DNA from: a virus
Virus record (IMG/VR): IMGVR_UViG_3300028591_000032
Coordinates: 1 to 45,104 of that record
DNA: 45,104 nucleotides
Reading direction: 5' to 3' (one strand)
Positions 1-45,104 of this stretch are shown here, in pieces. Within the stretch, counting starts at the first letter, position 1, and every line of letters begins with the position of its first letter. The notes beneath the pieces are model-generated. The model was given only the letters and a program-made list of their open reading frames with translations, was not told the origin of the DNA and did no database searches. Both the position numbers and the translations under genes were made by a program.

Positions 1-127
1 AACAGGCTGTAGTCCCCGGTATCCCGCCCGATCTGCCTGTACTGGTGCAGGATTCCCATGGCAGTGTCCAGGTCGCTACCTCCCCACGCTTCGGAGGAGG
101 CAAGTCTTTCCGCCTCCCCGTCGAAGT
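1..127. repeat. Terminal overlap, copy 1 (identical to 44978-45104)
   Basis: Direct comparison of the first 127 nt and the last 127 nt of the window. Confidence 0.95.
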
Positions 128-3100
128 CTGCCTGCAGCCGCCCCAGGGCCTCGTTCATGCTGCTGCGCTCGCTGATCGGGTCGTAAGTGAACTTTTCCGG
201 TTGGGTCTCGGCCATCTGCCGCTCCACCTCGTTGTACAGCCCGCCCAGCTCAAAGGCGTTGCTGCGGACCCGGGAGACCTTCCGATTCTCGCGGGGGTTC
301 GTGGTGCGGTAGTCCCCGTCCCCACGGCGCTCAGCCGGACCCGGCACGGTGGGCCGGAAGACCAGCTTCTCGCTTGGGGCGGTTTCGATGGAGGCGCTGC
401 CACCCGCTTCGTCCACCATGCGCTGCGCGGTCTCCATATCCCCCGCTTCCACGGCAGCCAAATATGCCTCGTCATCGATCTCCCGGCTGGCCTTGCCGCT
501 CTCCCGGCTGGCCTTGGCAGTCTCTGACACATTGACTGGCTGATTGTTCTGCACCCGTCGCTCCGTCTCCCGGATGGTCTCGCTCATGCGCTGCCGGAGC
601 TTCCGGTCTCCCAGCCGCTCCCTCAGCATGTCGAAGCCCGCTCGGTAATCCGCCAGCATCTCGTCCTCGATCTCAACCGGGTCCGTGACGCCCAGCTTGG
701 CATAGGCGTTTACGTAGCGGTTCAGGATGGCGTCATAGTTCCGGGATATCTCCGGGTCCGCACGGAGATCGCGGATGATCTCCGCCCGCAGCTCGGGACT
801 CTGCTTCAGTTCCCGGTGCAGCTCTTCGTGCGCGGCGAGCTGCTGCCAGCTGAGTCGGTCATGGTTCACCTGGACCCACATGGTCTTGCCGTCACCGGAA
901 ACGAAGGCCCTTGCCCGGTTCCCGCCCTGGAGGCCGAGCTGGCCCACCATGGGGACGAACCTCACACCCCTGTCTGCGTAGTCCTGTACGGTCTGCCGCA
1001 GCTCGCTGTCCCACAGGTCCTCCGGGAAGTATGCGGCGAGCTTCTCCTCAGTGCCGTTGTCCAGTCCTGCCTCCCTGGCAGAGAATGCGGTCAGCTCTCC
1101 CCGAAAATGTCGGACCTGATCTGTGATTTCAGCCGCTCGATGAGACTGGGATCTGGTTTCCCGGAGGCCCCGGAAGTTCTGGAGGAATCTACCCAGACCA
1201 GCTCTCCGTCCTGCGTCTCCACCAGCGCCCTGCCGCCCTGCTTTCGTTCCGCCGTCTGCTGCAGCGGATTCTCCCGCTGCGGCGTCCGCTCCGCGCCGGG
1301 CAGCTTCAGCTTCTTCTCGTCCATTGCCCCTTACCTCCCCTTCTTCGGATGCAGTCAGAGTATCCCCGGTCTGCTCTGCTGTCAAGCCCGTCTCTAGCAG
1401 ATTCTGCCCCGCCGGAGCGGTACGTTCTTCCGCCTCGCCGGAGGCTTCCGTCTCTTCCGTTCCGCGTATCTGCCCGGCTTCGACGGTCCTCTGCTGCACG
1501 GCGTACTGCCGCACGGCGTCCATGACGGCCTGCCGCCCGGCGGGGTCGTTGCGCACATCGCCCTCTAGTACGCCCTCGCTGCGCAGCAGCTCGATAGCTT
1601 CGGGGCTCTCGATGATGCGCCGTGCATCGTACTGGGTCACCCGCTCGCCGTTCTCGATCTTGGAGAGAGCGTTGGCCAGGTTGACATCCCGCGCCAGCGC
1701 CTGTGCCCTGCTCCCCAGGGAAGCTGCGCCGTACCGCACATAGGGCGATGCGTACTGCACCGCGGCGCTGGCGGCGCCCATGACGCCGCCGGAGAGAGCG
1801 CCGCCCAGGAAGTCCGTCCCCAGCTCTTTGACCCGCTGTGTGAGCATGTTGCTGACGGCCTCCTTGCGGGACATGCCCCCGGCCTCCAGCTCCGCGACGC
1901 CCCGCTTCCACTCGCTCTTGTCCTGTCCGGAAATCAGGTCGTACAGGGCGTCCGCGCCCCAGTTCAGCAGATCGCTGGCAGCTTCCTCGCTGCCCTCGGC
2001 CAGCATGTTCTTGGCGACATACCGGATAACGCCGTCCGCCAGCATATCCGGGTCCAGCAGGGCCTCCAGGCTGACGTTTTCCGTGAGGATCTCCGCCAGG
2101 CCTGCAACGATGCCCAGGGTGAAGGCCCTGGTGCTGTCCATGCCCTGGTCCCGCAGGCTGGTGACCGTGTCCGCCGCCGCCCCGGTGCCCATGATGAGCA
2201 GGGAGGGCTGCGCCAGCTTCCCCAGGGTCTGCGCCAGCTTACCCCCGGAGGCCTCCCACATGCCGCCCGCGAAGCCGCCGGTGATGGCGGACTGAAAAAT
2301 GAAGTCCAGCATGGATATACCCGTCTGGTACAGGAAGGATCCGGATTCCCCCCACTTTTCCGCTTGCTTCGATGCCTCGTCCCGGATGGCGGATGGAATA
2401 TAGCTGAACTGGTTCCAGGCGGCGTTCTGGTCGATATTCCCCGTGGCAGCCATATCGATGGCTTGTCCGAAGAGTGACACGGCCTTCGCTGGGGATGTGA
2501 TGACGCTGTACAGGGAGGTTGCCCAGGGATGCTTCGCCGTCTCTGCGCGCCACCAGTCCTCGTCAGCCTGCCGCTGCTTCCGGTTGAGTCTGGGGGTGAT
2601 CTCCCCGAGGAAAGCGTTGGCCGCGTCCTTGCCCTTGGTGGAATACAGGTAGTTGTATACTCCCCGCTCCTCCTCCGTCATGCGGGTGAGATAGCTCTTG
2701 TCCATGGCGGGGCCGTTGTGGCTGTTCCACTCCGTGAGGATATCGTTGGCCGCGTTCCCCCGGGCGTCGGTGTAGCTGCCGTTGATGATGGCGTAGTCCA
2801 CGTCCCGGTACCCGGAGTCGATGTAGTTTCCCAGCTTGCCGTACCGGGAGCCGCCCTGCATCATGGCCGCGTCCGCACGGCTCTTCTCCCCCCAGTCCGT
2901 CTGCTGCATGAGGGGGAGATACTTGGCCATGCTGTCACGGTATTCAAGATCCTCCAGACGGCTCTGCGCCTGGCTCGCCTGCCCCCGAAGCTGTTCCGCC
3001 CGGGCTCGCATCTCCCCGGCCTGCCGGATGGGGTCCCACACGTTCTCCCGCTGGTACTGACCCACCTGCTCCGGAGTCATGCGGCTGTAGTCCGGATGCA

Positions 3101-3788
3101 GCGCCTCGTATCCCTCCGCGTCCTGTATGGCCCTGTCGGCTCGGATATCCAGCACCTTGGCCTCCGCCAGCAGCTTCTCTCCCTCGTCCGGATTCGCCCG
3201 TGTATACTGATCCAGCGCCGTCTGCACCTCCCGGTACCGGCGCAGGGTGTCCTCATACGCCGCGGCGTTCTGCTGGGCGTGCCCCGCCAGGGTGTTGTAT
3301 TGCTGTGCCGCCATGCGGTACTTGTGTGCAGCCAGCTGATACTGCCCCAGCAGGGCGGTATACTCTTCCCTGTACCGGGAGGGATCGGGGGCCGCCTGAA
3401 TACGGGAGACCATGTCGTTCATGGCCCGTTCCAGGGCCTCGTACCGCTCCTTGGCTCCCTGGGCGTAGGCGCTGAGATTGCCGTTCACCGCCATGGGCTT
3501 CTGGCTCAGCTCCTGCAGCCTTCGGCTGTAGCCCAGCAGGTCATGTTCCGCCTGCGCTGGGTCCGCGGCGACCCGGGCGCCCGTGTCCCGGGTGTCCATG
3601 GCCGCCATGCGGCTCTCCCGGGCCTGCTGCGCGGTGCGGGGCGTCTGCTGAGGCTGCGCGGTCTGCTGCTTCTGCTGCGCCGCCCTGAGCCGTGCCAGCC
3701 CGGTCAGCCCGGAGGTCTCCTCCTCCGTGTCCTTCGTCCCGGACGTGGCCGCCTGAAGCCGCGCCAGCCCTGTCAGTCTCTCTGCCAT
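1..3788 (-). CDS. Giant virion/ejection-type polyvalent-like protein, N-terminal 1,262 codons. It continues across the circular junction into 44977..41236, for 2,509 aa in total.
   Basis: Manual translation from ATG 3788 (SD AAGGAGG at 3794-3800) shows no stop down to base 1. The frame joins MGILHQYRQIG of track ORF 41236..45036 once the 127-bp overlap is removed. It has a Q-rich, coiled-coil-like N-terminus, several Gly/Ala-rich hydrophobic segments (about 1630-2500) and an HEELH motif at 816-830 within AFVSGDGKTMWVQVNHDRLSWQQLAAHEELH. Confidence 0.8.
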   Translation of the reverse strand, partial: MAERLTGLARLQAATSGTKDTEEETSGLTGLARLRAAQQKQQTAQPQQTPRTAQQARESRMAAMDTRDTGARVAADPAQAEHDLLGYSRRLQELSQKPMAVNGNLSAYAQGAKERYEALERAMNDMVSRIQAAPDPSRYREEYTALLGQYQLAAHKYRMAAQQYNTLAGHAQQNAAAYEDTLRRYREVQTALDQYTRANPDEGEKLLAEAKVLDIRADRAIQDAEGYEALHPDYSRMTPEQVGQYQRENVWDPIRQAGEMRARAEQLRGQASQAQSRLEDLEYRDSMAKYLPLMQQTDWGEKSRADAAMMQGGSRYGKLGNYIDSGYRDVDYAIINGSYTDARGNAANDILTEWNSHNGPAMDKSYLTRMTEEERGVYNYLYSTKGKDAANAFLGEITPRLNRKQRQADEDWWRAETAKHPWATSLYSVITSPAKAVSLFGQAIDMAATGNIDQNAAWNQFSYIPSAIRDEASKQAEKWGESGSFLYQTGISMLDFIFQSAITGGFAGGMWEASGGKLAQTLGKLAQPSLLIMGTGAAADTVTSLRDQGMDSTRAFTLGIVAGLAEILTENVSLEALLDPDMLADGVIRYVAKNMLAEGSEEAASDLLNWGADALYDLISGQDKSEWKRGVAELEAGGMSRKEAVSNMLTQRVKELGTDFLGGALSGGVMGAASAAVQYASPYVRYGAASLGSRAQALARDVNLANALSKIENGERVTQYDARRIIESPEAIELLRSEGVLEGDVRNDPAGRQAVMDAVRQYAVQQRTVEAGQIRGTEETEASGEAEERTAPAGQNLLETGLTAEQTGDTLTASEEGEVRGNGREEAEAARRGADAAAGESAAADGGTKAGRQGAGGDAGRRAGLGRFLQNFRGLRETRSQSHRAAEITDQVRHFRGELTAFSAREAGLDNGTEEKLAAYFPEDLWDSELRQTVQDYADRGVRFVPMVGQLGLQGGNRARAFVSGDGKTMWVQVNHDRLSWQQLAAHEELHRELKQSPELRAEIIRDLRADPEISRNYDAILNRYVNAYAKLGVTDPVEIEDEMLADYRAGFDMLRERLGDRKLRQRMSETIRETERRVQNNQPVNVSETAKASRESGKASREIDDEAYLAAVEAGDMETAQRMVDEAGGSASIETAPSEKLVFRPTVPGPAERRGDGDYRTTNPRENRKVSRVRSNAFELGGLYNEVERQMAETQPEKFTYDPISERSSMNEALGRLQADFDGEAERLASSEAWGGSDLDTAMGILHQYRQIGRDTGDYSL
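1091..1324 (-). CDS. 77-aa ORF nested in the +1 frame of the giant ORF (overprinted gene, or the ancestral frame of that segment)
   Basis: ATG 1324 lies 9 nt after GGGGAGG. A hand count gives about 80% G/C at third positions here, against about 47% for the giant frame over the same bases. The peptide composition is ordinary (MDEKKLKLPG...LIERLKSQIRSDIFGES). Confidence 0.4.
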   Translation of the reverse strand: MDEKKLKLPGAERTPQRENPLQQTAERKQGGRALVETQDGELVWVDSSRTSGASGKPDPSLIERLKSQIRSDIFGES

Positions 3789-3798
3789 GCTTCCCTCC

Positions 3799-5721
3799 TT
3801 AGTCCAGGCCGAACTCGTCCATGAGCATATCCACCTCGTATTCGTGGATGAGGCCCTGCTTCACCGCGCTGTTCAGCAGGGTGAGACCCTTGCTGGGATC
3901 CTTCCGCAGCACCTGCCGGATGTTTCTGTAGCCCTCGCTCATGGTCCTGCCGCCCTGGTGCTGTACCCCGGAGATATCGTTGCCCCGGAAGCTGTAGCTC
4001 CCCGTGCCGCTGTCACCCGCTCCCGGCTCCAGCTGCCGGGACGCCAGGATCTCCTCCGGGGTGACCCCCAGCCCCGCCAGCTGCGTGATGGCCACATCCC
4101 GGTCCTCCGCCCCCTGTACCGCGTCGTTCACCAGATTCAGGTAGTCCGGCCTGGTCCGCAGTTCGCCCAGGTCGCCGCTGCCGCTCCCGGCGCCGGAGCC
4201 GGATCCGGACCCGCTGCCGGACCCGCTGCCGGACCCGCCCACGGCTCTGGCGTATACGGTCTGCTCCTGGGGACTGATGCCCAGGGCGGTGAGGCCGCCG
4301 TAGTCTCCGTACTGCGCCCCCAGCTTCGCTAGAGCCAGCCGCCGCTCGTATTCATCCTGGCTCTCTCCGTACCGCCTGTCGTATTCGCTCCATCCCCGGC
4401 TGTAGTCCGTCTCGTCCTGGTATCTCCGGCGGTCATACTCCGTCTGCTCCGCCTGACGTTGACGCTCATAGGCGTCAAGCGCCCGGGAATATTCCGTCTC
4501 ATTTGCGTACACTCCCCGATTATAGGCGTCACGGTCCGCCTGGAGCGCCCGCTCGTAGGCCTCCTGTTCCTCCGTGCGCCGGTCCCCCGTGGTGTCCCGC
4601 CACTGCTGGTAGCTCAGCTCCCGGTCCCGGTTATACTGCCCCAGGACGCCGTTGTTCCAGCGTTCATAGTCCCGGTCCTCCAGCCCCCTGTAGGCGTCCG
4701 CTAGCCCCAGCTGGCGCTGATACTCCGCCAGGTATCGCTCGTATGCCGCCTGGTACAGCTCCGGGATCTTGTCCGTGAGCTGCTGTCCGTAGTAGTTCCG
4801 CTGCTGCGCCGCCGCCGTTGCCCCGTAGGAGTTCGCCAGACCGCCCGTGCGGGCCGATACGCGCCCAAGGGTATCCTCCATGGCCCGTTGCCCCTCCCGG
4901 GTGTATTGGGCCTTGTAGGCCTGCCATACGGGGTCGGATTCCAGGTCGTACTCGAACTTTCCCCGCCCTGCCCGGTCCAGGGCGTCCCGCATCCTCTGAT
5001 CCCACTCCCCGCTCCGGTACTGCGGGGCTTCTCCGTAGCTCCAGAGCGCCGCCTGATAGGGCGTGGCGGGCTGCATGGCGCCCTGCCGGTATGCCCCGGT
5101 GGGGCCGTCGAACTCGCTGCCGTTCAGCCCCTCCTGATAGTACGCAGCGGCGGAGGCGGGAGCTGTGCTCCCGGATACCCCGCCCATGGCTCCGAAGTTC
5201 CAGGGCGTGACGGGATTCGTCCCGCCGAGTACCGCGCCGGAAGCGCCGGTGTCTCCGGTGGCTCCGGTGGCTTCGGAGGTCCCGGCGAGAACGCCCCAGC
5301 TCGTGGGGGTATTCGTCACCGAGCCGGTCTTCCGCACCTCCACGGGCGTGGAGATGTCCCTGGCCGGGTCCGCAGCGACGCCGCGCTGCAGGGTAGGCAC
5401 GTCCGCCATGCGTGTGGTGTCCCCTACGGCCCCCACGGCCTGGTCCCGGAGATCATCCCATTCGTCCAGGCTGAGCCAGCCGTGGCCCTTCTGGATGTCC
5501 AGCCCGCCCCCGGGCTGGCTCGCCGCCGTGACCGCAGCCTGATAGGGCGTGGCAGGCAGTGTCCCATTGTCCGGCAGGTCCGCGAACTGTTCCCCGAAGC
5601 GGTTTGCCCCGGAGAGGTTGGGTCGGCCCGGATTCAGGGGTGCGTCCTTCTGCTGCCCGGTGATCTTCTGCCCGCCGATCACGTCGTCTTCCAGATATAC
5701 GTCCTTCCTGGGCTTAGCCAT
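3799..5721 (-). CDS. 640-aa virion-associated protein of unknown function (Tyr/Arg/Glu-rich repeats and a Gly-Ser linker); candidate internal/ejection protein
   Basis: ATG 5721 follows AAGGAGG. The ORF is long with high G/C at third positions. It contains repeated Y-x-R/E motifs (EYDRRRYQDETDYSRGWSEYDRRYGESQDEYERR) and a (GS)n tract. Confidence 0.75.
   Translation of the reverse strand: MAKPRKDVYLEDDVIGGQKITGQQKDAPLNPGRPNLSGANRFGEQFADLPDNGTLPATPYQAAVTAASQPGGGLDIQKGHGWLSLDEWDDLRDQAVGAVGDTTRMADVPTLQRGVAADPARDISTPVEVRKTGSVTNTPTSWGVLAGTSEATGATGDTGASGAVLGGTNPVTPWNFGAMGGVSGSTAPASAAAYYQEGLNGSEFDGPTGAYRQGAMQPATPYQAALWSYGEAPQYRSGEWDQRMRDALDRAGRGKFEYDLESDPVWQAYKAQYTREGQRAMEDTLGRVSARTGGLANSYGATAAAQQRNYYGQQLTDKIPELYQAAYERYLAEYQRQLGLADAYRGLEDRDYERWNNGVLGQYNRDRELSYQQWRDTTGDRRTEEQEAYERALQADRDAYNRGVYANETEYSRALDAYERQRQAEQTEYDRRRYQDETDYSRGWSEYDRRYGESQDEYERRLALAKLGAQYGDYGGLTALGISPQEQTVYARAVGGSGSGSGSGSGSGSGAGSGSGDLGELRTRPDYLNLVNDAVQGAEDRDVAITQLAGLGVTPEEILASRQLEPGAGDSGTGSYSFRGNDISGVQHQGGRTMSEGYRNIRQVLRKDPSKGLTLLNSAVKQGLIHEYEVDMLMDEFGLD
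4174..4239. repeat. GCY/GGA-type microsatellite encoding the (Gly-Ser)n linker of the 640-aa protein
   Basis: The sequence gccgctgccgctcccggcgccggagccggatccggacccgctgccggacccgctgccggacccgcc encodes GGSGSGSGSGSGSGAGSGSG. Confidence 0.8.
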
Positions 5722-5869
5722 GCTCTTCCTCCTTCTCCAAAGCTCTGAGGCGCGTCTCCAGCCGGGTCAGCTCCCGCTCCAGCTCCGCCTGTATCTCGTT
5801 CACATGGTCCTGGATGGCCTGGGGCTTGTCCCGGACGCCCCGGAGATCCAGCTTCCTCCGAAATCTCAC
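5714..5869 (-). CDS. Small 51-aa coiled-coil protein (below the track cutoff)
   Basis: A GTG start overlaps the TGA of the upstream gene (GTGA), and the 3-prime end overlaps ATG 5721. The translation RFRRKLDLRGVRDKPQAIQDHVNEIQAELERELTRLETRLRALEKEEEHG looks like a real coiled coil. Confidence 0.4.
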   Translation of the reverse strand: MRFRRKLDLRGVRDKPQAIQDHVNEIQAELERELTRLETRLRALEKEEEHG

Positions 5870-8259
5870 GGCATGATCCCTCCGTATACGCTCCCCACGG
5901 TGTACTCCCTGGTGATGCTCATGATAGCGCCGTCCCCCGCGCCCTGGATGCGCAGCAGCACCTTGTCCTGTCTGTGGGGCGCGATGGGGATGATCACCGT
6001 ACCCTCCACCTCGCCGCCGGAGCCGGTCTGGATGGTCCGCTCCGTGCGCTCCTGACCGCCGTATATGGTGCTGATCCGGAGATATTGATCCCCCGCCCCG
6101 ATGGTGAGCGGCCCCAGCTTGTACCGGATGATGAGCCGCAGCAGCCGCTTCCGCTCCGGGGGAAGATCCTCGTCCAGCACTGCCAGGGTGGCGGACCACG
6201 GGACGGCGGAGAGGTAGCCGGAGGAGTTGCCCTCGTCCACGGCCTTGCCGTTCTCCCGACGGCTGGTATACCTGCCGTCCCAGTACAGCACCTCCGGCGC
6301 TTCGCCGCTCACGGCGGCCCTGACCTCCGGGTATGTCGCCATGGAGCGCATCCACAGACCGCGCACCGTGTCATAGCTCAGCGTCTCCCACGCCTCGTCC
6401 TGGGTGTTCCGGGTGTTCAGGTAGTACCGCTTTCCGTCCGTCCAGCCAACGCCGCCGGAGTACGGGATGGTCCCCAGCTTCCCGCCGATGCGCCGGGGCT
6501 CAGCTCCGGCGTAGACGTATACGTCCTCCGGCCCCAGGTAGTACAGCCGCTCCGCGATGTTGATAATGGTCCGGTGTGCCCCCGCCTGTACTCCGGGGAT
6601 AGTGGCCGTCCCCGTGGCGTAGGTGTCCGGTGTGTAGCCCGTGACCTCCACCAGCTTGTCCTCCTTCCAGCAGAGGACGCGCCCGCCGTAGGGGCAGATG
6701 GCGGTGAAATCTCCCTCAGTGCCGTCCGCCGTCTGCCAGGAATCCGTGCTGAGCCCGGCGAACAGGGCGAACACCGTAGGCTCCCCCAGGGCGGAGGCGT
6801 AGATGATTCGGCTGTAGAAGGTACTGAGCGTCCTGGTCTCCGGGTCCCACGCCCGGTTTTGCACCCGGTTCGCCACGCCCCAGAGCCGGTTTTCCGATGC
6901 GCAAATGTAGTCCATGGGGGGGACAATGCGCTCCAGCGTTGCGGTTTCTGTGGAATACTCCTCCGCCGTCAGCTCCGTGGCGTCGGAGCTGGGGAGGTCA
7001 GCTTCCAGAGTCTGCACCGTGGCCCGGATCTCCGGCTGCCAGACGTATACATGGGTCAGGTCCTCCGGGAGAAGGTACAGCACCTGCCCTGCGTACAGAG
7101 CTCCGTCTGTCTCCGTGCGCCATGTCTGCGCCCCGTAGGTGATGTCCAGCCGCGTGCCGTCCGGGATGTCGTTCTCCAGCTCTGCTGTCGCCATAGGCAC
7201 GGTGAAGCTCCCCTCCGCCACCGTGACCGTCTCCTCGTCCACGCTGAGCACCCGAAGATCCTCCCCGTCCCCGAAGCCGTAGAGCGTGCCGGTGATGTTG
7301 AGGATATCCCCCTGGTGGAAGATCTCGCTCAGCACGGGATTCCCGGATGCATTGACCTGGTATACGGTATAGGTGCAGTCGAAGGCCGCGGTGGTTGTGT
7401 CCGCTTCCTCGTTGTGGACGTACTCCCTGGAACGGATGCCCGTGATCACCGCGTATTGCCCCAGGGCGTTGTATCGCGCGGGGTTGGGATTCTGTACCGT
7501 CTCGTGATACGCCTGAGGGTCCTCCGGGTCCCGCACCCGTCTCGCAAAGCCAGGCACATACATCCCGTCCTGCCCGGGGATGAAGATGACGTCCATGGTG
7601 CTGTCGCCGATCCTGTAGTCCACCAGCAGATCGGAGTACATGCCGCCCTTGCTGGCCAGCGCAGCCAGCGCAGTGAGATCCCATGCGCCGTCATGCCAGC
7701 ATGCCTCCACGGCAGCCCTGTCCGTGCCGTAGGTGTACAGGAACAGGTTGACGTCTCCCGCTGCGCCCGTCACGCCCGTGTAGCTCTGGGAATTCCGTAC
7801 CATGGAAGAGGAGAAGGTCCCGATGCTATGATCCGTGAGAGCCACGCCGTGAAGCTCCGCCTCCGCGTTCATAGGCTCCAGCGTCATGCTGCGCAGATCC
7901 ACCACGGCCTTGTCCGGCCAGATGACGAGCTTGGTGTTCACCACGGCCCATTGCTTGGCCCCCGGCGTGAGCGTGCCGATGGCCCGGGGCAGCCCGCTGC
8001 CCTCCTGTAGGTACAGCGTACCCGCGCCGCTTACAGAGAACAGCCGGTCCCCGTCCCGGAACATGTCAGTGCTGCCGGCGTATTCGATGTCCTGAAATTC
8101 CCCCTGTCTGGGGGCGAGATACGGCCACCGCCTGGTGCTGACGTTTTCGCATTCCGTCAGTTCGCCCTCCCGCACGTCATCGGAGCGATTCAGGCCGCCG
8201 AACTGAAGGAGCTGGCGCTGTACCGCGCCGCGCCCGCTGATCCTCGGAAACAGACTCAT
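5866..8259 (-). CDS. 797-aa large structural protein; candidate tail nozzle/hub (beta-rich, propeller-like repeats)
   Basis: ATG 8259 overlaps the xhlA-like stop (ATGA). The N-terminus reads LLQFGGLNRSDDVREGELTECENV. Y/W-rich strand motifs recur (LYYLG, YWDGRY, RYYLN). The size is comparable to podovirus nozzle proteins. The function is an inference. Confidence 0.7.
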   Translation of the reverse strand: MSLFPRISGRGAVQRQLLQFGGLNRSDDVREGELTECENVSTRRWPYLAPRQGEFQDIEYAGSTDMFRDGDRLFSVSGAGTLYLQEGSGLPRAIGTLTPGAKQWAVVNTKLVIWPDKAVVDLRSMTLEPMNAEAELHGVALTDHSIGTFSSSMVRNSQSYTGVTGAAGDVNLFLYTYGTDRAAVEACWHDGAWDLTALAALASKGGMYSDLLVDYRIGDSTMDVIFIPGQDGMYVPGFARRVRDPEDPQAYHETVQNPNPARYNALGQYAVITGIRSREYVHNEEADTTTAAFDCTYTVYQVNASGNPVLSEIFHQGDILNITGTLYGFGDGEDLRVLSVDEETVTVAEGSFTVPMATAELENDIPDGTRLDITYGAQTWRTETDGALYAGQVLYLLPEDLTHVYVWQPEIRATVQTLEADLPSSDATELTAEEYSTETATLERIVPPMDYICASENRLWGVANRVQNRAWDPETRTLSTFYSRIIYASALGEPTVFALFAGLSTDSWQTADGTEGDFTAICPYGGRVLCWKEDKLVEVTGYTPDTYATGTATIPGVQAGAHRTIINIAERLYYLGPEDVYVYAGAEPRRIGGKLGTIPYSGGVGWTDGKRYYLNTRNTQDEAWETLSYDTVRGLWMRSMATYPEVRAAVSGEAPEVLYWDGRYTSRRENGKAVDEGNSSGYLSAVPWSATLAVLDEDLPPERKRLLRLIIRYKLGPLTIGAGDQYLRISTIYGGQERTERTIQTGSGGEVEGTVIIPIAPHRQDKVLLRIQGAGDGAIMSITREYTVGSVYGGIMP

Positions 8260-8525
8260 GATATCCCCATCCTTACCGCGATGTAGGCCAGCAGCGCCGT
8301 CACCACCCAGGTGAGCACGCTCTGGCTGACGCTGTCCCATCGTTTCCCCGGCCTGAGCCGCATTTCCTGGAGGGTTTTAGTCATTTCCTCCAGTTTGCCG
8401 TCGATCTGGTCCAGGCGCTGCTTCAGCAGGGCCAGGGTGATGTCCCCGTTGTGCAGCCGCTCCTCGGCGGCGTCCATGCGCCGCCGAAGGTCCTCGAATT
8501 CCACGCGGGTCACCGGTTCATTCAT
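8256..8525 (-). CDS. xhlA: XhlA-like lysis accessory protein (coiled coil plus a C-terminal transmembrane helix)
   Basis: 89 aa. An N-terminal coiled coil (EDLRRRMDAAEERL...IDGKLEEMTKTLQEM) is followed by the hydrophobic helix VLTWVVTALLAYIAV. It sits next to the holin and endolysin. Confidence 0.55.
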   Translation of the reverse strand: MNEPVTRVEFEDLRRRMDAAEERLHNGDITLALLKQRLDQIDGKLEEMTKTLQEMRLRPGKRWDSVSQSVLTWVVTALLAYIAVRMGIS

Positions 8526-8727
8526 CGGCAGCTCCCTCGCCCTCTGCCTCCGGCAGACCCGTGACGATGCTGGTGAGGATACTCAGGATCCCCGCCAGCA
8601 AGGAGGCGGACGCCACTGCGAGCCAGTTGACCTCCTCCATTACCGCCGTGGTGCCGATGACGGCGATGGCCGTCTGTGCCACCGTCCGCAGTGCCCGGAT
8701 CCCCGCCGCCTTCAGAAATTTCTTCAT
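8518..8727 (-). CDS. Holin (two transmembrane segments)
   Basis: ATG 8727 follows AAGGAGAGGGAG. The sequence is MKKFLKAAGIRALRTVAQTAIAVIGT...WLAVASASLLAGILSILTSIVTGLPE. It lies immediately downstream of the endolysin. Confidence 0.7.
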   Translation of the reverse strand: MKKFLKAAGIRALRTVAQTAIAVIGTTAVMEEVNWLAVASASLLAGILSILTSIVTGLPEAEGEGAADE

Positions 8728-9365
8728 GCTCCCTCTCCTTTCAGTCTGTGCAGCACCGCCGCCAGCTCCGCCCGCGTCACGGGCCTGTCCGGCTGCCATG
8801 TGCCGTCCTCGTAGCCTGTCATGAGGCCCTTGTCCATGGCCCAGCGGATGTGTTCTTCAGCCCAGTGGCCTTCATAGTCCGTCTTAGGCTCGTCTTTGTA
8901 CATTGGTCTCACCACCCCCACGATATTGCGATATAGTCGCGTTTTGTACGCCACGCAGCCCCCGTTGTCCTGGCTGCCCACGTTGTAGCTGTACGATGTG
9001 TTCCCCTCGATGGTGCTCACCCATCCGTCTCCCGTGCCGAGAATGAGACCGCAGTGTTCAGGATCCTTTCCGCCGTAGAAGTTCAGCAGTACGATATCCC
9101 CCGGCCGCGCCTCGCTCACCGGCACCGTCTGTCCCTGGGCCCGGTACCAGCTGTACAGCACGCCGCAGGAGGCGGTCTTTCTTCCGCCGCAGAACAGCTC
9201 AGAAAGCCCCGCCGCCCGGAAGCACCACCAGAGGAAGATGACGCACCAGGGTACTCCGTCCCATCCGTATGCCGCGCCGTACTTCGTCCTGTTGGAGCCG
9301 GGCGGGGATTCGGTGCCGCCCACCTCCGCCCGTGCCGTTTCGATCAGTCTGTCGATGCACTTCAT
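8724..9365 (-). CDS. Endolysin: N-terminal CHAP amidase/peptidase plus a C-terminal SLH cell-wall-binding domain
   Basis: CHAP Cys context GVPWCVIFLWWCF and His context EHCGLIL. SLH-like HWAEEHIRWAMDKGLMTGYEDGTWQPDRPVTRAELAAVLHRL. Confidence 0.8.
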   Translation of the reverse strand: MKCIDRLIETARAEVGGTESPPGSNRTKYGAAYGWDGVPWCVIFLWWCFRAAGLSELFCGGRKTASCGVLYSWYRAQGQTVPVSEARPGDIVLLNFYGGKDPEHCGLILGTGDGWVSTIEGNTSYSYNVGSQDNGGCVAYKTRLYRNIVGVVRPMYKDEPKTDYEGHWAEEHIRWAMDKGLMTGYEDGTWQPDRPVTRAELAAVLHRLKGEGA

Positions 9366-9366
9366 C

Positions 9367-9918
9367 TTACGCCTCCTCGATCAGAGGCTCCGCGACAGTC
9401 CACAGGTCCGCCGCCGTGACGCCGTACTCGCCCAGGCTTCCTGGCACCTTTTCCATTGGCTTGGTGCAGATCTCCCGAACCAGATCAAGATCCATCGGCC
9501 CGACGGAGCAGTGGATGACACTCTGGCACCAGCCCTTGACCGTTGTGGCCCGCGCCCAGCTCAGTACCTTCCGCCCGTCCAGCAGAACGTCGTTTTCGTC
9601 CTGACTCAGCTCGCCCATGCCTGTCAGCCGCGCCGCCATGCGCTCCACGATCTCCGGGGCCAGGTCGGAATCCCCCCAGGTGGTGATGCAGATGCTCAGG
9701 TCTCCCGGCATGTTGACGATGCTGCCGCCCATGTACTCCCCCTGCCCCACAGACAGCCCATGCCGCGCACAGGCGTCCAAGTCCAGCGTGGGGAGCTGCC
9801 CGGTCCATACGCTCCGGTCCGGACTGATGTGGTACACACACCCCGCCCACCCAAGAGCCCGGAAGCTGTGGGCATACTCCGCAAATTCTGCGGCGGTCTC
9901 CGCTTGATAGATGGTCAT
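9367..9918 (-). CDS. 183-aa protein with degenerate similarity to the lipoate/biotin protein-ligase (LplA/BPL) catalytic fold
   Basis: ATG follows TAAGGAGG. The blocks GLSVGQGEYMGGSIVNMPGDLSICI and LLDGRKVLSWARATT...VIHCSVGPMDLDLV resemble the RRxSGGGAVyHDxGNL and GrKisGsA...HgTll blocks of LplA. This comparison is from memory only. Confidence 0.35.
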   Translation of the reverse strand: MTIYQAETAAEFAEYAHSFRALGWAGCVYHISPDRSVWTGQLPTLDLDACARHGLSVGQGEYMGGSIVNMPGDLSICITTWGDSDLAPEIVERMAARLTGMGELSQDENDVLLDGRKVLSWARATTVKGWCQSVIHCSVGPMDLDLVREICTKPMEKVPGSLGEYGVTAADLWTVAEPLIEEA

Positions 9919-9930
9919 GCGCTCGCCTCC

Positions 9931-11160
9931 TTATGTCGGTATGGCCTGGATGTACGCGCTTCGGGCGCTCCAGCCGCTCGCCGCCTGGTACGCCGCCACA
10001 GAGGCGGAGGGAACATATATGGCACAGTCAGCGGGAACGTTGCTGAGTGCACCCGACCCAAGTGTCGGCGGCATTGAATTCAGGCAGTAGAGTTCCGTCA
10101 GGCCGCTGCAGCCGTAGAACGCATTGCTTCCGATGCTCGTCACGCTCGACGGGATCGTCACGCCCGTCAGACTCGTGCAGCCGAAGAATGCGCTGCCCCC
10201 GATGCTCGTCACGCCCTCCGGGATCGTCACGCTCGTCAGACTCGTGCAGCCGTAGAACGCATAGGCCCCAATGCTCGTCACGCTCGACGGGATATTAAGT
10301 GCAGTCACCGTCGTTCCGTTGAGGTATAATGTGTGCACCAAAGTAGTTGGGTTGCTATAGGCATCGAAAAAGCTGATCCCGCACCAGGCGGCTATATCTG
10401 TGATATGCACGCCCGTAAGCCCCGTGCAGCCGTAGAACGCATTGCTTCCGATGCTCGTCACGCCCTCCGGGATCGTCACGCTCGTCAGACTCGTGCAGCC
10501 GGAGAACGCGCCGCCCCCGATGCTCGTCACGCTCTCCGGGATCGTCACGCTCGTCAGACTCGTGCAGCTGGCGAACGCGCTGCCCCCGATGCTCGTCACG
10601 CCCTCCAGGATCGTCACGCCCGTCAGACTCGTGCAGCCGAAGAATGCGCTGCCCCCGATGCTCGTCACGCCCTCCGGGATCGTCACGCTCGTCAGACTCG
10701 TGCAGCCGTAGAACGAGTATTGTACATCCAGCCGCATCCCATCACCGAAGCGCACGCCTGTCAGGGTAGGATACGTCCCGCTCTTGCCGCCCTGACCGCA
10801 CAGGCCGTAGTTGGTGGTGCTGCTTCCGGAGGTGATCGCCGCGCCGGGGCTCCAGGTCTCCCCGTCCGCGCAGGCGATGCGTACAATGTAATCCCCCGCC
10901 TCGGCGTAGGTGTGACTCAGGCTCGCCGCCAGATCGCTGGGGCTTTCTGTGGCGCTGCCGTCCCCCCAGTCTACCGTCACGGCGTTGGCCGCGCTCTGCG
11001 TCAGATACAGGGGCTGGGTGAGGTTGGAGGTCAGGTTGAAGTCCAGTTGACTGTCCGTACTCCCGGGCCACACCTCCACCCCGTTGTACCGCACACGCTG
11101 GTTGGGCGATCCGTTGTAGTTGACGTGCTGGACGGGTGTCCCGTTGTATTTCAGTGCCAT
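9931..11160 (-). CDS. BspA-type leucine-rich-repeat (LRR_5) receptor-binding/fibre protein, 409 aa
   Basis: Tandem 23-aa units of the form CTSLTSVTIPEGVTSIGGSAFxG. The C-terminus IYVPSASVAAYQAASGWSARSAYIQAIPT is shared with the second LRR gene. Confidence 0.75.
   Translation of the reverse strand: MALKYNGTPVQHVNYNGSPNQRVRYNGVEVWPGSTDSQLDFNLTSNLTQPLYLTQSAANAVTVDWGDGSATESPSDLAASLSHTYAEAGDYIVRIACADGETWSPGAAITSGSSTTNYGLCGQGGKSGTYPTLTGVRFGDGMRLDVQYSFYGCTSLTSVTIPEGVTSIGGSAFFGCTSLTGVTILEGVTSIGGSAFASCTSLTSVTIPESVTSIGGGAFSGCTSLTSVTIPEGVTSIGSNAFYGCTGLTGVHITDIAAWCGISFFDAYSNPTTLVHTLYLNGTTVTALNIPSSVTSIGAYAFYGCTSLTSVTIPEGVTSIGGSAFFGCTSLTGVTIPSSVTSIGSNAFYGCSGLTELYCLNSMPPTLGSGALSNVPADCAIYVPSASVAAYQAASGWSARSAYIQAIPT
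10085..10712. repeat. Two blocks of about 69-bp tandem repeats encoding the LRR units (about 10085-10300 and about 10400-10712)
   Basis: The unit gatgctcgtcacgccctccgggatcgtcacgctcgtcagactcgtgcagcc... recurs with a 69-bp period. Confidence 0.85.
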
Positions 11161-11169
11161 GGCGTCACC

Positions 11170-11679
11170 TCAGTTATTTATATCCAGGGTGCCTGTGCCG
11201 CTGTCGAATTGCATGGAGTATGTGGAGAGGGGGATGACATACAGTGCGGCATATTCCTCGTAGGTCATTTCTCCGGTATCCGGGTCTTGCGTTTCGTCCA
11301 TGATGTGTGTGACCTGTACCAAACTCGCACTGTTATCAAAAAGAACGTCCGTATATACTACACGGCCAAACTGTGCCGCCCTGACGGTGGGGGCCAGAGT
11401 GCCCGGAATGCCATTCAATGTCAGCGTCCCCAGCACCTCCCGCCCCGCCGCCTGTGCCGCCGCGATCTGCGCCAGAGTGTGGCTGTAGGAAAGTGGGTAG
11501 ATGTTGCCCGTCGGCGCTCCACTGATGGTATACTTCACCACCAGGGGGGACTTGTCCGCCGCCACCCATTTGCCGTCCTCCACCGTCAGGACTTTGCCGT
11601 TGTCCGCGCTGGAAACGGGGGGCAGGCCGCCGCCGCGGCTCTTCGCGCCCATGGCGTAGCTCACGGGATCAAAGCTCAT
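11170..11679 (-). CDS. 169-aa hypothetical protein in the fibre module
   Basis: The ORF is translationally coupled to its neighbours and has ordinary composition. I recognise no motif. Confidence 0.6.
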   Translation of the reverse strand: MSFDPVSYAMGAKSRGGGLPPVSSADNGKVLTVEDGKWVAADKSPLVVKYTISGAPTGNIYPLSYSHTLAQIAAAQAAGREVLGTLTLNGIPGTLAPTVRAAQFGRVVYTDVLFDNSASLVQVTHIMDETQDPDTGEMTYEEYAALYVIPLSTYSMQFDSGTGTLDINN

Positions 11680-11864
11680 GCTTCGCCTCCGAATTCCCGC
11701 CAGGTCGCCCCGGCCTCGTCGTAGAAATAGACCTTCCCGCTGTCCATTTCGATGAGACAGCTCCCGTTCAGGATGCCCTGGGTGGGCTTGGTATCCGTGG
11801 AGAGGCAGGCCCCCTCCACATACTTCCCCCCGCCCGTGTACCGGATCTTGTTGTAGCTCAGCAT
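11676..11864 (-). CDS. 62-aa hypothetical protein in the fibre module
   Basis: The ATGA-type overlap with the downstream gene suggests coupling. The sequence is MLSYNKIRYTGGGKYVEGACL... Confidence 0.5.
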   Translation of the reverse strand: MLSYNKIRYTGGGKYVEGACLSTDTKPTQGILNGSCLIEMDSGKVYFYDEAGATWREFGGEA

Positions 11865-11874
11865 AGTTTCCTCC

Positions 11875-12558
11875 TTATGTCGGTATGGCCTGGATGTACG
11901 CGCTCCGGGCGCTCCAGCCCGCAGCGGCCTTGTATGCGCTGACGGACGCCGCCGGAACGTAGATGGCGCAGTTGGATGGAACGCCGGTAAAGGTCGTGGA
12001 ATCAGCCGCCGGGGGATTCGCCGCCGGGATCGTGATGCTTGTGAGTCTGCTGCACCCGTTGAACGTGCCGGAAGCCCCGCCGATCAGATATTGCGACAAG
12101 GTCACGGCGGCGAGGTACTCACACCCGGAGAACAGGTTCTTGCCGAAAACGTATGTGGATGGCGCAAAGGTCACGGCGGTCAAGCTCACGCAGTCCTCAA
12201 AAACGCCCCCGCCTTCAAAGGTATAAGAATCGAGGCCAAAGCTTTGGACGGTTTCCGGCACCGTCATTTGACGCAGGGAGCGGCAGCCGTAAAACGCTCG
12301 GTATCCCACGGCGGTGACGCTTTGCGGTATCGCTGCGCTTCTCAGATTTCTGCAGTAGGCGAAAGCATAGGAGCCGATTTGGGCCGCCCCGTCAAAGTCC
12401 TCCGCCGTAAGGGTGACGATGCTCCGGTCCACCAGATTCCGCATGAGCCCGGCGGGGGAGAAGGTCACGCTCCCCGTGGGGGTCCTGAGGCGCACCGCCT
12501 CCACGTCCGGGATGGTGTGGTCCAGATCATCGGGACCCTTCAGAACGATGCTCGGCAT
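11875..12558 (-). CDS. Second BspA-type LRR receptor-binding/fibre protein, 227 aa
   Basis: LRR_5-like units (YAFAYCRNLRSAAIPQSVTAVGYRAFYGCRSL). The C-terminus YVPAASVSAYKAAAGWSARSAYIQAIPT matches gene 9931..11160. Confidence 0.7.
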   Translation of the reverse strand: MPSIVLKGPDDLDHTIPDVEAVRLRTPTGSVTFSPAGLMRNLVDRSIVTLTAEDFDGAAQIGSYAFAYCRNLRSAAIPQSVTAVGYRAFYGCRSLRQMTVPETVQSFGLDSYTFEGGGVFEDCVSLTAVTFAPSTYVFGKNLFSGCEYLAAVTLSQYLIGGASGTFNGCSRLTSITIPAANPPAADSTTFTGVPSNCAIYVPAASVSAYKAAAGWSARSAYIQAIPT

Positions 12559-12673
12559 TCTTTTCCTCCCCCAGGAGCGCCGCCAGGTTCAGGCTGCACT
12601 GGCTTAGCTCCACCCGCACCTTCACGGCCACGGTCTTCCCCTCCTCCAGGGCCTTTCTCTGGTTCTCGTCCAT
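12527..12673 (-). CDS. Possible 48-aa ORF (below the track cutoff)
   Basis: ATG 12673 lies between two genes, and the ORF overlaps the next start by 32 nt. The sequence is MDENQRKALEEGKTVAVKVRVEL... The SD is weak. Confidence 0.3.
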   Translation of the reverse strand: MDENQRKALEEGKTVAVKVRVELSQCSLNLAALLGEEKNAEHRSEGSR

Positions 12674-12678
12674 GGCCG

Positions 12679-13263
12679 TCACCCCAGGGTGATCTCAAAG
12701 GCGTCCCGCAGCAGCACGGGCACCCGGTCCTTCCCCACGGTGACGCTGCTCTCCAGAGGCCCGAAGAAGATGGGGCTGCCGCCCGTGGGGGTGTCGAAGA
12801 TCCCGAAGTGGGTGATGGGGGCGTCGTACCCCGCGTGGGCCTCGTCGCTCTTCCCCGTGTAGGGAAACATGATGACCTCCGTGTGGTTCCGGATGCGCCC
12901 CACCTTCTTGGTGACCGTGCTGCTTGGGGTCGTGTCCGAAACGCTGTCATAGATGCCGATCTTCCGGTCCACATAATCCACGGCGCTCAGGAGCTTGTTT
13001 CCCTCCAGCCCCAGGGCCGTCAGCTCCACCCGGTGGTAGCTCCCCTCCTCCCCGGTACCGCCGCAGACGGGCTCCGCGTAGCTGCTCACGTTCCCGTAAG
13101 CGTCCACCGCCGGCGCGGCGGTGAAGAAGGCGAGATATACCCGCGTGGGAAAAAAGTTCGCGGTGGTGGGGTTGTTCTTCTCCCCCGCCGTGCCGCTCTT
13201 GTAGGTCCATTCCCTGTTCAGCAGCCCCGTCAGAATGTTGGCCGCCCAGGTCCCGCTCAGCAT
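12679..13263 (-). CDS. 194-aa conserved virion structural protein (a family often annotated as minor tail or fibre-associated)
   Basis: The pattern VYLAFFTAAP...SYHRVEL...ITHFGIFDTPTGGSPIFFGPL...FEITLG matches a widespread phage structural family as I remember it. Confidence 0.6.
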   Translation of the reverse strand: MLSGTWAANILTGLLNREWTYKSGTAGEKNNPTTANFFPTRVYLAFFTAAPAVDAYGNVSSYAEPVCGGTGEEGSYHRVELTALGLEGNKLLSAVDYVDRKIGIYDSVSDTTPSSTVTKKVGRIRNHTEVIMFPYTGKSDEAHAGYDAPITHFGIFDTPTGGSPIFFGPLESSVTVGKDRVPVLLRDAFEITLG

Positions 13264-13276
13264 GTGTATTCCTCCT

Positions 13277-13939
13277 TTAGTTCAGCTCCAGGATCCTCCC
13301 GTCCAGGCCGCAGTCAAAGGACTGGAGGATCATCCAGGCGTCTCCGTCCCGGTAGATCCACCGGGGCCAGGTGGAGGCGCTCAGGCGCTGCCCCTGGTCC
13401 CCCCCGCCTCCCTGCCCGGGTCCGGCGAGAGGGGCCTTCCCCGGGGGAAGGGCGGTCACGCTCTGTCCTCCGTGCCAGTCCCCGGGTGTGGGAAAGCCCG
13501 GGTCCACGCTCTGCCCCGGGGGACTGTACGCCTCCCCGGGGCTTTCCCGGGCGAAGATCAGGTCCTCCGGGATGGCCGCGCCCGCGGTCTCCGGGGAAAG
13601 GGCCTCCCCCCGCTCCGTCTCCCAGAGCCGCTGCTTCTCCGGCTCCGGTATCTCCGCTCCGGAAAGGCCGGGGCAAGCCCTGCCCCCGTCCCCTTCTCCC
13701 CCGCCGCTGACTGCGCCGGGGATCGCCGGGGAGGGATGGGCCCGTCCCAGGCTCCCCCCGTCCGTGGCGCCGCGCCCGGAGACGCGCCCCGCCAGGGCCG
13801 TGTGTCCCCGGAGGATATCCATGGCGTCCTGGGGGGATACCAGGTATACCCGCAGCCGGAAGGTGCCCGTGTCCACGGGCCTGTCCCCCAGATACGCCTG
13901 CACCCCCCGCTGCCCGTAGTAGATCCGCCGGAGCCTCAT
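13277..13939 (-). CDS. 220-aa structural-module protein with a Gly/Pro-rich centre
   Basis: ATG 13939 overlaps the upstream stop (ATGA). The ordered ends are MRLRRIYYGQRGVQAYLGDRPV... and ...WPRWIYRDGDAWMILQSFDCGLDGRILELN. Confidence 0.55.
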   Translation of the reverse strand: MRLRRIYYGQRGVQAYLGDRPVDTGTFRLRVYLVSPQDAMDILRGHTALAGRVSGRGATDGGSLGRAHPSPAIPGAVSGGGEGDGGRACPGLSGAEIPEPEKQRLWETERGEALSPETAGAAIPEDLIFARESPGEAYSPPGQSVDPGFPTPGDWHGGQSVTALPPGKAPLAGPGQGGGGDQGQRLSASTWPRWIYRDGDAWMILQSFDCGLDGRILELN

Positions 13940-14358
13940 TCGTCCTCCTCGTATACCAGGTACAGCCGGTGGGGGTCCAGGGTCCCGGCGTCCAGCAGGG
14001 CGTCGTATTCCTCCTGGGTGAGCAGGGTGGCGGGGATGAGACTGCCGTCGCCCCCCAGCACCTTGGGGAGCAGGTCGTATACGCCCCCGGACCCGGCGGC
14101 GTTGCCGCTGCCGGAGGTGGGCACGGGGTCCACCTCCGCATCCTTCCCCTGCAGGGACTCCAGCCACTCCTCCTCCGTGCCGGTATAGCCGTGCTTCACG
14201 GCGATGGCGTAGGCGGTGATGTAGTAGGGCGGGTCCTCGTATGCCCCGTCCCCGGTCTCCTCCCGCCGGGCCGCCCCGATCTGCCTAACCGCGTTGAGCC
14301 ATGGGGTATCCGCGTCAGAGGAAGCCCCGATCTTCTCCAGCGCCTCCTCCCAGCTCAT
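13936..14358 (-). CDS. 140-aa fibre-like structural protein
   Basis: The motif YAIAVKHGYTGTEEEWLESLQG is common at the N-termini of phage fibres. A C-terminal LLTQEEYDALLDAGTLDPHRLYLVYE is also present. Confidence 0.55.
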   Translation of the reverse strand: MSWEEALEKIGASSDADTPWLNAVRQIGAARREETGDGAYEDPPYYITAYAIAVKHGYTGTEEEWLESLQGKDAEVDPVPTSGSGNAAGSGGVYDLLPKVLGGDGSLIPATLLTQEEYDALLDAGTLDPHRLYLVYEEDE

Positions 14359-14729
14359 GCGCCGTCCTCCTCCACACGGTACCCCTGTACCGGGTCGTAC
14401 CGCTGGCAGAACCAGCAGACGAACTCCGTCCAGGCGGCGTTGAACATGGCGGTGTCGTTCTGGGCCTTGTCGTACTCCGCGTGGGCCAGATCGATCTGGC
14501 TGCGCAGGTACCAGGTGTACAGGTCGTCGTAGGGCGTCCCCACCAGCAGCTCCTTATCCAGGTCCGCCGCCGTGTAGTGATAGGTCTCCTCCGCCTCCGC
14601 CGGGGCCATGAGGAAGACCTCCAGGGCCAGCCGCCCCTCGATGTGGTTCAGCCACTGGAGCTTCACCGCCGTGCTGTAGGCGTTTGGCGCAAGCTCGTCC
14701 GCAAGGGAGATCGCCTGTGCTATGGTCAT
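14355..14729 (-). CDS. 124-aa head-tail connector/head completion candidate
   Basis: ATG 14729 follows GGAGGGAAGGAC. The track ORF 14355..15050 extends upstream in an Arg-rich junk frame. The gene lies directly after the capsid gene and contains KLQWLNHIEGRL. Confidence 0.55.
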   Translation of the reverse strand: MTIAQAISLADELAPNAYSTAVKLQWLNHIEGRLALEVFLMAPAEAEETYHYTAADLDKELLVGTPYDDLYTWYLRSQIDLAHAEYDKAQNDTAMFNAAWTEFVCWFCQRYDPVQGYRVEEDGA

Positions 14730-14794
14730 GTCCTTCCCTCCAAGCAGGGGAGGGCCGAAGCCCTCCCCACGGGTGAATCTCAGGTCGTGCCGCC

Positions 14795-15796
14795 TTACAG
14801 GCTGGAGCCGCCGGTGATGCCGCCCGCAGCGAATCCGCGCCAGTCGTGGACGCCCGCGGTATACCGGGCACGGCCCCGCCACACGTTGGCGTCCGTGTTC
14901 TCGTCGATGCTGCTCTTGATGGTGAGCGCAACGCGATCCAGCCAAATCAGGCTGCCGTACTCCTGGTTGTACCGGGAATCCATCAGGATCCAGGGTGCCT
15001 TGCCGCTGCCGATGAACTGGTTCAGGTAGTTCCAGACGATCACGTTCCACCGGCCCACCTGGTAGTTCCAGGCGTTGTTCGCGGACTCGGGGACCTTGTC
15101 GCTGCCGATGGCGGCGAAGACCGCCTCCTTGAGCTGGTACAGGTTCGGGATGATGATGGTATCCGGGGCCACGTCCAGGATCTCCCCGTTGTCCCCCCTG
15201 GTGTTCTGCATCACCGTCTCCAGTTTGCCCAGGGCGTCGCGGTCAAAGGCGTCCACATACTTGTTGCTCTGCGTTCCGCCCTTGACCTTGCTGGGGTGGT
15301 TGGTGGCGAACAGGGCCACGCCGTCCGCGCCGGTGAGGTCGATCTTGCCGCCCATGTAGGTGGTGCTGGTCTGACCCTGGGTGGCAGCGCCCAGCACGGC
15401 AGCGCCCAGCTTCTCGCGGCCGCGATAATAGGCGGTGAGGAACGCGGCGGGCCGCCTTCTCATGTCCATGAGCTGGCTGTCCTCGATCATCTTCTGGCTG
15501 ATGCGGAAGGAATCCTTCCATTCGATGGCCTCCAGGGTCTTGGAGTAGCCCTCCTGGAAACCGTCCGTGGGATACGCCCCGTTCTCCCCCACGGCCTGGA
15601 AGCCGTCCATGGCGGTCATACTGGTGTACTTTTCCGCCCAATGTGTGCTCTTGTCCTGGCGGAAGATGCTCTTGATGACGCTCTGCGCCTCGAACTGCTC
15701 CCCCCGCTTCTCCAGGAACATGCGGATGGGGGCCTGGCTCTTGCCGTAGATGCTGTCGTTGACGTTGCTGGCCTCAGAAAAAACGATACCTGCCAT
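14795..15796 (-). CDS. Major capsid protein (HK97-fold type inferred)
   Basis: 333 aa. It follows the scaffold and decoration-like genes. The ORF is strong, with typical composition (MAGIVFSEASNVNDSIYGKSQAPIRMFLEKRGEQF...). Confidence 0.75.
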   Translation of the reverse strand: MAGIVFSEASNVNDSIYGKSQAPIRMFLEKRGEQFEAQSVIKSIFRQDKSTHWAEKYTSMTAMDGFQAVGENGAYPTDGFQEGYSKTLEAIEWKDSFRISQKMIEDSQLMDMRRRPAAFLTAYYRGREKLGAAVLGAATQGQTSTTYMGGKIDLTGADGVALFATNHPSKVKGGTQSNKYVDAFDRDALGKLETVMQNTRGDNGEILDVAPDTIIIPNLYQLKEAVFAAIGSDKVPESANNAWNYQVGRWNVIVWNYLNQFIGSGKAPWILMDSRYNQEYGSLIWLDRVALTIKSSIDENTDANVWRGRARYTAGVHDWRGFAAGGITGGSSL

Positions 15797-15810
15797 GTTA
15801 TCTCACCTCC

Positions 15811-16206
15811 TTAAGGAAACCGGACGAGCACGCGGCTACCCACCGCGTCATCGTCCTTACTGATGATCTCCGCCACGCCGCTGGTGGTGGTGCCGGTGAC
15901 CTGGAGCGCGTCCGTGTGGATGGTCACCTTGGCGCCCACAGTCACGCCGCTCAGGCTGGCGGAGTTGGTAGTCTCGAAGATCTGATCCGGGAGGACCCGG
16001 GTCACGGGGATGATGGTCCCCGCGGTCACTGCGGCGTCGTAGTCCGCCATGCAGATGTATGTGGGCTTGGTGGTGCCGGTAGCCAGGGCCAGGTTGCCGC
16101 CGCTCTGCACCAGCGCCATGCCGATTTTGGGCGTGATGGCCCCAGCGGGGAGATACTCCCAGGGCTGGACCCGCCCATCCTCGTTGGAATGGGGAATGAA
16201 TCCCAT
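15811..16206 (-). CDS. 131-aa capsid-associated protein (decoration/cement candidate)
   Basis: It lies between the scaffold and capsid genes. The sequence is beta-rich and Thr/Gly/Val-rich. Confidence 0.5.
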   Translation of the reverse strand: MGFIPHSNEDGRVQPWEYLPAGAITPKIGMALVQSGGNLALATGTTKPTYICMADYDAAVTAGTIIPVTRVLPDQIFETTNSASLSGVTVGAKVTIHTDALQVTGTTTSGVAEIISKDDDAVGSRVLVRFP

Positions 16207-16242
16207 GCTTGTCTGCTCCCTTCCGGGGAGCGGTCCGCTCCC

Positions 16243-17019
16243 CTATCTCTTGACCTGCTTTAGGTCTCTGTTATAATGCTTGACGATCTCCGCCTCGGTG
16301 GCGTCCGGGTCGAACGCCCGGTACATCTCCATCACGCCGGCGGGTACGGATACGCTGCCGGTACCCCGGGACTGCGTCCCCTGCAGGTGGTCCTTGCTCG
16401 CGGCTTTGGCCTGCGCGGCCTCTGCGGCCCGCTTGCCCAGCCGGTCCTTCGCCGCCAGGGTATAGGCGTCCACAAAGTCCAGGCCCTTGCCCACATACTC
16501 CCGGAAGCGCTCTCCAACCTCGCTGTCGAGGATGGTCTTGAGGTCCGCCATCTCCGGATCCATCGCCCGGATCTGCGCCAGCTGCTGCTGGACTCTCGGG
16601 TCCGCCATGGGATCGGCCTTGGGCCGCATCTCCTCCCGGACGATGCGCCGCACGTCATCCGCGTTGCCCTGCCCGGCTGCCAGGCGCTCCTCGCTCTGGC
16701 TCCGCTCGTAGGCCTCCAGGGCCTCCACGGTATCCACCGGCTGCTGCGTTTTCGGGTCCTTCAGCCCCAGCCTGGCGATGGTGGCGCTCATTTCCGCCCG
16801 TGCCGCCCTCCGCCCGGCCTCCTCGGCCTCCCGGATCCTCCTGGCGTGGGCCTGCCTGGATCGCTCTTCCTGGCTCTGCTCCTGCTGCTCCCTGGCATTC
16901 TCTTCGCTCTCTTCGGCCTCTGCGGTCTCCTCGGCCTCTTCCGCGTCTTCCGCAGCCTCCGCAGCCTCTTCCGCAGGCTCCTCCTCCAGCTCCAGGATAT
17001 CGTTCAGATCGTATTCCAT
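16243..17019 (-). CDS. Scaffolding protein
   Basis: 258 aa. It has a strongly acidic N-terminus (EEEPAEEAAEAAEDAEEAEETAEAEESEE) and a helical, charged body. It lies upstream of the capsid gene. Confidence 0.7.
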   Translation of the reverse strand: MEYDLNDILELEEEPAEEAAEAAEDAEEAEETAEAEESEENAREQQEQSQEERSRQAHARRIREAEEAGRRAARAEMSATIARLGLKDPKTQQPVDTVEALEAYERSQSEERLAAGQGNADDVRRIVREEMRPKADPMADPRVQQQLAQIRAMDPEMADLKTILDSEVGERFREYVGKGLDFVDAYTLAAKDRLGKRAAEAAQAKAASKDHLQGTQSRGTGSVSVPAGVMEMYRAFDPDATEAEIVKHYNRDLKQVKR

Positions 17020-17053
17020 CGTATGCCTTTCTCCCCTTTTCCGCCGGGGCAGC

Positions 17054-17103
17054 GATCAGATTTTTCCGCGTTCAGTGCGATCAGATTTATTCGCGTTCAG
17101 TGC
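17054..17103. repeat. Tandem 25-bp direct repeat, two copies, intergenic
   Basis: gatcagatttttccgcgttcagtgc is followed directly by gatcagatttattcgcgttcagtgc. Confidence 0.85.
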
Positions 17104-17119
17104 GGCGGGTGTTCTCCGC

Positions 17120-17251
17120 TTACTTCTGGCGGAGATCGGTGCCCTTTTTGACGGTACCTTTGCCCTTCTTGGGCTGCCCCAGGTTGGGGGCCTTGACGAT
17201 CTGGGTACCGCCGTGGGTGATCTTGCCGGTATATGCGCCCTTGTCAGCCAT
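17120..17251 (-). CDS. 43-aa Lys/Gly-rich small protein (below the track cutoff)
   Basis: GGAGGAGATCAC precedes ATG 17251. The sequence is MADKGAYTGKITHGGTQIVKAPNLGQPKKGKGTVKKGTDLRQK. It lies between the portal and scaffold genes. Confidence 0.45.
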   Translation of the reverse strand: MADKGAYTGKITHGGTQIVKAPNLGQPKKGKGTVKKGTDLRQK

Positions 17252-17376
17252 GTGATCTCCTCCTTTCCTCCGGTTTTTGGCGTTTTTTCGCTGCTGCCCT
17301 GCGAGTATATCTCAGCCCCGCGTCCGGGGCGGATATCCGAAAAATGGCCCGGCGGGAGTTGCACCCGCCCGCCCCG

Positions 17377-19290
17377 TCAAGGTGCGGAGCTGCCTCTCGC
17401 TGGCCCGCCCATCATTCGCATCGCGTCCTGGCGGGCATGCTCCCGCGCCTGGGCGTCGATATTCCGGTACAGCTGCTGCTCCTGCTGCCCCTGCTCAGCC
17501 TGCCGCTGCGCCTCCGCCATTGCCTGCTGCTGCGCCATCTGCTGCATCTGGAGCATCTGCTGCTGCTGTTGAATCTGCATGAGGTACTCCTTTGTGTCGC
17601 TGGCGCCCGGGTAGTGCAGCAGTTCCAGCTTTGTCCAGAAGAGCATCAGCGCCTCCATGCTCCCCGGCTGGCCGAATGCCCCCATCTGGTACATAGCGCT
17701 GGCCTCCTGCCACATCTGGGGCCGATTATTCGCCAGCGGCGTGGAAGAGTCGCAAGAGAAGAGGAAACGATCATCGTCCAGGATGCAGTGCCATTCTCCG
17801 GAGGCGTCCTGTTCATAAAAATCGTACCGGTTGAATTCCTCGTACTGCGCTTCACCCCGGTCATCCGCCGCCACCACGCTGCGGGGCTCGTCCGCGTAGG
17901 CGATCTTGAGCTGCGCGATACGCTTGAACAGCTCCGCGTATGCTGCTTCCTTCAGCACCCGCTTGCTCTCCAGCCGCCCCGCGCTCTGGTTCGCGGCGAA
18001 CTCCTTTGCAACGCCGGACTGCGCCGTGGTGTCGCGCCGCCCCTGGAAGGAATCCGTGATGCCAAGGATCTGCCGGGCCTCCTCGTATACCTGGGCCAGG
18101 TACTCCAGCTCGTACCTCAGATCACCCTTGAACTCATAGACGTCGATGAGCGCCTTGTCCGCCGGGCTCCGGAGGTACCACCGCTCTGCGTCCTCCGGGT
18201 CCGTGCGCAGATCCGCCTTGTCCGGCAGGGTGATGCGGGTGCCCGCCTTGATGAGCCGATCGATGATCTTCCGTTCCAGGCGATTCACCGTGTTCTGCTG
18301 ATCCGCGATCTTGTCCACGTCGCTGTCCCCCAGGAGCTGGCCGAAGAGGCTCACGTTGCGCTGGAGAAACACGGGAAACACGTCCGGCTTGTAGTATGGC
18401 AGCCGCGTGGGCCGCAGCACCACGCTCTGGTCCGGCTCCACAACGGCCTGTGCGCCCGGGATCTCCGTCCCCAGCTCCGTCCGGATCGGGGTGATCACAT
18501 CCTCCGTGTCCATGGCGCTGCCGTCCCGTATGCGGATCTGATAGTCTTCCATGTCCTCCAGGACGGTATCATTGACCCAGGAGATCTTGCCCACGCCGCC
18601 CCTGTCGTTGCGGTAATATACAACGTACTGCGTTACCAGATCCTCAGCGGTGTCGGCCTCCTCGTCCAGCGCCCGCACGTCCGGGTCCGTCTCCGCCTCG
18701 TCCTCCACCGTCTTGCCGTATATGCGCTGGATGTACTCCTTGGTCTGTGGGAGCTTGAGGGCGATGGCGTCCATGTCCTCCACGCGGGTGTACACGCCAT
18801 CCTGCGGCACGATCTGCTTGGGGTGCAGAAGCTGCACCCGCACGTCTCCCACGGTGCTGTGTGTCCTGGTGGAGTTGTCCCACTCCACCAGCCAGTACGC
18901 CCCGCCCTGGATCGGCACGGTGCGCTCGGCCTGGTCGTTCAACTCCTCCATGGGCAGCCGGTCCAGCTCGTTACGGAGCATGTCCTCCAGGATCTTGGCC
19001 CGCTGCTCGTCCGCCTTCCGCCGGGCCGTCACCTTGGGCTGGGGGATGGTGGAGGATACCTCGCTCTCAATGTTTTCGGCAACGATGTTTCGAACGTGCA
19101 CGGCGTCCCGCAGGCTGCCGTCCTTGTCCCTGTCCCTGGGCGTCAGCGGCGTGATCTCCCGCACGTCACCGCGGTACAGCTCCTCCCGCCGATCCATCTG
19201 CGCGATCTGCTCTTCCGCAGCCTGCTCGTTGCGTTCCACCCAGTCCTTCCACTTTTCCAGCCGCTCGTTCACTGTTTTCCATCCCTCCAT
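17377..19290 (-). CDS. Portal protein
   Basis: 637 aa. It lies just downstream of the terminase. The size and position fit a portal, and the C-terminal tail is Gln-rich. Confidence 0.75.
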   Translation of the reverse strand: MEGWKTVNERLEKWKDWVERNEQAAEEQIAQMDRREELYRGDVREITPLTPRDRDKDGSLRDAVHVRNIVAENIESEVSSTIPQPKVTARRKADEQRAKILEDMLRNELDRLPMEELNDQAERTVPIQGGAYWLVEWDNSTRTHSTVGDVRVQLLHPKQIVPQDGVYTRVEDMDAIALKLPQTKEYIQRIYGKTVEDEAETDPDVRALDEEADTAEDLVTQYVVYYRNDRGGVGKISWVNDTVLEDMEDYQIRIRDGSAMDTEDVITPIRTELGTEIPGAQAVVEPDQSVVLRPTRLPYYKPDVFPVFLQRNVSLFGQLLGDSDVDKIADQQNTVNRLERKIIDRLIKAGTRITLPDKADLRTDPEDAERWYLRSPADKALIDVYEFKGDLRYELEYLAQVYEEARQILGITDSFQGRRDTTAQSGVAKEFAANQSAGRLESKRVLKEAAYAELFKRIAQLKIAYADEPRSVVAADDRGEAQYEEFNRYDFYEQDASGEWHCILDDDRFLFSCDSSTPLANNRPQMWQEASAMYQMGAFGQPGSMEALMLFWTKLELLHYPGASDTKEYLMQIQQQQQMLQMQQMAQQQAMAEAQRQAEQGQQEQQLYRNIDAQAREHARQDAMRMMGGPARGSSAP

Positions 19291-19679
19291 GCGCTCACCA
19301 GGGTACGTGCCATATCGTCCACGAGCTGGTGCAGGACCCTGTCGTGCGTGTCGTTGCCGCTGTCATCCAGCAGCCCAAACTTGCAGTGCAGAAGCTCGTG
19401 CACCAGGATCAGCTCATAGTCGTAGGGACGCACACGGTCTCCGTAATACTGCGGGTCCAGGATCTCGATCCTCGCAGTCCGGGTGGACGTCTCGTAGTCC
19501 ACAAATCCGTCCGCATCCGGCGCGGACATCTGGTCCGGCCTCAGTCCGTCCACGACACGGATCTGCCAGTCCTGCAGTCCCAGCATCCTGACCCACCCCT
19601 CCCGGATCGCCTCACGCCGCCTGGGATCTCCCATTACCCACGCGGTCCTCTGTTCTCCTGTCACGGCGGTGCCCCCCAT
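19269..19679 (-). CDS. 136-aa putative zinc metallopeptidase (HExxH) between TerL and the portal
   Basis: The motif is LILVHELLHCKFG. An alternative start is ATG 19634. Confidence 0.5.
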   Translation of the reverse strand: MGGTAVTGEQRTAWVMGDPRRREAIREGWVRMLGLQDWQIRVVDGLRPDQMSAPDADGFVDYETSTRTARIEILDPQYYGDRVRPYDYELILVHELLHCKFGLLDDSGNDTHDRVLHQLVDDMARTLVSAWRDGKQ

Positions 19680-21172
19680 CTGCTGATGATCGCCTCCCGC
19701 TCCTCCGGGGAGGCCCGATAATAATCGTCGTACATGTCATCCGTCCACTCCCGGACGGGCTCCTCTGCCTCGATATCCACCCGCATGCTCTGCTGGGGAC
19801 GAATGTACCAGGCGATGGCCAGGGCCATGACGCAGTCATCATGCGCTCCCGGCTCCGCTGCAGGCCGCAGCTTCTCATCCCGGACAAATGTGAGCATCTC
19901 CTCCAGCGTGGTCCTGTCGTTGATCGTCTCGATCCCGTCACGCATGGCCTCAACAAGGCCGGAGATCATCACAGGCCTGGTGGTGGGCGTGGTGCGGACT
20001 CCGTAGCTCTTGCGGATCGCTCCACTGTAGGTGTCCTCCGCCTCCCGCACATACTGCCGGGGGTATCCCAGCATCTCCAGCCGCTTCACGGGGTAGGTGG
20101 AATAGTTCGCCTCCACGCCGATGAGGGCGTCATTGTAGTATCTTCCCAGGCAGTACGCCTGCTTTGCGAAGGTGTCCTCGTCGTATTGATGCCGCAGCAC
20201 CGCAACCTGCTCACCGGTGATGTTGTCCAGCACCTGGGCCACGAACCAGTCGCTGCCGTCTCCCGCCGTGTCTCCGCCCATGACGTAGGGCCTCCCGGGC
20301 TCCGGCTCCCGGTAGATGCTCACGGGACCGGCGGAATCCTCCACCCACGCCTCATCCGAGAGTTTATACTCAGCTGTGTCCGTGTACGTCCACAGCCCCC
20401 GGCTCACCGGCTCCGGGATCTGGCTGAGCCTATCCGCCACGGCCTGGGCGTTGAAGATCGTGCGCCCGGTCACGCCCCACTCCCCCAGGCAGTACACCGT
20501 GTAGTAGTACGGGTCGGTATCCCGGAATCCCTCCAGGGTTGCCTTGGCCTCCTCGTCCAGGAAGCGGTTGTCGCGGTAGGTGCTGCGGTGCGTCCTGGCC
20601 CTGGGGTCCGGGGCGTCGAAGAACCGCTTCTTCAGCCAATGGGTGATCGATATGGGGTTGAAGCTGAGGATCATCTGCTTGTAATACCTGGTCTCGCCCC
20701 GAAGACGAATGTCCAGCTGGTTGAAATCCTCCTCCAGCAGCTCGCTGGCCTCCTCGATCCAGATCCCCGTGATGGCGTAGATGCTCTTGAGCTTCTCCAC
20801 ATCGTCCAGCCCGGCGAAGAGAATGACACTGCCGTTTGGAAATCGGATCTCCAGATCGCCCTGCATGATCTGCACGCCAGAGTCCGGGTATTGTTGCGCC
20901 AGCTGCCCCCGGAGCTGGGCAAAGCAGCTGTCCCGCAGCGTCCGGGCCACCTTCCTGCACACCAGCCACCGGTGCCCCGGCTCCATGATGCACCGCTCCA
21001 GCACCTTGCGCCCGGCGAAAATGCTCTTGCCGCTGCCCCCGCCCCCCATCAGCACCAGGTACCGATGCTCGTCCCGGAACAGGGGAAAGAAGGTCTTGTT
21101 GCTCGTCTCCCGCAGGGCGATCCATCGCTTCATTACTTGGGTGTCATCCATCACCCAGAAGTTCTCTGGCAC
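19661..21172 (-). CDS. terL: Terminase large subunit
   Basis: Walker A reads LVLMGGGGSGKS, and a C-terminal nuclease-type region is present. An alternative start at ATG 21151 overlaps the TerS stop. Confidence 0.85.
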   Translation of the reverse strand: MPENFWVMDDTQVMKRWIALRETSNKTFFPLFRDEHRYLVLMGGGGSGKSIFAGRKVLERCIMEPGHRWLVCRKVARTLRDSCFAQLRGQLAQQYPDSGVQIMQGDLEIRFPNGSVILFAGLDDVEKLKSIYAITGIWIEEASELLEEDFNQLDIRLRGETRYYKQMILSFNPISITHWLKKRFFDAPDPRARTHRSTYRDNRFLDEEAKATLEGFRDTDPYYYTVYCLGEWGVTGRTIFNAQAVADRLSQIPEPVSRGLWTYTDTAEYKLSDEAWVEDSAGPVSIYREPEPGRPYVMGGDTAGDGSDWFVAQVLDNITGEQVAVLRHQYDEDTFAKQAYCLGRYYNDALIGVEANYSTYPVKRLEMLGYPRQYVREAEDTYSGAIRKSYGVRTTPTTRPVMISGLVEAMRDGIETINDRTTLEEMLTFVRDEKLRPAAEPGAHDDCVMALAIAWYIRPQQSMRVDIEAEEPVREWTDDMYDDYYRASPEEREAIISRWGAPP

Positions 21173-21482
21173 GCTCCATCATCTGACTCAGTGTCATTGG
21201 CTCCGAGTCCTGGTGGATCTCCGCCAGGATCGGCTGCGCAGCCTTGCCGAGCAGGCGCTCCAGCACGATCTCCACGGCCCGCAGCTTATCCGCGTCCTTA
21301 GCCTGCGGATCGTCCAGGATCTTGTTGAGGGCCCGCACTGCCTTGTTCCCCAATGGCAGCAGCGCATCCCTGAGTTCGGGCGCCAGCGGCTTCCGCCCGC
21401 CCATCTTTGTCCCCGGCTGGAATCGCCCCTTGGCGTCTCGCACAGCTCCGGTAGCCTTCGGGATAGCCCGTTCATTGGACAC
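21144..21482 (-). CDS. terS: Terminase small subunit candidate (DUF5681-like N-terminus)
   Basis: 112 aa. The sequence is AVRDAKGRFQPGTKMGGRKPLAPE... It is the first gene after the late promoter and overlaps terL. Confidence 0.55.
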   Translation of the reverse strand: MSNERAIPKATGAVRDAKGRFQPGTKMGGRKPLAPELRDALLPLGNKAVRALNKILDDPQAKDADKLRAVEIVLERLLGKAAQPILAEIHQDSEPMTLSQMMERARELLGDG

Positions 21483-21567
21483 GCTTTCACCCCCTGTTTA
21501 TCACTATATGTAATCATTCTAGGCCAGTTGCGCCCCGCCTGTGCCCAAATATATTACCGTCTGTTAT

Positions 21568-21597
21568 ATTATACACCAAACATATGTTCGCTGTCTA
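21568..21597 (-). promoter_or_regulatory. Late-operon promoter: -35 TAGACA, 18-nt spacer with TG, -10 TATAAT
   Basis: The minus strand reads TAGACAgcgaacatatgtttggTGTATAAT, about 85 nt upstream of the terS start, in the only large AT-rich gap of this region. Confidence 0.5.
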
Positions 21598-21785
21598 CAG
21601 CATACGCGCCCCCACGAAAAAATTTTTCTGATTGGGGCTTGACAGGTTATACCTGCTTCGGATACATACGGACGCTCGTGCAGTGCCTGGCGTTTACGCT
21701 TTGTTTTGGGCATAGCTCTCTCCTCACATCAGATCTTTGGCCCACCGCTGCTTGTATTTCGCCGGCGGCTTCCGCTTCTTCATTT

Positions 21786-22601
21786 TCATTCCCATAAGCT
21801 CACTTGTCCCTTTTGCTCTGTTTCCATCCCCAGCAGGGCCTTTTCCCTGTCACTCAGCTCCCAAACTTCGCCGCGATCAGCGGCAGCGGCAGCGGCAGCG
21901 GCAGCGGCAGCGGCGGGTCTCAAAAGATACCCGCCGCCGAAAATCGACTTGCGGGCCGGGCGCTGCGCGTCCAGCGCCCCCGTGTAAATGCACTCCTCCG
22001 GCTTCACGGAGAAAGCCACCCCGTATTTCGCCCAGCGTTGACATCTTGCCGCTGTGATAACCTCCGGCGGGTAATCATATTTCGGCACGGTTTTCGTCAG
22101 CTCAGCCTGCACGGCTTTGTTGGCCGCATCCACCGCCCGATACAGGTCCGGCGCGACGCGCACCTGGTTTGAATCCAGGTTTGTGATAAAGCTCGTCGCC
22201 ACTCTCGCGCCGTTGGCGTAGGTGATGGGTACGCCGCAGGGCAAATAGCACACCGGGCATTCCGTAGCCGTGAACAGGGTCAGCGCCGGGGCGAAGATAA
22301 AGAACCACACCCCCGTCGCACTGTAAAATCGAACGATCTCCGCCACGATGGAAAAAGGCGGATTATCCACCACCACAGCCCCCCGCGCGTATTCCTCTGC
22401 CTGATAGTCCCCGCCCGGCCAGAACGGGCGCACGAACTTATCCCGCTCCAGGCCGTATTCCGCTGTCACCCATGCCGCGATTGCATCATAAACCGGCTCC
22501 GGCGTATAACAATCGTCCGTGGTCAGTTTGGGTTTGAACTTGTCTTCGAAGTAGGCGTAATTCTCAGCTCCTACGTCGTATAAAGCAACTTGTCCGTCCA
22601 T
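21786..22601 (-). CDS. Putative N6-adenine DNA methyltransferase (DNPPF motif) with an internal poly-Ala tract
   Basis: Motif IV-like VVVDNPPFS. A run of 13 Ala lies near the C-terminus. Confidence 0.55.
   Translation of the reverse strand: MDGQVALYDVGAENYAYFEDKFKPKLTTDDCYTPEPVYDAIAAWVTAEYGLERDKFVRPFWPGGDYQAEEYARGAVVVDNPPFSIVAEIVRFYSATGVWFFIFAPALTLFTATECPVCYLPCGVPITYANGARVATSFITNLDSNQVRVAPDLYRAVDAANKAVQAELTKTVPKYDYPPEVITAARCQRWAKYGVAFSVKPEECIYTGALDAQRPARKSIFGGGYLLRPAAAAAAAAAAAADRGEVWELSDREKALLGMETEQKGQVSLWE
21878..21916. repeat. (CAGCGG)n hexanucleotide repeat encoding the poly-Ala run
   Basis: cagcggcagcggcagcggcagcggcagcggcagcggcgg. Confidence 0.9.
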
Positions 22602-22602
22602 A

Positions 22603-22893
22603 TCACATGTCCTCCATCATCGCGCACAAAAACGCCGCGTTGCACATCAGGTGCCACAGGTGCGGGTATCCGCTCTCCGAATCGACGGCCCCGGGATCTT
22701 CCCAGCAGGCCAGACAATGCCGGAGCATGGCCTCGTGGAACTTTGCCGGGTCCACCATTCGCCAGTTCTGCGGGTCTGCGTATTTCTGATTCCCGTATCG
22801 GCGGATCTCGGCTATTGCTCTGATCGCTGCCGGCGGCACCGTACTCAGCGGCAGCTTTCCTTCGTCATCCTTCGCGCTAGGTATCTTATTCAT
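22603..22893 (-). CDS. DUF5664/MazZ-like dATP/dGTP pyrophosphohydrolase-family protein (96 aa)
   Basis: ATG 22893 follows GGAGGCAGAAGC. The sequence KDDEGKLPLSTVPPAAIRAIAEIRRYGNQKYADPQNW...RHCLACW...DSESGYPHLWHLMCNAAFL matches the family pattern as I remember it. Confidence 0.6.
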   Translation of the reverse strand: MNKIPSAKDDEGKLPLSTVPPAAIRAIAEIRRYGNQKYADPQNWRMVDPAKFHEAMLRHCLACWEDPGAVDSESGYPHLWHLMCNAAFLCAMMEDM

Positions 22894-23080
22894 GCTTCTG
22901 CCTCCTCTCGTCATGGACAGCGATGATTCGCTCCATTGTTTCGATATCCGCTTCGCACTGCGGACAGGTATAGCGCCGCCACTTAGCGCCGTTGCCCAGC
23001 ACTCTGGAGCCGGTGCAGGGTATCCGATCACGCTTGCACTTCGGGCAGGTCATATTCCCAATACCCATCCTGCCATTCAT
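22886..23080 (-). CDS. Small zinc-ribbon protein (CPKC...CPQC); candidate regulator
   Basis: Two CxxC pairs. The likely start is the internal ATG 23053 (MTCPKCKRD). Confidence 0.5.
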   Translation of the reverse strand: MNGRMGIGNMTCPKCKRDRIPCTGSRVLGNGAKWRRYTCPQCEADIETMERIIAVHDERRQKHE

Positions 23081-23465
23081 CCCAGGTGCGGATCACAACG
23101 GCGATCCGCGGTACATCCGCCCAGGTCTTCACCACAGCTTCCCAGGCGACCTGGGCGTCATCCTTCCAGTAGCCTGCCTTCGTCAGGGCGTCCTTCAGAG
23201 CCTTCACGGCATTGTCCGTGTCCGGCTTTGTCGTCTTCGGGTCTCCGTCTTTATGCTTGCCACCAGCCGCATAGCAGAACACCACGGTCAGGCATACGGC
23301 TCCGGTCAGTGGTTCCGGCGGCTTATGCTGTGCCGCGTATGCCAGGTACTTTTGCTCGGCGTCTCGAAGCTCGGGCGGCTTGTAATACTTCCCGGTCCTC
23401 CGGTTCTGGCCCTTCTGCTGGGCGGTGATCGTAGGCGGCTGCCCGGGTATAAAAAACTGGATCAT
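23028..23465 (-). CDS. rusA: RusA-family Holliday junction resolvase
   Basis: KPDTDNAVKALKDALTKAGYWKDDAQV matches the RusA catalytic Asp block. 145 aa. Confidence 0.7.
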   Translation of the reverse strand: MIQFFIPGQPPTITAQQKGQNRRTGKYYKPPELRDAEQKYLAYAAQHKPPEPLTGAVCLTVVFCYAAGGKHKDGDPKTTKPDTDNAVKALKDALTKAGYWKDDAQVAWEAVVKTWADVPRIAVVIRTWDEWQDGYWEYDLPEVQA

Positions 23466-23499
23466 TTCAGCCTCCGTTTCCGTCGTTTGTTTTCGATTT

Positions 23500-23740
23500 A
23501 TGTGGGGGAAAAACCCCTATCTATAGGGGGGATTTTTCCCCCTATATAGGGGAGGATAATGCCGATTTCGGCGTTTTCCGGAAAATCCCGATAATGCCGG
23601 TCCATTTCGGCACTCAATTTTTCACCGGCATTTTCCGGGATTTTCGATAATGCCGAAACCGCTGTTTTCCGGGATTTTCCGATAATGCCGATTTCGGCGT
23701 TTTTTACCGGCGTTTTCGAGAAATCCCGGATAATGCCGCC
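23500..23740. promoter_or_regulatory. Putative replication origin: nested G5/A5/C4-TATA palindromes plus five GATAATGCCG iterons
   Basis: Palindromes lie at 23514-23529 and 23538-23552. Iterons lie at 23555, 23590, 23646, 23681 and 23729. The element occupies the 292-bp gap directly downstream of the primase-helicase gene. Confidence 0.6.
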
Positions 23741-23757
23741 GGTACTGTTTTTGTCCT

Positions 23758-25818
23758 TCATTCGGCCAACCGTGCCACCGTTGCATTGCATTTTTCGCGG
23801 CTCGTTTTGCGATCTCCAGTGATCGCGTAGCCGCCCAGATCCTCGAAATATTTAGCAGCTGTACGAGGTTCCACGTCCACCGCATCGCAGATCACCCTGA
23901 GCGGGACCTGGCCGTGCGGGTAGGATCCTCGGGCCTGATCGTAGGCCCTCACGGCGGATTCCACGCGCAGCGCGGCCTTCTCCTGTTTCTTCTCCTGCAG
24001 CTCCTCCGGGGACCATTGGCCCATGTCCGGGCTGCAGGTGACTAGTTGCCCACTCTGGTCGAGAACATGGATCGGGTAATCGAACCACACGTCCACGGGG
24101 CCAGGCTCCGGGAACTCCCGCAGTACCGGCTCGATCCGCCAGGCGGTAGCCGTATCGTTCATGCCACAGAAGGATTGCATGGAGGCCGGCACCTTCAGCT
24201 GGATCATGTCCAGGAGGGCGTCCGCGTCCCGGGCGAACACGCCGGAGCCGCTGGCCCTGTCGGCCGCGTTTTTGCCGCCCTGCGCGCCTTTTGAGTGGTG
24301 GTGGCAATACACCACGGCGCTGCCCAACTCGACGCACAGGCGATCCAGGAGCGCGCAGAACCGCGCCACGTCACCCATGTCGCTCTCGTTGCCGCCGATC
24401 AGCTTATAGATGGGGTCCAGGATGATCACGTCCACGGGATTGTCCCGCAGCCGCCGGATCAGCTTCGGCACCAGCTCCTTGAGCGTGACGGCCTTCCCCC
24501 GCAGGTTCCAGATCCGCACGTTCGCCAGGGCGTCCTTGCTCAGGCCGTACTGCTCCTGCATGAGCTTCAGGCGCTGGAGGCAGCTCTCCCGGGCCAGCTC
24601 CATATTGATGTACAGCACCTTTCCCCGGGTGCACTTCCACCCCAGCCAGCTGTTCCCGCCGGCGATGGACATAGCCAGCTCCAACAGTGCAAAGCTCTTG
24701 CCTGCTTTGCTCGGCCCTGCGAGCATGAGCTTATGGCCTCTGCGCAGGACTCCGGCGATCACCGGCGGGGCCAGAGGCGGCGCGTCCACGTCCGCCAGGC
24801 TCTCCACCTCCGGCAGGTCGTCCTCCTGGGCTTCGACCCACTCTCGCCATGCTTCCCAGTCCTCGGCGCCCGACGATTCCTCGATGATGAACTGCTTGCG
24901 ACCGGCGCGCAGGACCCCGGGCATCCGGCTCAGGCGTGAGGCGTTTTTATTCTGCGTGTCTACCTCCACGCCCCGCTCCCGGAGTACCTTGTACAGGTAC
25001 TCCACCCGGCGTTTGTACTCCAGCTCGCTTCCCGCCATGATCTTCACTATGGCGTGGATGCTTTTGTTGCCGCTGTCTACAGCCACGGCGATGGGCAGGT
25101 TCATCTGTTTATAGAGTGGCAGCTGCTTATCCTTCTCAACATTGTCGCACTCCACCAGGGCATAGCGGAATTCCGTCACATTGGCGTTCTTTACGCCCTG
25201 GCCGTCCAGGGGATTGAAGCGGATCCACGCGCCCGCGCTGGGATTCGGGTCTCCGATCACCTTGCCGATGTCTCCTTTGCATTTGCCAAGCTTGTCCAGC
25301 AGCTCCCCCGCCGTGCGGTCGTAGCTGCCCTGCTTCGGAGCGAAGCCGCCGTCCTCCTTCTGCCAGCACTCGGTCACGTAGCCCACGTGATCGTCCCGGT
25401 CGAACAGCAGCTCCAGGTACCGGCTCAGCTCGCTCACGGGATCCCAGCCCTTGCCGGTCGGCTCCTGGATCGTCTCCGCTTCCAGCCAGCCGGGGTCCAC
25501 AGCCAGATCGCTGGGCTTCAGGCTCAGTTCATCGTCCCAGGTAAGCTCATGGCCTTCGTCCGGTCGCCAGCCGTGCTCGCGAGCCAACTGGACGATAGTC
25601 CCTCCGGTGACGGGATTCCCGCTCCCCTGGAAGGTTTGCCATTTCTTGGCTGTTTCGTGTTCGTGATACCTGGCAGGGTCACGCTTGCTCCAACTGTCCC
25701 ATACCGAAACGGGGAAGCCTTCCTGCTTCAAACTCATTCCGACGAGGGTCCACTCTTCGTATGTACACCCTTTGGGGTCTATGTACTCCAGGGCCTCCAG
25801 AAGTTCATTGTCTGACAT
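23758..25818 (-). CDS. Primase-helicase: PriCT-2-like N-terminus, prim-pol domain and a RepA/DnaB-like AAA_25 ATPase
   Basis: YEEWTLVGMSLKQEGFPVSVWDSWS; SGNKSIHAIV; Walker A LAGPSKAGKS; 686 aa. Confidence 0.8.
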   Translation of the reverse strand: MSDNELLEALEYIDPKGCTYEEWTLVGMSLKQEGFPVSVWDSWSKRDPARYHEHETAKKWQTFQGSGNPVTGGTIVQLAREHGWRPDEGHELTWDDELSLKPSDLAVDPGWLEAETIQEPTGKGWDPVSELSRYLELLFDRDDHVGYVTECWQKEDGGFAPKQGSYDRTAGELLDKLGKCKGDIGKVIGDPNPSAGAWIRFNPLDGQGVKNANVTEFRYALVECDNVEKDKQLPLYKQMNLPIAVAVDSGNKSIHAIVKIMAGSELEYKRRVEYLYKVLRERGVEVDTQNKNASRLSRMPGVLRAGRKQFIIEESSGAEDWEAWREWVEAQEDDLPEVESLADVDAPPLAPPVIAGVLRRGHKLMLAGPSKAGKSFALLELAMSIAGGNSWLGWKCTRGKVLYINMELARESCLQRLKLMQEQYGLSKDALANVRIWNLRGKAVTLKELVPKLIRRLRDNPVDVIILDPIYKLIGGNESDMGDVARFCALLDRLCVELGSAVVYCHHHSKGAQGGKNAADRASGSGVFARDADALLDMIQLKVPASMQSFCGMNDTATAWRIEPVLREFPEPGPVDVWFDYPIHVLDQSGQLVTCSPDMGQWSPEELQEKKQEKAALRVESAVRAYDQARGSYPHGQVPLRVICDAVDVEPRTAAKYFEDLGGYAITGDRKTSREKCNATVARLAE

Positions 25819-25821
25819 GAT

Positions 25822-26331
25822 TCACTCCTCTTTTGTTTTTCGCCTTGGTCTACGATTATTGGCCTGGGTTTTGGCATCTGCCCAACGGCAATTTCCCGGC
25901 TCATAATTGCCATCTACATTGATTCTGTCGATGGAAAGGTTATCCGCATAACCGTTGGAAAGCGCCCACCGCTTAAATGCCGTGTAGTCCTTCCATTCAT
26001 CACAGACAAGGATTCCTCTGCCACCATACGATTTGTAGTCCATATTTTTAGGGTTTCCGCACCGTTGCCGCATACTTCTCCAGATCGTATAGAGGCGCGT
26101 ATAGCAGTCACCGTGCCTGGTGTTGTGACCTGACTGATTCGCATCACGGTGCAGGCATCCGCAGCTACGAGTATTCCCTGTTCGGAGACTACTGGCGCTT
26201 ACGATAAGCGTGTTCCCGCAGTCGCAGATACATTCCCACTTGGCCGATACATTTTTCCGGCCCTTGTCGGCAAGCGCCTTTACGACCAGCCGACCAAAGC
26301 GCTGTCCCGTCAGGTCAACCAGCTTGCTCAT
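25822..26331 (-). CDS. AP2-type DNA-binding, homing-endonuclease-like protein (169 aa)
   Basis: ATG 26331. The sequence is LTGQRFGRLVV...WECICDCGNT...RSCGC...YGGRGILVCDEW...LSIDRINVDGNYEPGNCRWADAKTQANN. GC content is lower than in the flanking genes. Confidence 0.6.
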   Translation of the reverse strand: MSKLVDLTGQRFGRLVVKALADKGRKNVSAKWECICDCGNTLIVSASSLRTGNTRSCGCLHRDANQSGHNTRHGDCYTRLYTIWRSMRQRCGNPKNMDYKSYGGRGILVCDEWKDYTAFKRWALSNGYADNLSIDRINVDGNYEPGNCRWADAKTQANNRRPRRKTKEE

Positions 26332-26584
26332 GGTCCTTAACCTCGCCGTTTTTGACTGTCTCCACAACCTTGTTAATCTCAAAAAGAATGTCGAGAACAA
26401 TGTCATTGAGAATGCGGTAGTGATTGAAATCCCAAGCAATGGCATTGCGCCCACTCTGAGTCTTGTCGGTGTGGTTGTAGAAGTACCCTTCGCATATCTC
26501 GCTTACAACTGCCCTTGCTTTTTCCACGTTAATGCCGACTTCGCTGATAGCATCTTCCAGGACGATCAATCTGTTTTTGGACAT
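26315..26584 (-). CDS. 89-aa hypothetical helical protein in the low-GC cassette
   Basis: ATG 26584 follows GAGGAGG. I recognise no motif. Confidence 0.55.
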   Translation of the reverse strand: MSKNRLIVLEDAISEVGINVEKARAVVSEICEGYFYNHTDKTQSGRNAIAWDFNHYRILNDIVLDILFEINKVVETVKNGEVKDHEQAG

Positions 26585-26616
26585 AAAAATACCTCCTCTA
26601 GTCATAAACGGGTTGA

Positions 26617-26658
26617 CCAAAGGAGGCACGCATGATATGATTTGCGTGCTTCCTTTGG
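26617..26658 (-). other. 15-bp-stem hairpin between the RHH gene and the 89-aa gene
   Basis: ccaaaggaggcacgc, a 12-nt loop, then gcgtgcttcctttgg (one G-U pair). Confidence 0.6.
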
Positions 26659-26726
26659 TGCTCTTTGTGAGTACTGATGGATGAACTGGGTGAGGAGCCG
26701 TCGCTTTTGGAAGGGTGGGCGGTTCC

Positions 26727-26906
26727 TCACTTTTTCAGTTCTAATTGCAACCTCTTAATCCCTCGTCTGATGGCCTCGGCCTTGTCCACGCCCTCTTGTT
26801 CACAATAAGCAACGAGCGTTTCCTTGGCCTCTTGATCCAGGCGAACGGTTATCCGATCAGATTTCGGATTGTTGGTTGGCCTTCCTGTGCGCGGCGACAC
26901 CTGCAT
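26727..26906 (-). CDS. Ribbon-helix-helix (CopG/antitoxin-like) DNA-binding protein
   Basis: GRPTNNPKSDRITVRLDQEAKETLVAYCEQEGVDKAEAIRRGI fits the RHH pattern. It is the first gene after a consensus-like promoter. Confidence 0.6.
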   Translation of the reverse strand: MQVSPRTGRPTNNPKSDRITVRLDQEAKETLVAYCEQEGVDKAEAIRRGIKRLQLELKK

Positions 26907-26912
26907 CACCTC

Positions 26913-26962
26913 ACTTTTGTCTGCCGTAATTCGATTATATATTTATGTCAGACAAAAGTCAA
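26913..26962 (-). promoter_or_regulatory. Promoter (-35 TTGACT, 17 nt, -10 TATAAT) with an 11-bp perfect inverted-repeat operator
   Basis: The -35 lies at 26957-26962 and the -10 at 26934-26939. The inverted-repeat arms ACTTTTGTCTG (26913-26923) and CAGACAAAAGT (26949-26959) bracket the core promoter. Confidence 0.6.
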
Positions 26963-26992
26963 CCCGTTTATGAAATTATCAAGGTGCTATTT

Positions 26993-28579
26993 TTATGCCT
27001 GTGGACGGTATGTAGCGGGGTCGATCCCGCGGGGGACTCCTCGCCAGCCCTGCGCTGCGATGCGCGAGATCATATTGCTTGCGTCCTCGAATTGCCAGGT
27101 CCCCACATGGAGGAAGCCGAACCGCTCCAAGAGCCGTATTTGCTTCGGTGTAGTAAGTCCTTCTTCTCGCCGGGTTCTCAGCCGCTCTAAGATCAGCGAC
27201 GCCTTCCCCGCGTTATCTATCTCGTCCGGGTATATCCCATATTTCTGAAGGGCTTCCAGCTGCTTTTGGGATGGCGGCGCCATTTGATGGGCGAACATTG
27301 GCGTATAGCTTGCCAGGTCTTCTGCTTCAATGCTCATGGCATATTGCAGCGGATCCACCAGCGCGCGCTTGCGATGCCGCTGCTCCTCCAGCATCTTAGC
27401 CAGGGCCTCCTCCCGCTGGGCCACCACGTCGGCCTGCGCAGCAGCCTCCGCAGCCTCCAGGTCTATGGCGTCCGCTTCCTGCTCCAGGTTCTCGGTCATT
27501 TTCTCCGAGACCTCGGGATTCTCGCAGATCAGGCAGGCAGGGCGGCACAGCTCATGACGGGTGGTGTGCCACAGGAAGTCCAGCACAAGCAGGTGGTCCT
27601 TCCCGGGGTGCAGGCGGGTGCCTCTGCCGATCATCTGGCAATAGAGGCTCCGCACCTTCGTGGGCCGCAGCACCACGACGCAGTCCACCGCCGGGCAGTC
27701 CCAGCCCTCCGTCAGCAGCATGGAGTTGCACAGTACGTCGTAGCGTCCGGCGGCGAAGTCCGCCAGGATCTCCGTCCGGTCTTCGCTGGTCCCGTTGACC
27801 TCGGCGGCTCGGAAGCCCTGCGCCTGCAGCAGGGCGCAGAAGCGGCGGCTCGTCTCAATCAGTGGGAGGAATACCACGGTCTTCCGGCCCGAGCAGTAGT
27901 TTTTCATTTCGGCGGCGATCTGTTCTAGATACGGGTCCAGCGCGTGTCCGATGTCCGCGGCGCTGTAGTCACCGGCCTGGGTCTTTACGCCGGTCATATC
28001 CAGCCGGAGCGGGATGGTCTGCGCCTTGATCCGGCACAGGTACCTATCCTTGATGGCCTGCGTGATCTTGTACTCGTAGGCCAGGCTATCGAAGTACTGC
28101 CCCAGATTCCGCATATCGCCCCGGTCGGGCGTGGCGGTGACGCCCAGGACAGACGCCTCCGGGAAGTGCTCCAGCACACGCTGGTAGCTGTCCGACAGGA
28201 TGTGGTGGGCCTCGTCTACAATGATAGTGCCGTAGTGGTTCGGCTCGAAGCGGTCCAGGCGCTTCTCCCTCATAAGGGTTTGCACGCTGCCCACCGTGAT
28301 CCGGTACCAGCTGCCTTCAGCGGACAGCTCAGCCTTCTCTACAGCGCAGCCCAGGCCGCTCACCGTGCCAATCTTTGCGGCGGCCTGCTCCAGCAGCTCC
28401 CCACGGTGCGCCAGCACCAGCACCCGCTGTCCCTTCCGTACCTGGTCCTCCGCCACAGCGGCGAGCACGATGGTCTTGCCGGTGCCGGTGGGTAGGACCA
28501 GGAGTGTCTTCCGTCTGCCCTGGTCCCATTCCCCGTGAATTGCCTGCCGCGCCGCCTCCTGGTATGGGCGCAGATCCAT
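26993..28579 (-). CDS. Superfamily-2 DEAH-box helicase
   Basis: LPTGTGKT (Walker A) and IIVDEAHH (DEAH). 528 aa. Confidence 0.85.
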   Translation of the reverse strand: MDLRPYQEAARQAIHGEWDQGRRKTLLVLPTGTGKTIVLAAVAEDQVRKGQRVLVLAHRGELLEQAAAKIGTVSGLGCAVEKAELSAEGSWYRITVGSVQTLMREKRLDRFEPNHYGTIIVDEAHHILSDSYQRVLEHFPEASVLGVTATPDRGDMRNLGQYFDSLAYEYKITQAIKDRYLCRIKAQTIPLRLDMTGVKTQAGDYSAADIGHALDPYLEQIAAEMKNYCSGRKTVVFLPLIETSRRFCALLQAQGFRAAEVNGTSEDRTEILADFAAGRYDVLCNSMLLTEGWDCPAVDCVVVLRPTKVRSLYCQMIGRGTRLHPGKDHLLVLDFLWHTTRHELCRPACLICENPEVSEKMTENLEQEADAIDLEAAEAAAQADVVAQREEALAKMLEEQRHRKRALVDPLQYAMSIEAEDLASYTPMFAHQMAPPSQKQLEALQKYGIYPDEIDNAGKASLILERLRTRREEGLTTPKQIRLLERFGFLHVGTWQFEDASNMISRIAAQGWRGVPRGIDPATYRPQA

Positions 28580-28580
28580 C

Positions 28581-29027
28581 TCAGAATCCTCCCGCCGTCC
28601 AGTTCCGCAGAGGTGGAAGGAACTGCTTGATCTCGTTGATCTCGCCTTCGCTGCCGTCCTTTTTAGTGAACTTGTGGATGCCTACGGAAGCCCGGCCCGT
28701 GCTGCCGGCGACCTTGCTCCAGTCCAGCTTCACGGTGTCGCCCTGCTTGCCTTGGCCGATGGAAATGAAAAAGGCGGAGAGCAGGCCCTGGGTCTTTGTA
28801 TGCAAGAAAAGGTTGTGGGTGATGGTGCCCACGCTGCCGTCCGGGGCCTTCAGCTCCAGGGTCAGCACGGCCTTGGGGCAGCTGGGGAGCTTTGCGCTCC
28901 CTGGATGCCGCTGCCGCTCGAACTTCGTCACGGTGAATTCGTACTCCCCCTCCGGGAGCAGGGTAAATGTGGACGGATTCAGCTCTATACCTTCGTCCCA
29001 GTCCAGCTCACGATCCAGATCAGCCAT
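28581..29027 (-). CDS. DUF669-family protein (ssDNA-binding-like partner of AAA_24)
   Basis: 148 aa. It sits in the usual position between the AAA_24 ATPase and the helicase. The N-terminus ELDWDEGIE...LPEGEYEFTV is typical of the family as I remember it. Confidence 0.6.
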   Translation of the reverse strand: MADLDRELDWDEGIELNPSTFTLLPEGEYEFTVTKFERQRHPGSAKLPSCPKAVLTLELKAPDGSVGTITHNLFLHTKTQGLLSAFFISIGQGKQGDTVKLDWSKVAGSTGRASVGIHKFTKKDGSEGEINEIKQFLPPLRNWTAGGF

Positions 29028-30171
29028 TGTGATTCCTCCTCATGTTGTAAATAAGATTCTTTACGGATTCCCAGGCGGCCACCAGGCAGCCCTTCACGAA
29101 ATCCGCAGGGTAAAGCTCTACGGGCATATCTCCGGGGAAATAGCCTCTGGCGCTGACGGCGGCTTGTACCTCCTCATAGGTCACGCCGGACGCCTGCATA
29201 AGCTGGGCCAGATCCGGATAGACACTCTCGATCTTCGTCGGCTCCAGCTGCGCTTTATCCTCCTCAGTCCATTCCTCCTTCGGCTTTGGCTCCGGGAATA
29301 CCGGGCCTTCCTCCCCGCCGGTGAAGGGCGTCTCCGGCAGCGGCGTTTCCTGGGGCGGCTCCGTCGCCGGATCAGGCGCGACGCTCTCAAAGTCGGGCGC
29401 GGTCTTAGCGGGAGCGGCTTCCGGCTGCCTGGTATTTGCCTCAAATATGGGCCGCAGGGCCTCGTAGTCCAGGGGCAGCTCCTCCGGTAAGCCAAAGCGA
29501 TTCTTGGCGTCCCACACGGGGTGGTGTGTGGTGTACATGACCCGTTTGCCCCCGGCCACGTGGTTCTTCTCTATGGGCGTGGCCCCTTTGAGTACCAGGA
29601 TCTTGTAGTTCATGAAGATCAGCAGATCCGCCCACTCCTTCACCATGGGTCCGATCTTTTTTGCCAGCTTAAGCTCCCAGTGGTCGTAGGCGCCGGTTTC
29701 CTCCGGAGCCTCGATCTTGCGGAGCTGTGCGTGGGCGCAGAAGCCCACGTTGATGCCCTTCTCCGCGATCTCCGTCATCTTGTCGAGCAGCTTGCCGAAC
29801 GCCTCCGCCTGGTAGACGTAGCCCTTGCCGTAACCTGCGTCCTCGATGCCCTTCCAGCCTTTGGCCGCGCACAGGGCCTCGGTGCACAGGCGCTCGGCCC
29901 AGTCGGCGGTATCGATCACCAGGGTACCGCCGTTATTGGCCATGATGCGGCCTGCGTCGTCCACCATGTCCAGCAGAGCATCCCAGCTCTTCGGCCTGGG
30001 ATACCGGCAGACCGTCATGTGCTCTGTGCTGCCCTCGGTATCGATGAACACCACGCCGGGCAGCTTGCTGGCCAGCGTGCTTTTGCCGATCCCCTCGGCG
30101 CCGTAAAAGACGAATCGGATGCCCTTCTTCTTCGCAGTGCTCTCCAAGGCGTACTTGCTTTTTACAATCAT
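29020..30171 (-). CDS. AAA_24 (Sak4/RecA-like) ATPase
   Basis: Walker A reads FVFYGAEGIGKST, followed by VFIDTEGS. 383 aa. Confidence 0.75.
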   Translation of the reverse strand: MIVKSKYALESTAKKKGIRFVFYGAEGIGKSTLASKLPGVVFIDTEGSTEHMTVCRYPRPKSWDALLDMVDDAGRIMANNGGTLVIDTADWAERLCTEALCAAKGWKGIEDAGYGKGYVYQAEAFGKLLDKMTEIAEKGINVGFCAHAQLRKIEAPEETGAYDHWELKLAKKIGPMVKEWADLLIFMNYKILVLKGATPIEKNHVAGGKRVMYTTHHPVWDAKNRFGLPEELPLDYEALRPIFEANTRQPEAAPAKTAPDFESVAPDPATEPPQETPLPETPFTGGEEGPVFPEPKPKEEWTEEDKAQLEPTKIESVYPDLAQLMQASGVTYEEVQAAVSARGYFPGDMPVELYPADFVKGCLVAAWESVKNLIYNMRRNHNG

Positions 30172-30172
30172 C

Positions 30173-31432
30173 TCAGAATGTGCCCTCCTTCCATTTCGGG
30201 GCAGGCGCGGCTTCCTCCGCGATCTCCCCGTCCTCTATGATCACGGTACACTCACCGCCGGTGCTGACCCTGGTCCCGATCACCTGGAGGCCCTGCTGGG
30301 CGGCCCAGGCTCCGAACTCGCGCAGGGTGTCCGTGTCCATCTGCTCCAGCTTGTCCACTAGCACGAAGCGGCATTCAGGCTTCAGACGCGCCACGATAGC
30401 CGTTGCGGCCCGCAGCTGCTCCGCACTGGACATGCAGCTCCAGGGCTGGCCGTTATACGTCAGGACGCCCTCCTGCACGCTCAGGCCCGGCAGGGGCATA
30501 TCTGCGCCTTCCAGTAGGGCCGCTCGCCGTGCGCGCACATCCTCGATCTCTCCGGTGAGAGCGTCGTATTCGTCAGCCAGCAGGCTGGCCCGCTGATCTG
30601 CCTCCATCTTGGCGGTGTTGGCCCGCACCTTGGCGTTGATCTCGTCGGCGGCCTGGATCAGCTGAAGGATGGCGTCCTCATCCCGGTCCGTCAGGCGTTC
30701 CTCTTTCATCCGGGCGGTTGCCAGCTCGTCATTTACGCTGCCCAGCTCGGTCTGCAGGGCCTGAATCTGGTCTCTGATTGTCTCCCGGCGCACTTCCAGC
30801 TGCCCCACCTTGTTCCGCAGCTCCCGGTTTGCGGCATTCACCGCCTGCGCCTCCTTTAACTTCTCCGTGAGCGCCAGCACGCTGACCGGCGCGCCTGCGT
30901 CCGGGTACCACTCCAGGCTGTCGGCGTGGTGCCGTGCCTGTTCTCGGTCCCTGCCGATCTGGAGGCGGGTGTCGTATTTGGCCCGTTCCTCCCGTTCCAG
31001 GGCGTCCAGCTGATCCTGAAGGCCCAGCAGATTCAGGAGAATGGCGGCCCGCTCCTTGTCGGAAGCCCCTAGGAAGCGGGGCAGGTCCAGGGCCAGCACT
31101 TCAATAAAGTTGTTCAGCAGCTGTTGCCCGCTGCGCCTGCCCGTTTCGTCGGTCACGGTGAGAGCACCTTTCGGGCCTTTGCGGGTGACCGTCAGGCCAT
31201 TACTGAGCTGCACCCGCAGCATCGGGTCCAGGACGCTGCCGGACCGCTTCGCCGCGTCCGGACGAAACTTCTCACCGCCCAGCGCCCAGGCGATGGCGTC
31301 CAGGACGGAGGTTTTCCCCGCTCCGTTCCTGCCGCCGATCACCGTAAGCCCGGCGGGTGACGGTTCCAAGGTCACGGCCTTGACCTTTTTTACGTTCTCC
31401 AGCTCAAGGCTGGTGATATGTACTCCTTGCAT
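30173..31432 (-). CDS. SMC/SbcC-like AAA ATPase with a coiled-coil insert (419 aa)
   Basis: ATG 31432 follows AAGGAGG. The sequence is LELENVKKVKAVTLEPSPAGLTVIGGRNGAGKTSVLDAI, with a long coiled coil and a C-terminal D-loop region FVLVDKLEQMD. Confidence 0.75.
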   Translation of the reverse strand: MQGVHITSLELENVKKVKAVTLEPSPAGLTVIGGRNGAGKTSVLDAIAWALGGEKFRPDAAKRSGSVLDPMLRVQLSNGLTVTRKGPKGALTVTDETGRRSGQQLLNNFIEVLALDLPRFLGASDKERAAILLNLLGLQDQLDALEREERAKYDTRLQIGRDREQARHHADSLEWYPDAGAPVSVLALTEKLKEAQAVNAANRELRNKVGQLEVRRETIRDQIQALQTELGSVNDELATARMKEERLTDRDEDAILQLIQAADEINAKVRANTAKMEADQRASLLADEYDALTGEIEDVRARRAALLEGADMPLPGLSVQEGVLTYNGQPWSCMSSAEQLRAATAIVARLKPECRFVLVDKLEQMDTDTLREFGAWAAQQGLQVIGTRVSTGGECTVIIEDGEIAEEAAPAPKWKEGTF

Positions 31433-31529
31433 TTCCGGCCTCCTTGTGGTAAGATCGTCCATATCAGATATAAACATTGTGCTACTCCTGCTGGGGCCGT
31501 CATGTTGGCGCATGGCGGCCCCGGTGTTT

Positions 31530-32228
31530 TTACAGCATGACGGTGACACTGCAGTCCTTGAGCTGTTCTTCCAGATAAGCCTTGATCGTGTTTCTGGCGG
31601 TCAGCTTCCACATGCCGCCGTCAGCTTCGATGAAAGCAATACCGCGTTCCCGGATGCGGATCAGGAACAGGCCTTCCGGCTGCTCAACTTCCAGGAACGT
31701 TCTGTAAGGTCGAAGCTTTACGATAGGCTTAATGGTAACGTTCTCGGCCAGGGACGCGCCCTTGGTCATGACCATGGTCGACGCGATGCCGTTGTCGCTG
31801 TAGGTGACCTTCGCGCCGGTGGTGATCTGACTCAGGAGCCGCAGAACATACTCCTTGTCGCCGCCGTCCTGGAAGCGGGTGAGTAGCGCAACCGTGGCTT
31901 CGTCGAACCCCATCTCCATCTTCGGCTCCCAGCCAGGGACATCACTCGCAGACGCATGATACAGACGCTTGCGGACATAACGGTTGTCCGGCTCCAGATC
32001 ACCGAAAACGTTCACCACTCCATATCCAGCGACGCAGACGAACAGGTGGGGAAGCTGTCCGTCGTTGGCCCGGATAAGATTCACCACCGCATCCAGGCTG
32101 TTGACGTTCAGGGTTTCCGGTCCGTCGACCGACGGCCGAATCTCCTGGATAGAGTCCCGTCCGATGGCGTAGGTTGCGATCGTCGGGCCGGTCATGGCCT
32201 CAATTTTTTCGATAGCTTCCTTCAGCAT
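31530..32228 (-). CDS. 232-aa hypothetical protein at the start of the recombination module
   Basis: The ORF is strong with ordinary composition. I recognise no motif. Confidence 0.6.
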   Translation of the reverse strand: MLKEAIEKIEAMTGPTIATYAIGRDSIQEIRPSVDGPETLNVNSLDAVVNLIRANDGQLPHLFVCVAGYGVVNVFGDLEPDNRYVRKRLYHASASDVPGWEPKMEMGFDEATVALLTRFQDGGDKEYVLRLLSQITTGAKVTYSDNGIASTMVMTKGASLAENVTIKPIVKLRPYRTFLEVEQPEGLFLIRIRERGIAFIEADGGMWKLTARNTIKAYLEEQLKDCSVTVML

Positions 32229-32240
32229 GATTCTTCTCCT

Positions 32241-32600
32241 TTACTTCGCAATTCTCAGTACCGGCGCTGGGGCGGCTTCACTGCCATCAAAGCCGAGCTG
32301 CCCTGGGACCTGCGGGACCATCTCAACAGCTCGGAACTCGCCGTAGCTGTCGGTAGATGCGTACAGGGCCGTCTTGATCGGTGTGGTGGGGGCCAGGGTG
32401 CTCTTTGCCGTGACGCTGACGCTGATAGTGCTTCGGTCATCGTCCGGCTGGAACTCGATGGTCAGTGTGATCTTCCGCTTCTCGGTCGGTTTGGTGTTCG
32501 GATCCATGATGTTCTGCATAACCCGCCCCATTTCGTAGTCCGTGCGCTCGGCAATCGCGCCTCTGGCCATCTCCAAGATGCTGGCTTCCATGTATGTCAC
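32241..32600 (-). CDS. 119-aa hypothetical protein
   Basis: The ORF is strong and coupled to its neighbours. Confidence 0.55.
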   Translation of the reverse strand: MTYMEASILEMARGAIAERTDYEMGRVMQNIMDPNTKPTEKRKITLTIEFQPDDDRSTISVSVTAKSTLAPTTPIKTALYASTDSYGEFRAVEMVPQVPGQLGFDGSEAAPAPVLRIAK

Positions 32601-32779
32601 TCCTCCTCTCCGTTCTTATTTTTTGCTCCTTTAGTTATCGTAAACGCACCGCCGTAAGTGTCGCGCCCACACACTCCACAGGTGATGCGGTTTACAATCT
32701 CAGATACCTGCTTGACCTGGTAGCCGGCAGCCTGCAGGTCTTTGCGGCAATCCAGGCACAACGGCATGGTCTGTTTCAT
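32597..32779 (-). CDS. 60-aa zinc-ribbon protein
   Basis: ATG 32779 overlaps the upstream stop (ATGA). The cysteine pairs are CLDC...CGVC. Confidence 0.5.
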   Translation of the reverse strand: MKQTMPLCLDCRKDLQAAGYQVKQVSEIVNRITCGVCGRDTYGGAFTITKGAKNKNGEEE

Positions 32780-32964
32780 CCGTCTACCTCCTCCGTTTGA
32801 TTCCCGCACAAAGCTGTGGTAATATAAATTGACTCTATATCCTCAGACTGTGGGGCGTCCGTGTTGGCAGCACGGGCGCTCCTCCCGTTTTCCCAGCAGT
32901 CGTCGCAGATCTCGCCGGGATCCAGATTCGCCCCACAGCCTGGGCACACGCGGTAATAGCTCAC
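32776..32964 (-). CDS. 62-aa zinc-ribbon protein
   Basis: GTG 32964 overlaps the upstream TGA (GTGA). The cysteine pairs are CPGC...CDDC. Confidence 0.45.
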   Translation of the reverse strand: MSYYRVCPGCGANLDPGEICDDCWENGRSARAANTDAPQSEDIESIYITTALCGNQTEEVDG

Positions 32965-33197
32965 GGGATCAGCCCCCTTTCGATGGCGTAGCGGCCCGCC
33001 CATTCCTTCGCGGCCTTCAGCGTGTAGCACTCCTTCAGCTCCTTGCCGTCCCGCAGGACCCAGTACGACGTGTGGTCCCAGGTCCCGCTGCCGTTGGCGT
33101 GGGGGATATGCCGCTTTCGGCTCTCAATGAGCAGGCCGGTCTCCCGCAGATCCGTATAGGTGACGGTCGTGCCGTCCTGGCTGATCGCGCGCCCCAT
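32961..33197 (-). CDS. 78-aa hypothetical protein
   Basis: An ORF within the early operon. Confidence 0.5.
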   Translation of the reverse strand: MGRAISQDGTTVTYTDLRETGLLIESRKRHIPHANGSGTWDHTSYWVLRDGKELKECYTLKAAKEWAGRYAIERGLIP

Positions 33198-33208
33198 CCT
33201 TGCTCAGG

Positions 33209-33550
33209 TCATGCTGTTACCTCCTCCAATAGTTTGAATCCAAAGCTGTCACAAAACCATGTGCTTTTCTTCGGCGGGTCCACACTGTTGTCCCATAGCG
33301 TTACAATGTCGCTGACGCTCATGCTGCGGCCTCGATAGCCGTCCGGTTTTTCAGCGTTGTAAATCAGATAAAGCTTTTCACACGCCATCTGCGGGGTATG
33401 CGCTTCTACGGTTCCGTGATCAGCGGTGAGGTATCGGGTTAGATCTACACCGCCGAATTGCCTGACCGTCGACTTGTAGTCCAGAAATAGGCGCGACGTA
33501 TTTTCTCCGGGACAATCCTTTAGTTGATCGAAGGTATATGTGTACTTCAT
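33209..33550 (-). CDS. YodL-like domain protein (113 aa)
   Basis: KLYLIYNAEKPDGYRGRSMSVSDIVTLW...WFCDSFGFKLL resembles the YodL-like block (fN...P.dfrGhSlSVSDVV...YYVDs.GF) as I remember it. Confidence 0.5.
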   Translation of the reverse strand: MKYTYTFDQLKDCPGENTSRLFLDYKSTVRQFGGVDLTRYLTADHGTVEAHTPQMACEKLYLIYNAEKPDGYRGRSMSVSDIVTLWDNSVDPPKKSTWFCDSFGFKLLEEVTA

Positions 33551-33593
33551 GGCTTTGTCTCCTCCTTAATCTCTCGGCCGCTTAATCAGCTCG

Positions 33594-34706
33594 TCATACA
33601 TCGTCCTGCCCTCCGAGACGAATCCCGGTGATTCGATAGAAAATATCTGCATCAAAGTTTGGGATCTCCAGCACCTTCCGCTTGTCGTTATCGCTCAGAT
33701 TCTTCCACATCAGCGCACAGGCATCCTTGAAAGGAATGGATTTCAGGTATCCACCAGTCGTTTCATGCTCGGGATGCGCAGCCTTTTCTTCGTATGTCAT
33801 GTCATCGCTATAAATCCACCAGTTATTTTCGTACGCCTGATTCAAAACCTGAATCCCCGGAATACTTAAGACTTCTGGATATGTCATGTCCGTTGGCTTT
33901 TCAAACAAACTGATTTTTGGCGTAATGGTAGAGAAAAATCCGGTGTTACCGTCCCCGGTGTTCCAGTCCCCGGTGTTACCGTCCCCGGTGTTCCAGTTCC
34001 CGGTGTTCCAGTTCCCGGTGTTCCAGTTCCCGGTGTTCCTGTTCCCGGTGTTACCGTCCCCGGTGTTCCAGTTCCCGGTGTTCCAGTTCCCGGTGTTCCA
34101 GTTCCCGGTGTTCCTGTTCCCGGTGTTACCGTCCCCGGTGTTCCTGTTCCCGGTGTTACAGTCCCCGGTGTTCCTGTTCCCGGTGTTCCAGTCCCCGGTG
34201 TTCCTAAGCCCTGCATTGCCTTTTCCTTCGTTGGCGAGCTCTAGCATTTCAGCCCACGGGATTTCACGGAGAATTTTGATCTCGTTCGTGACGGACTTGG
34301 TACTATCACTTTCAACCAGCCCGATAGCTTCTATCTCCGCGACCTTGTTCTGCGGGTCGAAGCTGTAATAGCTGAAGCAATCCGCGACTTTGCGGCAGAA
34401 GTGGAATCCGGCCTTGCAGATGGAGATAGGCCCGTCGTGCTTGTAGGTTTGCCCTACCTCGTACTTCATACCCAGGCACGTCCAATCCGGGTTAAAAACC
34501 TTGTAGCCCTTGATACTCATTCGTATTGAACCCACTTGTTCCCACCGCCCATGCCTCACTTCCACCACATCGGCGGCGGGTTGCTGTTTGATGGCCAGCA
34601 GAACAACATCTTTGCCAAGCTCAAAACCGCACCGTTCTGCGGTGACGTAAGCTGACTGAACTTGCTTGTAAAGCTCCTCCCGCTCGATATACTCCATCCT
34701 CACCAC
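33594..34706 (-). CDS. Pentapeptide-repeat protein with a DUF7666-like central domain
   Basis: KGYKVFNPDWTCLGMKYEVGQTYKHDG...CKAGFHFC is followed by about 18 consecutive N-T-G-[ND]-[WRGC] pentapeptides. The track start is GTG 34706; ATG 34697 is also possible. Confidence 0.75.
   Translation of the reverse strand: MVRMEYIEREELYKQVQSAYVTAERCGFELGKDVVLLAIKQQPAADVVEVRHGRWEQVGSIRMSIKGYKVFNPDWTCLGMKYEVGQTYKHDGPISICKAGFHFCRKVADCFSYYSFDPQNKVAEIEAIGLVESDSTKSVTNEIKILREIPWAEMLELANEGKGNAGLRNTGDWNTGNRNTGDCNTGNRNTGDGNTGNRNTGNWNTGNWNTGNWNTGDGNTGNRNTGNWNTGNWNTGNWNTGDGNTGDWNTGDGNTGFFSTITPKISLFEKPTDMTYPEVLSIPGIQVLNQAYENNWWIYSDDMTYEEKAAHPEHETTGGYLKSIPFKDACALMWKNLSDNDKRKVLEIPNFDADIFYRITGIRLGGQDDV
33940..34210. 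repeat. About 18 tandem 15-bp units (ccggtgttccagttc and variants) encoding the pentapeptide repeats
   Basis: A clear 15-bp periodicity runs through lines 33941-34210. Confidence 0.9.
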
Positions 34707-34816
34707 CCCACCAAGCTCAACAGCTTCAGGATGCAGTATTCCAGCATCCCGGAGCCTACAAAGAAGAACGCTGCCAAAAAAAGAATGTAGCAGAGAATGT
34801 CCTTAATCTTGTTCAT
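34700..34816 (-). CDS. 38-aa hydrophobic small protein (below the track cutoff)
   Basis: GGGAGGTAAGACA precedes ATG 34816. The sequence is MNKIKDILCYILFLAAFFFVGSGMLEYCILKLLSLVGW. Confidence 0.4.
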   Translation of the reverse strand: MNKIKDILCYILFLAAFFFVGSGMLEYCILKLLSLVGW

Positions 34817-34820
34817 TGTC

Positions 34821-35048
34821 TTACCTCCCAATGCAGTCCCGCAGCTCATCCAGCGGGATATGTCCGCGCCTGGAGATCTTGTCCAGCTCCTCCAGTGTGA
34901 GCTTTCCCGGCGCGTCGATCCGCGCCTTGGCCGTAGGCCTGGATACGCCCAGGATCTCCGCCAGCTTCGGGCCGGTCATACCGTAGCCCACCAGCAGCCT
35001 GTGCATCCGCGCCCACGGCTGGGGCGTCAGCGGCTTAATGTACGGCAT
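34821..35048 (-). CDS. 75-aa HTH DNA-binding protein (early regulator)
   Basis: MTGPKLAEILGVSRPTAKARI is HTH-like. Confidence 0.55.
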   Translation of the reverse strand: MPYIKPLTPQPWARMHRLLVGYGMTGPKLAEILGVSRPTAKARIDAPGKLTLEELDKISRRGHIPLDELRDCIGR

Positions 35049-35241
35049 CGGCGGTGCCCTCTCTCAGTAGCTCGTCCACGGTGACGCCGAAGTAGTCCGC
35101 CACCTTTTTCAGCAGATCTACACGGGGGCGCCCGCTGCCCCAGTTATCGATCACGCCGTTGGCAATCCCGGTTTCCTTCTCCAGCGCATGGATGGACAAG
35201 TTCCGCTCCCGGCATAGCCGCTTGATGTTGTCTAAGATCAA
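35035..35241 (-). CDS. Cro-like XRE-family HTH regulator
   Basis: A TTG start lies 7 nt after AAGGAGG. The sequence is LSIHALEKETGIANGVIDNWGSGRPRVDLLKKVADYFGVTVDELL. It is divergent from the CI-like gene. Confidence 0.7.
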   Translation of the reverse strand: MILDNIKRLCRERNLSIHALEKETGIANGVIDNWGSGRPRVDLLKKVADYFGVTVDELLREGTADAVH

Positions 35242-35263
35242 TTCCTTCCCTCCTTTTAACAGC

Positions 35264-35292
35264 TTGACAGAGCTTAGGAAATAAGCTAAACT
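35264..35292 (+). promoter_or_regulatory. Rightward promoter candidate (TTGACA, 17 nt, TAAACT) with TTAGGAAAT in the spacer
   Basis: ttgacagagcTTAGGAAATaagctaaact. It lies 145 nt upstream of the CI-like ATG. Confidence 0.45.
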
Positions 35293-35369
35293 AGTGATGC
35301 TGACACAATTAACCTATTTCTGCCCAGCGCGTGAAGGGCGGCGGGTGTTCTGCGCCCTTCATACCTCCC

Positions 35370-35397
35370 ATTATATAGGGTATTTCCTAAATGTCAA
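35370..35397 (-). promoter_or_regulatory. Leftward (lytic) promoter candidate (TTGACA, 16 nt, TATAAT) with TTAGGAAAT in the spacer
   Basis: The minus strand reads TTGACAtTTAGGAAATaccctaTATAAT. It faces the rightward promoter. Confidence 0.55.
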
Positions 35398-35437
35398 CAT
35401 AAATTTAGGATTTTTCCTCGATTTTTAGGAGGCCGTC

Positions 35438-35839
35438 ATGACACAGATAGAACGAGTCCGAAGGATATGCAAAGAAAAGGGCATTCCAGTTTACAAACTT
35501 GAACAAGATTTAGGCTTTAGTAACGGGTATTTGAATCCCAAAAAAGCACAAAGCATCTCTTATATCCGGCTTCTGGCGATTGCGGACTATCTGGACGTTT
35601 CGATTTACGAATTGACGGGAGAAGAACCTAAAATTCCGGCCATTACTCCATCAATGGAGTTTGTTCCTACGGACAAAGCCAAGACCATTCCTGAAGATGA
35701 CATGGAAGATATTCTGGAGACGCTTCGGGAGCGGCCGGACATGCGGATCCTGTTCAAAACATCTAAAAAAGCCACTCCGGAAGCTGTAATGAAGGTGGCC
35801 GAACTGCTTAAGGCTTTTGAGCATGACGATACCGATTGA
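35438..35839 (+). CDS. CI-like XRE-family repressor
   Basis: TAGGAGG precedes the ATG. The HTH reads IPVYKLEQDLGFSNGYLN. It lies upstream of the ImmA-like gene and the integrase. Confidence 0.7.
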   Translation: MTQIERVRRICKEKGIPVYKLEQDLGFSNGYLNPKKAQSISYIRLLAIADYLDVSIYELTGEEPKIPAITPSMEFVPTDKAKTIPEDDMEDILETLRERPDMRILFKTSKKATPEAVMKVAELLKAFEHDDTD

Positions 35840-36257
35840 GGGTGCGGACTACTTTGTCCGGGCCGTGGACCTGAAGGACGATTCAATAAACGCTGCTGTC
35901 CGGCCGAATGATGACGGCACATATTCGGTATATTTGAACACCCGCGCATCTAGCGAAGCCCAGCATGCGGCCATGGACCACGAACTGGAGCACATATCCG
36001 AAGATGACTTCAACAATGAGAAACCCATATCTGAGATCGAGAACCGGCAGCTAAAGAAACAAAAAAAGCCCCGCGAAAACCGCAGCGCTTTAGATCCGCA
36101 GGAGCGGGCCAGGGTACAATCGCTGATCCGCCAGGCGTGGACCGACGATCACATCCGCATCATTGACGCGGAAGATGCGACGCTGGAAGATCTGGAAGAA
36201 ATGCTGGCCTGGCTAAAGAGTCAGCATGATAGCGAATATTCATTCGATTGGAGCTGA
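35823..36257 (+). CDS. ImmA/IrrE-like HExxH metallopeptidase (antirepressor protease candidate)
   Basis: The motif is AAMDHELEHISEDDF. The gene is coupled to the repressor gene. The track start is TTG 35817. Confidence 0.6.
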   Translation: MTIPIEGADYFVRAVDLKDDSINAAVRPNDDGTYSVYLNTRASSEAQHAAMDHELEHISEDDFNNEKPISEIENRQLKKQKKPRENRSALDPQERARVQSLIRQAWTDDHIRIIDAEDATLEDLEEMLAWLKSQHDSEYSFDWS

Positions 36258-36262
36258 TTGCA

Positions 36263-37324
36263 ATGAAGGTACCTGAGCCGCGCAAGCTCCCCTCCGGTAA
36301 CTGGTTCTGCCGGCTCCGCCTGGGTGGTGAGGATATCCCCATCACCTGCGCCACGGCGAAGGAAGCCACTCGGAAGGCCACGCTGATCAAGGCGGAATAC
36401 CTGGCCGGGAAGCGGACGCCACAGGCCAAAAGCTCCATGACGCTGCGGGAGGCCTGCGCCAAGTACATCTCCGCCCAGGAGAAGGCAAAGCACTCCCCGG
36501 AGACGATCCGGGGGTATGACGTGATCATGCGCTGCCGCTTCCAGTCCGTGATGGATCTTCCCGTCAGCTCCATCACCGACTGGCAAGCCGCATATAACAA
36601 AGACGCCGCCAGGCTGTCCCCGAAGTCAATGGAGAACGCCTGGCGGTTCATCAGATCAGTATGTAAGCACGAATGCGGGATCGCCCTGCCGGAGATCAGC
36701 ACGGTCAAGCGCAGTCGGCCGGACCACGCCTTCCTGGAGCCGGAAGATATCAAGCGATTTGTGGCAGAAGCTGCAAAGGATAAACACGCGATCCCGCTCC
36801 TGCTCTGCCTCAGCTCCTGCCGCAGCTCAGAGGTCCAGGGCCTGGAATGGTCCCAGGTGGATCTGGAGCATAACCGCATTCACATTACGCAGACGACGGT
36901 CCAGAATAAGGATCGGGAGTATGTGACGAAAACCGGAGCGAAAACGGCAGAGTCCGCCAGGTATATCCCTTTGTTCATCCCGGAGCTGAGGACCGCGCTC
37001 CAGGCCGTCCGGGACAAGTCCGGCAAGGTGGTGAAGGTCCGCCCGAACAGCGTTTACCGGCGGGCCAATCAGATCTGTGAGCGCCTGGGCCTGCCGCCCG
37101 TCGGCCAGCACGGCCTCCGTCACAGCTTCGCCAGCCTGTGCTTTTCCCTGGACGTCCCCGCGAAGATCACCCAACAGATCGGCGGCTGGAAGGATGACCA
37201 GATCGTCATGGAGATATACACCCACCTGAGCCAGAAGCACCTGGAGGATCAGCTGGGCAAGCTAGAGCAATTCTTCCAAAACGGCAATGAAAACGACAAT
37301 GCAGAAAAAAATGCCGCGCAGTAG
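36263..37324 (+). CDS. int: Tyrosine recombinase/integrase
   Basis: The C-terminal catalytic block reads HGLRHSFASL...GGWKDDQIVMEIYTHL. The track start is TTG 36248; ATG 36263 has a GGAG SD. Confidence 0.85.
   Translation: MKVPEPRKLPSGNWFCRLRLGGEDIPITCATAKEATRKATLIKAEYLAGKRTPQAKSSMTLREACAKYISAQEKAKHSPETIRGYDVIMRCRFQSVMDLPVSSITDWQAAYNKDAARLSPKSMENAWRFIRSVCKHECGIALPEISTVKRSRPDHAFLEPEDIKRFVAEAAKDKHAIPLLLCLSSCRSSEVQGLEWSQVDLEHNRIHITQTTVQNKDREYVTKTGAKTAESARYIPLFIPELRTALQAVRDKSGKVVKVRPNSVYRRANQICERLGLPPVGQHGLRHSFASLCFSLDVPAKITQQIGGWKDDQIVMEIYTHLSQKHLEDQLGKLEQFFQNGNENDNAEKNAAQ
37283..37301 (+). repeat. Arm-type repeat GGCAATGAAAACGACAATG (left of the att core, inside the int 3-prime end)
   Basis: 18 of 19 bases are identical to 37514-37532. 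Confidence 0.7.
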
Positions 37325-37339
37325 GGCCATTCTTGGCAT

Positions 37340-37374
37340 ATCAAGCGGGGGTTCGACTCCCCCCGCCTCCACCA
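37340..37374 (+). other. 3-prime end of a tmRNA/tRNA (T-arm, acceptor 3-prime strand and CCA); candidate attP core
   Basis: GGGGG-TTCGACT-CCCCC, then CGCCTCC-A-CCA. The CUCCACCA ending and U70 are typical of tmRNA and tRNA-Ala. There is no D-arm or anticodon arm upstream, so this is only a fragment. Confidence 0.65.
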
Positions 37375-37387
37375 AAAAGTACGAAAG

Positions 37388-37415
37388 CCGCCCGGCCTGA
37401 TGGCTGGGCGGTTTT
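37388..37415 (+). terminator. Rho-independent terminator following the tRNA-like fragment
   Basis: A 10-bp stem (ccgcccggcc/ggctgggcgg, one G-U pair), loop tgat, then TTTT. Confidence 0.65.
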
Positions 37416-37513
37416 CGCATAACCACGCCATTTTCGGCGTGTTGGGAGCTGAGAATGTGCTTTCGGCAGAGTAATTATTTCTGCCCTTCCGAAAACCAAT
37501 TTGACAACGAAAT

Positions 37514-37532
37514 GGCAATGAAAACGGCAATG
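37514..37532 (+). repeat. Arm-type repeat GGCAATGAAAACGGCAATG (right of the att core)
   Basis: This is the partner of 37283-37301. A further GGCAATGAAA lies at 37527. Confidence 0.7.
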
Positions 37533-37570
37533 AAATCAATCCAGTCCCAGGCTAACGATTAAATAGTCCA

Positions 37571-37598
37571 AAGAGGGGCCGGTTTCCCGGTCCCTCTT
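37571..37598 (-). terminator. Hairpin terminator after the last minus-strand accessory gene
   Basis: aagaggggccgg-tttc-ccggtccctctt lies 5 nt past the TAA at 37603-37605. Confidence 0.5.
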
Positions 37599-37602
37599 CT
37601 CG

Positions 37603-38028
37603 TTACATGCGATCCAGCATGCTCTTGAGCTTGCGGCGCTCGGACTCCGGCATATCCCGGAAATCCATCATGATGTCCTCGATTCCGTCGTGGGCGCTGT
37701 ACCCACCGTCTCGGGAGACGTAGCGGCCCATGCTGTCACGCCCGCGCCGGTTGGAATATTCGTCGGCGTAGGACCTACGCATGGAGTTCCCGCCCTCATA
37801 GCTCCGGCGATATTCTCCACCATCATAGCTCCTTCGGGACTCCCCGCCCTCAGACTCCATCATGGCCAGCGTGGTCTTGACGCACTTGAGAGAATGGGTC
37901 AGCTTGTCGATGATGTCGATGTTCGCCACGCTCATGTCCCCACCGCGCTTCAAACGATCAGTGCTGTCCCGCAGATGCTGGGTGATGATCTCGCACAGCT
38001 CTTCCAGGACCTTGGTCTTGTCTTCCAT
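37603..38028 (-). CDS. 141-aa hypothetical protein with RRSY/GG repeats
   Basis: ATG 38028 follows AAGGAG. The sequence contains GGESRRSYDGGEYRRSYEGGNSMRRSYADEYSNRRGRDSMGRYVSRDGGYS, with helical ends. Confidence 0.6.
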   Translation of the reverse strand: MEDKTKVLEELCEIITQHLRDSTDRLKRGGDMSVANIDIIDKLTHSLKCVKTTLAMMESEGGESRRSYDGGEYRRSYEGGNSMRRSYADEYSNRRGRDSMGRYVSRDGGYSAHDGIEDIMMDFRDMPESERRKLKSMLDRM

Positions 38029-38041
38029 TTTTTCTCCTTCC

Positions 38042-38503
38042 TCAGCGCACTCGATCGAAGGCAACGGTCAGGACGCCGTTGCTCAGGGTGATCGGCTGTG
38101 CGCTGGTGTTGCGGATGGCAACGCTCCCGCATCCGCAGATATACGGGATGGACACGATGATGTCAGTGCCCACGTTGCCGTACTCCTCAACGGCTGCCGG
38201 CGTAAAGCGCATCAGGCTCCCCGCGTCGCTTTCTCCCTCCTCCGCGACGGAGAGGGTGATCTCTTCCACGGTCCCGCCGGTAGGCACCGCTATGTTGCCG
38301 TTGAAGGAGACCAGGTAGTCAGCCTCGGGCATGCCGCAGCAGCCGCAGTGGGAGTATCCCATGGTACGCGGTGACGCGAGCCGGAAAAGCCCGCTGTTGG
38401 GCCGGTGGAACACCAGCCCACGATTGCATGGCGCGGAAGCCGCGCCGAAAATGACGCTGGCGCCCGGCTGAACGGTCTGCTCAGTTGCAATGAATTCAGG
38501 CAT
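38042..38503 (-). CDS. 153-aa Cys-rich beta-sandwich protein (BclA C-terminal/C1q-like pattern)
   Basis: EQTVQPGASVIFGAAS...GLFRL...ADYLVSFNGNIAVP...IRNTSAQPITLSNGVLTV resembles the C1q/TNF-like exosporium and fibre tip domains as I remember them. CGCCG and CGCG clusters are present. Confidence 0.35.
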   Translation of the reverse strand: MPEFIATEQTVQPGASVIFGAASAPCNRGLVFHRPNSGLFRLASPRTMGYSHCGCCGMPEADYLVSFNGNIAVPTGGTVEEITLSVAEEGESDAGSLMRFTPAAVEEYGNVGTDIIVSIPYICGCGSVAIRNTSAQPITLSNGVLTVAFDRVR

Positions 38504-38518
38504 TCAGCTCACCGCCCT

Positions 38519-39400
38519 TCAGGCAGCGAAGCCGAAGCCGTTGTTGCCGCAGCCGCAGCCGTTGTTCACGGGCTGGGTGCAGTTCCAGATCCGCTGGTTC
38601 CCAAATACCGGTACGGTATCCACGGGGCAGTCCTTCAGCCGCGTGTAAACGCGGTCCACGATGCTGTCCGCGTTGGCGATCCGGGAAGCCTCTCCACGGG
38701 CATACAGCAGCTCGGTCCGCAGATTGTCGATCTCGCGGTCCTTCGCCGCGCTCTGGCCCTTCACGTTGTCCAGCTCCAGCTGGCACAGCTTGTCAATGAT
38801 GGACTGCCCCACCCGGTTCTGGTTGTCGATGATATCTCTGGTGTTCTGGTAGCCCGCCGTGCGGTTGGCGCAGGCCTCCGTGCTGATGGTGTAGCGGTTC
38901 TCAGCCAGACCGCTCTGGAGCGCAAAGCCCTGCTGCATGCTGGCCATCTGCCGGTTGTTTGCCGCGATCTCTGCGCCGTAAAAGCCGTCCCGCACCGCGC
39001 CGGTGATGCTGTTGCCGGTTTCGCAGATCTGACGCCCGATACCGGCCATGCCAAGCTGAACGTCGCCGAAGCCACGGTTCACGTCCGTGCGCAGGCCGTC
39101 GAGCTGCGTGTTGAGCTGCTGGTCCCGGAAGCCGTCGCTGATGTGCTGGCTATTGTTGAGCCAGGGGTAGAGGTAGTCCAGGCCGAAGCCGCCCATGCCA
39201 GCGCCCATCATCATGGGCCACATCATGCCGCCGCCGAAGCCGCCCAGGCCCCAGCCGCCGCCTCCGCCGATGAGAAGCAGTAGGATGACCCAGCCCAGGA
39301 AATCCCCGCCGAAGAGGCCGCCCTGGTTACCATAGCCGCCATACGCAGGAGCGACCGGCATATAGAAGCCGTTGTTCCGGCCCTCGTCAAAAATTGCCAT
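38519..39400 (-). CDS. 293-aa Gly-rich membrane/coiled-coil protein with a Cys-rich C-terminus
   Basis: ATG 39400. The sequence has GGYGNQGGLFGGDFLGWVILLLLIGGGGGWGLGGFGGGMMWPMMMGAGMGGFG, then a Gln/Asn-rich helical region, and ends in NNGCGCGNNGFGFAA. Confidence 0.6.
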   Translation of the reverse strand: MAIFDEGRNNGFYMPVAPAYGGYGNQGGLFGGDFLGWVILLLLIGGGGGWGLGGFGGGMMWPMMMGAGMGGFGLDYLYPWLNNSQHISDGFRDQQLNTQLDGLRTDVNRGFGDVQLGMAGIGRQICETGNSITGAVRDGFYGAEIAANNRQMASMQQGFALQSGLAENRYTISTEACANRTAGYQNTRDIIDNQNRVGQSIIDKLCQLELDNVKGQSAAKDREIDNLRTELLYARGEASRIANADSIVDRVYTRLKDCPVDTVPVFGNQRIWNCTQPVNNGCGCGNNGFGFAA

Positions 39401-39459
39401 TGTCTTAGTCCTTTCGTTGTATTTATTCCTCCGCCGTGTGCACCCGGACGGCTGAATAC

Positions 39460-39726
39460 TCATTTTCTGAGGCCCAGTCTGTTGAAAACCTGTGGAACCT
39501 TCTGTGCCCCCACCTGGCCCGTACGAAGCAGATACTGGGTGATCTGCCGCACGTCCGTCATGCCTTCCGGGATGTTGTATCCCCTCGCTTGCAGATAGGC
39601 CCCCGGCCCTCTGCTGATTTCGTCCACGTCACGCTGCATCTGTTGGAGCATCTGCGGGTCCATCTGCTGACCCTGCTGCGGGTTCTGCGGAGGCGTATGT
39701 CCTCCCAATCTCTCAAAAAGGCTCAT
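39460..39726 (-). CDS. 88-aa Gln-rich hypothetical protein
   Basis: ATG 39726 follows GGAGGAG. The sequence begins MSLFERLGGHTPPQNPQQGQQMDPQMLQQMQRD. Confidence 0.5.
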   Translation of the reverse strand: MSLFERLGGHTPPQNPQQGQQMDPQMLQQMQRDVDEISRGPGAYLQARGYNIPEGMTDVRQITQYLLRTGQVGAQKVPQVFNRLGLRK

Positions 39727-40132
39727 GCTGGTCTCCTCCCCTGTCATTCAATGCTGCCGACAGAAGTGCCTGCAGCTCATCCTTTCGCACATATTCTGCC
39801 GGATTCAGCTTCGGTGCGGGCGGCGCCGGAGGCCGCTTATCGTAATAGTCCTTGTCGAACTGTCCGCCCTGGTGCATGGTCTTCACGATAAAGGTCGATT
39901 CGTCCCGGCTCACAAACATCTGTGATGCTCCCGCCGCCATAGGGTACCGGTCAACTTCGTCCTCGCTGCCGTACTGAATGATTTCCGCGTGGATGGTGGG
40001 CGGAGTCATCGCCTGCGTGTTTTGGCTGTTCTGCCCGTGTCCCGTCAGCCCCATCATTCGCATGAATTGCGGGTCTTGCTGCGGCTGCTGCCCCGGGTAA
40101 TCCGGATACCATCTTCCCATCTGATCGATCAC
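39713..40132 (-). CDS. 139-aa Gln/Pro-rich hypothetical protein
   Basis: An ORF in the accessory operon. The sequence includes PGQQPQQDPQF...IHAEIIQYGSEDEVDRYPM. Confidence 0.55.
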   Translation of the reverse strand: MIDQMGRWYPDYPGQQPQQDPQFMRMMGLTGHGQNSQNTQAMTPPTIHAEIIQYGSEDEVDRYPMAAGASQMFVSRDESTFIVKTMHQGGQFDKDYYDKRPPAPPAPKLNPAEYVRKDELQALLSAALNDRGGDQHEPF

Positions 40133-40144
40133 AGCTGAATCCTC

Positions 40145-40519
40145 CTATCGTTCAAAGTAGTATGTCGGTATGGTCTGCGTGCTGTTCCAGCTGTCCCAGA
40201 CGTCCCCTTCGATGATGCTGACTGCATGCTCCGGTGGCCCTAGCACGTATATCCCCCGGGGGTGGTCCTCCGCAAAATCCGCCACGGTATAGCACTCCGG
40301 GCAGCGGTCGATCATCTTGACACGCCTGAAGCCGTGATACCGCAGCATCTCCCACCACACCCGATCTGAGGACGGCATGTCCGCCATATCCCGGGAAAGG
40401 TCACACAGATCCCGGTGTACTCGGTTCCAGTCTTGCCCCGTCACTGCACATATGGCGCGGACGGTGCAGTCTCCCACCATCAATCCCTGTGGGTTGGGGT
40501 TCCATCGCCTCCACGCCAT
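40145..40519 (-). CDS. 124-aa protein with a papain-like Cys/His pattern (putative cysteine peptidase/amidase)
   Basis: AGGAGG lies 7 nt before the ATG. The motifs are GDCTVRAICAV and PEHAVSIIEGDVWDSWN. The assignment is by motif only. Confidence 0.55.
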   Translation of the reverse strand: MAWRRWNPNPQGLMVGDCTVRAICAVTGQDWNRVHRDLCDLSRDMADMPSSDRVWWEMLRYHGFRRVKMIDRCPECYTVADFAEDHPRGIYVLGPPEHAVSIIEGDVWDSWNSTQTIPTYYFER

Positions 40520-40607
40520 ATCGCGTCCTCCTCATGCGTTCTATCTCACCGTGCGCCCGGTCTACATCCCAGGCGCAGTAATCCAGGAGCTCCAAATAGT
40601 CGTACAT
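40401..40607 (-). CDS. Short leader ORF (MYDYLELLDYCAWDVDRAHGEIERMRRTR...); only the first 30 or so codons look coding
   Basis: GGAGGGCAAACAA precedes the ATG. After the overlap with 40145..40519 begins, G/C at third positions falls. Confidence 0.25.
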   Translation of the reverse strand: MYDYLELLDYCAWDVDRAHGEIERMRRTRYGVEAMEPQPTGIDGGRLHRPRHMCSDGARLEPSTPGSV

Positions 40608-40632
40608 TTGTTTGCCCTCCTGGGATAAGCAT

Positions 40633-40674
40633 ATAAAAAAGAGGGCCTATCCGGAAGTCACCGGATAGGCCCTC
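40633..40674 (-). terminator. Strong rho-independent terminator (14-bp perfect stem plus a T6 tract)
   Basis: The minus strand reads GAGGGCCTATCCGG-tgactt-CCGGATAGGCCCTC-TTTTTTAT, directly after the sigma-like gene. Confidence 0.8.
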
Positions 40675-40696
40675 ATCGGGTACGATATGGGTATTG

Positions 40697-40900
40697 TCAG
40701 TAGTAGCGGAAAATGGTTCGTTTCCCCTTGCGCATGATCTTTTTGATCCCCTCATAGGTGAGGTGATACTTATTTGCCAGCTCACCGTAGCTCAGCCCGT
40801 CCACCAGATTGTCCAATAGGATATCTCTATCTCTGGCGTTGTGGATGTACTCCGCCACCAGGTTCTTCACACGGACGTTGGAGTAATCCTCTGGGGTCAT
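40697..40900 (-). CDS. 67-aa sigma-70 region-4-like HTH protein
   Basis: LSYGELANKYHLTYEGIKKIMRKG is an HTH of the region-4/LuxR type. Confidence 0.5.
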   Translation of the reverse strand: MTPEDYSNVRVKNLVAEYIHNARDRDILLDNLVDGLSYGELANKYHLTYEGIKKIMRKGKRTIFRYY

Positions 40901-40942
40901 TTCCGCTTCCTCTTCGCGGTACCGCTGGCGTTTTTCTTCTTC

Positions 40943-41224
40943 TTAGTCCTCTTTCGGGTAGTAACCTTCAACTTCTGACCCATCGAACAATACACCATTC
41001 CTTTCCCCGATGATGTTGACGCCCTGTCCGTCCTGCGTGTATTCGCTGGTCGTACAGCTGAAGTCATACTGATTCAGATACAACAGGAACGCCGCAGCCA
41101 TGGCGATGATGATGATCAGCTCCACGATGTGGCCGATCCAGTGTCTACGGTCCCTGCGGTCCGCCCGCTCCTCCGCGGCCTCGAATGCTGCGAAGGGAAC
41201 GTAACTGTGATTGTTCTGTTCCAT
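40943..41224 (-). CDS. 93-aa single-pass membrane protein
   Basis: GAGGAGACATT precedes ATG 41224. The sequence is RRDRRHWIGHIVELIIIIAMAAAFLLYLNQYDF. The track ORF 40943..41773 extends upstream in a junk frame. Confidence 0.6.
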   Translation of the reverse strand: MEQNNHSYVPFAAFEAAEERADRRDRRHWIGHIVELIIIIAMAAAFLLYLNQYDFSCTTSEYTQDGQGVNIIGERNGVLFDGSEVEGYYPKED

Positions 41225-41235
41225 AATGTCTCCTC

Positions 41236-44200
41236 TCATTTTCTCGTGGGGAGCATCATCTGTGTCAGTGGGTTCTGACGCTTCGGCTGCACCGCGGGAA
41301 GCTGGAGCGTCTGGCTCCCGGTATTCCGTGCGGATCCGCTCCCGACGCGCCAGGGCGCTTCGTCGATGGTGCTCTCGGCATAACCGTTGTCCCGATACAG
41401 ATAGTCCTTCTGCGCGTTGGTGAGCGGCAGGCTGTTGATGGTGTCCAACACCTTGGCCTTCTTGCTGCCGCTGATGCTCTTGCCGCTTGCGTCCTTGTCC
41501 GCTTCCAAACTCCCGGTCATTCCCTTGTACTGGAGGTATACGGCTGTCTCGATCCCCGCCTGGGTCGCGGCCTGGTAGGCCTTGTCGTAGGCGGTGTTGC
41601 TGTATTCCGTGCCACGGCTTTCCGCGAACGCTTTGGCCGCGAGGAAGTTCGCGTAGTTCCGGATCCAGTTGGCGGTCTCGGCTTTGTCCGCGTCGCTGAG
41701 TCCGGCGTACCAGCCGCTGGTCAGCATCTGCCGCATCAGGCCGGTGATCTGCCCGCCCCGGAATGCCTGCCACTGCGTCCGCTCGTCCGGGGTCAGGGTA
41801 TAGGTCTCGCCGCTCAGCTTCGCCTCATACGGCGGATTCCTCTGGGGCAGTACCGTTCCGCTCCCCGTGGCCTCATACAGCCTGAGCAGCTCATCCCGCA
41901 CCTCGTCCGTGTCGTATACGCTGATGCTCCCGGGATTCAGCAGAGCGTTCATGGCGTTCAGGGTGGGGCTCTCGTACCGTCTCGGCTCGCCCAGGGGCGT
42001 GAGCTTCGGGGCCAGGAGGCTCCGGACTCCGGGGACGGCGTTTGCCGTCCGCGCCGCCGCCTGGTCCAGGAGGTTGCGGGAGCGATACTGGTCCCTGTAT
42101 ACCATGTCTGACGCCTGCGCAAGCTGCCGCACCGGCGCGGGGACAAAGCCGCTCAGCGATGAAGAGGCGATCTCGAAGGGGACCTGCATATACAGGGGCA
42201 GATCGCTCTCCACGTCGTGGTATTGGATCGTGTTGTATATGTTGCTCAGGGTCTGCATGGCGGAGGTGTTCTCCAACGCCAGCCAAATGCCCTGAAGGGA
42301 GTCCTCTACGGTCTTCCCGGCCACTCTCCCATCGGTAAAGAATTTGCCAAGGTCCAGCCCCTTCAGTTCCTTGTCATTTGTGACCAGTGTTGCGATAGTC
42401 ATGAGGCTGTCCAGAGGCTCCAGGAAATTGATGTCGGCCAGCACGTCCCCCTTCTGCGGCTCCGGACTCTTCCCGGAGAGGAGCCGCCCCATGGCCGTCA
42501 CGTTGAGCTGTGTCCCGGTGATGCCCTGGCTCTGGAGCAGAGCGGCGGCGTTGGCGTCCTTTTCTGCTTCTTTCCGCCGCAGCAGGCCAAGCTTCGCCAG
42601 CAGCGCGAACAGCATGATCAGTCCGCTCCCCGTGGTGGCCCGCCCGAATGCCAGAGCGGCATCCCGCTGGGCCTTGAGCGTGCTTTCGCCGCGCCCTGCC
42701 CGGTTCACCGTCTGTGCCAGATGATACAGCCCCTTGACATAACCGACAGGGCTGAACTCGATGGTCCTGTGGATCAGCGCCCCGGGCACCTGGGTATACT
42801 TCACAACCAGGTCGCCCAGGCCGAAATCGTGTACAGGCCTGCCCCTGACAGTCTTGCCGGATGTATTCCCGATTCCGGCCGTGTTCAGGACATCCCGCAG
42901 TCCGCCCAGCATCGTGCCGACGAGCGTGTCATCCTGGAAGGAGCGGTACAGTGCCTCCTGGGCGGCGAACTCCGCCGCCTCCTCCTCCGTCATCTGCCCT
43001 CGCTCCACGAATCTTGCCAGGCTCTCCAAGGTCTCGGCGTAGACGCTGCCCTTGTGGAATTCGTCCGTGGTGTTCAGCTCGTAGCCCAGGATCTGTTCCG
43101 CCCGGGAGAGGATGCGCCCGACGGCGCCGCTGTTGGCCATGCTCCAGGTGCGCCGCGCCCCGGTGCCGTACTTACTCAGATTCCGCTCCCCCGGAGCCGC
43201 GTCCAAAGCGATCTCAAGAAGGTTGCGCCCCGCGCCCTGAATGGCGCCGCGCCGCTTCGCCGCGCTGGCCCAGCTCTTCTGCAGCCCTACGCCGCGTTGA
43301 CCTGTAAACCGGCTCATGATGATGTCCGGCAAAAGACCGAGGTTGTTCGCCGCGGTCTCCACCAGATCGAACACCTGGTTGCTGGTAAGGTTGCGCATGG
43401 CCGTGCGGGCGTTCAGCAGGTGGGAGATCACCTGATAGGTGCTGAGCTTCTCCCCGGCGGTCCTGGGGACGTAGTCCGCAGCGATGAGGCCGAGCTGTAC
43501 CGTGGCCAGAGCCCGGAGGTATTCCGTGTCCGTGGTGCCGCCCAGGACCTTTTCCGCCAGGCGGTCCAGCTTGGTCTTCCGCACGGCAGCCTGTTCCCGG
43601 ATGAGCTGCCGGAGCCCCTCCAGGTCATCCTCCGCGATGGCGTCCAGTGTGTCCGCAAACCTGGCCATAGTCTCCGTGATGCGCCGCTGCTCCGCCCTGC
43701 TGAGCTTGCCAAGCCCCAGGGCGTCCACCACGGCGTCCTCCACGTTAGTGCTGGTGAGACCGCCCAGGTGAATGAGATCCATGAGTCTGTCTCGCTGCGC
43801 GGGCTTGATCCTCTCGCCGGTCTCCCGGAACATCTTTTCCAGCTCACGGTCCGCCCGCTCCTGGATGCGCTCCATGTAATGCCCGGCGATGTGGTTTGCC
43901 GCGATGGCGGCGTCCGCTGCCGGAATGTGCAGCTCGTTGATGAGATACCCGGCGATCCGGTTTGCCGCCTCGGCCTTGGTGAGGCGGGATTCCCGCAGCA
44001 GCTCTGTGAGCCTGATGTCCAGTTCTCTCGCCGCCTCGTCCTCCAGCCTCTCCGTGCGCCCCTCGATGTTGCTCTCCCGAATCAGGTTCCCGATGTGCCG
44101 CTGCACGGCGTCCAGCAGCACCTGGTCTTCTGTACCGACGCGCCGGATGAATTCGTCGGCAATGCGCCGTGCGGCATTCTGCCCGACCCCTGCCGCCGCC

Positions 44201-45104
44201 AGGTCCAGGATATCCTTTTTTGTGATCCCAAGGGCCTCCGCGGACTCCAGGATCGCACGGTACATGGTCCTGTCCAGGTCCTCCCCGTTGTAGCTGATGG
44301 TGGCGTTCAGGAAACTCTCCAGCGCCTCCAGCTTCTCCGGGTCATCGGCGTACTGCGCCCGCAGCACATCCTTGGCCTCCTGCCAGGCGCGGGCGTAGGC
44401 CTCCCGGTTGTTGAGGTAGTCCGTGATGCGCTCGATGGCCGTCCGGGGAGCCTCCCGATCCGCCTGCTGCAGCGCATGCTCGGAAGCGTAATTCACCAGA
44501 TCATCCAGGATGGTCTGCATAGTGGTCTGTGCCCTGGTGGCCTTCGGTTCAATCCGTGCGGAGATCCTCTGAGCCAGACGGTCGCCTGCCTCCGTGATCC
44601 AGTTCTCCACGGGGATCCCGTGGTCCCGCTGCTCACGGAAGATCTGGTAGATCTCCCGGATGACATGCTCGGCGTCCGTGGCCCGCTGCGCGTCTCTCGA
44701 CCCGGCAGGAGCGGACCCCGGGACATCCTCGCCCCTCGCCAGGCCTACGGCCTCCCTGGCGGCGTCTTCGGAAAATTCGTCAGCCGCACCGATGATTCCC
44801 TCCGTGATCCTCCGCACACGCTCCTGCTCAGCGGGCGTCAGCCTGCCTGCGGTCTCACGCATCGTCTCGGATGCTTTCCGCGCTGCCTCGGTCGCGGTGC
44901 GGCTGTACTTTGCGAAGGCTTGCACGAGTTGCCCGCCCTTTGTGCCCTTGCGCTGGATGATGTGGGACCATTCGTGGAACAGGCTGTAGTCCCCGGTATC
45001 CCGCCCGATCTGCCTGTACTGGTGCAGGATTCCCATGGCAGTGTCCAGGTCGCTACCTCCCCACGCTTCGGAGGAGGCAAGTCTTTCCGCCTCCCCGTCG
45101 AAGT
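41236..45104 (-). CDS. Giant polyvalent-like protein, C-terminal part (continues from 3788..1; bases 44978-45104 duplicate 1-127)
   Basis: Track ORF 41236..45036 has no stop upstream of its first Met and is in frame with the ORF that leaves the window at base 1. A second HExxH (HEWSH) lies at 44962-44976. The body is long and helical, with the hydrophobic segment GSGLIMLFALLAKLGLL. Confidence 0.8.
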   Translation of the reverse strand, partial: FDGEAERLASSEAWGGSDLDTAMGILHQYRQIGRDTGDYSLFHEWSHIIQRKGTKGGQLVQAFAKYSRTATEAARKASETMRETAGRLTPAEQERVRRITEGIIGAADEFSEDAAREAVGLARGEDVPGSAPAGSRDAQRATDAEHVIREIYQIFREQRDHGIPVENWITEAGDRLAQRISARIEPKATRAQTTMQTILDDLVNYASEHALQQADREAPRTAIERITDYLNNREAYARAWQEAKDVLRAQYADDPEKLEALESFLNATISYNGEDLDRTMYRAILESAEALGITKKDILDLAAAGVGQNAARRIADEFIRRVGTEDQVLLDAVQRHIGNLIRESNIEGRTERLEDEAARELDIRLTELLRESRLTKAEAANRIAGYLINELHIPAADAAIAANHIAGHYMERIQERADRELEKMFRETGERIKPAQRDRLMDLIHLGGLTSTNVEDAVVDALGLGKLSRAEQRRITETMARFADTLDAIAEDDLEGLRQLIREQAAVRKTKLDRLAEKVLGGTTDTEYLRALATVQLGLIAADYVPRTAGEKLSTYQVISHLLNARTAMRNLTSNQVFDLVETAANNLGLLPDIIMSRFTGQRGVGLQKSWASAAKRRGAIQGAGRNLLEIALDAAPGERNLSKYGTGARRTWSMANSGAVGRILSRAEQILGYELNTTDEFHKGSVYAETLESLARFVERGQMTEEEAAEFAAQEALYRSFQDDTLVGTMLGGLRDVLNTAGIGNTSGKTVRGRPVHDFGLGDLVVKYTQVPGALIHRTIEFSPVGYVKGLYHLAQTVNRAGRGESTLKAQRDAALAFGRATTGSGLIMLFALLAKLGLLRRKEAEKDANAAALLQSQGITGTQLNVTAMGRLLSGKSPEPQKGDVLADINFLEPLDSLMTIATLVTNDKELKGLDLGKFFTDGRVAGKTVEDSLQGIWLALENTSAMQTLSNIYNTIQYHDVESDLPLYMQVPFEIASSSLSGFVPAPVRQLAQASDMVYRDQYRSRNLLDQAAARTANAVPGVRSLLAPKLTPLGEPRRYESPTLNAMNALLNPGSISVYDTDEVRDELLRLYEATGSGTVLPQRNPPYEAKLSGETYTLTPDERTQWQAFRGGQITGLMRQMLTSGWYAGLSDADKAETANWIRNYANFLAAKAFAESRGTEYSNTAYDKAYQAATQAGIETAVYLQYKGMTGSLEADKDASGKSISGSKKAKVLDTINSLPLTNAQKDYLYRDNGYAESTIDEAPWRVGSGSARNTGSQTLQLPAVQPKRQNPLTQMMLPTRK
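44978..45104. repeat. Terminal overlap, copy 2 (identical to 1-127)
   Basis: Direct comparison of the two window ends. Confidence 0.95.

Follow-up and report, generated by a model that had tools for sequence, protein, structure and literature searches.

A cysteine-free giant protein of a gut podophage is most likely an ejection protein of the gp16 class with a polyvalent scaffold

Introduction

Giant phage proteins that are packaged, ejected and equipped with a metalloprotease-like module form a class that is already known. The polyvalent proteins of phages and conjugative elements were described by Iyer, Burroughs, Anand, de Souza and Aravind in 2017 (PMC5512222), who also assigned a zincin MPTase region to gp50 of phage N4. 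Virion proteomics of the Stx phage phi24B detected the metallopeptidase-bearing polyvalent protein gp47, which the authors proposed as an ejection protein (10.64898/2026.04.10.717836). According to a review, the gene for gp16 as a rule comes last in its cluster and is the largest there (PMC8954989). ORFs of about 8 kb have also been reported in prophages phi1 and phi4 of Clostridium clostridioforme LM41 (PMC11318856).

Here we describe a giant ORF in a window of 45,104 nt (positions 1 to 45,104 of IMG/VR record IMGVR_UViG_3300028591_000032). With a probability of about 0.68, its product is the largest of the internal (ejection) proteins of a temperate podophage infecting gut Oscillospirales.

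Results

The window is a circular assembly, in which bases 1-127 are identical to bases 44978-45104. After removal of this exact 127-nt overlap, a circle of 44,977 bp remains. On the minus strand, the giant ORF starts with the ATG at 3788, crosses the junction and continues without interruption to its stop codon at 41236 (7,530 nt, 2,509 aa, 16.7% of the genome). A first-pass annotation had proposed just such a single frame, about one sixth of the genome, and the translation, the overlap and the homolog alignments bear it out. The contig junction falls at residue ~1263, within a conserved domain (module C), and seven homologs (P0001, P0002, P0004 and P0105-P0108) align unbroken across it. In sibling contigs the gene sits inside the contig, and it is intact in L003, L004 and L050. 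Because of these alignments and internal positions, the join across the contig ends is real and the gene is one intact gene. An assembly artefact or a decaying pseudogene might be suspected, since the ORF requires joining both window ends and one close relative (L002) is split by a frameshift. The other relatives are intact, however, so that homologs are not consistently split. The GC3 of 0.83 resembles that of other real genes, codon bias is uniform, and all catalytic residues of module B are retained. With the exact overlap and the homologs bridging the junction, these observations make the artefact or pseudogene hardly credible.

Table 1. Features of the giant gene and its surroundings (window coordinates)
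Feature	Residues	Position	Strand	Basis
Giant ORF, part 1	1 to ~1263	1..3788	-	translation; GC3 0.83
Giant ORF, part 2, with stop codon (41236-41238)	~1263-2509	41236..44977	-	translation
Shine-Dalgarno AAGGAGG		3794..3800	-	5 nt upstream of ATG
N-terminal Q/A/R-rich region	1-269	2982..3788	-	composition (Q 11%)
Module A, family-defining N-terminal module	270-700	1689..2981	-	phrog_22978, E=1e-59
Low-complexity E/R/G/A-rich linker	701-894	1107..1688	-	composition; homologs rarely cover it
Module B, gluzincin-like metallohydrolase domain (predicted)	895-1070	579..1106	-	conserved residues, AF2, Foldseek
HEELH (H987, E988, H991)	987-991	816-830	-	translation
Y1025 of module B	1025	714-716	-	conserved residue
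E1043 of module B	1043	660-662	-	conserved residue
D1047 of module B	1047	648-650	-	conserved residue
Short leader motif (DEAYLAAVEAGDMETAQRMVDEA)	1098-1132	393..497	-	homolog alignments
Module C, first half	1140-1263	1..371	-	homolog alignments
Module C, second half, with HEWSH	1264-1330	44776..44977	-	homolog alignment
HEWSH in module C	1264-1268	44962-44976	-	translation
Helical region	1331-1689	43699..44775	-	shared only by closest relatives (11 hits)
Module D, large helical domain	1690-2400	41566..43698	-	AF2, Foldseek, hhalign
Sole transmembrane-grade helix (TTGSGLIMLFALLAKLGLL)	2044-2062	42580..42636	-	Kyte-Doolittle 1.69
Module E, C-terminal helix-loop-helix, DKDxxGxxI loop, ends PW(H/R)	2401-2475	41341..41565	-	homolog alignment
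C-terminal extension, ends LPTRK, with stop codon	2476-2509	41236..41340	-	alignment
640-aa gene, Cys-free		3799..5721	-	syntenic partner of giant gene in relatives
824-aa gene		5866..8340	-	PHROG 'internal virion protein' phrog_511 over aa 464-814
Terminator-like hairpin, 14-bp stem and T-run		40641..40674	-	~560 nt 3' of giant gene, after one small ORF

The giant gene sits right at the end of the late structural operon and is read in the same direction as the structural genes there. It begins 10 nt from the stop of the upstream 640-aa gene. On inspection of the sequence, its Shine-Dalgarno site, found where the first-pass annotation had seen it, overlaps the TAA of that gene, which suggests translational coupling. 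The hairpin downstream probably marks the end of the late operon. In L003 and L004, the structural module is closed by a conserved gene trio, with products of ~600-800 aa and ~500-650 aa followed by the giant one. The 824-aa gene here is 95.6% identical to its L003 homolog, and the 640-aa gene, a candidate second ejection protein, has no detectable homology to gp15 or N4 gp51. A near-identical sibling phage (93% identity) has swapped almost the entire giant gene as a cassette; up to the blastn breakpoint at 3160, over the first ~210 codons, the DNA still matches that of the sibling L003 at 93% identity. On the circular map, the giant gene is close to the lysogeny region. The genome has a P22-type portal and a podophage GP4-type fibre, with LRR fibres directly behind the head genes. 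Gene annotation revealed no tail tube, sheath, tape measure, tail-assembly chaperone or baseplate genes, in agreement with the earlier remark that tail tube and tape-measure context is absent.

The protein belongs to a family of giant proteins (1.6-4.3 kaa) of temperate podophages of gut Oscillospirales. The module order is strict: A, then the zincin B, variable cargo, an optional D, and E. This A-B-(D)-E order was fixed in 113 long representatives, and across all architectures the zincin stands directly behind module A, independent of the cargo. Module A was found in 92 of 103 first-round homologs and 199 of the 280 collected proteins, always N-terminal, and is not MuF-like. Module E was found in 173 of 280 proteins and ended at most 10 residues from the C-terminus in 69 of 172. 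The endings of the C-terminal extension resemble those of P0001 and P0048. Between the zincin and module D, relatives insert swappable effector domains. Their cargo includes ART-PolyVal, PBECR3, PBECR5, LPD3, LPD23, LPD38, MuF_C and SNF2/Sno helicases, and domains of the conflict type (ART, RNase, helicase, GNAT) are among those they carry. The family members are therefore polyvalent proteins. To this extent the polyvalent reading of the first-pass annotation stands, but no Pfam polyvalent model matches this copy. It had no Pfam or NCBIfam match, although Pfam was tried on the whole protein and module by module at E<=10, covering MPTase-PolyVal and every LPD family; the Pfam comparison proposed earlier thus gave nothing. 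Modules A, B, D and E are absent from both databases.

The layout first drawn for the chain was partly retained. Its N-terminus is indeed rich in glutamine, together with alanine and arginine, and the mostly helical C-terminal half is borne out in the AF2 model. Module A holds the Gly/Ala-rich, moderately hydrophobic helices that had been noticed, but the segments at residues ~430-720 peak at 1.2-1.36 (19-residue Kyte-Doolittle), below transmembrane grade. The 'acidic linker' has a net charge of -9, yet contains 12% Arg.

Module B contains the HEELH motif at the place indicated by the first-pass annotation, and its zincin-like character was confirmed as far as conservation and modelling go. 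The H-E-H, Y, E and D residues were each conserved in at least 96% (96-98%) of 212 instances, and the AF2 model was confident (pLDDT 89.9, pTM 0.83). Because these residues are conserved in a confidently folded module, it is predicted to be a divergent gluzincin. The chance expectation of HExxH in a protein of such composition is 0.026. For module B there were 1,171 cluster representatives. The Foldseek list was dominated by zincins (ImmA/IrrE-like, Ste24, lethal factor and minigluzincins; not M23 or M15 wall peptidases), none of them significant (best E=0.12, TM <=0.39 against solved structures). No Pfam peptidase model matched module B, and hhalign gave no specific relation to the N4 MPTase (0.4%).

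In homologs, the leader motif is followed by a cargo domain that begins with AGY..YHGT, whereas in this protein no more than ~10 residues separate the motif from module C. The usual cargo is missing and appears to have been lost in this copy; therefore, the protein consists mainly of the scaffold and two modules without assigned function (residues 1140-1690). It had also been called a multi-domain effector, and no effector domain is identifiable in this copy. Module C is common to the seven homologs named above and P0070. It contains HEWSH, whose position had been given correctly. The aligned homologs have NEWSH, EEWTH, QAWAR or RELTE, and NEWSH already occurs in a homolog 67% identical. We thus rejected HEWSH as a second zinc motif and regard it as a chance motif.

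Module D also gave a confident AF2 model (pLDDT 84.4, pTM 0.80). Searched against BFVD by Foldseek, it had 46 matches at E<=1e-3 (best E=2e-29), among them 'internal virion protein' entries of Pelagibacter phage Eyrgjafa, S-CBP3 and S-RIP1 (TMq ~0.5); it had no fold match in PDB. The structure search suggested by the first-pass annotation was thus informative for module D and non-significant for module B. By hhalign, module D matched Syn5 gp45 (98.5%, E=1.5e-15, 364 columns) and P-SSP7 gp16 (97.2%, E=4e-11), while the control against P-SSP7 gp15 gave 0.2%. No similarity was detectable to T7 gp16 itself (0.1%), N4 gp50 or phi24B gp47 (jackhmmer and hhalign: no module shared). On these profile and model comparisons, we consider module D a homolog of the C-terminal portion of the internal virion proteins that T7-like cyanophages encode at the gp16 position. 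As a functional anchor these are themselves partly inferential, being annotated 'internal virion protein' or gp16 'assigned by synteny and size'. The sole transmembrane-grade helix falls inside module D, within the stretch aligned to gp16-class proteins. This homology lends direct support to the ejection-protein interpretation first put forward.

The giant protein contains no cysteine, against ~35 expected (P=7e-16), and the median Cys content across its family is 0.07%. Similarly, the gp15/gp16-class proteins of T7, N4, Syn5 and P-SSP7 have 0 Cys in 10,692 residues, whereas their neighbours contain Cys.

Discussion

Most likely, the giant protein is an ejection protein of the gp16 class that is built on a polyvalent scaffold. 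A few copies would be packaged inside the capsid. During infection, the Cys-free chain might pass in unfolded form through the portal and the tail channel, before or with the DNA. Module D may then refold at or in the cytoplasmic membrane and help to form a DNA conduit, in the manner proposed for gp16. The zincin would most likely cut the polyprotein itself or a partner and so free its parts; an attack on a host envelope or defence target seems less likely. The host is presumably monoderm, judging from the Oscillospirales relatives, and therefore the T7 trans-envelope model is not directly transferable.

It is possible, though less likely, that the protein is packaged and ejected while its zincin acts as an effector on the cell wall, on the S-layer, or on a host protein with defence or housekeeping functions, and so opens a path for the DNA or disarms the cell. 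A peptidoglycan-degrading role was proposed for the phi24B gp47 metallopeptidase (10.64898/2026.04.10.717836), effector roles were listed as possible by Iyer et al. (PMC5512222), wall-degrading domains occur in T7 gp16 and K1E gp35 (PMC8954989), and Pfam revealed no other lytic domain in the giant protein. However, the zincins listed by Foldseek are regulatory or processing enzymes rather than wall peptidases, and a position fixed after module A regardless of cargo fits a scaffold-tied role. A further alternative dispenses with packaging: the giant chain would be a polyvalent protein for anti-defence or host takeover, synthesised after infection or from the prophage, and would act in the cytoplasm. 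The relatives' conflict-type domains, the hypervariable cassette between near-identical phages and the nearby lysogeny region would suit it. We regard it as unlikely, given the late-structural orientation, the tight spacing and overlapping Shine-Dalgarno site, a terminator only after the giant gene, the homology of module D to internal virion proteins, and a family-wide Cys scarcity that matches known ejected proteins. In addition, Iyer et al. predict DNA-linked delivery for phage-type polyvalent proteins adjoining virion genes (PMC5512222).

The great length, the helical character and the Gly/Ala-rich segments would also suit a tape-measure-like protein, or some other structural tail component, of a long-tailed phage, and peptidase domains are sometimes found in tape measures. 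Some BFVD matches are labelled 'Myoviridae sp.' or 'Siphoviridae sp.', but to our knowledge the family labels on metagenomic UniProt entries do not rest on morphology. The genome lacks the long-tail genes listed above and has a podophage portal and fibre set, which makes this explanation very unlikely.

Among the described systems, the LM41 prophages phi1 and phi4, compared by description, are likewise from gut Clostridia, with one 3'-end ORF of ~20% of the genome that is similar to LPD3-bearing podophage proteins (PMC11318856). The N4 virion RNA polymerase gp50 (3,500 aa) is a packaged and ejected podovirus protein, as ours would be; it too lacks Cys and has a zincin region (by the assignment of Iyer et al.), and its neighbours are of similar size (885, 150 and 644 aa, versus 824 and 640 aa here); unlike gp50, our protein has no RNA polymerase domain, and the two are unrelated in sequence. 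With phi24B gp47 it shares giant size (2,807-2,811 aa there), a terminal position in the genome of a temperate podovirus, a polyvalent nature with a metallopeptidase, and Cys scarcity (2 Cys in gp47). However, gp47 has recognisable LPD1, LPD5 and LPD38 domains and a Gram-negative host. As in the polyvalent proteins (PMC5512222), a giant multi-module chain organised around a zincin-type HExxH hub is encoded beside virion genes, homologs on this scaffold carry polyvalent cargo, and DNA-linked delivery is predicted. Unlike them, this copy matches no Pfam polyvalent model, has apparently lost its cargo, and contains no MuF or ArdC-N anchor.

Compared with the gp16 class, the giant protein is twice as long, with modules A and B and the linker added N-terminally. 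It has no transglycosylase domain, unlike T7 gp16, the studied prototype, and its presumably monoderm host would present no outer-membrane barrier. Homologs resembling gp14 or gp15 were not recognised. The order of the trio resembles gp14-gp15-gp16 of T7, Syn5 and P-SSP7 and gp53-gp52-gp51-gp50 of N4. The giant gene is the last and largest of its trio, which matches the review rule for gp16 (PMC8954989). Like Syn5 gp45 and P-SSP7 gp16, it stands at the end of the structural genes, and its product is helical and Cys-free, with a conserved hydrophobic helix in its C-terminal part and significant profile and fold similarity in module D.

Integrity of the giant gene

The assembly was circular, with a unit of 44,977 bp and a G+C content of 61.8%; the first and last 127 bases of the window were identical. 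A single ORF spanning the junction had been proposed by the first-pass annotation, and it held up. After removal of the 127-nt overlap, the frame that opens at ATG 3788 on the minus strand runs through base 1 and on from 44977 without a stop until 41236, giving 7,530 nt and 2,509 aa, or 16.7% of the genome. A Shine-Dalgarno sequence (AAGGAGG) lies 5 nt upstream of the ATG and shares bases with the stop of the 640-aa gene, and the GC3 of the giant gene (0.83) is the same as that of other clearly real genes. We considered whether the ORF could be an assembly artefact. The junction falls at about residue 1263, within a conserved domain, and the alignments to seven independent homologs continue unbroken through this point; in related contigs the giant gene lies mid-contig. 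Thus, the join and the giant ORF are real, and the artefact was rejected.

The homologs were also not consistently split into several genes. Among the close relatives, only L002 was frameshifted, near the position of query residue 1300 and on an 8.5-kb metagenomic contig; all the others were single ORFs. The homolog P0001 is a single ORF of 3,996 aa, and contig L050 has an open frame of 3,381 codons with modules A and B, the short motif, and modules C and D all in the same frame. The ORF of contig L049 was interrupted only by the contig end. P0107 is a compact 1,750-aa version with the order A-C-D-E, and its upstream gene is homologous to the 640-aa gene.

Features of the giant protein and its genome (window coordinates; a minus sign marks the minus strand)
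Feature	Window (nt)	Strand	Giant protein (aa)	Remarks
Giant ORF	3788 to 1, then 44977 to 41236	-		crosses the junction
Module A			270-700	N-terminal, family-defining
PHROG match			274-701	3,513-position family, function unknown
Gly-rich segment	~2253-2336	-	~485-512	weakly aligned with Syn5 gp45, aa 196-228
Module B			895-1070	carries HEELH
HEELH	816-830	-	987	
Short motif	393-497	-	1098-1132	"leader" preceding cargo in homologs; DEAYLAAVEAGDMETAQRMVDEA
Module C			1140-1330	carries HEWSH
HEWSH	44962-44976	-	1264	
Helical stretch			1331-1689	closest relatives only
Module D			1690-2400	large, helical
Stretch aligned with Syn5 gp45			1896-2339	gp45 aa 931-1320
Transmembrane-grade helix			2044-2062	Kyte-Doolittle 1.69
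Module E			2401-2475	often extreme C-terminus, ends PW(H/R)
Replaced stretch	3160 to 41257 through the junction			L003 10629-22784
640-aa gene	3799-5721	-		
824-aa gene	5866-8340	-		PHROG "internal virion protein"
Endolysin	8724-9365	-		CHAP/NlpC_P60 + SLH
BspA-type LRR_5 proteins	9931-11160; 11875-12558	-		
69-bp tandem repeats	10095-10715			LRR units
Pro/Gly-rich ORF	13235-14188	+		overlaps 13277-14167 (-)
370-aa ORF	33594-34706	-		15-bp repeat x17.7 at 33940-34204
314-aa protein	38519-39463	-		phrog_16490, function unknown

Genome context

The giant gene is carried by a temperate short-tailed phage. The minus strand of the genome encodes, in this order, the terminase large subunit, a P22-type portal, scaffold-like and major capsid proteins, a podophage GP4 gp80-type fibre, two BspA-type LRR proteins, a CHAP+SLH endolysin, the 824-aa protein, the 640-aa protein and the giant protein. 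The giant gene is placed among the late or virion genes, as in phage-type polyvalent proteins. A strong terminator-like hairpin follows about 560 nt past the giant gene, with an integrase-like gene farther on. Relatives of module A were found in 39 gut Oscillospirales genomes, among them Oscillospiraceae, Faecousia, Butyricicoccaceae, Flavonifractor sp. An100 and Neglectibacter timonensis SN17. For the 824-aa and 640-aa proteins, PDB searches yielded GS-linker artefacts and nothing else, and the 640-aa gene family showed no similarity to P-SSP7 gp15 or N4 gp51.

Several other features of the genome were recorded. The endolysin gene lies amid the structural genes, with the fibre genes on one side and the internal-protein genes on the other. 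Because the endolysin carries an S-layer-homology domain, a host with SLH-anchored wall polymers is suggested. The two BspA-type proteins share a nearly identical C-terminal peptide (...GWSARSAYIQAIPT) and are presumably receptor-binding fibres. The plus-strand Pro/Gly-rich ORF, which was picked by simple ORF calling, is almost certainly spurious. The minus-strand ORFs at 13.3-14.8 kb, flanked by the capsid gene and the gene for the Gp80-like fibre, may be adaptor or nozzle genes. In the early or accessory region, the tandem repeat of the 370-aa ORF is translated into a run of NTGNW-type pentapeptide repeats. The 314-aa protein, encoded just downstream of the giant gene, has a very Gly-rich hydrophobic N-terminal part and is 58% conserved in the near-identical sibling phage L003. 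In the fibre region of the related phage L004 (NCBI GCA_965295965.1, 3501-5773), a reverse transcriptase (RVT_1) lies between two DUF6273 genes, an arrangement that looks like a diversity-generating retroelement.

Module organization and relation to polyvalent proteins

Profile matches to the MPTase-PolyVal and LPD families had been anticipated, and they did not appear. Pfam gave no match to the whole protein at E<=1 or to any module at E<=10, and NCBIfam gave none to any module at E<=1. A PDB sequence search with the whole protein found nothing, and a search of annotated phages returned one weak match. The sole PHROG match covered much of module A. By comparison with a large protein database, 103 homologs were found in the first search, all of 1,626-4,236 aa and most of them from contigs of roughly 10-50 kb.

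Two ideas about individual modules were discarded. A MuF identity of module A was rejected, as there was no Pfam Phage_Mu_F match and hhalign against SPP1 gp7 gave 0.25%; a PDB search with the module A profile returned noise only. The EF-hand idea came from BFVD, which labels some relatives of module E "EF-hand domain-containing"; by eye, the DKDASGKSISGS loop is off the canonical EF-hand pattern. Scanning the genome collection with a single-sequence module D query gave no matches.

The giant protein has at least five separately conserved modules in 2,509 aa, and is thus, like polyvalent proteins, very large and built of several unrelated parts in a temperate podophage. Among 113 long cluster representatives, which were sampled through module B only, the order was always A, B, optional D, E, with no permutation. 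Between B and D/E, the homologs carry ART-PolyVal, PBECR3, PBECR5, LPD3, LPD23, LPD38, MuF_C, SNF2 or Strawberry-notch helicases, GNAT and others. Such domains are hallmarks of polyvalent proteins (Iyer et al., PMC5512222), and they occur on the same scaffold in variable combinations. In the giant protein itself, Pfam and NCBIfam detected none of the diagnostic domains (MPTase-PolyVal, ART-PolyVal, PBECR, LPD families, SNF2/methylase). Its scaffold places the giant protein among the phage-type polyvalent proteins, although no Pfam model of the polyvalent domains recognizes it.

A hypervariable locus with apparently missing cargo

The sibling L003 has the same gene order as the window phage. 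Its 797-aa and 650-aa genes share 95.6% and 84.8% protein identity with their counterparts, and the downstream genes share 58-96%. At the DNA level, identity is 93% from window position 8529 down to 3160 (codon ~210 of the giant gene), is then lost, and returns about 20 nt before the stop codon. The replaced stretch is 6.9 kb here and about 12 kb in L003, where the encoded protein has 4,227 aa and carries helicase and LPD38 domains as cargo. Module A alone could be aligned between the two proteins, at 46%. Because nearly the whole gene has been replaced amid flanks of 93% identity, the giant gene is the hypervariable locus of the lineage.

The short and highly conserved "leader" motif was present in 20 of the 280 collected proteins, with three tandem copies in the homolog P0233. 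In homologs, it is usually followed by "...AAKKAGY..YHGT", which we took to be the start of a cargo domain. In P0108, to which Pfam assigns ART-PolyVal, about 395 residues separate the motif from module C. In the giant protein, module C starts within about 10 residues of the motif. It looks as if the giant protein were the chassis minus the cargo that normally follows the motif.

A divergent zincin module

Both HExxH motifs listed in the first-pass annotation were present, and their conservation differed. Module B has an HExxH that is invariant, as are Y1025, E1043 and D1047, in 17 homologs of 22-40% identity. An exhaustive search with the module B profile yielded 1,171 cluster representatives at E<=1e-3, almost all of them giant proteins in which the module lies around residues 650-1,300. 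Over 212 instances, conservation was 97.6% for each of H, E and H, 97.2% for Y, 96.7% for E and 96.2% for D. The other motif was retained poorly: HEWSH is already NEWSH in a 67%-identical homolog and is EEWTH, QAWAR or RELTE elsewhere. An active site at HEWSH was therefore rejected; by its lack of conservation we judge it not to be one, despite the low chance expectation of an HExxH in the giant protein (0.026).

The AlphaFold2 model of module B (pLDDT 89.9, pTM 0.83) contains a helix (29-40), strands at 44-50, 52-54, 62-64 and 70-74, the HExxH in a helix (82-97), and a helix (138-151) with E1043 and D1047. This order, with a small beta-sheet between the first helix and the two that carry the active site, is that of the zincin core set out in PMC5512222. 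The module thus has the features of a gluzincin: a conserved helical HExxH, a candidate third-ligand Glu (E1043) on a later helix, and the layout of the zincin core. Foldseek against PDB gave no significant match (best E=0.12, TM 0.2-0.39). Nearly all of the top ~40 matches were zincins, namely PprI, ZMPSTE24/Ste24, anthrax lethal factor, BlaR1, archaemetzincin and the minigluzincins selecase, jannalysin and abylysin. The top match was an M. tuberculosis regulator, which we take to be ImmA/IrrE-like.

Sequence comparisons did not connect the module to described families. Neither the giant protein nor 13 scanned homologs matched PF18818 (MPTase-PolyVal) or any Pfam peptidase family, and a PDB search with the module B profile gave noise only. 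Against the MPTase region of N4 vRNAP (residues 2130-2448) hhalign gave 0.4%, with no specific relation, and against Syn5 gp45 there was nothing. The earlier assignment of HEELH to a polyvalent-type zincin therefore stands as far as a conserved zincin-like module is concerned, but no match to Pfam MPTase-PolyVal appeared. By its conservation pattern and predicted fold, module B is a real but divergent gluzincin-type module outside that family, and it is probably a functional zincin.

A probable packaged ejection protein

A tape-measure reading was considered for so long a helical protein. In long-tailed phages, tape measures are encoded after the tail-assembly chaperones and ahead of the distal tail genes. 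Among the other ORFs of this genome there was no gene for a tail tube, sheath, chaperone or tape measure, in agreement with the first-pass annotation, and the tape-measure reading was rejected. The genes for 824, 640 and 2,509 aa follow each other in this order at the end of the structural genes, and the order is kept in L003, L004 and the related contig L001. In podophages, the gene for the gp16-like protein closes the ejection cluster and is its largest; the protein is helical, refolds on leaving the portal and, in all gp16-like homologs, has C-terminal membrane helices (PMC8954989). The giant protein fits in being encoded by the last and largest gene, in its helical nature and in its C-terminal membrane helix.

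Homology pointed in the same direction. Module D, modelled from a 37-sequence alignment, was mostly helical (pLDDT 84.4, pTM 0.80) and had no real counterpart in PDB (TM <=0.12). Against the predicted viral structures of BFVD, it had 46 matches at E<=1e-3. The best were metagenomic polyvalent proteins (E=2e-29, TMq 0.70), and others, named "internal virion protein", came from Pelagibacter phage Eyrgjafa (E=4e-14, TMq 0.50) and Synechococcus phages S-CBP3 and S-RIP1. Profile-to-sequence comparison confirmed the fold link independently: hhalign of module D gave 98.5% with Syn5 gp45, an "internal virion protein" at the gp16 position (E=1.5e-15, 364 columns), and 97.2% with P-SSP7 gp16 (E=4e-11). 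The controls were negative (P-SSP7 gp15, 0.2%; T7 gp16, 0.1%; N4 gp50, 0.19%; phi24B gp47, 0.09%), and jackhmmer with every module found no matches among phi24B, N4 and T7 proteins. The only transmembrane-grade helix of the giant protein lies inside the stretch aligned to gp16-class proteins and is conserved in those alignments. The features of the gp16 class found here are thus the cluster position, the homology to gp16-position proteins of Syn5 and P-SSP7 (not to T7 gp16), and a helical protein with a C-terminal hydrophobic helix.

A separate, weak hhalign alignment between module A and Syn5 gp45 (6%, 28 columns, not significant) paired a Gly-rich segment (FLYQTG...AITGGFAGG) with the N-terminal Gly-rich segment of gp45, at a comparable N-terminal position.

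The composition of the protein was also unusual. The giant protein contains no cysteine, whereas about 35 would be expected from the 1.39% of the other proteins of the phage (Poisson P=7e-16). The 640-aa neighbour also has none. The median among 241 giant homologs was 0.07%, and 48 of them had no cysteine at all. The gp15/gp16-class proteins of four reference podoviruses (T7 gp15 and gp16; N4 gp50, gp51 and gp52; Syn5 gp44 and gp45; P-SSP7 gp15 and gp16) have none in 10,692 residues, and their structural neighbours contain 0.3-2%. phi24B gp47 has 2 in 2,807 residues. Cysteine is not mentioned in a review of ejection proteins (PMC8954989). The absence of cysteine offers circumstantial support for unfolded passage through a channel.

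The first-pass annotation had suggested an injected multi-domain effector or ejection protein. The homology of module D to the gp16-position proteins of Syn5 and P-SSP7 supports the ejection part, but no module matched Pfam or NCBIfam. We infer that the giant protein works as a gp16-class ejection protein, and we put the probability that it is a packaged ejection protein at about 0.68.

Proposed mechanism and significance

If so, the giant protein would be packaged in the head and, at infection, would pass in an unfolded state through the portal and then the short tail. Module D would then refold at the membrane and contribute to the DNA conduit. The zincin, which is fixed right behind module A whatever the cargo, might cut the polyprotein or a partner, thereby releasing the parts; this self-processing role is put forward tentatively. 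Alternatively, the zincin might cleave an envelope or host target.

A wider generalization has somewhat less than an even chance of being right: the giant polyvalent proteins of Firmicutes gut podophages would be expanded gp16-class ejection proteins with a conserved chassis (A, a "release" zincin, the gp16-like membrane/conduit module D and the end-cap E) and an exchangeable effector bay, and the absence of cysteine would be a general signature, readable from sequence, of unfolded passage through a channel. If this chassis-and-bay arrangement is true, the DNA-delivery machine doubles as an effector-injection device. It would provide natural protein-injection devices for abundant, genetically intractable gut Firmicutes and a rich source of new anti-defence effectors. 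The absence of cysteine could then be used to predict ejected proteins in uncultured phages and, if general, would be a cheap predictor for metagenomes.

It is common for a giant ORF to take up 15-30% of a gut prophage genome, and such ORFs are mostly left "hypothetical"; one of them now has a testable anatomy. The gp16-related delivery module ties the polyvalent concept to the podovirus ejection machinery by homology, beyond gene position. A zincin clade with more than 1,000 cluster representatives was absent from Pfam and NCBIfam.

Comparison with known systems

The class of giant ejected polyvalent proteins, and the idea, are already known. New here are the homology-based tie of the polyvalent scaffold to gp16-position proteins, the zincin clade outside Pfam and NCBIfam with its fixed position, the strict module order, an apparently cargo-less copy and the cysteine-free signature. 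The giant protein differs from N4 vRNAP (gp50) in having no RNA polymerase match and no similarity to gp50, and it is not related to T7 gp16 itself or to MuF proteins. Similar ORFs of about 8 kb occur in C. clostridioforme prophages (PMC11318856). A further giant polyvalent protein is phi24B gp47, which has 2,811 aa and a metallopeptidase. Virion proteomics detected it, cryo-EM did not show it, and its authors put it forward as an ejection protein carried inside the capsid (10.64898/2026.04.10.717836). Although it shows no sequence relation to the giant protein, phi24B gp47 is, by analogy, a direct experimental precedent for the class.

Follow-up and report, generated by a model that had tools for sequence, protein, structure and literature searches.

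In phage lambda, Rz1 is embedded in the +1 frame of Rz, and the products of the two genes work together as a two-component spanin (PMC5295617, PMC6139136). In classical overprinting, the protein that arises within an older gene is new and of restricted taxonomic range (PMC8227390, PMC3494269). The giant multi-domain polyvalent proteins of phages carry zincin-like MPTase domains, which were proposed to autoprocess them (Iyer et al., 2017, PMC5512222). In toxin–immunity and enzyme–inhibitor cassettes, a small gene is tightly tied to one enzymatic domain in varied architectures (PMC3482391).

We analysed a stretch of viral DNA of 45,104 nucleotides (the whole of IMG/VR record IMGVR_UViG_3300028591_000032, here called the window), in which a small open reading frame lies within a giant one; the host of the virus is probably a member of the Oscillospiraceae or another of the Clostridia. 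It is probable, at roughly 85%, that positions 1324-1091 of the minus strand are a real small gene, translated independently and situated wholly inside the giant gene, in its +1 frame. The best reading is that of an independently translated embedded gene of the Rz1-in-Rz kind. As in lambda, a larger phage gene contains the whole of the small one, which is read in the +1 frame and has a ribosome-binding site and a start codon of its own, and the arrangement is kept across many phages; Rz/Rz1 is also the model for the partner hypothesis considered below. The proteins and their biology are unrelated, however, and neither a lipoprotein signal nor a lysis cassette is found here. Unlike Rz, the host gene exceeds 1,250 codons and specifies a giant, multi-domain virion protein. 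The gene within it occupies an inter-domain linker, so that only one frame is under real sequence constraint, and its family, unlike Rz1, is widespread outside overlaps.

The locus resembles viral overprinting in that the DNA is read in two frames, one with genome-like codon usage and the other giving a disordered peptide of odd composition (PMC8227390, PMC3494269). In contrast to the classical case, the embedded protein is widespread and appears to be the older, and the linker appears to be the younger; the layout would fit an upstream ORF being read across a small gene that already existed. Similarity to polyvalent proteins (Iyer et al., 2017, PMC5512222) is seen in a giant multi-domain product whose gene adjoins those of virion-internal proteins, in the Pfam domains LPD23, ddrB-ParB or PBECR1 present in the giant proteins of relatives, in the linker motif YLAAVEAGDMETAQRMVDEA of the window protein, which is common to many polyvalent-type proteins, and in an HExxH...E domain, although this domain matches no Pfam model, those for polyvalent proteins included. 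The words 'frameshift' and 'overlap' and any nested genes are absent from the text of Iyer et al. (2017, PMC5512222), and our literature search turned up no account of genes embedded in those of polyvalent proteins. As in toxin–immunity cassettes, the small gene is tied to one domain; there, however, the immunity genes are downstream, separate and non-overlapping (PMC3482391), whereas the small gene described here precedes its domain and is contained in the ORF that encodes it.

The giant gene and the reading frame within it

The giant ORF occupies positions 1-3788 of the minus strand; from its ATG at 3788-3786 it can be followed for 1262 codons, without a stop codon, up to the window edge, where it is truncated. 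An internal-virion-protein gene lies upstream of it, as do the portal and terminase genes. Residues 274-701 of the product match phrog_22978 (E 2e-60), and judged by its sequence the product is a putative phage polyvalent-type protein. No Pfam match was obtained with the window copy of the protein, cut at 1262 aa, and megablast of the gene against GenBank phages returned nothing. A word-indexed protein search with a hybrid query was swamped by the DMETAQRMVDEA motif and did not show the overlap. We also considered a circular window, with the giant ORF running on into a 1266-aa ORF at 41236-45036; this was rejected because the frames of the two ORFs do not join.

The small ORF (1091-1324, minus strand) is wholly contained in the ORF 3788-1, on the same strand and in its +1 frame, and comprises 77 amino acid codons and a TGA (ATG 1324-1322, TGA 1093-1091). 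It is preceded by the Shine-Dalgarno sequence GGGGAGG (1340-1334), whose GGAGGT core ends 8 nt before the ATG and which reads Gly-Glu-Val in the giant frame. Two codons ahead of the ATG, a TAA (1333-1331) closes the +1 frame upstream. At the other end, in AGC TGA (1096-1091), the TGA lies within the giant-frame codons CTG ACC (Leu-Thr) that open the HExxH domain. An earlier sequence-only reading of this DNA had pointed to the same Shine-Dalgarno sequence and the same two bounding stops, and all of them were found again. It had also drawn attention to GGGG runs at both boundaries; they are indeed present, at 1330-1327 and 1102-1099, but they have no role; the boundary sequences of relatives differ.

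For the encoded protein, disorder is predicted at the N-terminus, which contains an L-K-L-P motif, followed by a beta-hairpin ALVETQDGELVWV and a C-terminal helix SLIERLKSQIRSDIF; the AF2 model (mean pLDDT 67) places strands at residues 32-36 and 42-46 and a helix at 59-74. Small-frame peptides of the embedded gene include ALVETQDGELVWVDSSR and LKLPGAER. The gene-position index that we searched has no entry for the exact small protein of the window. Around the embedded start, an Rfam scan gave no match and RNA folding revealed nothing unusual (fold z-score 0.25). The substitution T1323C removes the start codon of the small gene (ATG to ACG) and leaves the giant protein unchanged, whose codon there goes from AAT to AAC and still specifies Asn.

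Codon usage switches between the two frames. Within the nested ORF, the nested frame has a GC3 of 0.81 and the giant frame one of 0.47, in agreement with the earlier hand count. Measured in windows of 60 codons, giant-frame GC3 is 0.80-0.95 elsewhere, falls to 0.45-0.55 between about 1480 and 1090 and recovers, also as described before, to 0.83 by 1088-909. A codon log-odds model trained on the remainder of the giant ORF favoured the nested frame from about 1355 to 1150, with a score over the nested ORF of +0.29 for the nested and -0.26 for the giant frame; elsewhere the giant frame scored +0.53. The sequence-only reading had placed the anomaly over the nested ORF; this part is affected, but the anomaly is wider, because the coding quality of the giant frame is already poor from about 1490 to 1340. 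The inter-domain linker of the giant protein accordingly spans 1490-1094 (minus strand), with a giant-frame codon score of about zero or below. From about 1490 to 1340 it is acidic and of low complexity and no frame scores well; from 1340 to 1094 it is Gly/Ala/Arg-rich and merely the -1 reading of the embedded gene. The Arg/Gly/Ala-rich character noted earlier was also seen in relatives, whose pooled giant-frame composition over the overlap is A 17%, G 16% and R 14%.

In 18 of the 19 relatives described below, too, it is the +1 frame that carries the codon signature; in the comparison of window and relatives, the mean log-odds was +0.25 for the nested and -0.22 for the giant frame, and GC3 was 0.77 and 0.43, respectively. 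In a blind codon-score scan of all giant ORFs, the embedded small ORFs ranked at the top. An open +1 frame alone is unconvincing, since stretches open for about 78 codons are found at 27% of positions in the window giant ORF. The features that chance does not account for are the codon signature, the Shine-Dalgarno–ATG pair and, above all, the conservation in relatives.

Conservation of the embedded frame and its protein family

At least 19 diverged phage loci related to the window were collected from IMG/VR, ENA, Logan and JGI, with giant ORFs open for 1,250-3,070 codons. In 19 relatives an ORF of 57-114 aa with an ATG start, preceded at 5-9 nt by a Shine-Dalgarno sequence of the GGAGG type, is likewise wholly contained in the giant ORF, on the same strand and in its +1 frame. 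At each of the 21 loci examined, at least 5 nt of AAGGAGGT are matched upstream of the ATG, at a spacing of 3-9 nt and typically 8 nt, and in 20 of them a +1-frame stop is situated 0-30 codons ahead of the small ATG, the remaining locus having it at 204. The stop of the small gene sits at the same domain boundary, in the first codons of the conserved HExxH...E domain, either as a TGA inside L-T, L-N or L-S codons or as a TAA inside V-S or I-S codons. Protein identity of the flanking domains between independent assemblies is only 20-60%, and the start, Shine-Dalgarno sequence, stop position and peptide motifs of the small gene are kept at 25-60% identity. That at least 19 diverged relatives share the arrangement argues for coding in two frames and against a sequencing error.

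The small peptides align across loci, from LxLP through YLMExxNGxLVxVP to the C-terminal helix; the pairwise E value of the window peptide with that of one relative, L001, is 0.001. An alignment of both translations to relatives, which had been proposed as a check, showed that the small frame is the conserved one: the median z of between-locus peptide similarity was 7.6 for the small and 2.5 for the giant frame, and the small frame was higher in 84% of 171 pairs. Among 17 closely related contigs, the variable sites of the overlap fell 8/1/3 on small-frame positions 3/1/2, and those of the giant-only region upstream 33/24/115 on giant positions 1/2/3; the two distributions differ (Fisher p 8e-4). 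The embedded frame is under purifying selection.

The giant frame is open across the small gene in all 19 diverged nested loci. The chance of an open -1 frame of that length is about 0.2 per locus, which multiplies to about 1e-14 over the loci, or to about 6e-5 when no more than six clades are taken as independent. Selection thus keeps the giant frame open across the overlap, where it is merely kept stop-free and reads as a Gly/Ala/Arg-rich linker. In the short contig L125, the giant frame contains a TAG 13 codons ahead of the small gene, and this variant may have a split giant ORF.

An exhaustive profile search found the small-protein family in 296 clusters at 50% identity, and the window ORF matches the family profile with an E value of 5e-17. 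Most clusters are proteins of 57-100 aa; the others are proteins of 200-520 aa with the domain in frame and with TM segments, zinc ribbons, Mrr_cat, HHH_3 or TPR, and cellular homologues often carry the small domain at the C-terminus of a longer protein. Members also exist as free-standing genes; on one phage contig, a free-standing paralogue has a promoter of its own, TTGACA-17-TATAAT, a Shine-Dalgarno sequence and a terminator-like hairpin. Pfam gave nothing for the window small protein. For 44 family members, Pfam and PHROGs gave no consistent match and only scattered noise below threshold, and NCBIfam gave none for 10 small proteins. Tblastn with small proteins against GenBank phages and PLSDB plasmids found no match, and Foldseek with the small-protein model found none in the PDB at E <1. 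This is a family of 296 clusters that has no Pfam, NCBIfam or PHROG model and no name in the sources checked.

The HExxH...E domain and the cassette

The domain that follows the embedded gene (564-1094, minus strand) carries HEELH at 830-816 and a conserved Glu, in DEMLADY, at 662-660, and is predicted to be a zincin-like metallopeptidase. H90, E91, H94, E146 and D150 are invariant in 17 sequences of the domain. In the AF2 model, which was built from only four sequences (pTM 0.64), a helix and three strands are followed by the HExxH helix and the Glu helix, so that both motifs sit in predicted helices. Foldseek with this four-sequence model listed IrrE/PprI, CapP and MMP-11 near the top, all with E values above 0.2 and the best of these three at 0.5. 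A profile of the domain found no real match in Pfam, including the polyvalent-protein models, or among PDB sequences, and a word-indexed search with it returned one protein.

The small gene precedes all 42 copies of the HExxH domain in the loci that were fetched, a count that is biased because most of these loci were retrieved by searching with the small gene; the unbiased set, found via the HExxH domain, consists of the window and five contigs. The 700 aa upstream and the 900 aa downstream are often unrelated between loci. As judged from these sequences, the small gene and the HExxH...E domain form a conserved cassette in otherwise mosaic giant proteins.

The current view of polyvalent proteins is that they are injected and that their own peptidase domains then cleave them into functional pieces. 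A small protein encoded just before a peptidase-like domain is an obvious candidate regulator of the processing step, and its position suggests that it could be a partner of the HExxH domain, for example by controlling autoprocessing. In a bolder form, which we regard as speculative and rather doubtful, the small protein would be a dedicated inhibitor, activator or chaperone that times the peptidase autoprocessing of a virion-delivered polyvalent protein, and +1-frame partner genes in linkers would be a general design. The relatives also contain another family of embedded +1 ORFs, the second, as well as a third candidate, and these lend support to such a design.

Alternative explanations and significance

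If the embedded gene is expressed as proposed, one late mRNA would serve both products, since a scan of the window found no internal promoter or terminator. Ribosomes starting at ATG 3788 would read on in the giant frame and produce the Gly/Ala/Arg-rich linker, whose sequence would be of little importance beyond the absence of stop codons, while other ribosomes would start at the internal GGAGG-8 nt-ATG and produce the 77-aa protein, ending at the TGA within the first two codons of the HExxH domain. We infer that both frames are translated.

Public gene callers divide the region differently in two relatives (L086 and L087), into an upstream protein, the small gene and an HExxH protein as separate genes, in which case the open giant frame would be incidental or rarely used. 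Such a division would agree with the TAG just upstream of the small gene in L125, with the giant frame of L086, which opens only 225 codons upstream and has an ambiguous start, and with the fact that a -1 frame of such length is open by chance at 3-42% of positions. It is nevertheless unlikely: the joint chance over the 19 open loci is the 1e-14 given above, the upstream part lacks a terminating stop in every long contig, and no start codon separates the stop of the small gene from the conserved residues at the N-terminus of the HExxH domain, the ATGs chosen by the gene callers falling within the conserved domain and cutting off conserved residues. Somewhat less probable again is a programmed frameshift, either +1 from the giant ORF into the small frame, which would yield an N-terminal fragment ending in the small domain, or -1 at the end of the small ORF into the HExxH domain. 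Cellular homologues that carry the small domain C-terminally in a larger protein would fit a fused product, and an internal Shine-Dalgarno sequence can stimulate frameshifting, as in prfB and dnaX. However, the +1-frame stop is so near the ATG in 20 of the 21 loci that there is almost no room for an entry shift; all 21 have an ATG with the Shine-Dalgarno spacing of initiation and lack a conserved slippery heptamer at start and stop, no Rfam element or stable structure was found, and free-standing copies of the small gene exist.

The sequence-only reading had left open two interpretations, a gene overprinted on a disordered linker and a pair of compensating +1/-1 indels at the two G-runs, biological or from sequencing or assembly, with an ancestral giant protein that used the small frame. 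Apart from the G4 runs at both window boundaries, a giant-frame peptide that resembles an off-frame translation speaks for the indels. We rejected them, and of all the alternatives this one now has the least to recommend it, since the two-frame layout recurs in 19 independent, highly diverged assemblies from different projects, with boundary sequences that vary and share no homopolymer runs, and the small frame is closed on both sides, upstream of its own Shine-Dalgarno–ATG as well as downstream. In addition, a giant protein with the small peptide in frame was absent among 43 word-indexed matches and the best 150 of the 296 profile matches. It is also very improbable that the ORF is a chance open frame or the functionless, decaying relic of a captured gene. 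The frequency of open +1 stretches in this GC-rich ORF and the lack of a known function for the small gene would allow this, but substitutions are concentrated at small-frame third positions, start, Shine-Dalgarno sequence, stop and motifs persist in distant relatives, and the blind codon-score scan puts precisely such ORFs on top. The other interpretation, the overprinted gene, held in so far as a separate gene is indicated by the ORF, Shine-Dalgarno–ATG and peptide kept in 19 relatives with the giant frame open; its direction is probably reversed. The small frame is probably the older and the linker frame the younger and barely constrained, because the small frame has native codon usage and belongs to a family that is widespread outside overlaps.

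For annotation, the embedded gene means that a small ORF lying wholly within a giant ORF is hidden in the long IMG/VR contigs, and that the callers which did find it, on short or ENA contigs, placed the start of the giant gene inside the conserved domain, at an internal ATG. For the evolution of overlapping genes, the locus offers a natural case with an older-looking embedded frame and a younger host linker, the reverse of textbook overprinting, in which the overlap moves as a cassette with one domain. If the small protein is indeed a partner of that domain, the domain and its regulator would move together during domain shuffling.

A small gene within the giant ORF

The giant ORF runs on the minus strand from the ATG at 3788 to beyond the window start, 1262 codons without a stop, in a phage genome that also carries genes for a large terminase (19661–21172), a portal (17377–19290) and an internal virion protein (5866–8340) and, further along the window, primase, helicase and Sak4-like replication genes. 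Residues 274–701 of its product, probably of polyvalent type, match phrog_22978, a profile of 3513 positions. Two other large minus-strand ORFs, of 1266 aa (41236–45036) and 640 aa (3799–5721), had no PHROG match. It was considered whether the window is circular, with the giant ORF continuing into the 41236–45036 ORF, and this was rejected because the frames do not join. At 400–470 (minus strand; giant residues about 1106–1132) lies the motif YLAAVEAGDMETAQRMVDEA, which recurs near-verbatim in over 70 IMG/VR contigs that are otherwise unrelated, and also in several database proteins, often as repeats; it dominated word-based searches with the giant protein.

In 60-codon windows the GC content of giant-frame third positions (GC3) was 0.80–0.95 along the gene and fell to 0.45–0.55 between about 1480 and 1090, where giant position 1, the third position of the +1 frame, rose to about 0.8 GC. 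The sequence-only reading had claimed a +1-frame codon signature for an ORF nested here, and the measurements agree: across this ORF, GC3 was 0.81 in the nested frame versus 0.47 in the giant frame, and under a codon log-odds model built from the remainder of the giant ORF the nested frame scored +0.29, whereas the giant frame scored −0.26 there and +0.53 elsewhere. The signals ascribed to the ORF were likewise found in place. The small gene (minus strand, 77 aa, +1 frame) extends from the ATG at 1324–1322 to the TGA at 1093–1091, with its own SD, GGGGAGG, at 1340–1334 and a +1-frame TAA, read in the sequence, at 1333–1331. A +1 stretch this long is open at 27% of positions in this GC-rich giant gene, so an open frame is by itself weak proof. 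Directly upstream, at about 1340–1490 (minus strand), is an acidic Glu/Thr/Ala/Gly-rich low-complexity linker, EETEASGEAEERTAPAGQNLLETGLTAEQTGDTLTASEEGEV, over which the coding score of the same model was near zero in all three frames.

Two reading frames in diverged relatives

A tblastn search with the giant protein identified an IMG/VR contig, L001, with 43% identity in an upstream domain and 27% in the one that follows the anomaly. Its giant ORF is open up to the contig end and a +1-frame ORF lies at the matching place, with GGAGG 8 nt ahead of the ATG and its end at the exact start of the downstream homology; the small peptides of the window and L001 are alike (E 0.001, single comparison). 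When IMG/VR was searched with the aligned downstream domain, a query blind to the small ORF, five more contigs came up, all five with the window's layout. Further loci were found with small-peptide profiles in IMG/VR, JGI metagenomes, ENA and Logan, giving a non-redundant set of 21. In all 21, at least 5 nt matching AAGGAGGT lie ahead of an ATG, typically 8 nt upstream of it, and in all except one a +1-frame stop lies 0–30 codons ahead of this ATG. Nineteen diverged loci are nested in giant ORFs open for 1,258–3,067 codons.

The small peptides align from an N-terminal L-x-L-P through a core YLMExxNGxLVxVPxxRLxxWxxAQ (ALVETQDGELVWVDSSR in the window's subgroup) to a C-terminal helix. For the same DNA, inter-locus peptide similarity had a median z of 7.6 in the small frame versus 2.5 in the giant frame, with the small frame scoring higher in 84% of 171 locus pairs; codon usage preferred it in 18 of 19 loci. 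Across a cluster of 17 closely related contigs, the sites that vary ahead of the overlap numbered 33, 24 and 115 at giant positions 1, 2 and 3, versus 8, 1 and 3 within it, where the peak is now at the small-frame third position (Fisher p 8e-4). The giant frame is open across the small gene in 19/19 nested loci. A real gene of this length has its −1 frame open at 0–42% of positions (mean about 20%), so the joint chance of all being open is about 1e-14 with independent loci, or about 6e-5 counting six clades only. Its translation over the overlap looks off-frame (Ala 17%, Gly 16%, Arg 14%). Conservation of the small frame together with openness of the giant frame thus indicates that this DNA codes in two frames. 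Both frames are under selection of different kinds, the small frame as a real protein and the giant frame as a linker that chiefly avoids stops.

Two explanations had been offered for the anomaly: a gene overprinted on a linker of the giant protein, or a compensating +1/−1 indel pair at G-runs. The second did not hold. The two-frame layout recurs in diverged relatives, so neither a sequencing error nor a recent indel pair can explain it, and the boundary sequences vary among loci with no shared homopolymer runs. The overlapping gene, in turn, is upheld by the conserved small frame and the open giant frame in the 19 diverged loci. Its product would best be explained by independent internal initiation on the giant gene's mRNA; no promoter-like or terminator-like site, Rfam element or special RNA structure was found near the small-gene start. 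Programmed frameshifting between the two frames is unlikely, given that the +1 frame is closed shortly ahead of the ATG, that the SD spacing fits an initiation site and that neither the start nor the end of the small gene has a conserved slippery sequence.

It could also be supposed that the giant ORF is not read through. In favour of this, a short contig, L125 (ENA ERZ27280649 k141_605656, 531 nt), has a giant-frame TAG 13 codons ahead of its small gene, the closest relative of the window's (62% aa identity); this TAG, at 78–80, corresponds to CAG (Gln) at window 1367–1365, and may be recoded, reflect an assembly error or split the giant gene as a nonsense variant. The idea is contradicted by the universally open giant frame across nested loci and by the lack of a start codon before the conserved N-terminal residues of the downstream HExxH domain. 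Public gene calls in three relatives (L086, 3508; L087, 403; L088, 399) do begin the giant gene at an ATG, but within this conserved domain, and the M of 'MW' at these starts aligns with conserved domain residues. With the giant start called there and the small gene called separately, the linker and the domain N-terminus are missing from the predicted protein.

The small-protein family and the HExxH domain

HMMER, run exhaustively against 1.84 billion cluster representatives, matched 296 clusters with E no higher than 1e-3, 108 of them with E no higher than 1e-10. The majority are proteins of 57–100 aa, and many members are clearly genuine proteins of 200–520 aa that carry the ~60-aa domain in frame, often C-terminally, along with transmembrane segments, zinc ribbons, an Mrr_cat nuclease, HHH_3, TPR or YHYH domain. 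Among the best 150 of the 296 matches there was no giant protein, the longest being 520 aa. No Pfam, PHROG or NCBIfam model matched the family. In the AlphaFold model (mean pLDDT 67) a disordered N-terminus is followed by a beta-hairpin and a C-terminal helix, and no structural neighbour was found in the PDB. One phage contig (IMGVR_UViG_3300045988_135915) holds both a nested copy, L094 (5992–6165), and a free-standing paralogue, L093 (4590–4930), the latter with a perfect TTGACA-17-TATAAT promoter, a GGGAGG SD, an ATG at 4670, a TAA at 4853–4855 and a terminator-like hairpin. The two copies are almost identical over their first 36 residues, pointing to a recent duplication. The small protein belongs to a real and widespread family that has no name. 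Native codon usage and the wide family outside overlaps indicate that the small frame is probably the older of the two; the linker frame would have arisen when an upstream ORF began reading across the small gene.

In every nested locus the small-gene stop lies within the opening codons of the giant-protein domain that follows (564–1094, minus strand, in the window), as TGA in Leu-Thr, Leu-Asn or Leu-Ser codons or TAA in Val-Ser or Ile-Ser codons. This domain has an invariant H-E-x-x-H, downstream Glu and Asp. Its predicted structure (pTM 0.64) comprises a helix, three strands, the HExxH helix and a Glu-bearing helix, the layout given for zincin-like peptidases of polyvalent proteins by Iyer et al. 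(PMC5512222). The best Foldseek matches include IrrE/PprI, CapP and MMP-11, none significant, and no Pfam or PDB sequence matched, so a zincin-like peptidase is probable, not proven.

The small gene precedes the HExxH domain in 42/42 copies among the fetched loci, a figure biased by retrieval, the unbiased set being the window and the five contigs. Outside the pair, the preceding 700 aa and the following 900 aa often show no relation from one locus to another. As far as the sequences tell, the two move together as a cassette. P0003, a distantly homologous chromosomal copy of the domain, lacks the small gene; another homologue, P0001, lies on an NCBI contig where an 81-aa gene is called immediately upstream. 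The fixed place ahead of a peptidase-like domain suggests that the small protein may be its partner, on the model of lambda Rz1 and Rz.

Other embedded ORFs and wider comparison

A blind scan revealed a second family of embedded +1 ORFs (~65 aa) inside the giant genes of three relatives, 0.9–1.9 kb downstream of the first small gene (L080, 4890–5093; L118, 6819–7013; L119, within 1300–1536). Each of the three is homologous to the other two (E 1e-31 to 1e-41). An SD-ATG and a codon score above the giant frame's are seen in the L080 and L118 copies, and the L119 copy was unflagged by the scan. A third candidate of 103 aa, unrelated to the second family, lies in L086 at 7223–7534. The window's giant ORF ends too early to show their presence or absence. 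These ORFs hint at a more general design of +1 genes embedded in giant genes.

In L086 (ENA ERZ27257320 k141_2497679) a called upstream 371-aa gene (1496–2611) has a J-domain-like HPD motif and an off-frame-looking Arg-rich tail. The giant frame opens at 2458 (2458–3134), overlapping this tail; the overlap may mark a frameshift or a point of fusion, and the giant-gene start there is ambiguous. The surroundings are an early region (HTH repressor, DUF739) rather than a virion module.

Phages are known to carry genes embedded out of frame, as in lambda Rz1 within Rz and the phiX174 genes. A literature search found no description of an embedded gene within polyvalent proteins, and the sources checked give the small-protein family no name. 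What sets this case apart is that the host is a giant multi-domain gene with the overlap restricted to a linker, that the embedded gene appears older than the frame surrounding it, and that the pair appears to travel as a cassette.

Follow-up and report, generated by a model that had tools for sequence, protein, structure and literature searches.

A conserved phage gene module beside attP with a predicted C1q/TNF-fold protein and a possible role at the cytoplasmic membrane

What does a phage encode in a compact gene cluster placed directly beside its attachment site? The window, i.e., the whole 45,104-nt stretch analyzed (IMG/VR record IMGVR_UViG_3300028591_000032), has a podovirus-like backbone and carries such a cluster. 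A preliminary description had read it as seven ORFs forming a secreted or spore-surface lysogenic-conversion system that belongs to no described family. Searches with Pfam, NCBIfam, and PADLOC assigned no standard phage function to the cluster proteins, and PHROGs returned only families of unknown function. No curated family or defense library recognizes them.

The cluster is a densely packed operon of six genes, gB to gG, on the minus strand (40519–37603), with a doubtful leader ORF, gA, besides. Intergenic gaps in the window range from −14 to +59 nt, and Shine-Dalgarno-like sites precede all seven ORFs. On the minus strand, the order is terminator, operon, second hairpin, attP, and integrase; every element of the insulated cluster described earlier was recovered in place. 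The upstream intrinsic terminator (40633–40674, minus strand), which ends the late operon, consists of a 14-bp stem (40674–40641) with 10 G-C pairs, a 6-nt loop, and a T6 run. It folds at −32.7 kcal/mol (z = −6.4), and none of 200 shuffled sequences was as stable, in agreement with the very strong terminator reported after the sigma-like gene. A −10-like TATGCT (40633–40628) follows the T-run. The hairpin closing the operon (37571–37598, minus strand) has a GAAA loop, a weak U-tract, and a folding energy of −21.6 kcal/mol (z = −3.3 against shuffles). The attP core (37324–37374, plus strand) has the same form as the 3′ end of tmRNA (ssrA; Rfam RF00023, E 4e-7), and ARAGORN found no complete gene. 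It is adjoined by a tyrosine integrase gene (36248–37324, plus strand; PF00589 on an identical public contig) convergent with the operon. The G+C content of the module, 0.58–0.63, does not differ from that of the genome. Rather than random cargo, the cluster is a phage operon complete in itself and transcribed on its own. Elsewhere in the window, far from the module, lies a canonical lysis cassette (holin and endolysin); two fibre or receptor-binding candidates, LRR_5 and Gp80, are also present, and a giant protein encoded upstream of the module is common to no other locus.

Two small genes upstream of the terminator usually travel with the cluster. The first, tm98 (40943–41239, minus strand), encodes a small protein with the motif PY.VHEG.M.R.ER..KRLWI and a single predicted transmembrane segment; it has no Pfam or PHROG family match. 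In 44 loci, the module has a tm98 homologue upstream, which in a variant gene order directly adjoins gE. The second, sig67 (40697–40900, minus strand; 67 aa), is a candidate regulator resembling sigma-70 region 4 or Mor, with sub-threshold matches to Sigma70_r4 (E 0.0015), Mor (E 0.008), and PHROG late transcriptional activators. It is directly upstream of gB in 19 of 28 viral and 38 of 80 genome loci. A terminator placed like that of the window was detected in 56 of the 84 relatives with a mappable gB start, its stem sequence differing from locus to locus. A promoter of the form TTG/TCG-17 nt-TAnnnT overlaps the hairpin in 21 of 73 module terminators, against 29 of 686 other terminators (p = 2e-10); the window’s own terminator fits this pattern poorly. 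It is conceivable that sig67 helps to fire the overlapping promoter.

The block recurs in more than 100 phage loci of gut and rumen, among unrelated structural genes, usually preceded by a small membrane protein, a sigma-region-4-like protein, and a terminator. The full order gB-gC-gD-gE-gF-gG is kept in 17/28 viral and 48/80 genome loci; since the identical order appears in more than 65 independent loci, the clustering is far beyond chance. In relatives, the module usually follows endolysin or holin genes directly, in two loci (L082 and L111) it stands amid tail-fibre-like genes, and in cr116_1 it is inside the capsid block. A reverse-strand integrase lies downstream in 11/28 viral and 17/80 genome loci. 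The module is also found in phages with no integrase found or annotated nearby and in Butyrivibrio phage Ceridwen, a siphovirus for which only lytic growth has been seen in vitro; Butyrivibrio hosts are taken as non-sporulating. The preliminary description had proposed a search for the genes outside prophages, and none of the loci inspected was free of phage genes: the two copies on chromosomes for which host genes are visible, L100 and L105, are at prophage ends, and the others lie among phage genes. The occurrence is that of a conserved phage module, not of sporadic cargo.

At the start of the operon, gA (40607–40401, minus strand; 68 aa) has a strong Shine-Dalgarno sequence (AGGAGGG). However, it overlaps gB by 119 nt, is not called by public gene callers, and has one weak match and no convincing homologues; its slot in relatives is filled by small ORFs of several unrelated types. 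Of the seven ORFs counted initially, the conserved unit thus comprises six genes, gB–gG, plus a variable leader ORF. The gB product (40519–40145, minus strand; 124 aa; phrog_3754) is a putative papain-fold cysteine peptidase. Cys18, His98, and Asp109 are invariant in the homologue alignment, a CPxC motif is located at 73–76, and the AF2 model (pLDDT 84) places Cys18 at the start of a helix. The fold matches were Josephin-2 (probability 0.84), a tegument-like DUB, and MCF; this weak structural match, together with the invariant triad, fits the papain-like character proposed earlier. gB also stands alone in Bacillus, Geobacillus, and Lak phages, and in Tsamsa-like phages such homologues adjoin an Ocr-like anti-restriction gene.

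The structural assignment is firmest for gF (38503–38042, minus strand; 153 aa), a Cys-rich protein (six Cys) with a hypervariable Cys-rich loop. Its confident AF2 model (pLDDT 91.4) is that of a stand-alone C1q/TNF jelly roll, so the likeness to C1q and the BclA C-terminal domain suggested earlier is borne out at the level of the predicted fold. PDB matches include the F-BclA C-terminal domain (9h38, E 7e-8), ExsFA (7r1m), BxpB (8d02), EDA, and BclA (1wck), and the phi812 central-spike knob is among the fold matches. Sequence identity to the Bacillus exosporium structures is only 8–15%; neither the BclA-C Pfam family nor the exosporium-leader NCBIfam model was matched, and no collagen repeat occurs anywhere in the module. 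BFVD contains stand-alone phage C1q-like proteins, and many phage collagen/C1q proteins are among the fold matches of gF. Genes gE and gF are adjacent in 21/28 viral and 72/80 genome loci; in L006, L016, and L096, the gF slot holds an unrelated Cys-rich protein.

The neighboring gE (39400–38519, minus strand; 293 aa; phrog_16490) has a conserved N-terminal peptide, NNGFYMPVAPAYGG. A Gly-rich region follows (39% Gly in residues 15–75), with a hydrophobic stretch, flanked by Trp, whose length would suffice to cross a membrane; the charges on either side give no clear topology. We read the Gln/Asn-rich body of about 200 aa as helical, and the Cys/Pro tail has the pattern CPV..PV.G....C...GCGCG. 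Matches to HA2 and coronavirus S2 were below significance (E 0.2–0.9). The family exceeds 7168 clusters, and no long fusion was found among its 1044 representatives at 50% identity. Relatives with similar neighbors occur in cultured C. perfringens phages, crAss-like phages, a Bacteroides phage, and predicted Methanomassiliicoccales viruses; GenBank names the crAss homologues ‘spike protein/glycoprotein’ or ‘outer capsid protein/viral fiber’. A PolyVal metallopeptidase is annotated near gE in C3_41T2LP, and small proteins with HExxH motifs, read by eye, lie near it in Bacteroidota phages. A small peptidase of the Cys type accompanies gE in Firmicutes phages, and apparently one of the metallo type does so in Bacteroidota phages.

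The remaining proteins are of low complexity. gC (40132–39713, minus strand; 139 aa; 11% Gln, 10% Pro) has a Tyr/Pro/Gln-rich N-terminus, an alignment-defined conserved block of about 50 residues (YPV.AG.S...IY.KS) that is probably β, and a C-terminal stretch that looks helical; phrog_21718 matches 22 of 26 members. gD (39726–39460, minus strand; 88 aa; 17% Gln) begins with MSLFERLGG, has the C-terminal motif NIP.GM.D..QI.Q.LL.SGQV, and is conserved in 90 loci, with no family match in Pfam, PHROGs, or NCBIfam. gG (38028–37603, minus strand; 141 aa), present in 94 loci, has an RRSY/GG low-complexity middle between aligned conserved parts: an N-terminal block and a C-terminal stretch, both of which look helical, and an RDSMGRY motif. 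These compositions, like those of gE and gF, are as first described. Profile and structure searches, informative for gF and, weakly, for gB, gave no PDB match for gC and gG and no Pfam match for gG.

Our preferred explanation, held tentatively and at less than even chances, is that the module encodes a membrane-anchored complex of stalk and head, which a small protease matures and which acts at the cytoplasmic membrane. The operon would build this complex on the membrane of the infected or lysogenic cell. gE would insert through its Gly-rich segment, its body forming an elongated helical stalk, probably trimeric, and gF would be a trimeric head docking on the conserved Pro/Tyr/Cys peptide of gE. 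gB, or the small HExxH peptidase in Bacteroidota phages, would trim or mature a partner, while gC, gD, and gG might be adaptors or scaffolds. Such a complex could exclude the incoming DNA of competing phages or time lysis and egress. We infer the membrane insertion, the trimers, the gE–gF contact, and the protease substrates. Since the hosts of phages with gE relatives differ greatly in their envelopes, from bacteria with one or two membranes to archaea, the target should be universal, and the cytoplasmic membrane is the most likely one. This reading draws on the terminator-insulated anatomy, the synteny kept across podovirus-like and siphovirus backbones, the fold of gF, the catalytic set and fold of gB, and the membrane segment and conserved termini of gE. 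It is also consistent with tm98 as a second linked membrane protein, the accompanying peptidases, the separate lysis cassette, the enriched promoter geometry, and the N-termini, which, read by eye, show no signal peptide or lipobox in any cluster protein. In TNF ligands, the head sits on a membrane-anchored stalk. Docking is modeled on ExsF, whose trimers bind Pro-rich N-terminal leader peptides of its partners BclA and F-Anchor, the BclA N-terminus undergoing cleavage (PMC12357932). Against it, the charges flanking the gE segment leave topology ambiguous, no route of export can be seen for gF should the stalk face outward, and the window’s promoter match is poor.

Moreover, virion fibres classically pair a coiled-coil stalk with a TNF-like head. 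In the main rival, possible if rather doubtful, gE is the trimeric coiled-coil shaft and gF the knob of an accessory attachment fibre, comparable to reovirus sigma-1, PRD1 P5, the Sf6 needle knob, or C1q-tipped tail fibres; the conserved N-terminal peptide of gE would attach the fibre to the particle, with gC, gD, and gG as assembly factors and gB as maturation protease. The phi812 knob and phage collagen/C1q proteins among the fold matches of gF, the GenBank names of the crAss homologues, and the modules amid tail-fibre-like or capsid genes all speak for a fibre, as does a head that is hypervariable and sometimes swapped for an unrelated one, which is typical of receptor-binding parts; the GenBank names, the tail-fibre-like neighbors, and the variable head also count against a membrane complex. 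That no signal peptides were seen likewise fits cytoplasmic assembly. However, gE has a strongly hydrophobic transmembrane-type segment, a membrane protein travels with the module, a strong terminator divides it from the structural operon in most loci, and the window already has fibre candidates. Since the module sits among unrelated structural genes of podovirus-like, siphovirus, and crAss-like backbones, a fibre would also need a universal docking site.

The originally proposed moron, a prophage-expressed cassette whose exosporium-like proteins would coat the surface of cell or spore, now appears improbable. It would suit the flanking terminators, the site between late genes and attP at one prophage end, the terminator-overlapping promoter in relatives, and the exosporium proteins as the closest solved structures to gF; Cys-rich and RS/Tyr-rich compositions also recall coat proteins. 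The reading is nevertheless weakened because no secretion signals were seen, the lysis cassette is elsewhere in the window, and gE has relatives in crAss-like, Bacteroides, and archaeal viruses. Unshifted G+C, conservation rather than sporadic occurrence, the presence in Ceridwen, for which only lytic growth has been seen, on a host taken as non-sporulating, the lack of BclA-C Pfam or exosporium-leader NCBIfam matches, and the lack, among the loci inspected, of copies stripped of phage genes also tell against it. The earlier interpretation is partly supported, its anatomical observation being confirmed. Equally little probability is given to cargo made late and leaving the cell only at lysis, to act on sister cells, free virions, or the animal host, as with PblA/PblB of Streptococcus mitis and Shiga toxin. 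The usual position after endolysin or holin genes, the late-activator-like gene upstream, and a Cys-rich gF of extracellular-type fold with no signal peptide seen would agree, but the gE segment would hold gE in membrane debris, the window’s module is far from its lysis cassette, and nothing points to an extracellular target. Anti-phage defense or counter-defense, with gB as a deubiquitinase-like protease and gE as membrane effector, is very improbable: the location is a typical prophage hotspot, deubiquitinases are the best fold matches of gB, and its stand-alone homologues lie beside an Ocr-like gene, but PADLOC has no match, many phages share a strongly conserved gene order and sequence whereas defense islands are patchy, and low complexity or a structural character marks four of the six proteins.

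Among known systems, the moron cassettes of temperate Firmicutes phages, between lysis genes and attP, share the position, the flanking terminators, and, in relatives, an own promoter. Unlike them, the module has six to nine genes, more than 100 loci, and no compositional shift, and also occurs where no integrase was found or annotated nearby. T4 class III holin T with its antiholins, and i-spanins, have, like gE, a single N-terminal transmembrane segment and a large Cys-containing C-terminal domain, and small soluble partners and frequent lysis-gene adjacency are also shared; however, there is no sequence similarity, and the window has its own holin and endolysin. Because no N-terminus, read by eye, resembles a lipoprotein signal, no o-spanin candidate is apparent in the module; most hosts are expected to be single-membrane, where spanins are unneeded. 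Attachment fibres (reovirus sigma-1, PRD1 P5, the Sf6 tail-needle knob, the phi812 central-spike knob) resemble the proposed stalk and head in their shaft-plus-knob design, yet gE has a transmembrane-type segment, and the module, insulated from the structural operon, moves among virion types that are not related to one another. Type II membrane ligands of the TNF family such as EDA-A1 combine an N-terminal tail, one transmembrane segment, an elongated stalk, a trimeric TNF-fold head, and an associated protease; the design proposed for the module is the same, and EDA is among the top fold matches of gF. In the module, stalk and head would be separate polypeptides, so the likeness is architectural only. 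The best structural matches of gF, a stand-alone C1q-like jelly roll of about 150 aa, come from the Bacillus exosporium: the F-BclA C-terminal domain, ExsFA, and BxpB. In contrast, the gF genes are phage-borne, their hosts are taken as non-sporulating, the module has no collagen repeat, and gE, unlike the exosporium partners, is a membrane protein read as largely helical. Even so, the leader binding of ExsF and the cleavage of BclA (PMC12357932) have parallels in the conserved Pro/Tyr peptides that gE carries and in gB, the putative protease linked with it.

The accessory operon is composed of six tightly packed minus-strand genes, gB (40519–40145, 124 aa), gC (40132–39713, 139 aa), gD (39726–39460, 88 aa), gE (39400–38519, 293 aa), gF (38503–38042, 153 aa), and gG (38028–37603, 141 aa). 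Each is preceded by a Shine-Dalgarno site, and the same six genes are predicted on an identical public contig. Of the seven co-oriented ORFs proposed in the preliminary description, these six stand. The seventh, the leader ORF gA (40607–40401), is doubtful: it overlaps gB by 119 nt, is uncalled, and lacks a convincing homologue. Its ribosome-binding site is strong. As a conserved gene gA was rejected, as it has no protein-level homologues and its slot in relatives is filled by several unrelated small ORF types. The composition previously described for the cluster proteins proved accurate, and the two proposed hairpins are both present. The strong terminator that follows the sigma-like gene sig67 has its stem at 40674–40641 and then T6 (−32.7 kcal/mol, z = −6.4), and the second hairpin, at 37571–37598, has a weak U-tract. 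The G+C content is 0.58–0.63 across 37–41 kb and mostly 0.58–0.68 in the rest of the window; the operon thus shows no compositional shift from the surrounding genome.

The window is circular, with a 127-bp direct repeat at both ends (1–127 and 44978–45104). When the repeat is removed, the “1266-aa” ORF joins the ORF upstream into a single minus-strand ORF of ~2,508 aa, which runs from ~3785 through position 1 to 41239 and closes the structural block. On its own, the C-terminal half of this giant ORF had no PHROG match. The minus strand carries nearly all genes of the window, including those for the helicase, primase, terminase, portal, major capsid, internal virion protein, and giant ORF. The giant ORF is followed by tm98 (41239–40943), encoding a 98-aa membrane protein, by sig67 (40900–40697, 67 aa), and then by the operon. 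A lysis cassette (8256–9365, minus strand) inside the structural region consists of a CHAP+SLH endolysin (8724–9365), a 2-TM holin (~8518–8730), and an XhlA-like coiled-coil/TM protein (8256–8525); the SLH domain points to an S-layer or a secondary cell-wall polymer in the host. Two BspA-type LRR proteins, one with a PKD-like stretch, and a podophage Gp80-like fiber protein, encoded on the minus strand at 9931–11160, 11875–12558, and 12679–13263, likely form the receptor-binding apparatus of this phage.

On the other side of the operon, the attP core (37324–37374, plus strand), which adjoins the tyrosine integrase, corresponds to the 3′ end of tmRNA (ssrA) and not to that of a tRNA; ARAGORN detected no complete gene there. 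Integration would restore ssrA and leave the operon convergent with it. Beside the integrase lies a pair of plus-strand ORFs (35438–36257), a 133-aa ORF (35438–35839) and a 146-aa ORF. The latter carries an HExxH motif (MDHELEH), by which it reads as ImmA/IrrE-like. A promoter with a perfect 12/12 match to the sigma-70 consensus (35370–35397, minus strand) points toward the early genes and is divergent from this pair, and together they look like a lysogeny switch. Across the pair, on the early-gene strand, the identical public contig has the HTH (HTH_3/HTH_26) gene as an ORF of its own (68 aa).

To assess conservation, loci were taken from viral contigs (28) and from genome contigs (80); the latter are nearly all Clostridia and Bacilli MAGs of gut or rumen origin. 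Iterated profile searches revealed the order gB-gC-gD-gE-gF-gG (the module) in 17 of the viral and 48 of the genome loci. gE and gF are neighbors in 21/28 and 72/80 loci, respectively, sig67 is immediately 5′ of gB in 19/28 and 38/80, and tm98 often stands ahead of sig67. Seven loci have the variant order (tm98)-gE-gF-gG-gB without gC and gD, which indicates that the predicted core of the module is gE, gF, gG, and the protease. Among the gene blocks of gut phages that lack annotation, the module ranks with the more widespread. The backbones that carry it are unrelated; indeed, the giant upstream protein of the window was found at no other locus, and the module is also carried by the Butyrivibrio virus Ceridwen, a siphovirus. 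Its commonest upstream neighbor encodes either an endolysin (ELLD plus PG_binding_1; 18 loci) or a holin, and a reverse-strand integrase comes after it in about a quarter of the loci. In two chromosomal prophages (L100 and L105), it forms the final phage block before host genes. Exceptions are L082, where it is located between tail-fiber-like genes and an M23 endolysin, and L111, where its neighbors on both sides are tail-like genes. In at least 12 loci (e.g., L059, 11646–11990, and L088, 5423–5794), gG is followed by an extra conserved gene of ~115–125 aa (MITEQDLQEAIAECEG...CIKLAAFYTI...), and in four more by a possibly related type; this gene has no Pfam match and is not present in the window. 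Separately, on a JGI contig (3300024345; L114, 94–4542), gE is identical to that of the window and the remaining operon genes are of equal size, and two reverse-strand DUF1573/HYDIN-type Ig-like genes follow in place of the integrase, giving a second context for the operon.

In most relatives, a strong hairpin and T-run separate sig67 from gB; the position is kept, and the stem sequences vary by locus. CATTG or CATCG is frequent in the hairpin loops, and its TTG proved to belong to a −35-like hexamer. Between this hexamer and a −10 hexamer, which often has a TG extension, the 3′ stem and T-run make up a 17-nt spacer. This terminator-overlapping geometry was observed at 21 of 73 terminators upstream of the module versus 29 of 686 other terminators of the same loci (odds ratio 9, p = 2e-10), an enrichment indicating that the operon is an independent transcription unit with a predicted promoter overlapping the preceding terminator. 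The enrichment is limited to that geometry, as best-promoter scores over the 300 nt upstream of gB were not above those of shuffled sequences. The window itself has no good sigma-70 promoter here, only the poor match TTCCGG-17 nt-TATGCT. This promoter may need an activator, for which sig67 would be the obvious candidate. The sig67 product scored below the cut-offs for Sigma70_r4 (18.5 versus 24.1 bits) and Mor (16.6 versus 24.9 bits) and matched PHROG late activators with E values of 0.002–0.02. Direct repeats beside the hairpin were rejected as activator sites, since exact 7-mer repeats are no commoner than in dinucleotide shuffles, and an Rfam element was rejected because the only match, a sub-threshold ctRNA, is produced by the hairpin.

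As had been proposed, the proteins fit no described family: gA–gG gave no match to Pfam, NCBIfam, or PADLOC, the PADLOC scan covering nine proteins at E ≤ 0.1. No module protein belongs to a curated family, and no described system matches this composition. In PHROGs, gB, gC, gE, and gF fall in families of unknown function, and Pfam and PHROG scans with the tm98 and gG families gave nothing. Profile searches of gB, gC, gE, and gG against PDB sequences yielded nothing significant. A literature search found no paper treating the family. gC, gD, and gG each consist mostly of a low-complexity segment (Tyr/Pro/Gln, Gln, and Arg/Ser/Tyr/Gly, respectively) with a short conserved domain.

More than 7,168 of the clusters formed at 90% identity are related to gE, and at 50% identity its family comprises 1,044 representatives. 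The N-terminal peptide of gE (NNGFYMPVAPAYGG) and its C-terminus (CPV..PV.G....C...GCGCG) are conserved. The TM-type segment is a hydrophobic core bordered by Trp residues within a stretch that is 39% Gly, and the Gln/Asn-rich body of about 200 residues reads as helical. Among ~110 loci and the top 150 representatives, no gE-gF fusion was found.

The suggestion that the 153-aa gF protein is C1q/BclA-like gained support at the fold level. Its AF2 model (pLDDT 91.4) is a C1q/TNF jelly roll that matches 9h38 with a Foldseek E value of 7e-8, and BclA, ExsFA, EDA, and C1QL with TM-scores of 0.6–0.77. The best solved matches are the F-BclA C-terminal domain, ExsFA, BxpB, EDA-A1, and BclA. No match was obtained to the BclA-C Pfam family (PF18573) or to other Pfam and NCBIfam models at E ≤ 0.1. 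The 153 aa of gF comprise only the head domain, and GXY collagen-like repeats occur in no module protein; an NCBIfam scan of all module proteins likewise gave no match to the exosporium leader motif (TIGR03720). gF has 1,138 relatives, and in BFVD many stand-alone phage proteins share its fold. After the conserved FRLASP motif, the loop leading into the following strand is hypervariable and Cys-rich. At some loci, the gF slot between gE and gG is occupied by an unrelated Cys-rich protein of 132 aa (125–134 aa, MACKNVCRIC...RCCAPVTACG), as in L006 (5024–5419), L016 (9015–9416), L096 (10733–11128), and the phage CPD1 (L117, 4959–5336). A distant homology to gF was rejected (hhalign probability 0.3%), and the protein has no Pfam or PDB match; the slot thus looks like one in which a non-homologous head has been swapped in.

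In gB, D17-C18, H98, and D109 are invariant in 36 sequences, and the protein also has a CPxC motif. In the model (pLDDT 84), C18 opens helix 17–27, H98 lies just before strand 100–103, and D109 just after strand 106–108, which matches the catalytic layout of the papain fold, with Cys at a helix N-terminus followed by His and Asp at the sheet. The fold matches are weak and include papain-fold deubiquitinases and the MCF protease, the best in Foldseek being Josephin-2 (E 0.03, probability 0.84, TM-score 0.46); no Pfam family and only chance-level PDB profile matches were detected. Homologues that stand alone among early or accessory genes are present in Tsamsa-like Bacillus phages, in Lak megaphages, and in Geobacillus GBK2 (L031, 3986–4375), as also in Bacillus phage Izhevsk (L032, 3974–4369). 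In Tsamsa-like phages, the peptidase gene adjoins a Ser/Thr kinase and an Ocr-like anti-restriction gene. This distribution suggests that the protease family has a wider, possibly separate, role.

How far the family spreads bears on its interpretation. The alternative head was traced to cultured Clostridium perfringens phages; CPD1 has gC-like (E 4e-15), gD-like, and gE-like (E 6e-19) genes in addition to this head, and five further C. perfringens phages have the gE gene. gE homologues are found in many crAss-like phages (cr116_1 gp022, E 2e-25) as well as in predicted Methanomassiliicoccales viruses, and another is present in C3_41T2LP (E 1e-28), a cultured phage of Bacteroides uniformis. In Bacteroidota phages, gE is followed by a small Cys-containing protein, probably β-rich, and by a protein with a conserved block before a likely coiled coil; C3_41T2LP also has a gG-like gene downstream (E 7e-5). 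Small HExxH proteins flank the gE homologue of cr116_1 (L118, 4141–4488 and 6721–7116) and that of C3_41T2LP (L119, 7404–7898). One is annotated as a PolyVal metallopeptidase, and the slot is that of the Cys peptidase gB in Firmicutes phages. In the Methanomassiliicoccales virus vir215 (L120, 2652–5259), an integrase lies downstream of the gE homologue; just upstream of it are a tail protein and a reverse transcriptase, which may belong to a diversity-generating retroelement. GenBank labels the crAss homologues “spike protein/glycoprotein” or “outer capsid protein/viral fiber”; neither Yutin et al. 2021 nor a second paper on crAss genomes mentions this “spike” gene in its main text. Against the heptad-repeat cores of class I viral fusion glycoproteins (HA2, S2, or gp41 type), no match was significant; in the PDB profile search, the gE body resembled HA2 (E 0.3–0.9) and coronavirus S2, with a spike-fibritin chimera at E 0.2, only below threshold.

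Beyond gene anatomy, conservation, and the fold assignments of gF and gB, our reading of the system is inference. We tentatively favor, as a possibility rather than a probability, a membrane-anchored stalk-and-head complex around gE and gF. gE would be a membrane-inserted stalk, probably a trimeric coiled coil, bearing gF as a C1q/TNF-like head; the small protease would mature a partner protein, and the low-complexity proteins would act as adaptors. The complex is placed at the cytoplasmic membrane on the basis of the TM-type segment of gE, the association of tm98 with the module, and the fact that no other structure is shared by all these hosts. There it would exclude incoming DNA or control lysis and egress. 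A broader claim appears unlikely, namely that gE-gF and the small protease are the core of an unrecognized system common to viruses that infect Firmicutes, Bacteroidota (crAss-like phages among them), or methanogenic archaea, and that the complex, set on the infected-cell membrane, governs whether competing phage DNA gets in or when release takes place.

The main rival, in which gE-gF is an accessory virion fiber, is somewhat unlikely. The shaft-and-knob design, the hypervariable and swappable head, and the occasional position of the module among fiber genes agree with it, but the TM segment of gE, the insulation of the module by a terminator, and its spread over unrelated virion types do not. 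The lysogenic surface conversion originally proposed, with secreted, envelope, or spore-surface proteins encoded by a moron, is improbable. Hosts of the gE family differ greatly in their envelopes, which argues against a role specific to spores or the Gram-positive wall; some of them we take to be non-sporulating, and gE relatives are found in Bacteroidota and archaeal viruses. No signal peptide or lipobox was seen in the N-termini of the module proteins, contrary to secretion. Ceridwen has been seen growing lytically only, and no integrase was found or annotated near the gE gene in Ceridwen, cr116_1, or C3_41T2LP, which together make pure lysogenic conversion unlikely. A moron is expected sporadically and in temperate phages only, whereas the full gene order recurs as frequently as described and gE relatives occur in crAss-like phages. 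A moron would also be expected to differ in composition from its surroundings, which the G+C content of the operon does not. As for its own promoter and terminator, the operon has terminators on both sides, with a poor promoter in the window and the overlapping geometry at 21/73 related terminators against 29/686 controls. That the proteins are cargo released by lysis has a similarly low probability. A lysis cassette proper was rejected, since gA–gG have no hydrolase domain and the window encodes its endolysin, holin, and XhlA-like protein elsewhere. Nor do the genes fit a spanin pair: gE has a TM segment and a body read as helical, but by our reading no neighbor carries a lipoprotein signal, and most hosts are presumably single-membraned. 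Defense or counter-defense is very improbable, and a known defense system was rejected for want of a PADLOC match.

If the favored model holds, thousands of gut and rumen phages, including relatives of the crAss-like phages, which are among the most abundant viruses of the human gut, carry a conserved multi-protein machine unnamed in databases. Should the gE-gF reading be true, phage-host membrane machinery of a new class would lie hidden in the gut phages of several host phyla. Whether the complex excludes rivals, times lysis, or decorates virions bears on gut phage competition and host-range prediction, as well as on the design of therapy phages against C. perfringens or Bacteroides. A large family of unknown function also gains a concrete fold, that of C1q/TNF. 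The pairs Ceridwen/Butyrivibrio fibrisolvens, CPD1/C. perfringens, and C3_41T2LP/B. uniformis are culturable and suited to direct tests of the rival models.

The proposed stalk and head have their closest known parallels in the exosporium, in which ExsF binds the leader peptides of BclA and F-Anchor and the BclA N-terminus is cleaved (PMC12357932), and in membrane-anchored ligands of the TNF family. Displayed by the infected cell, a stalk with a TNF-like head would parallel the glycoproteins that enveloped eukaryotic viruses place on the membranes of infected cells.
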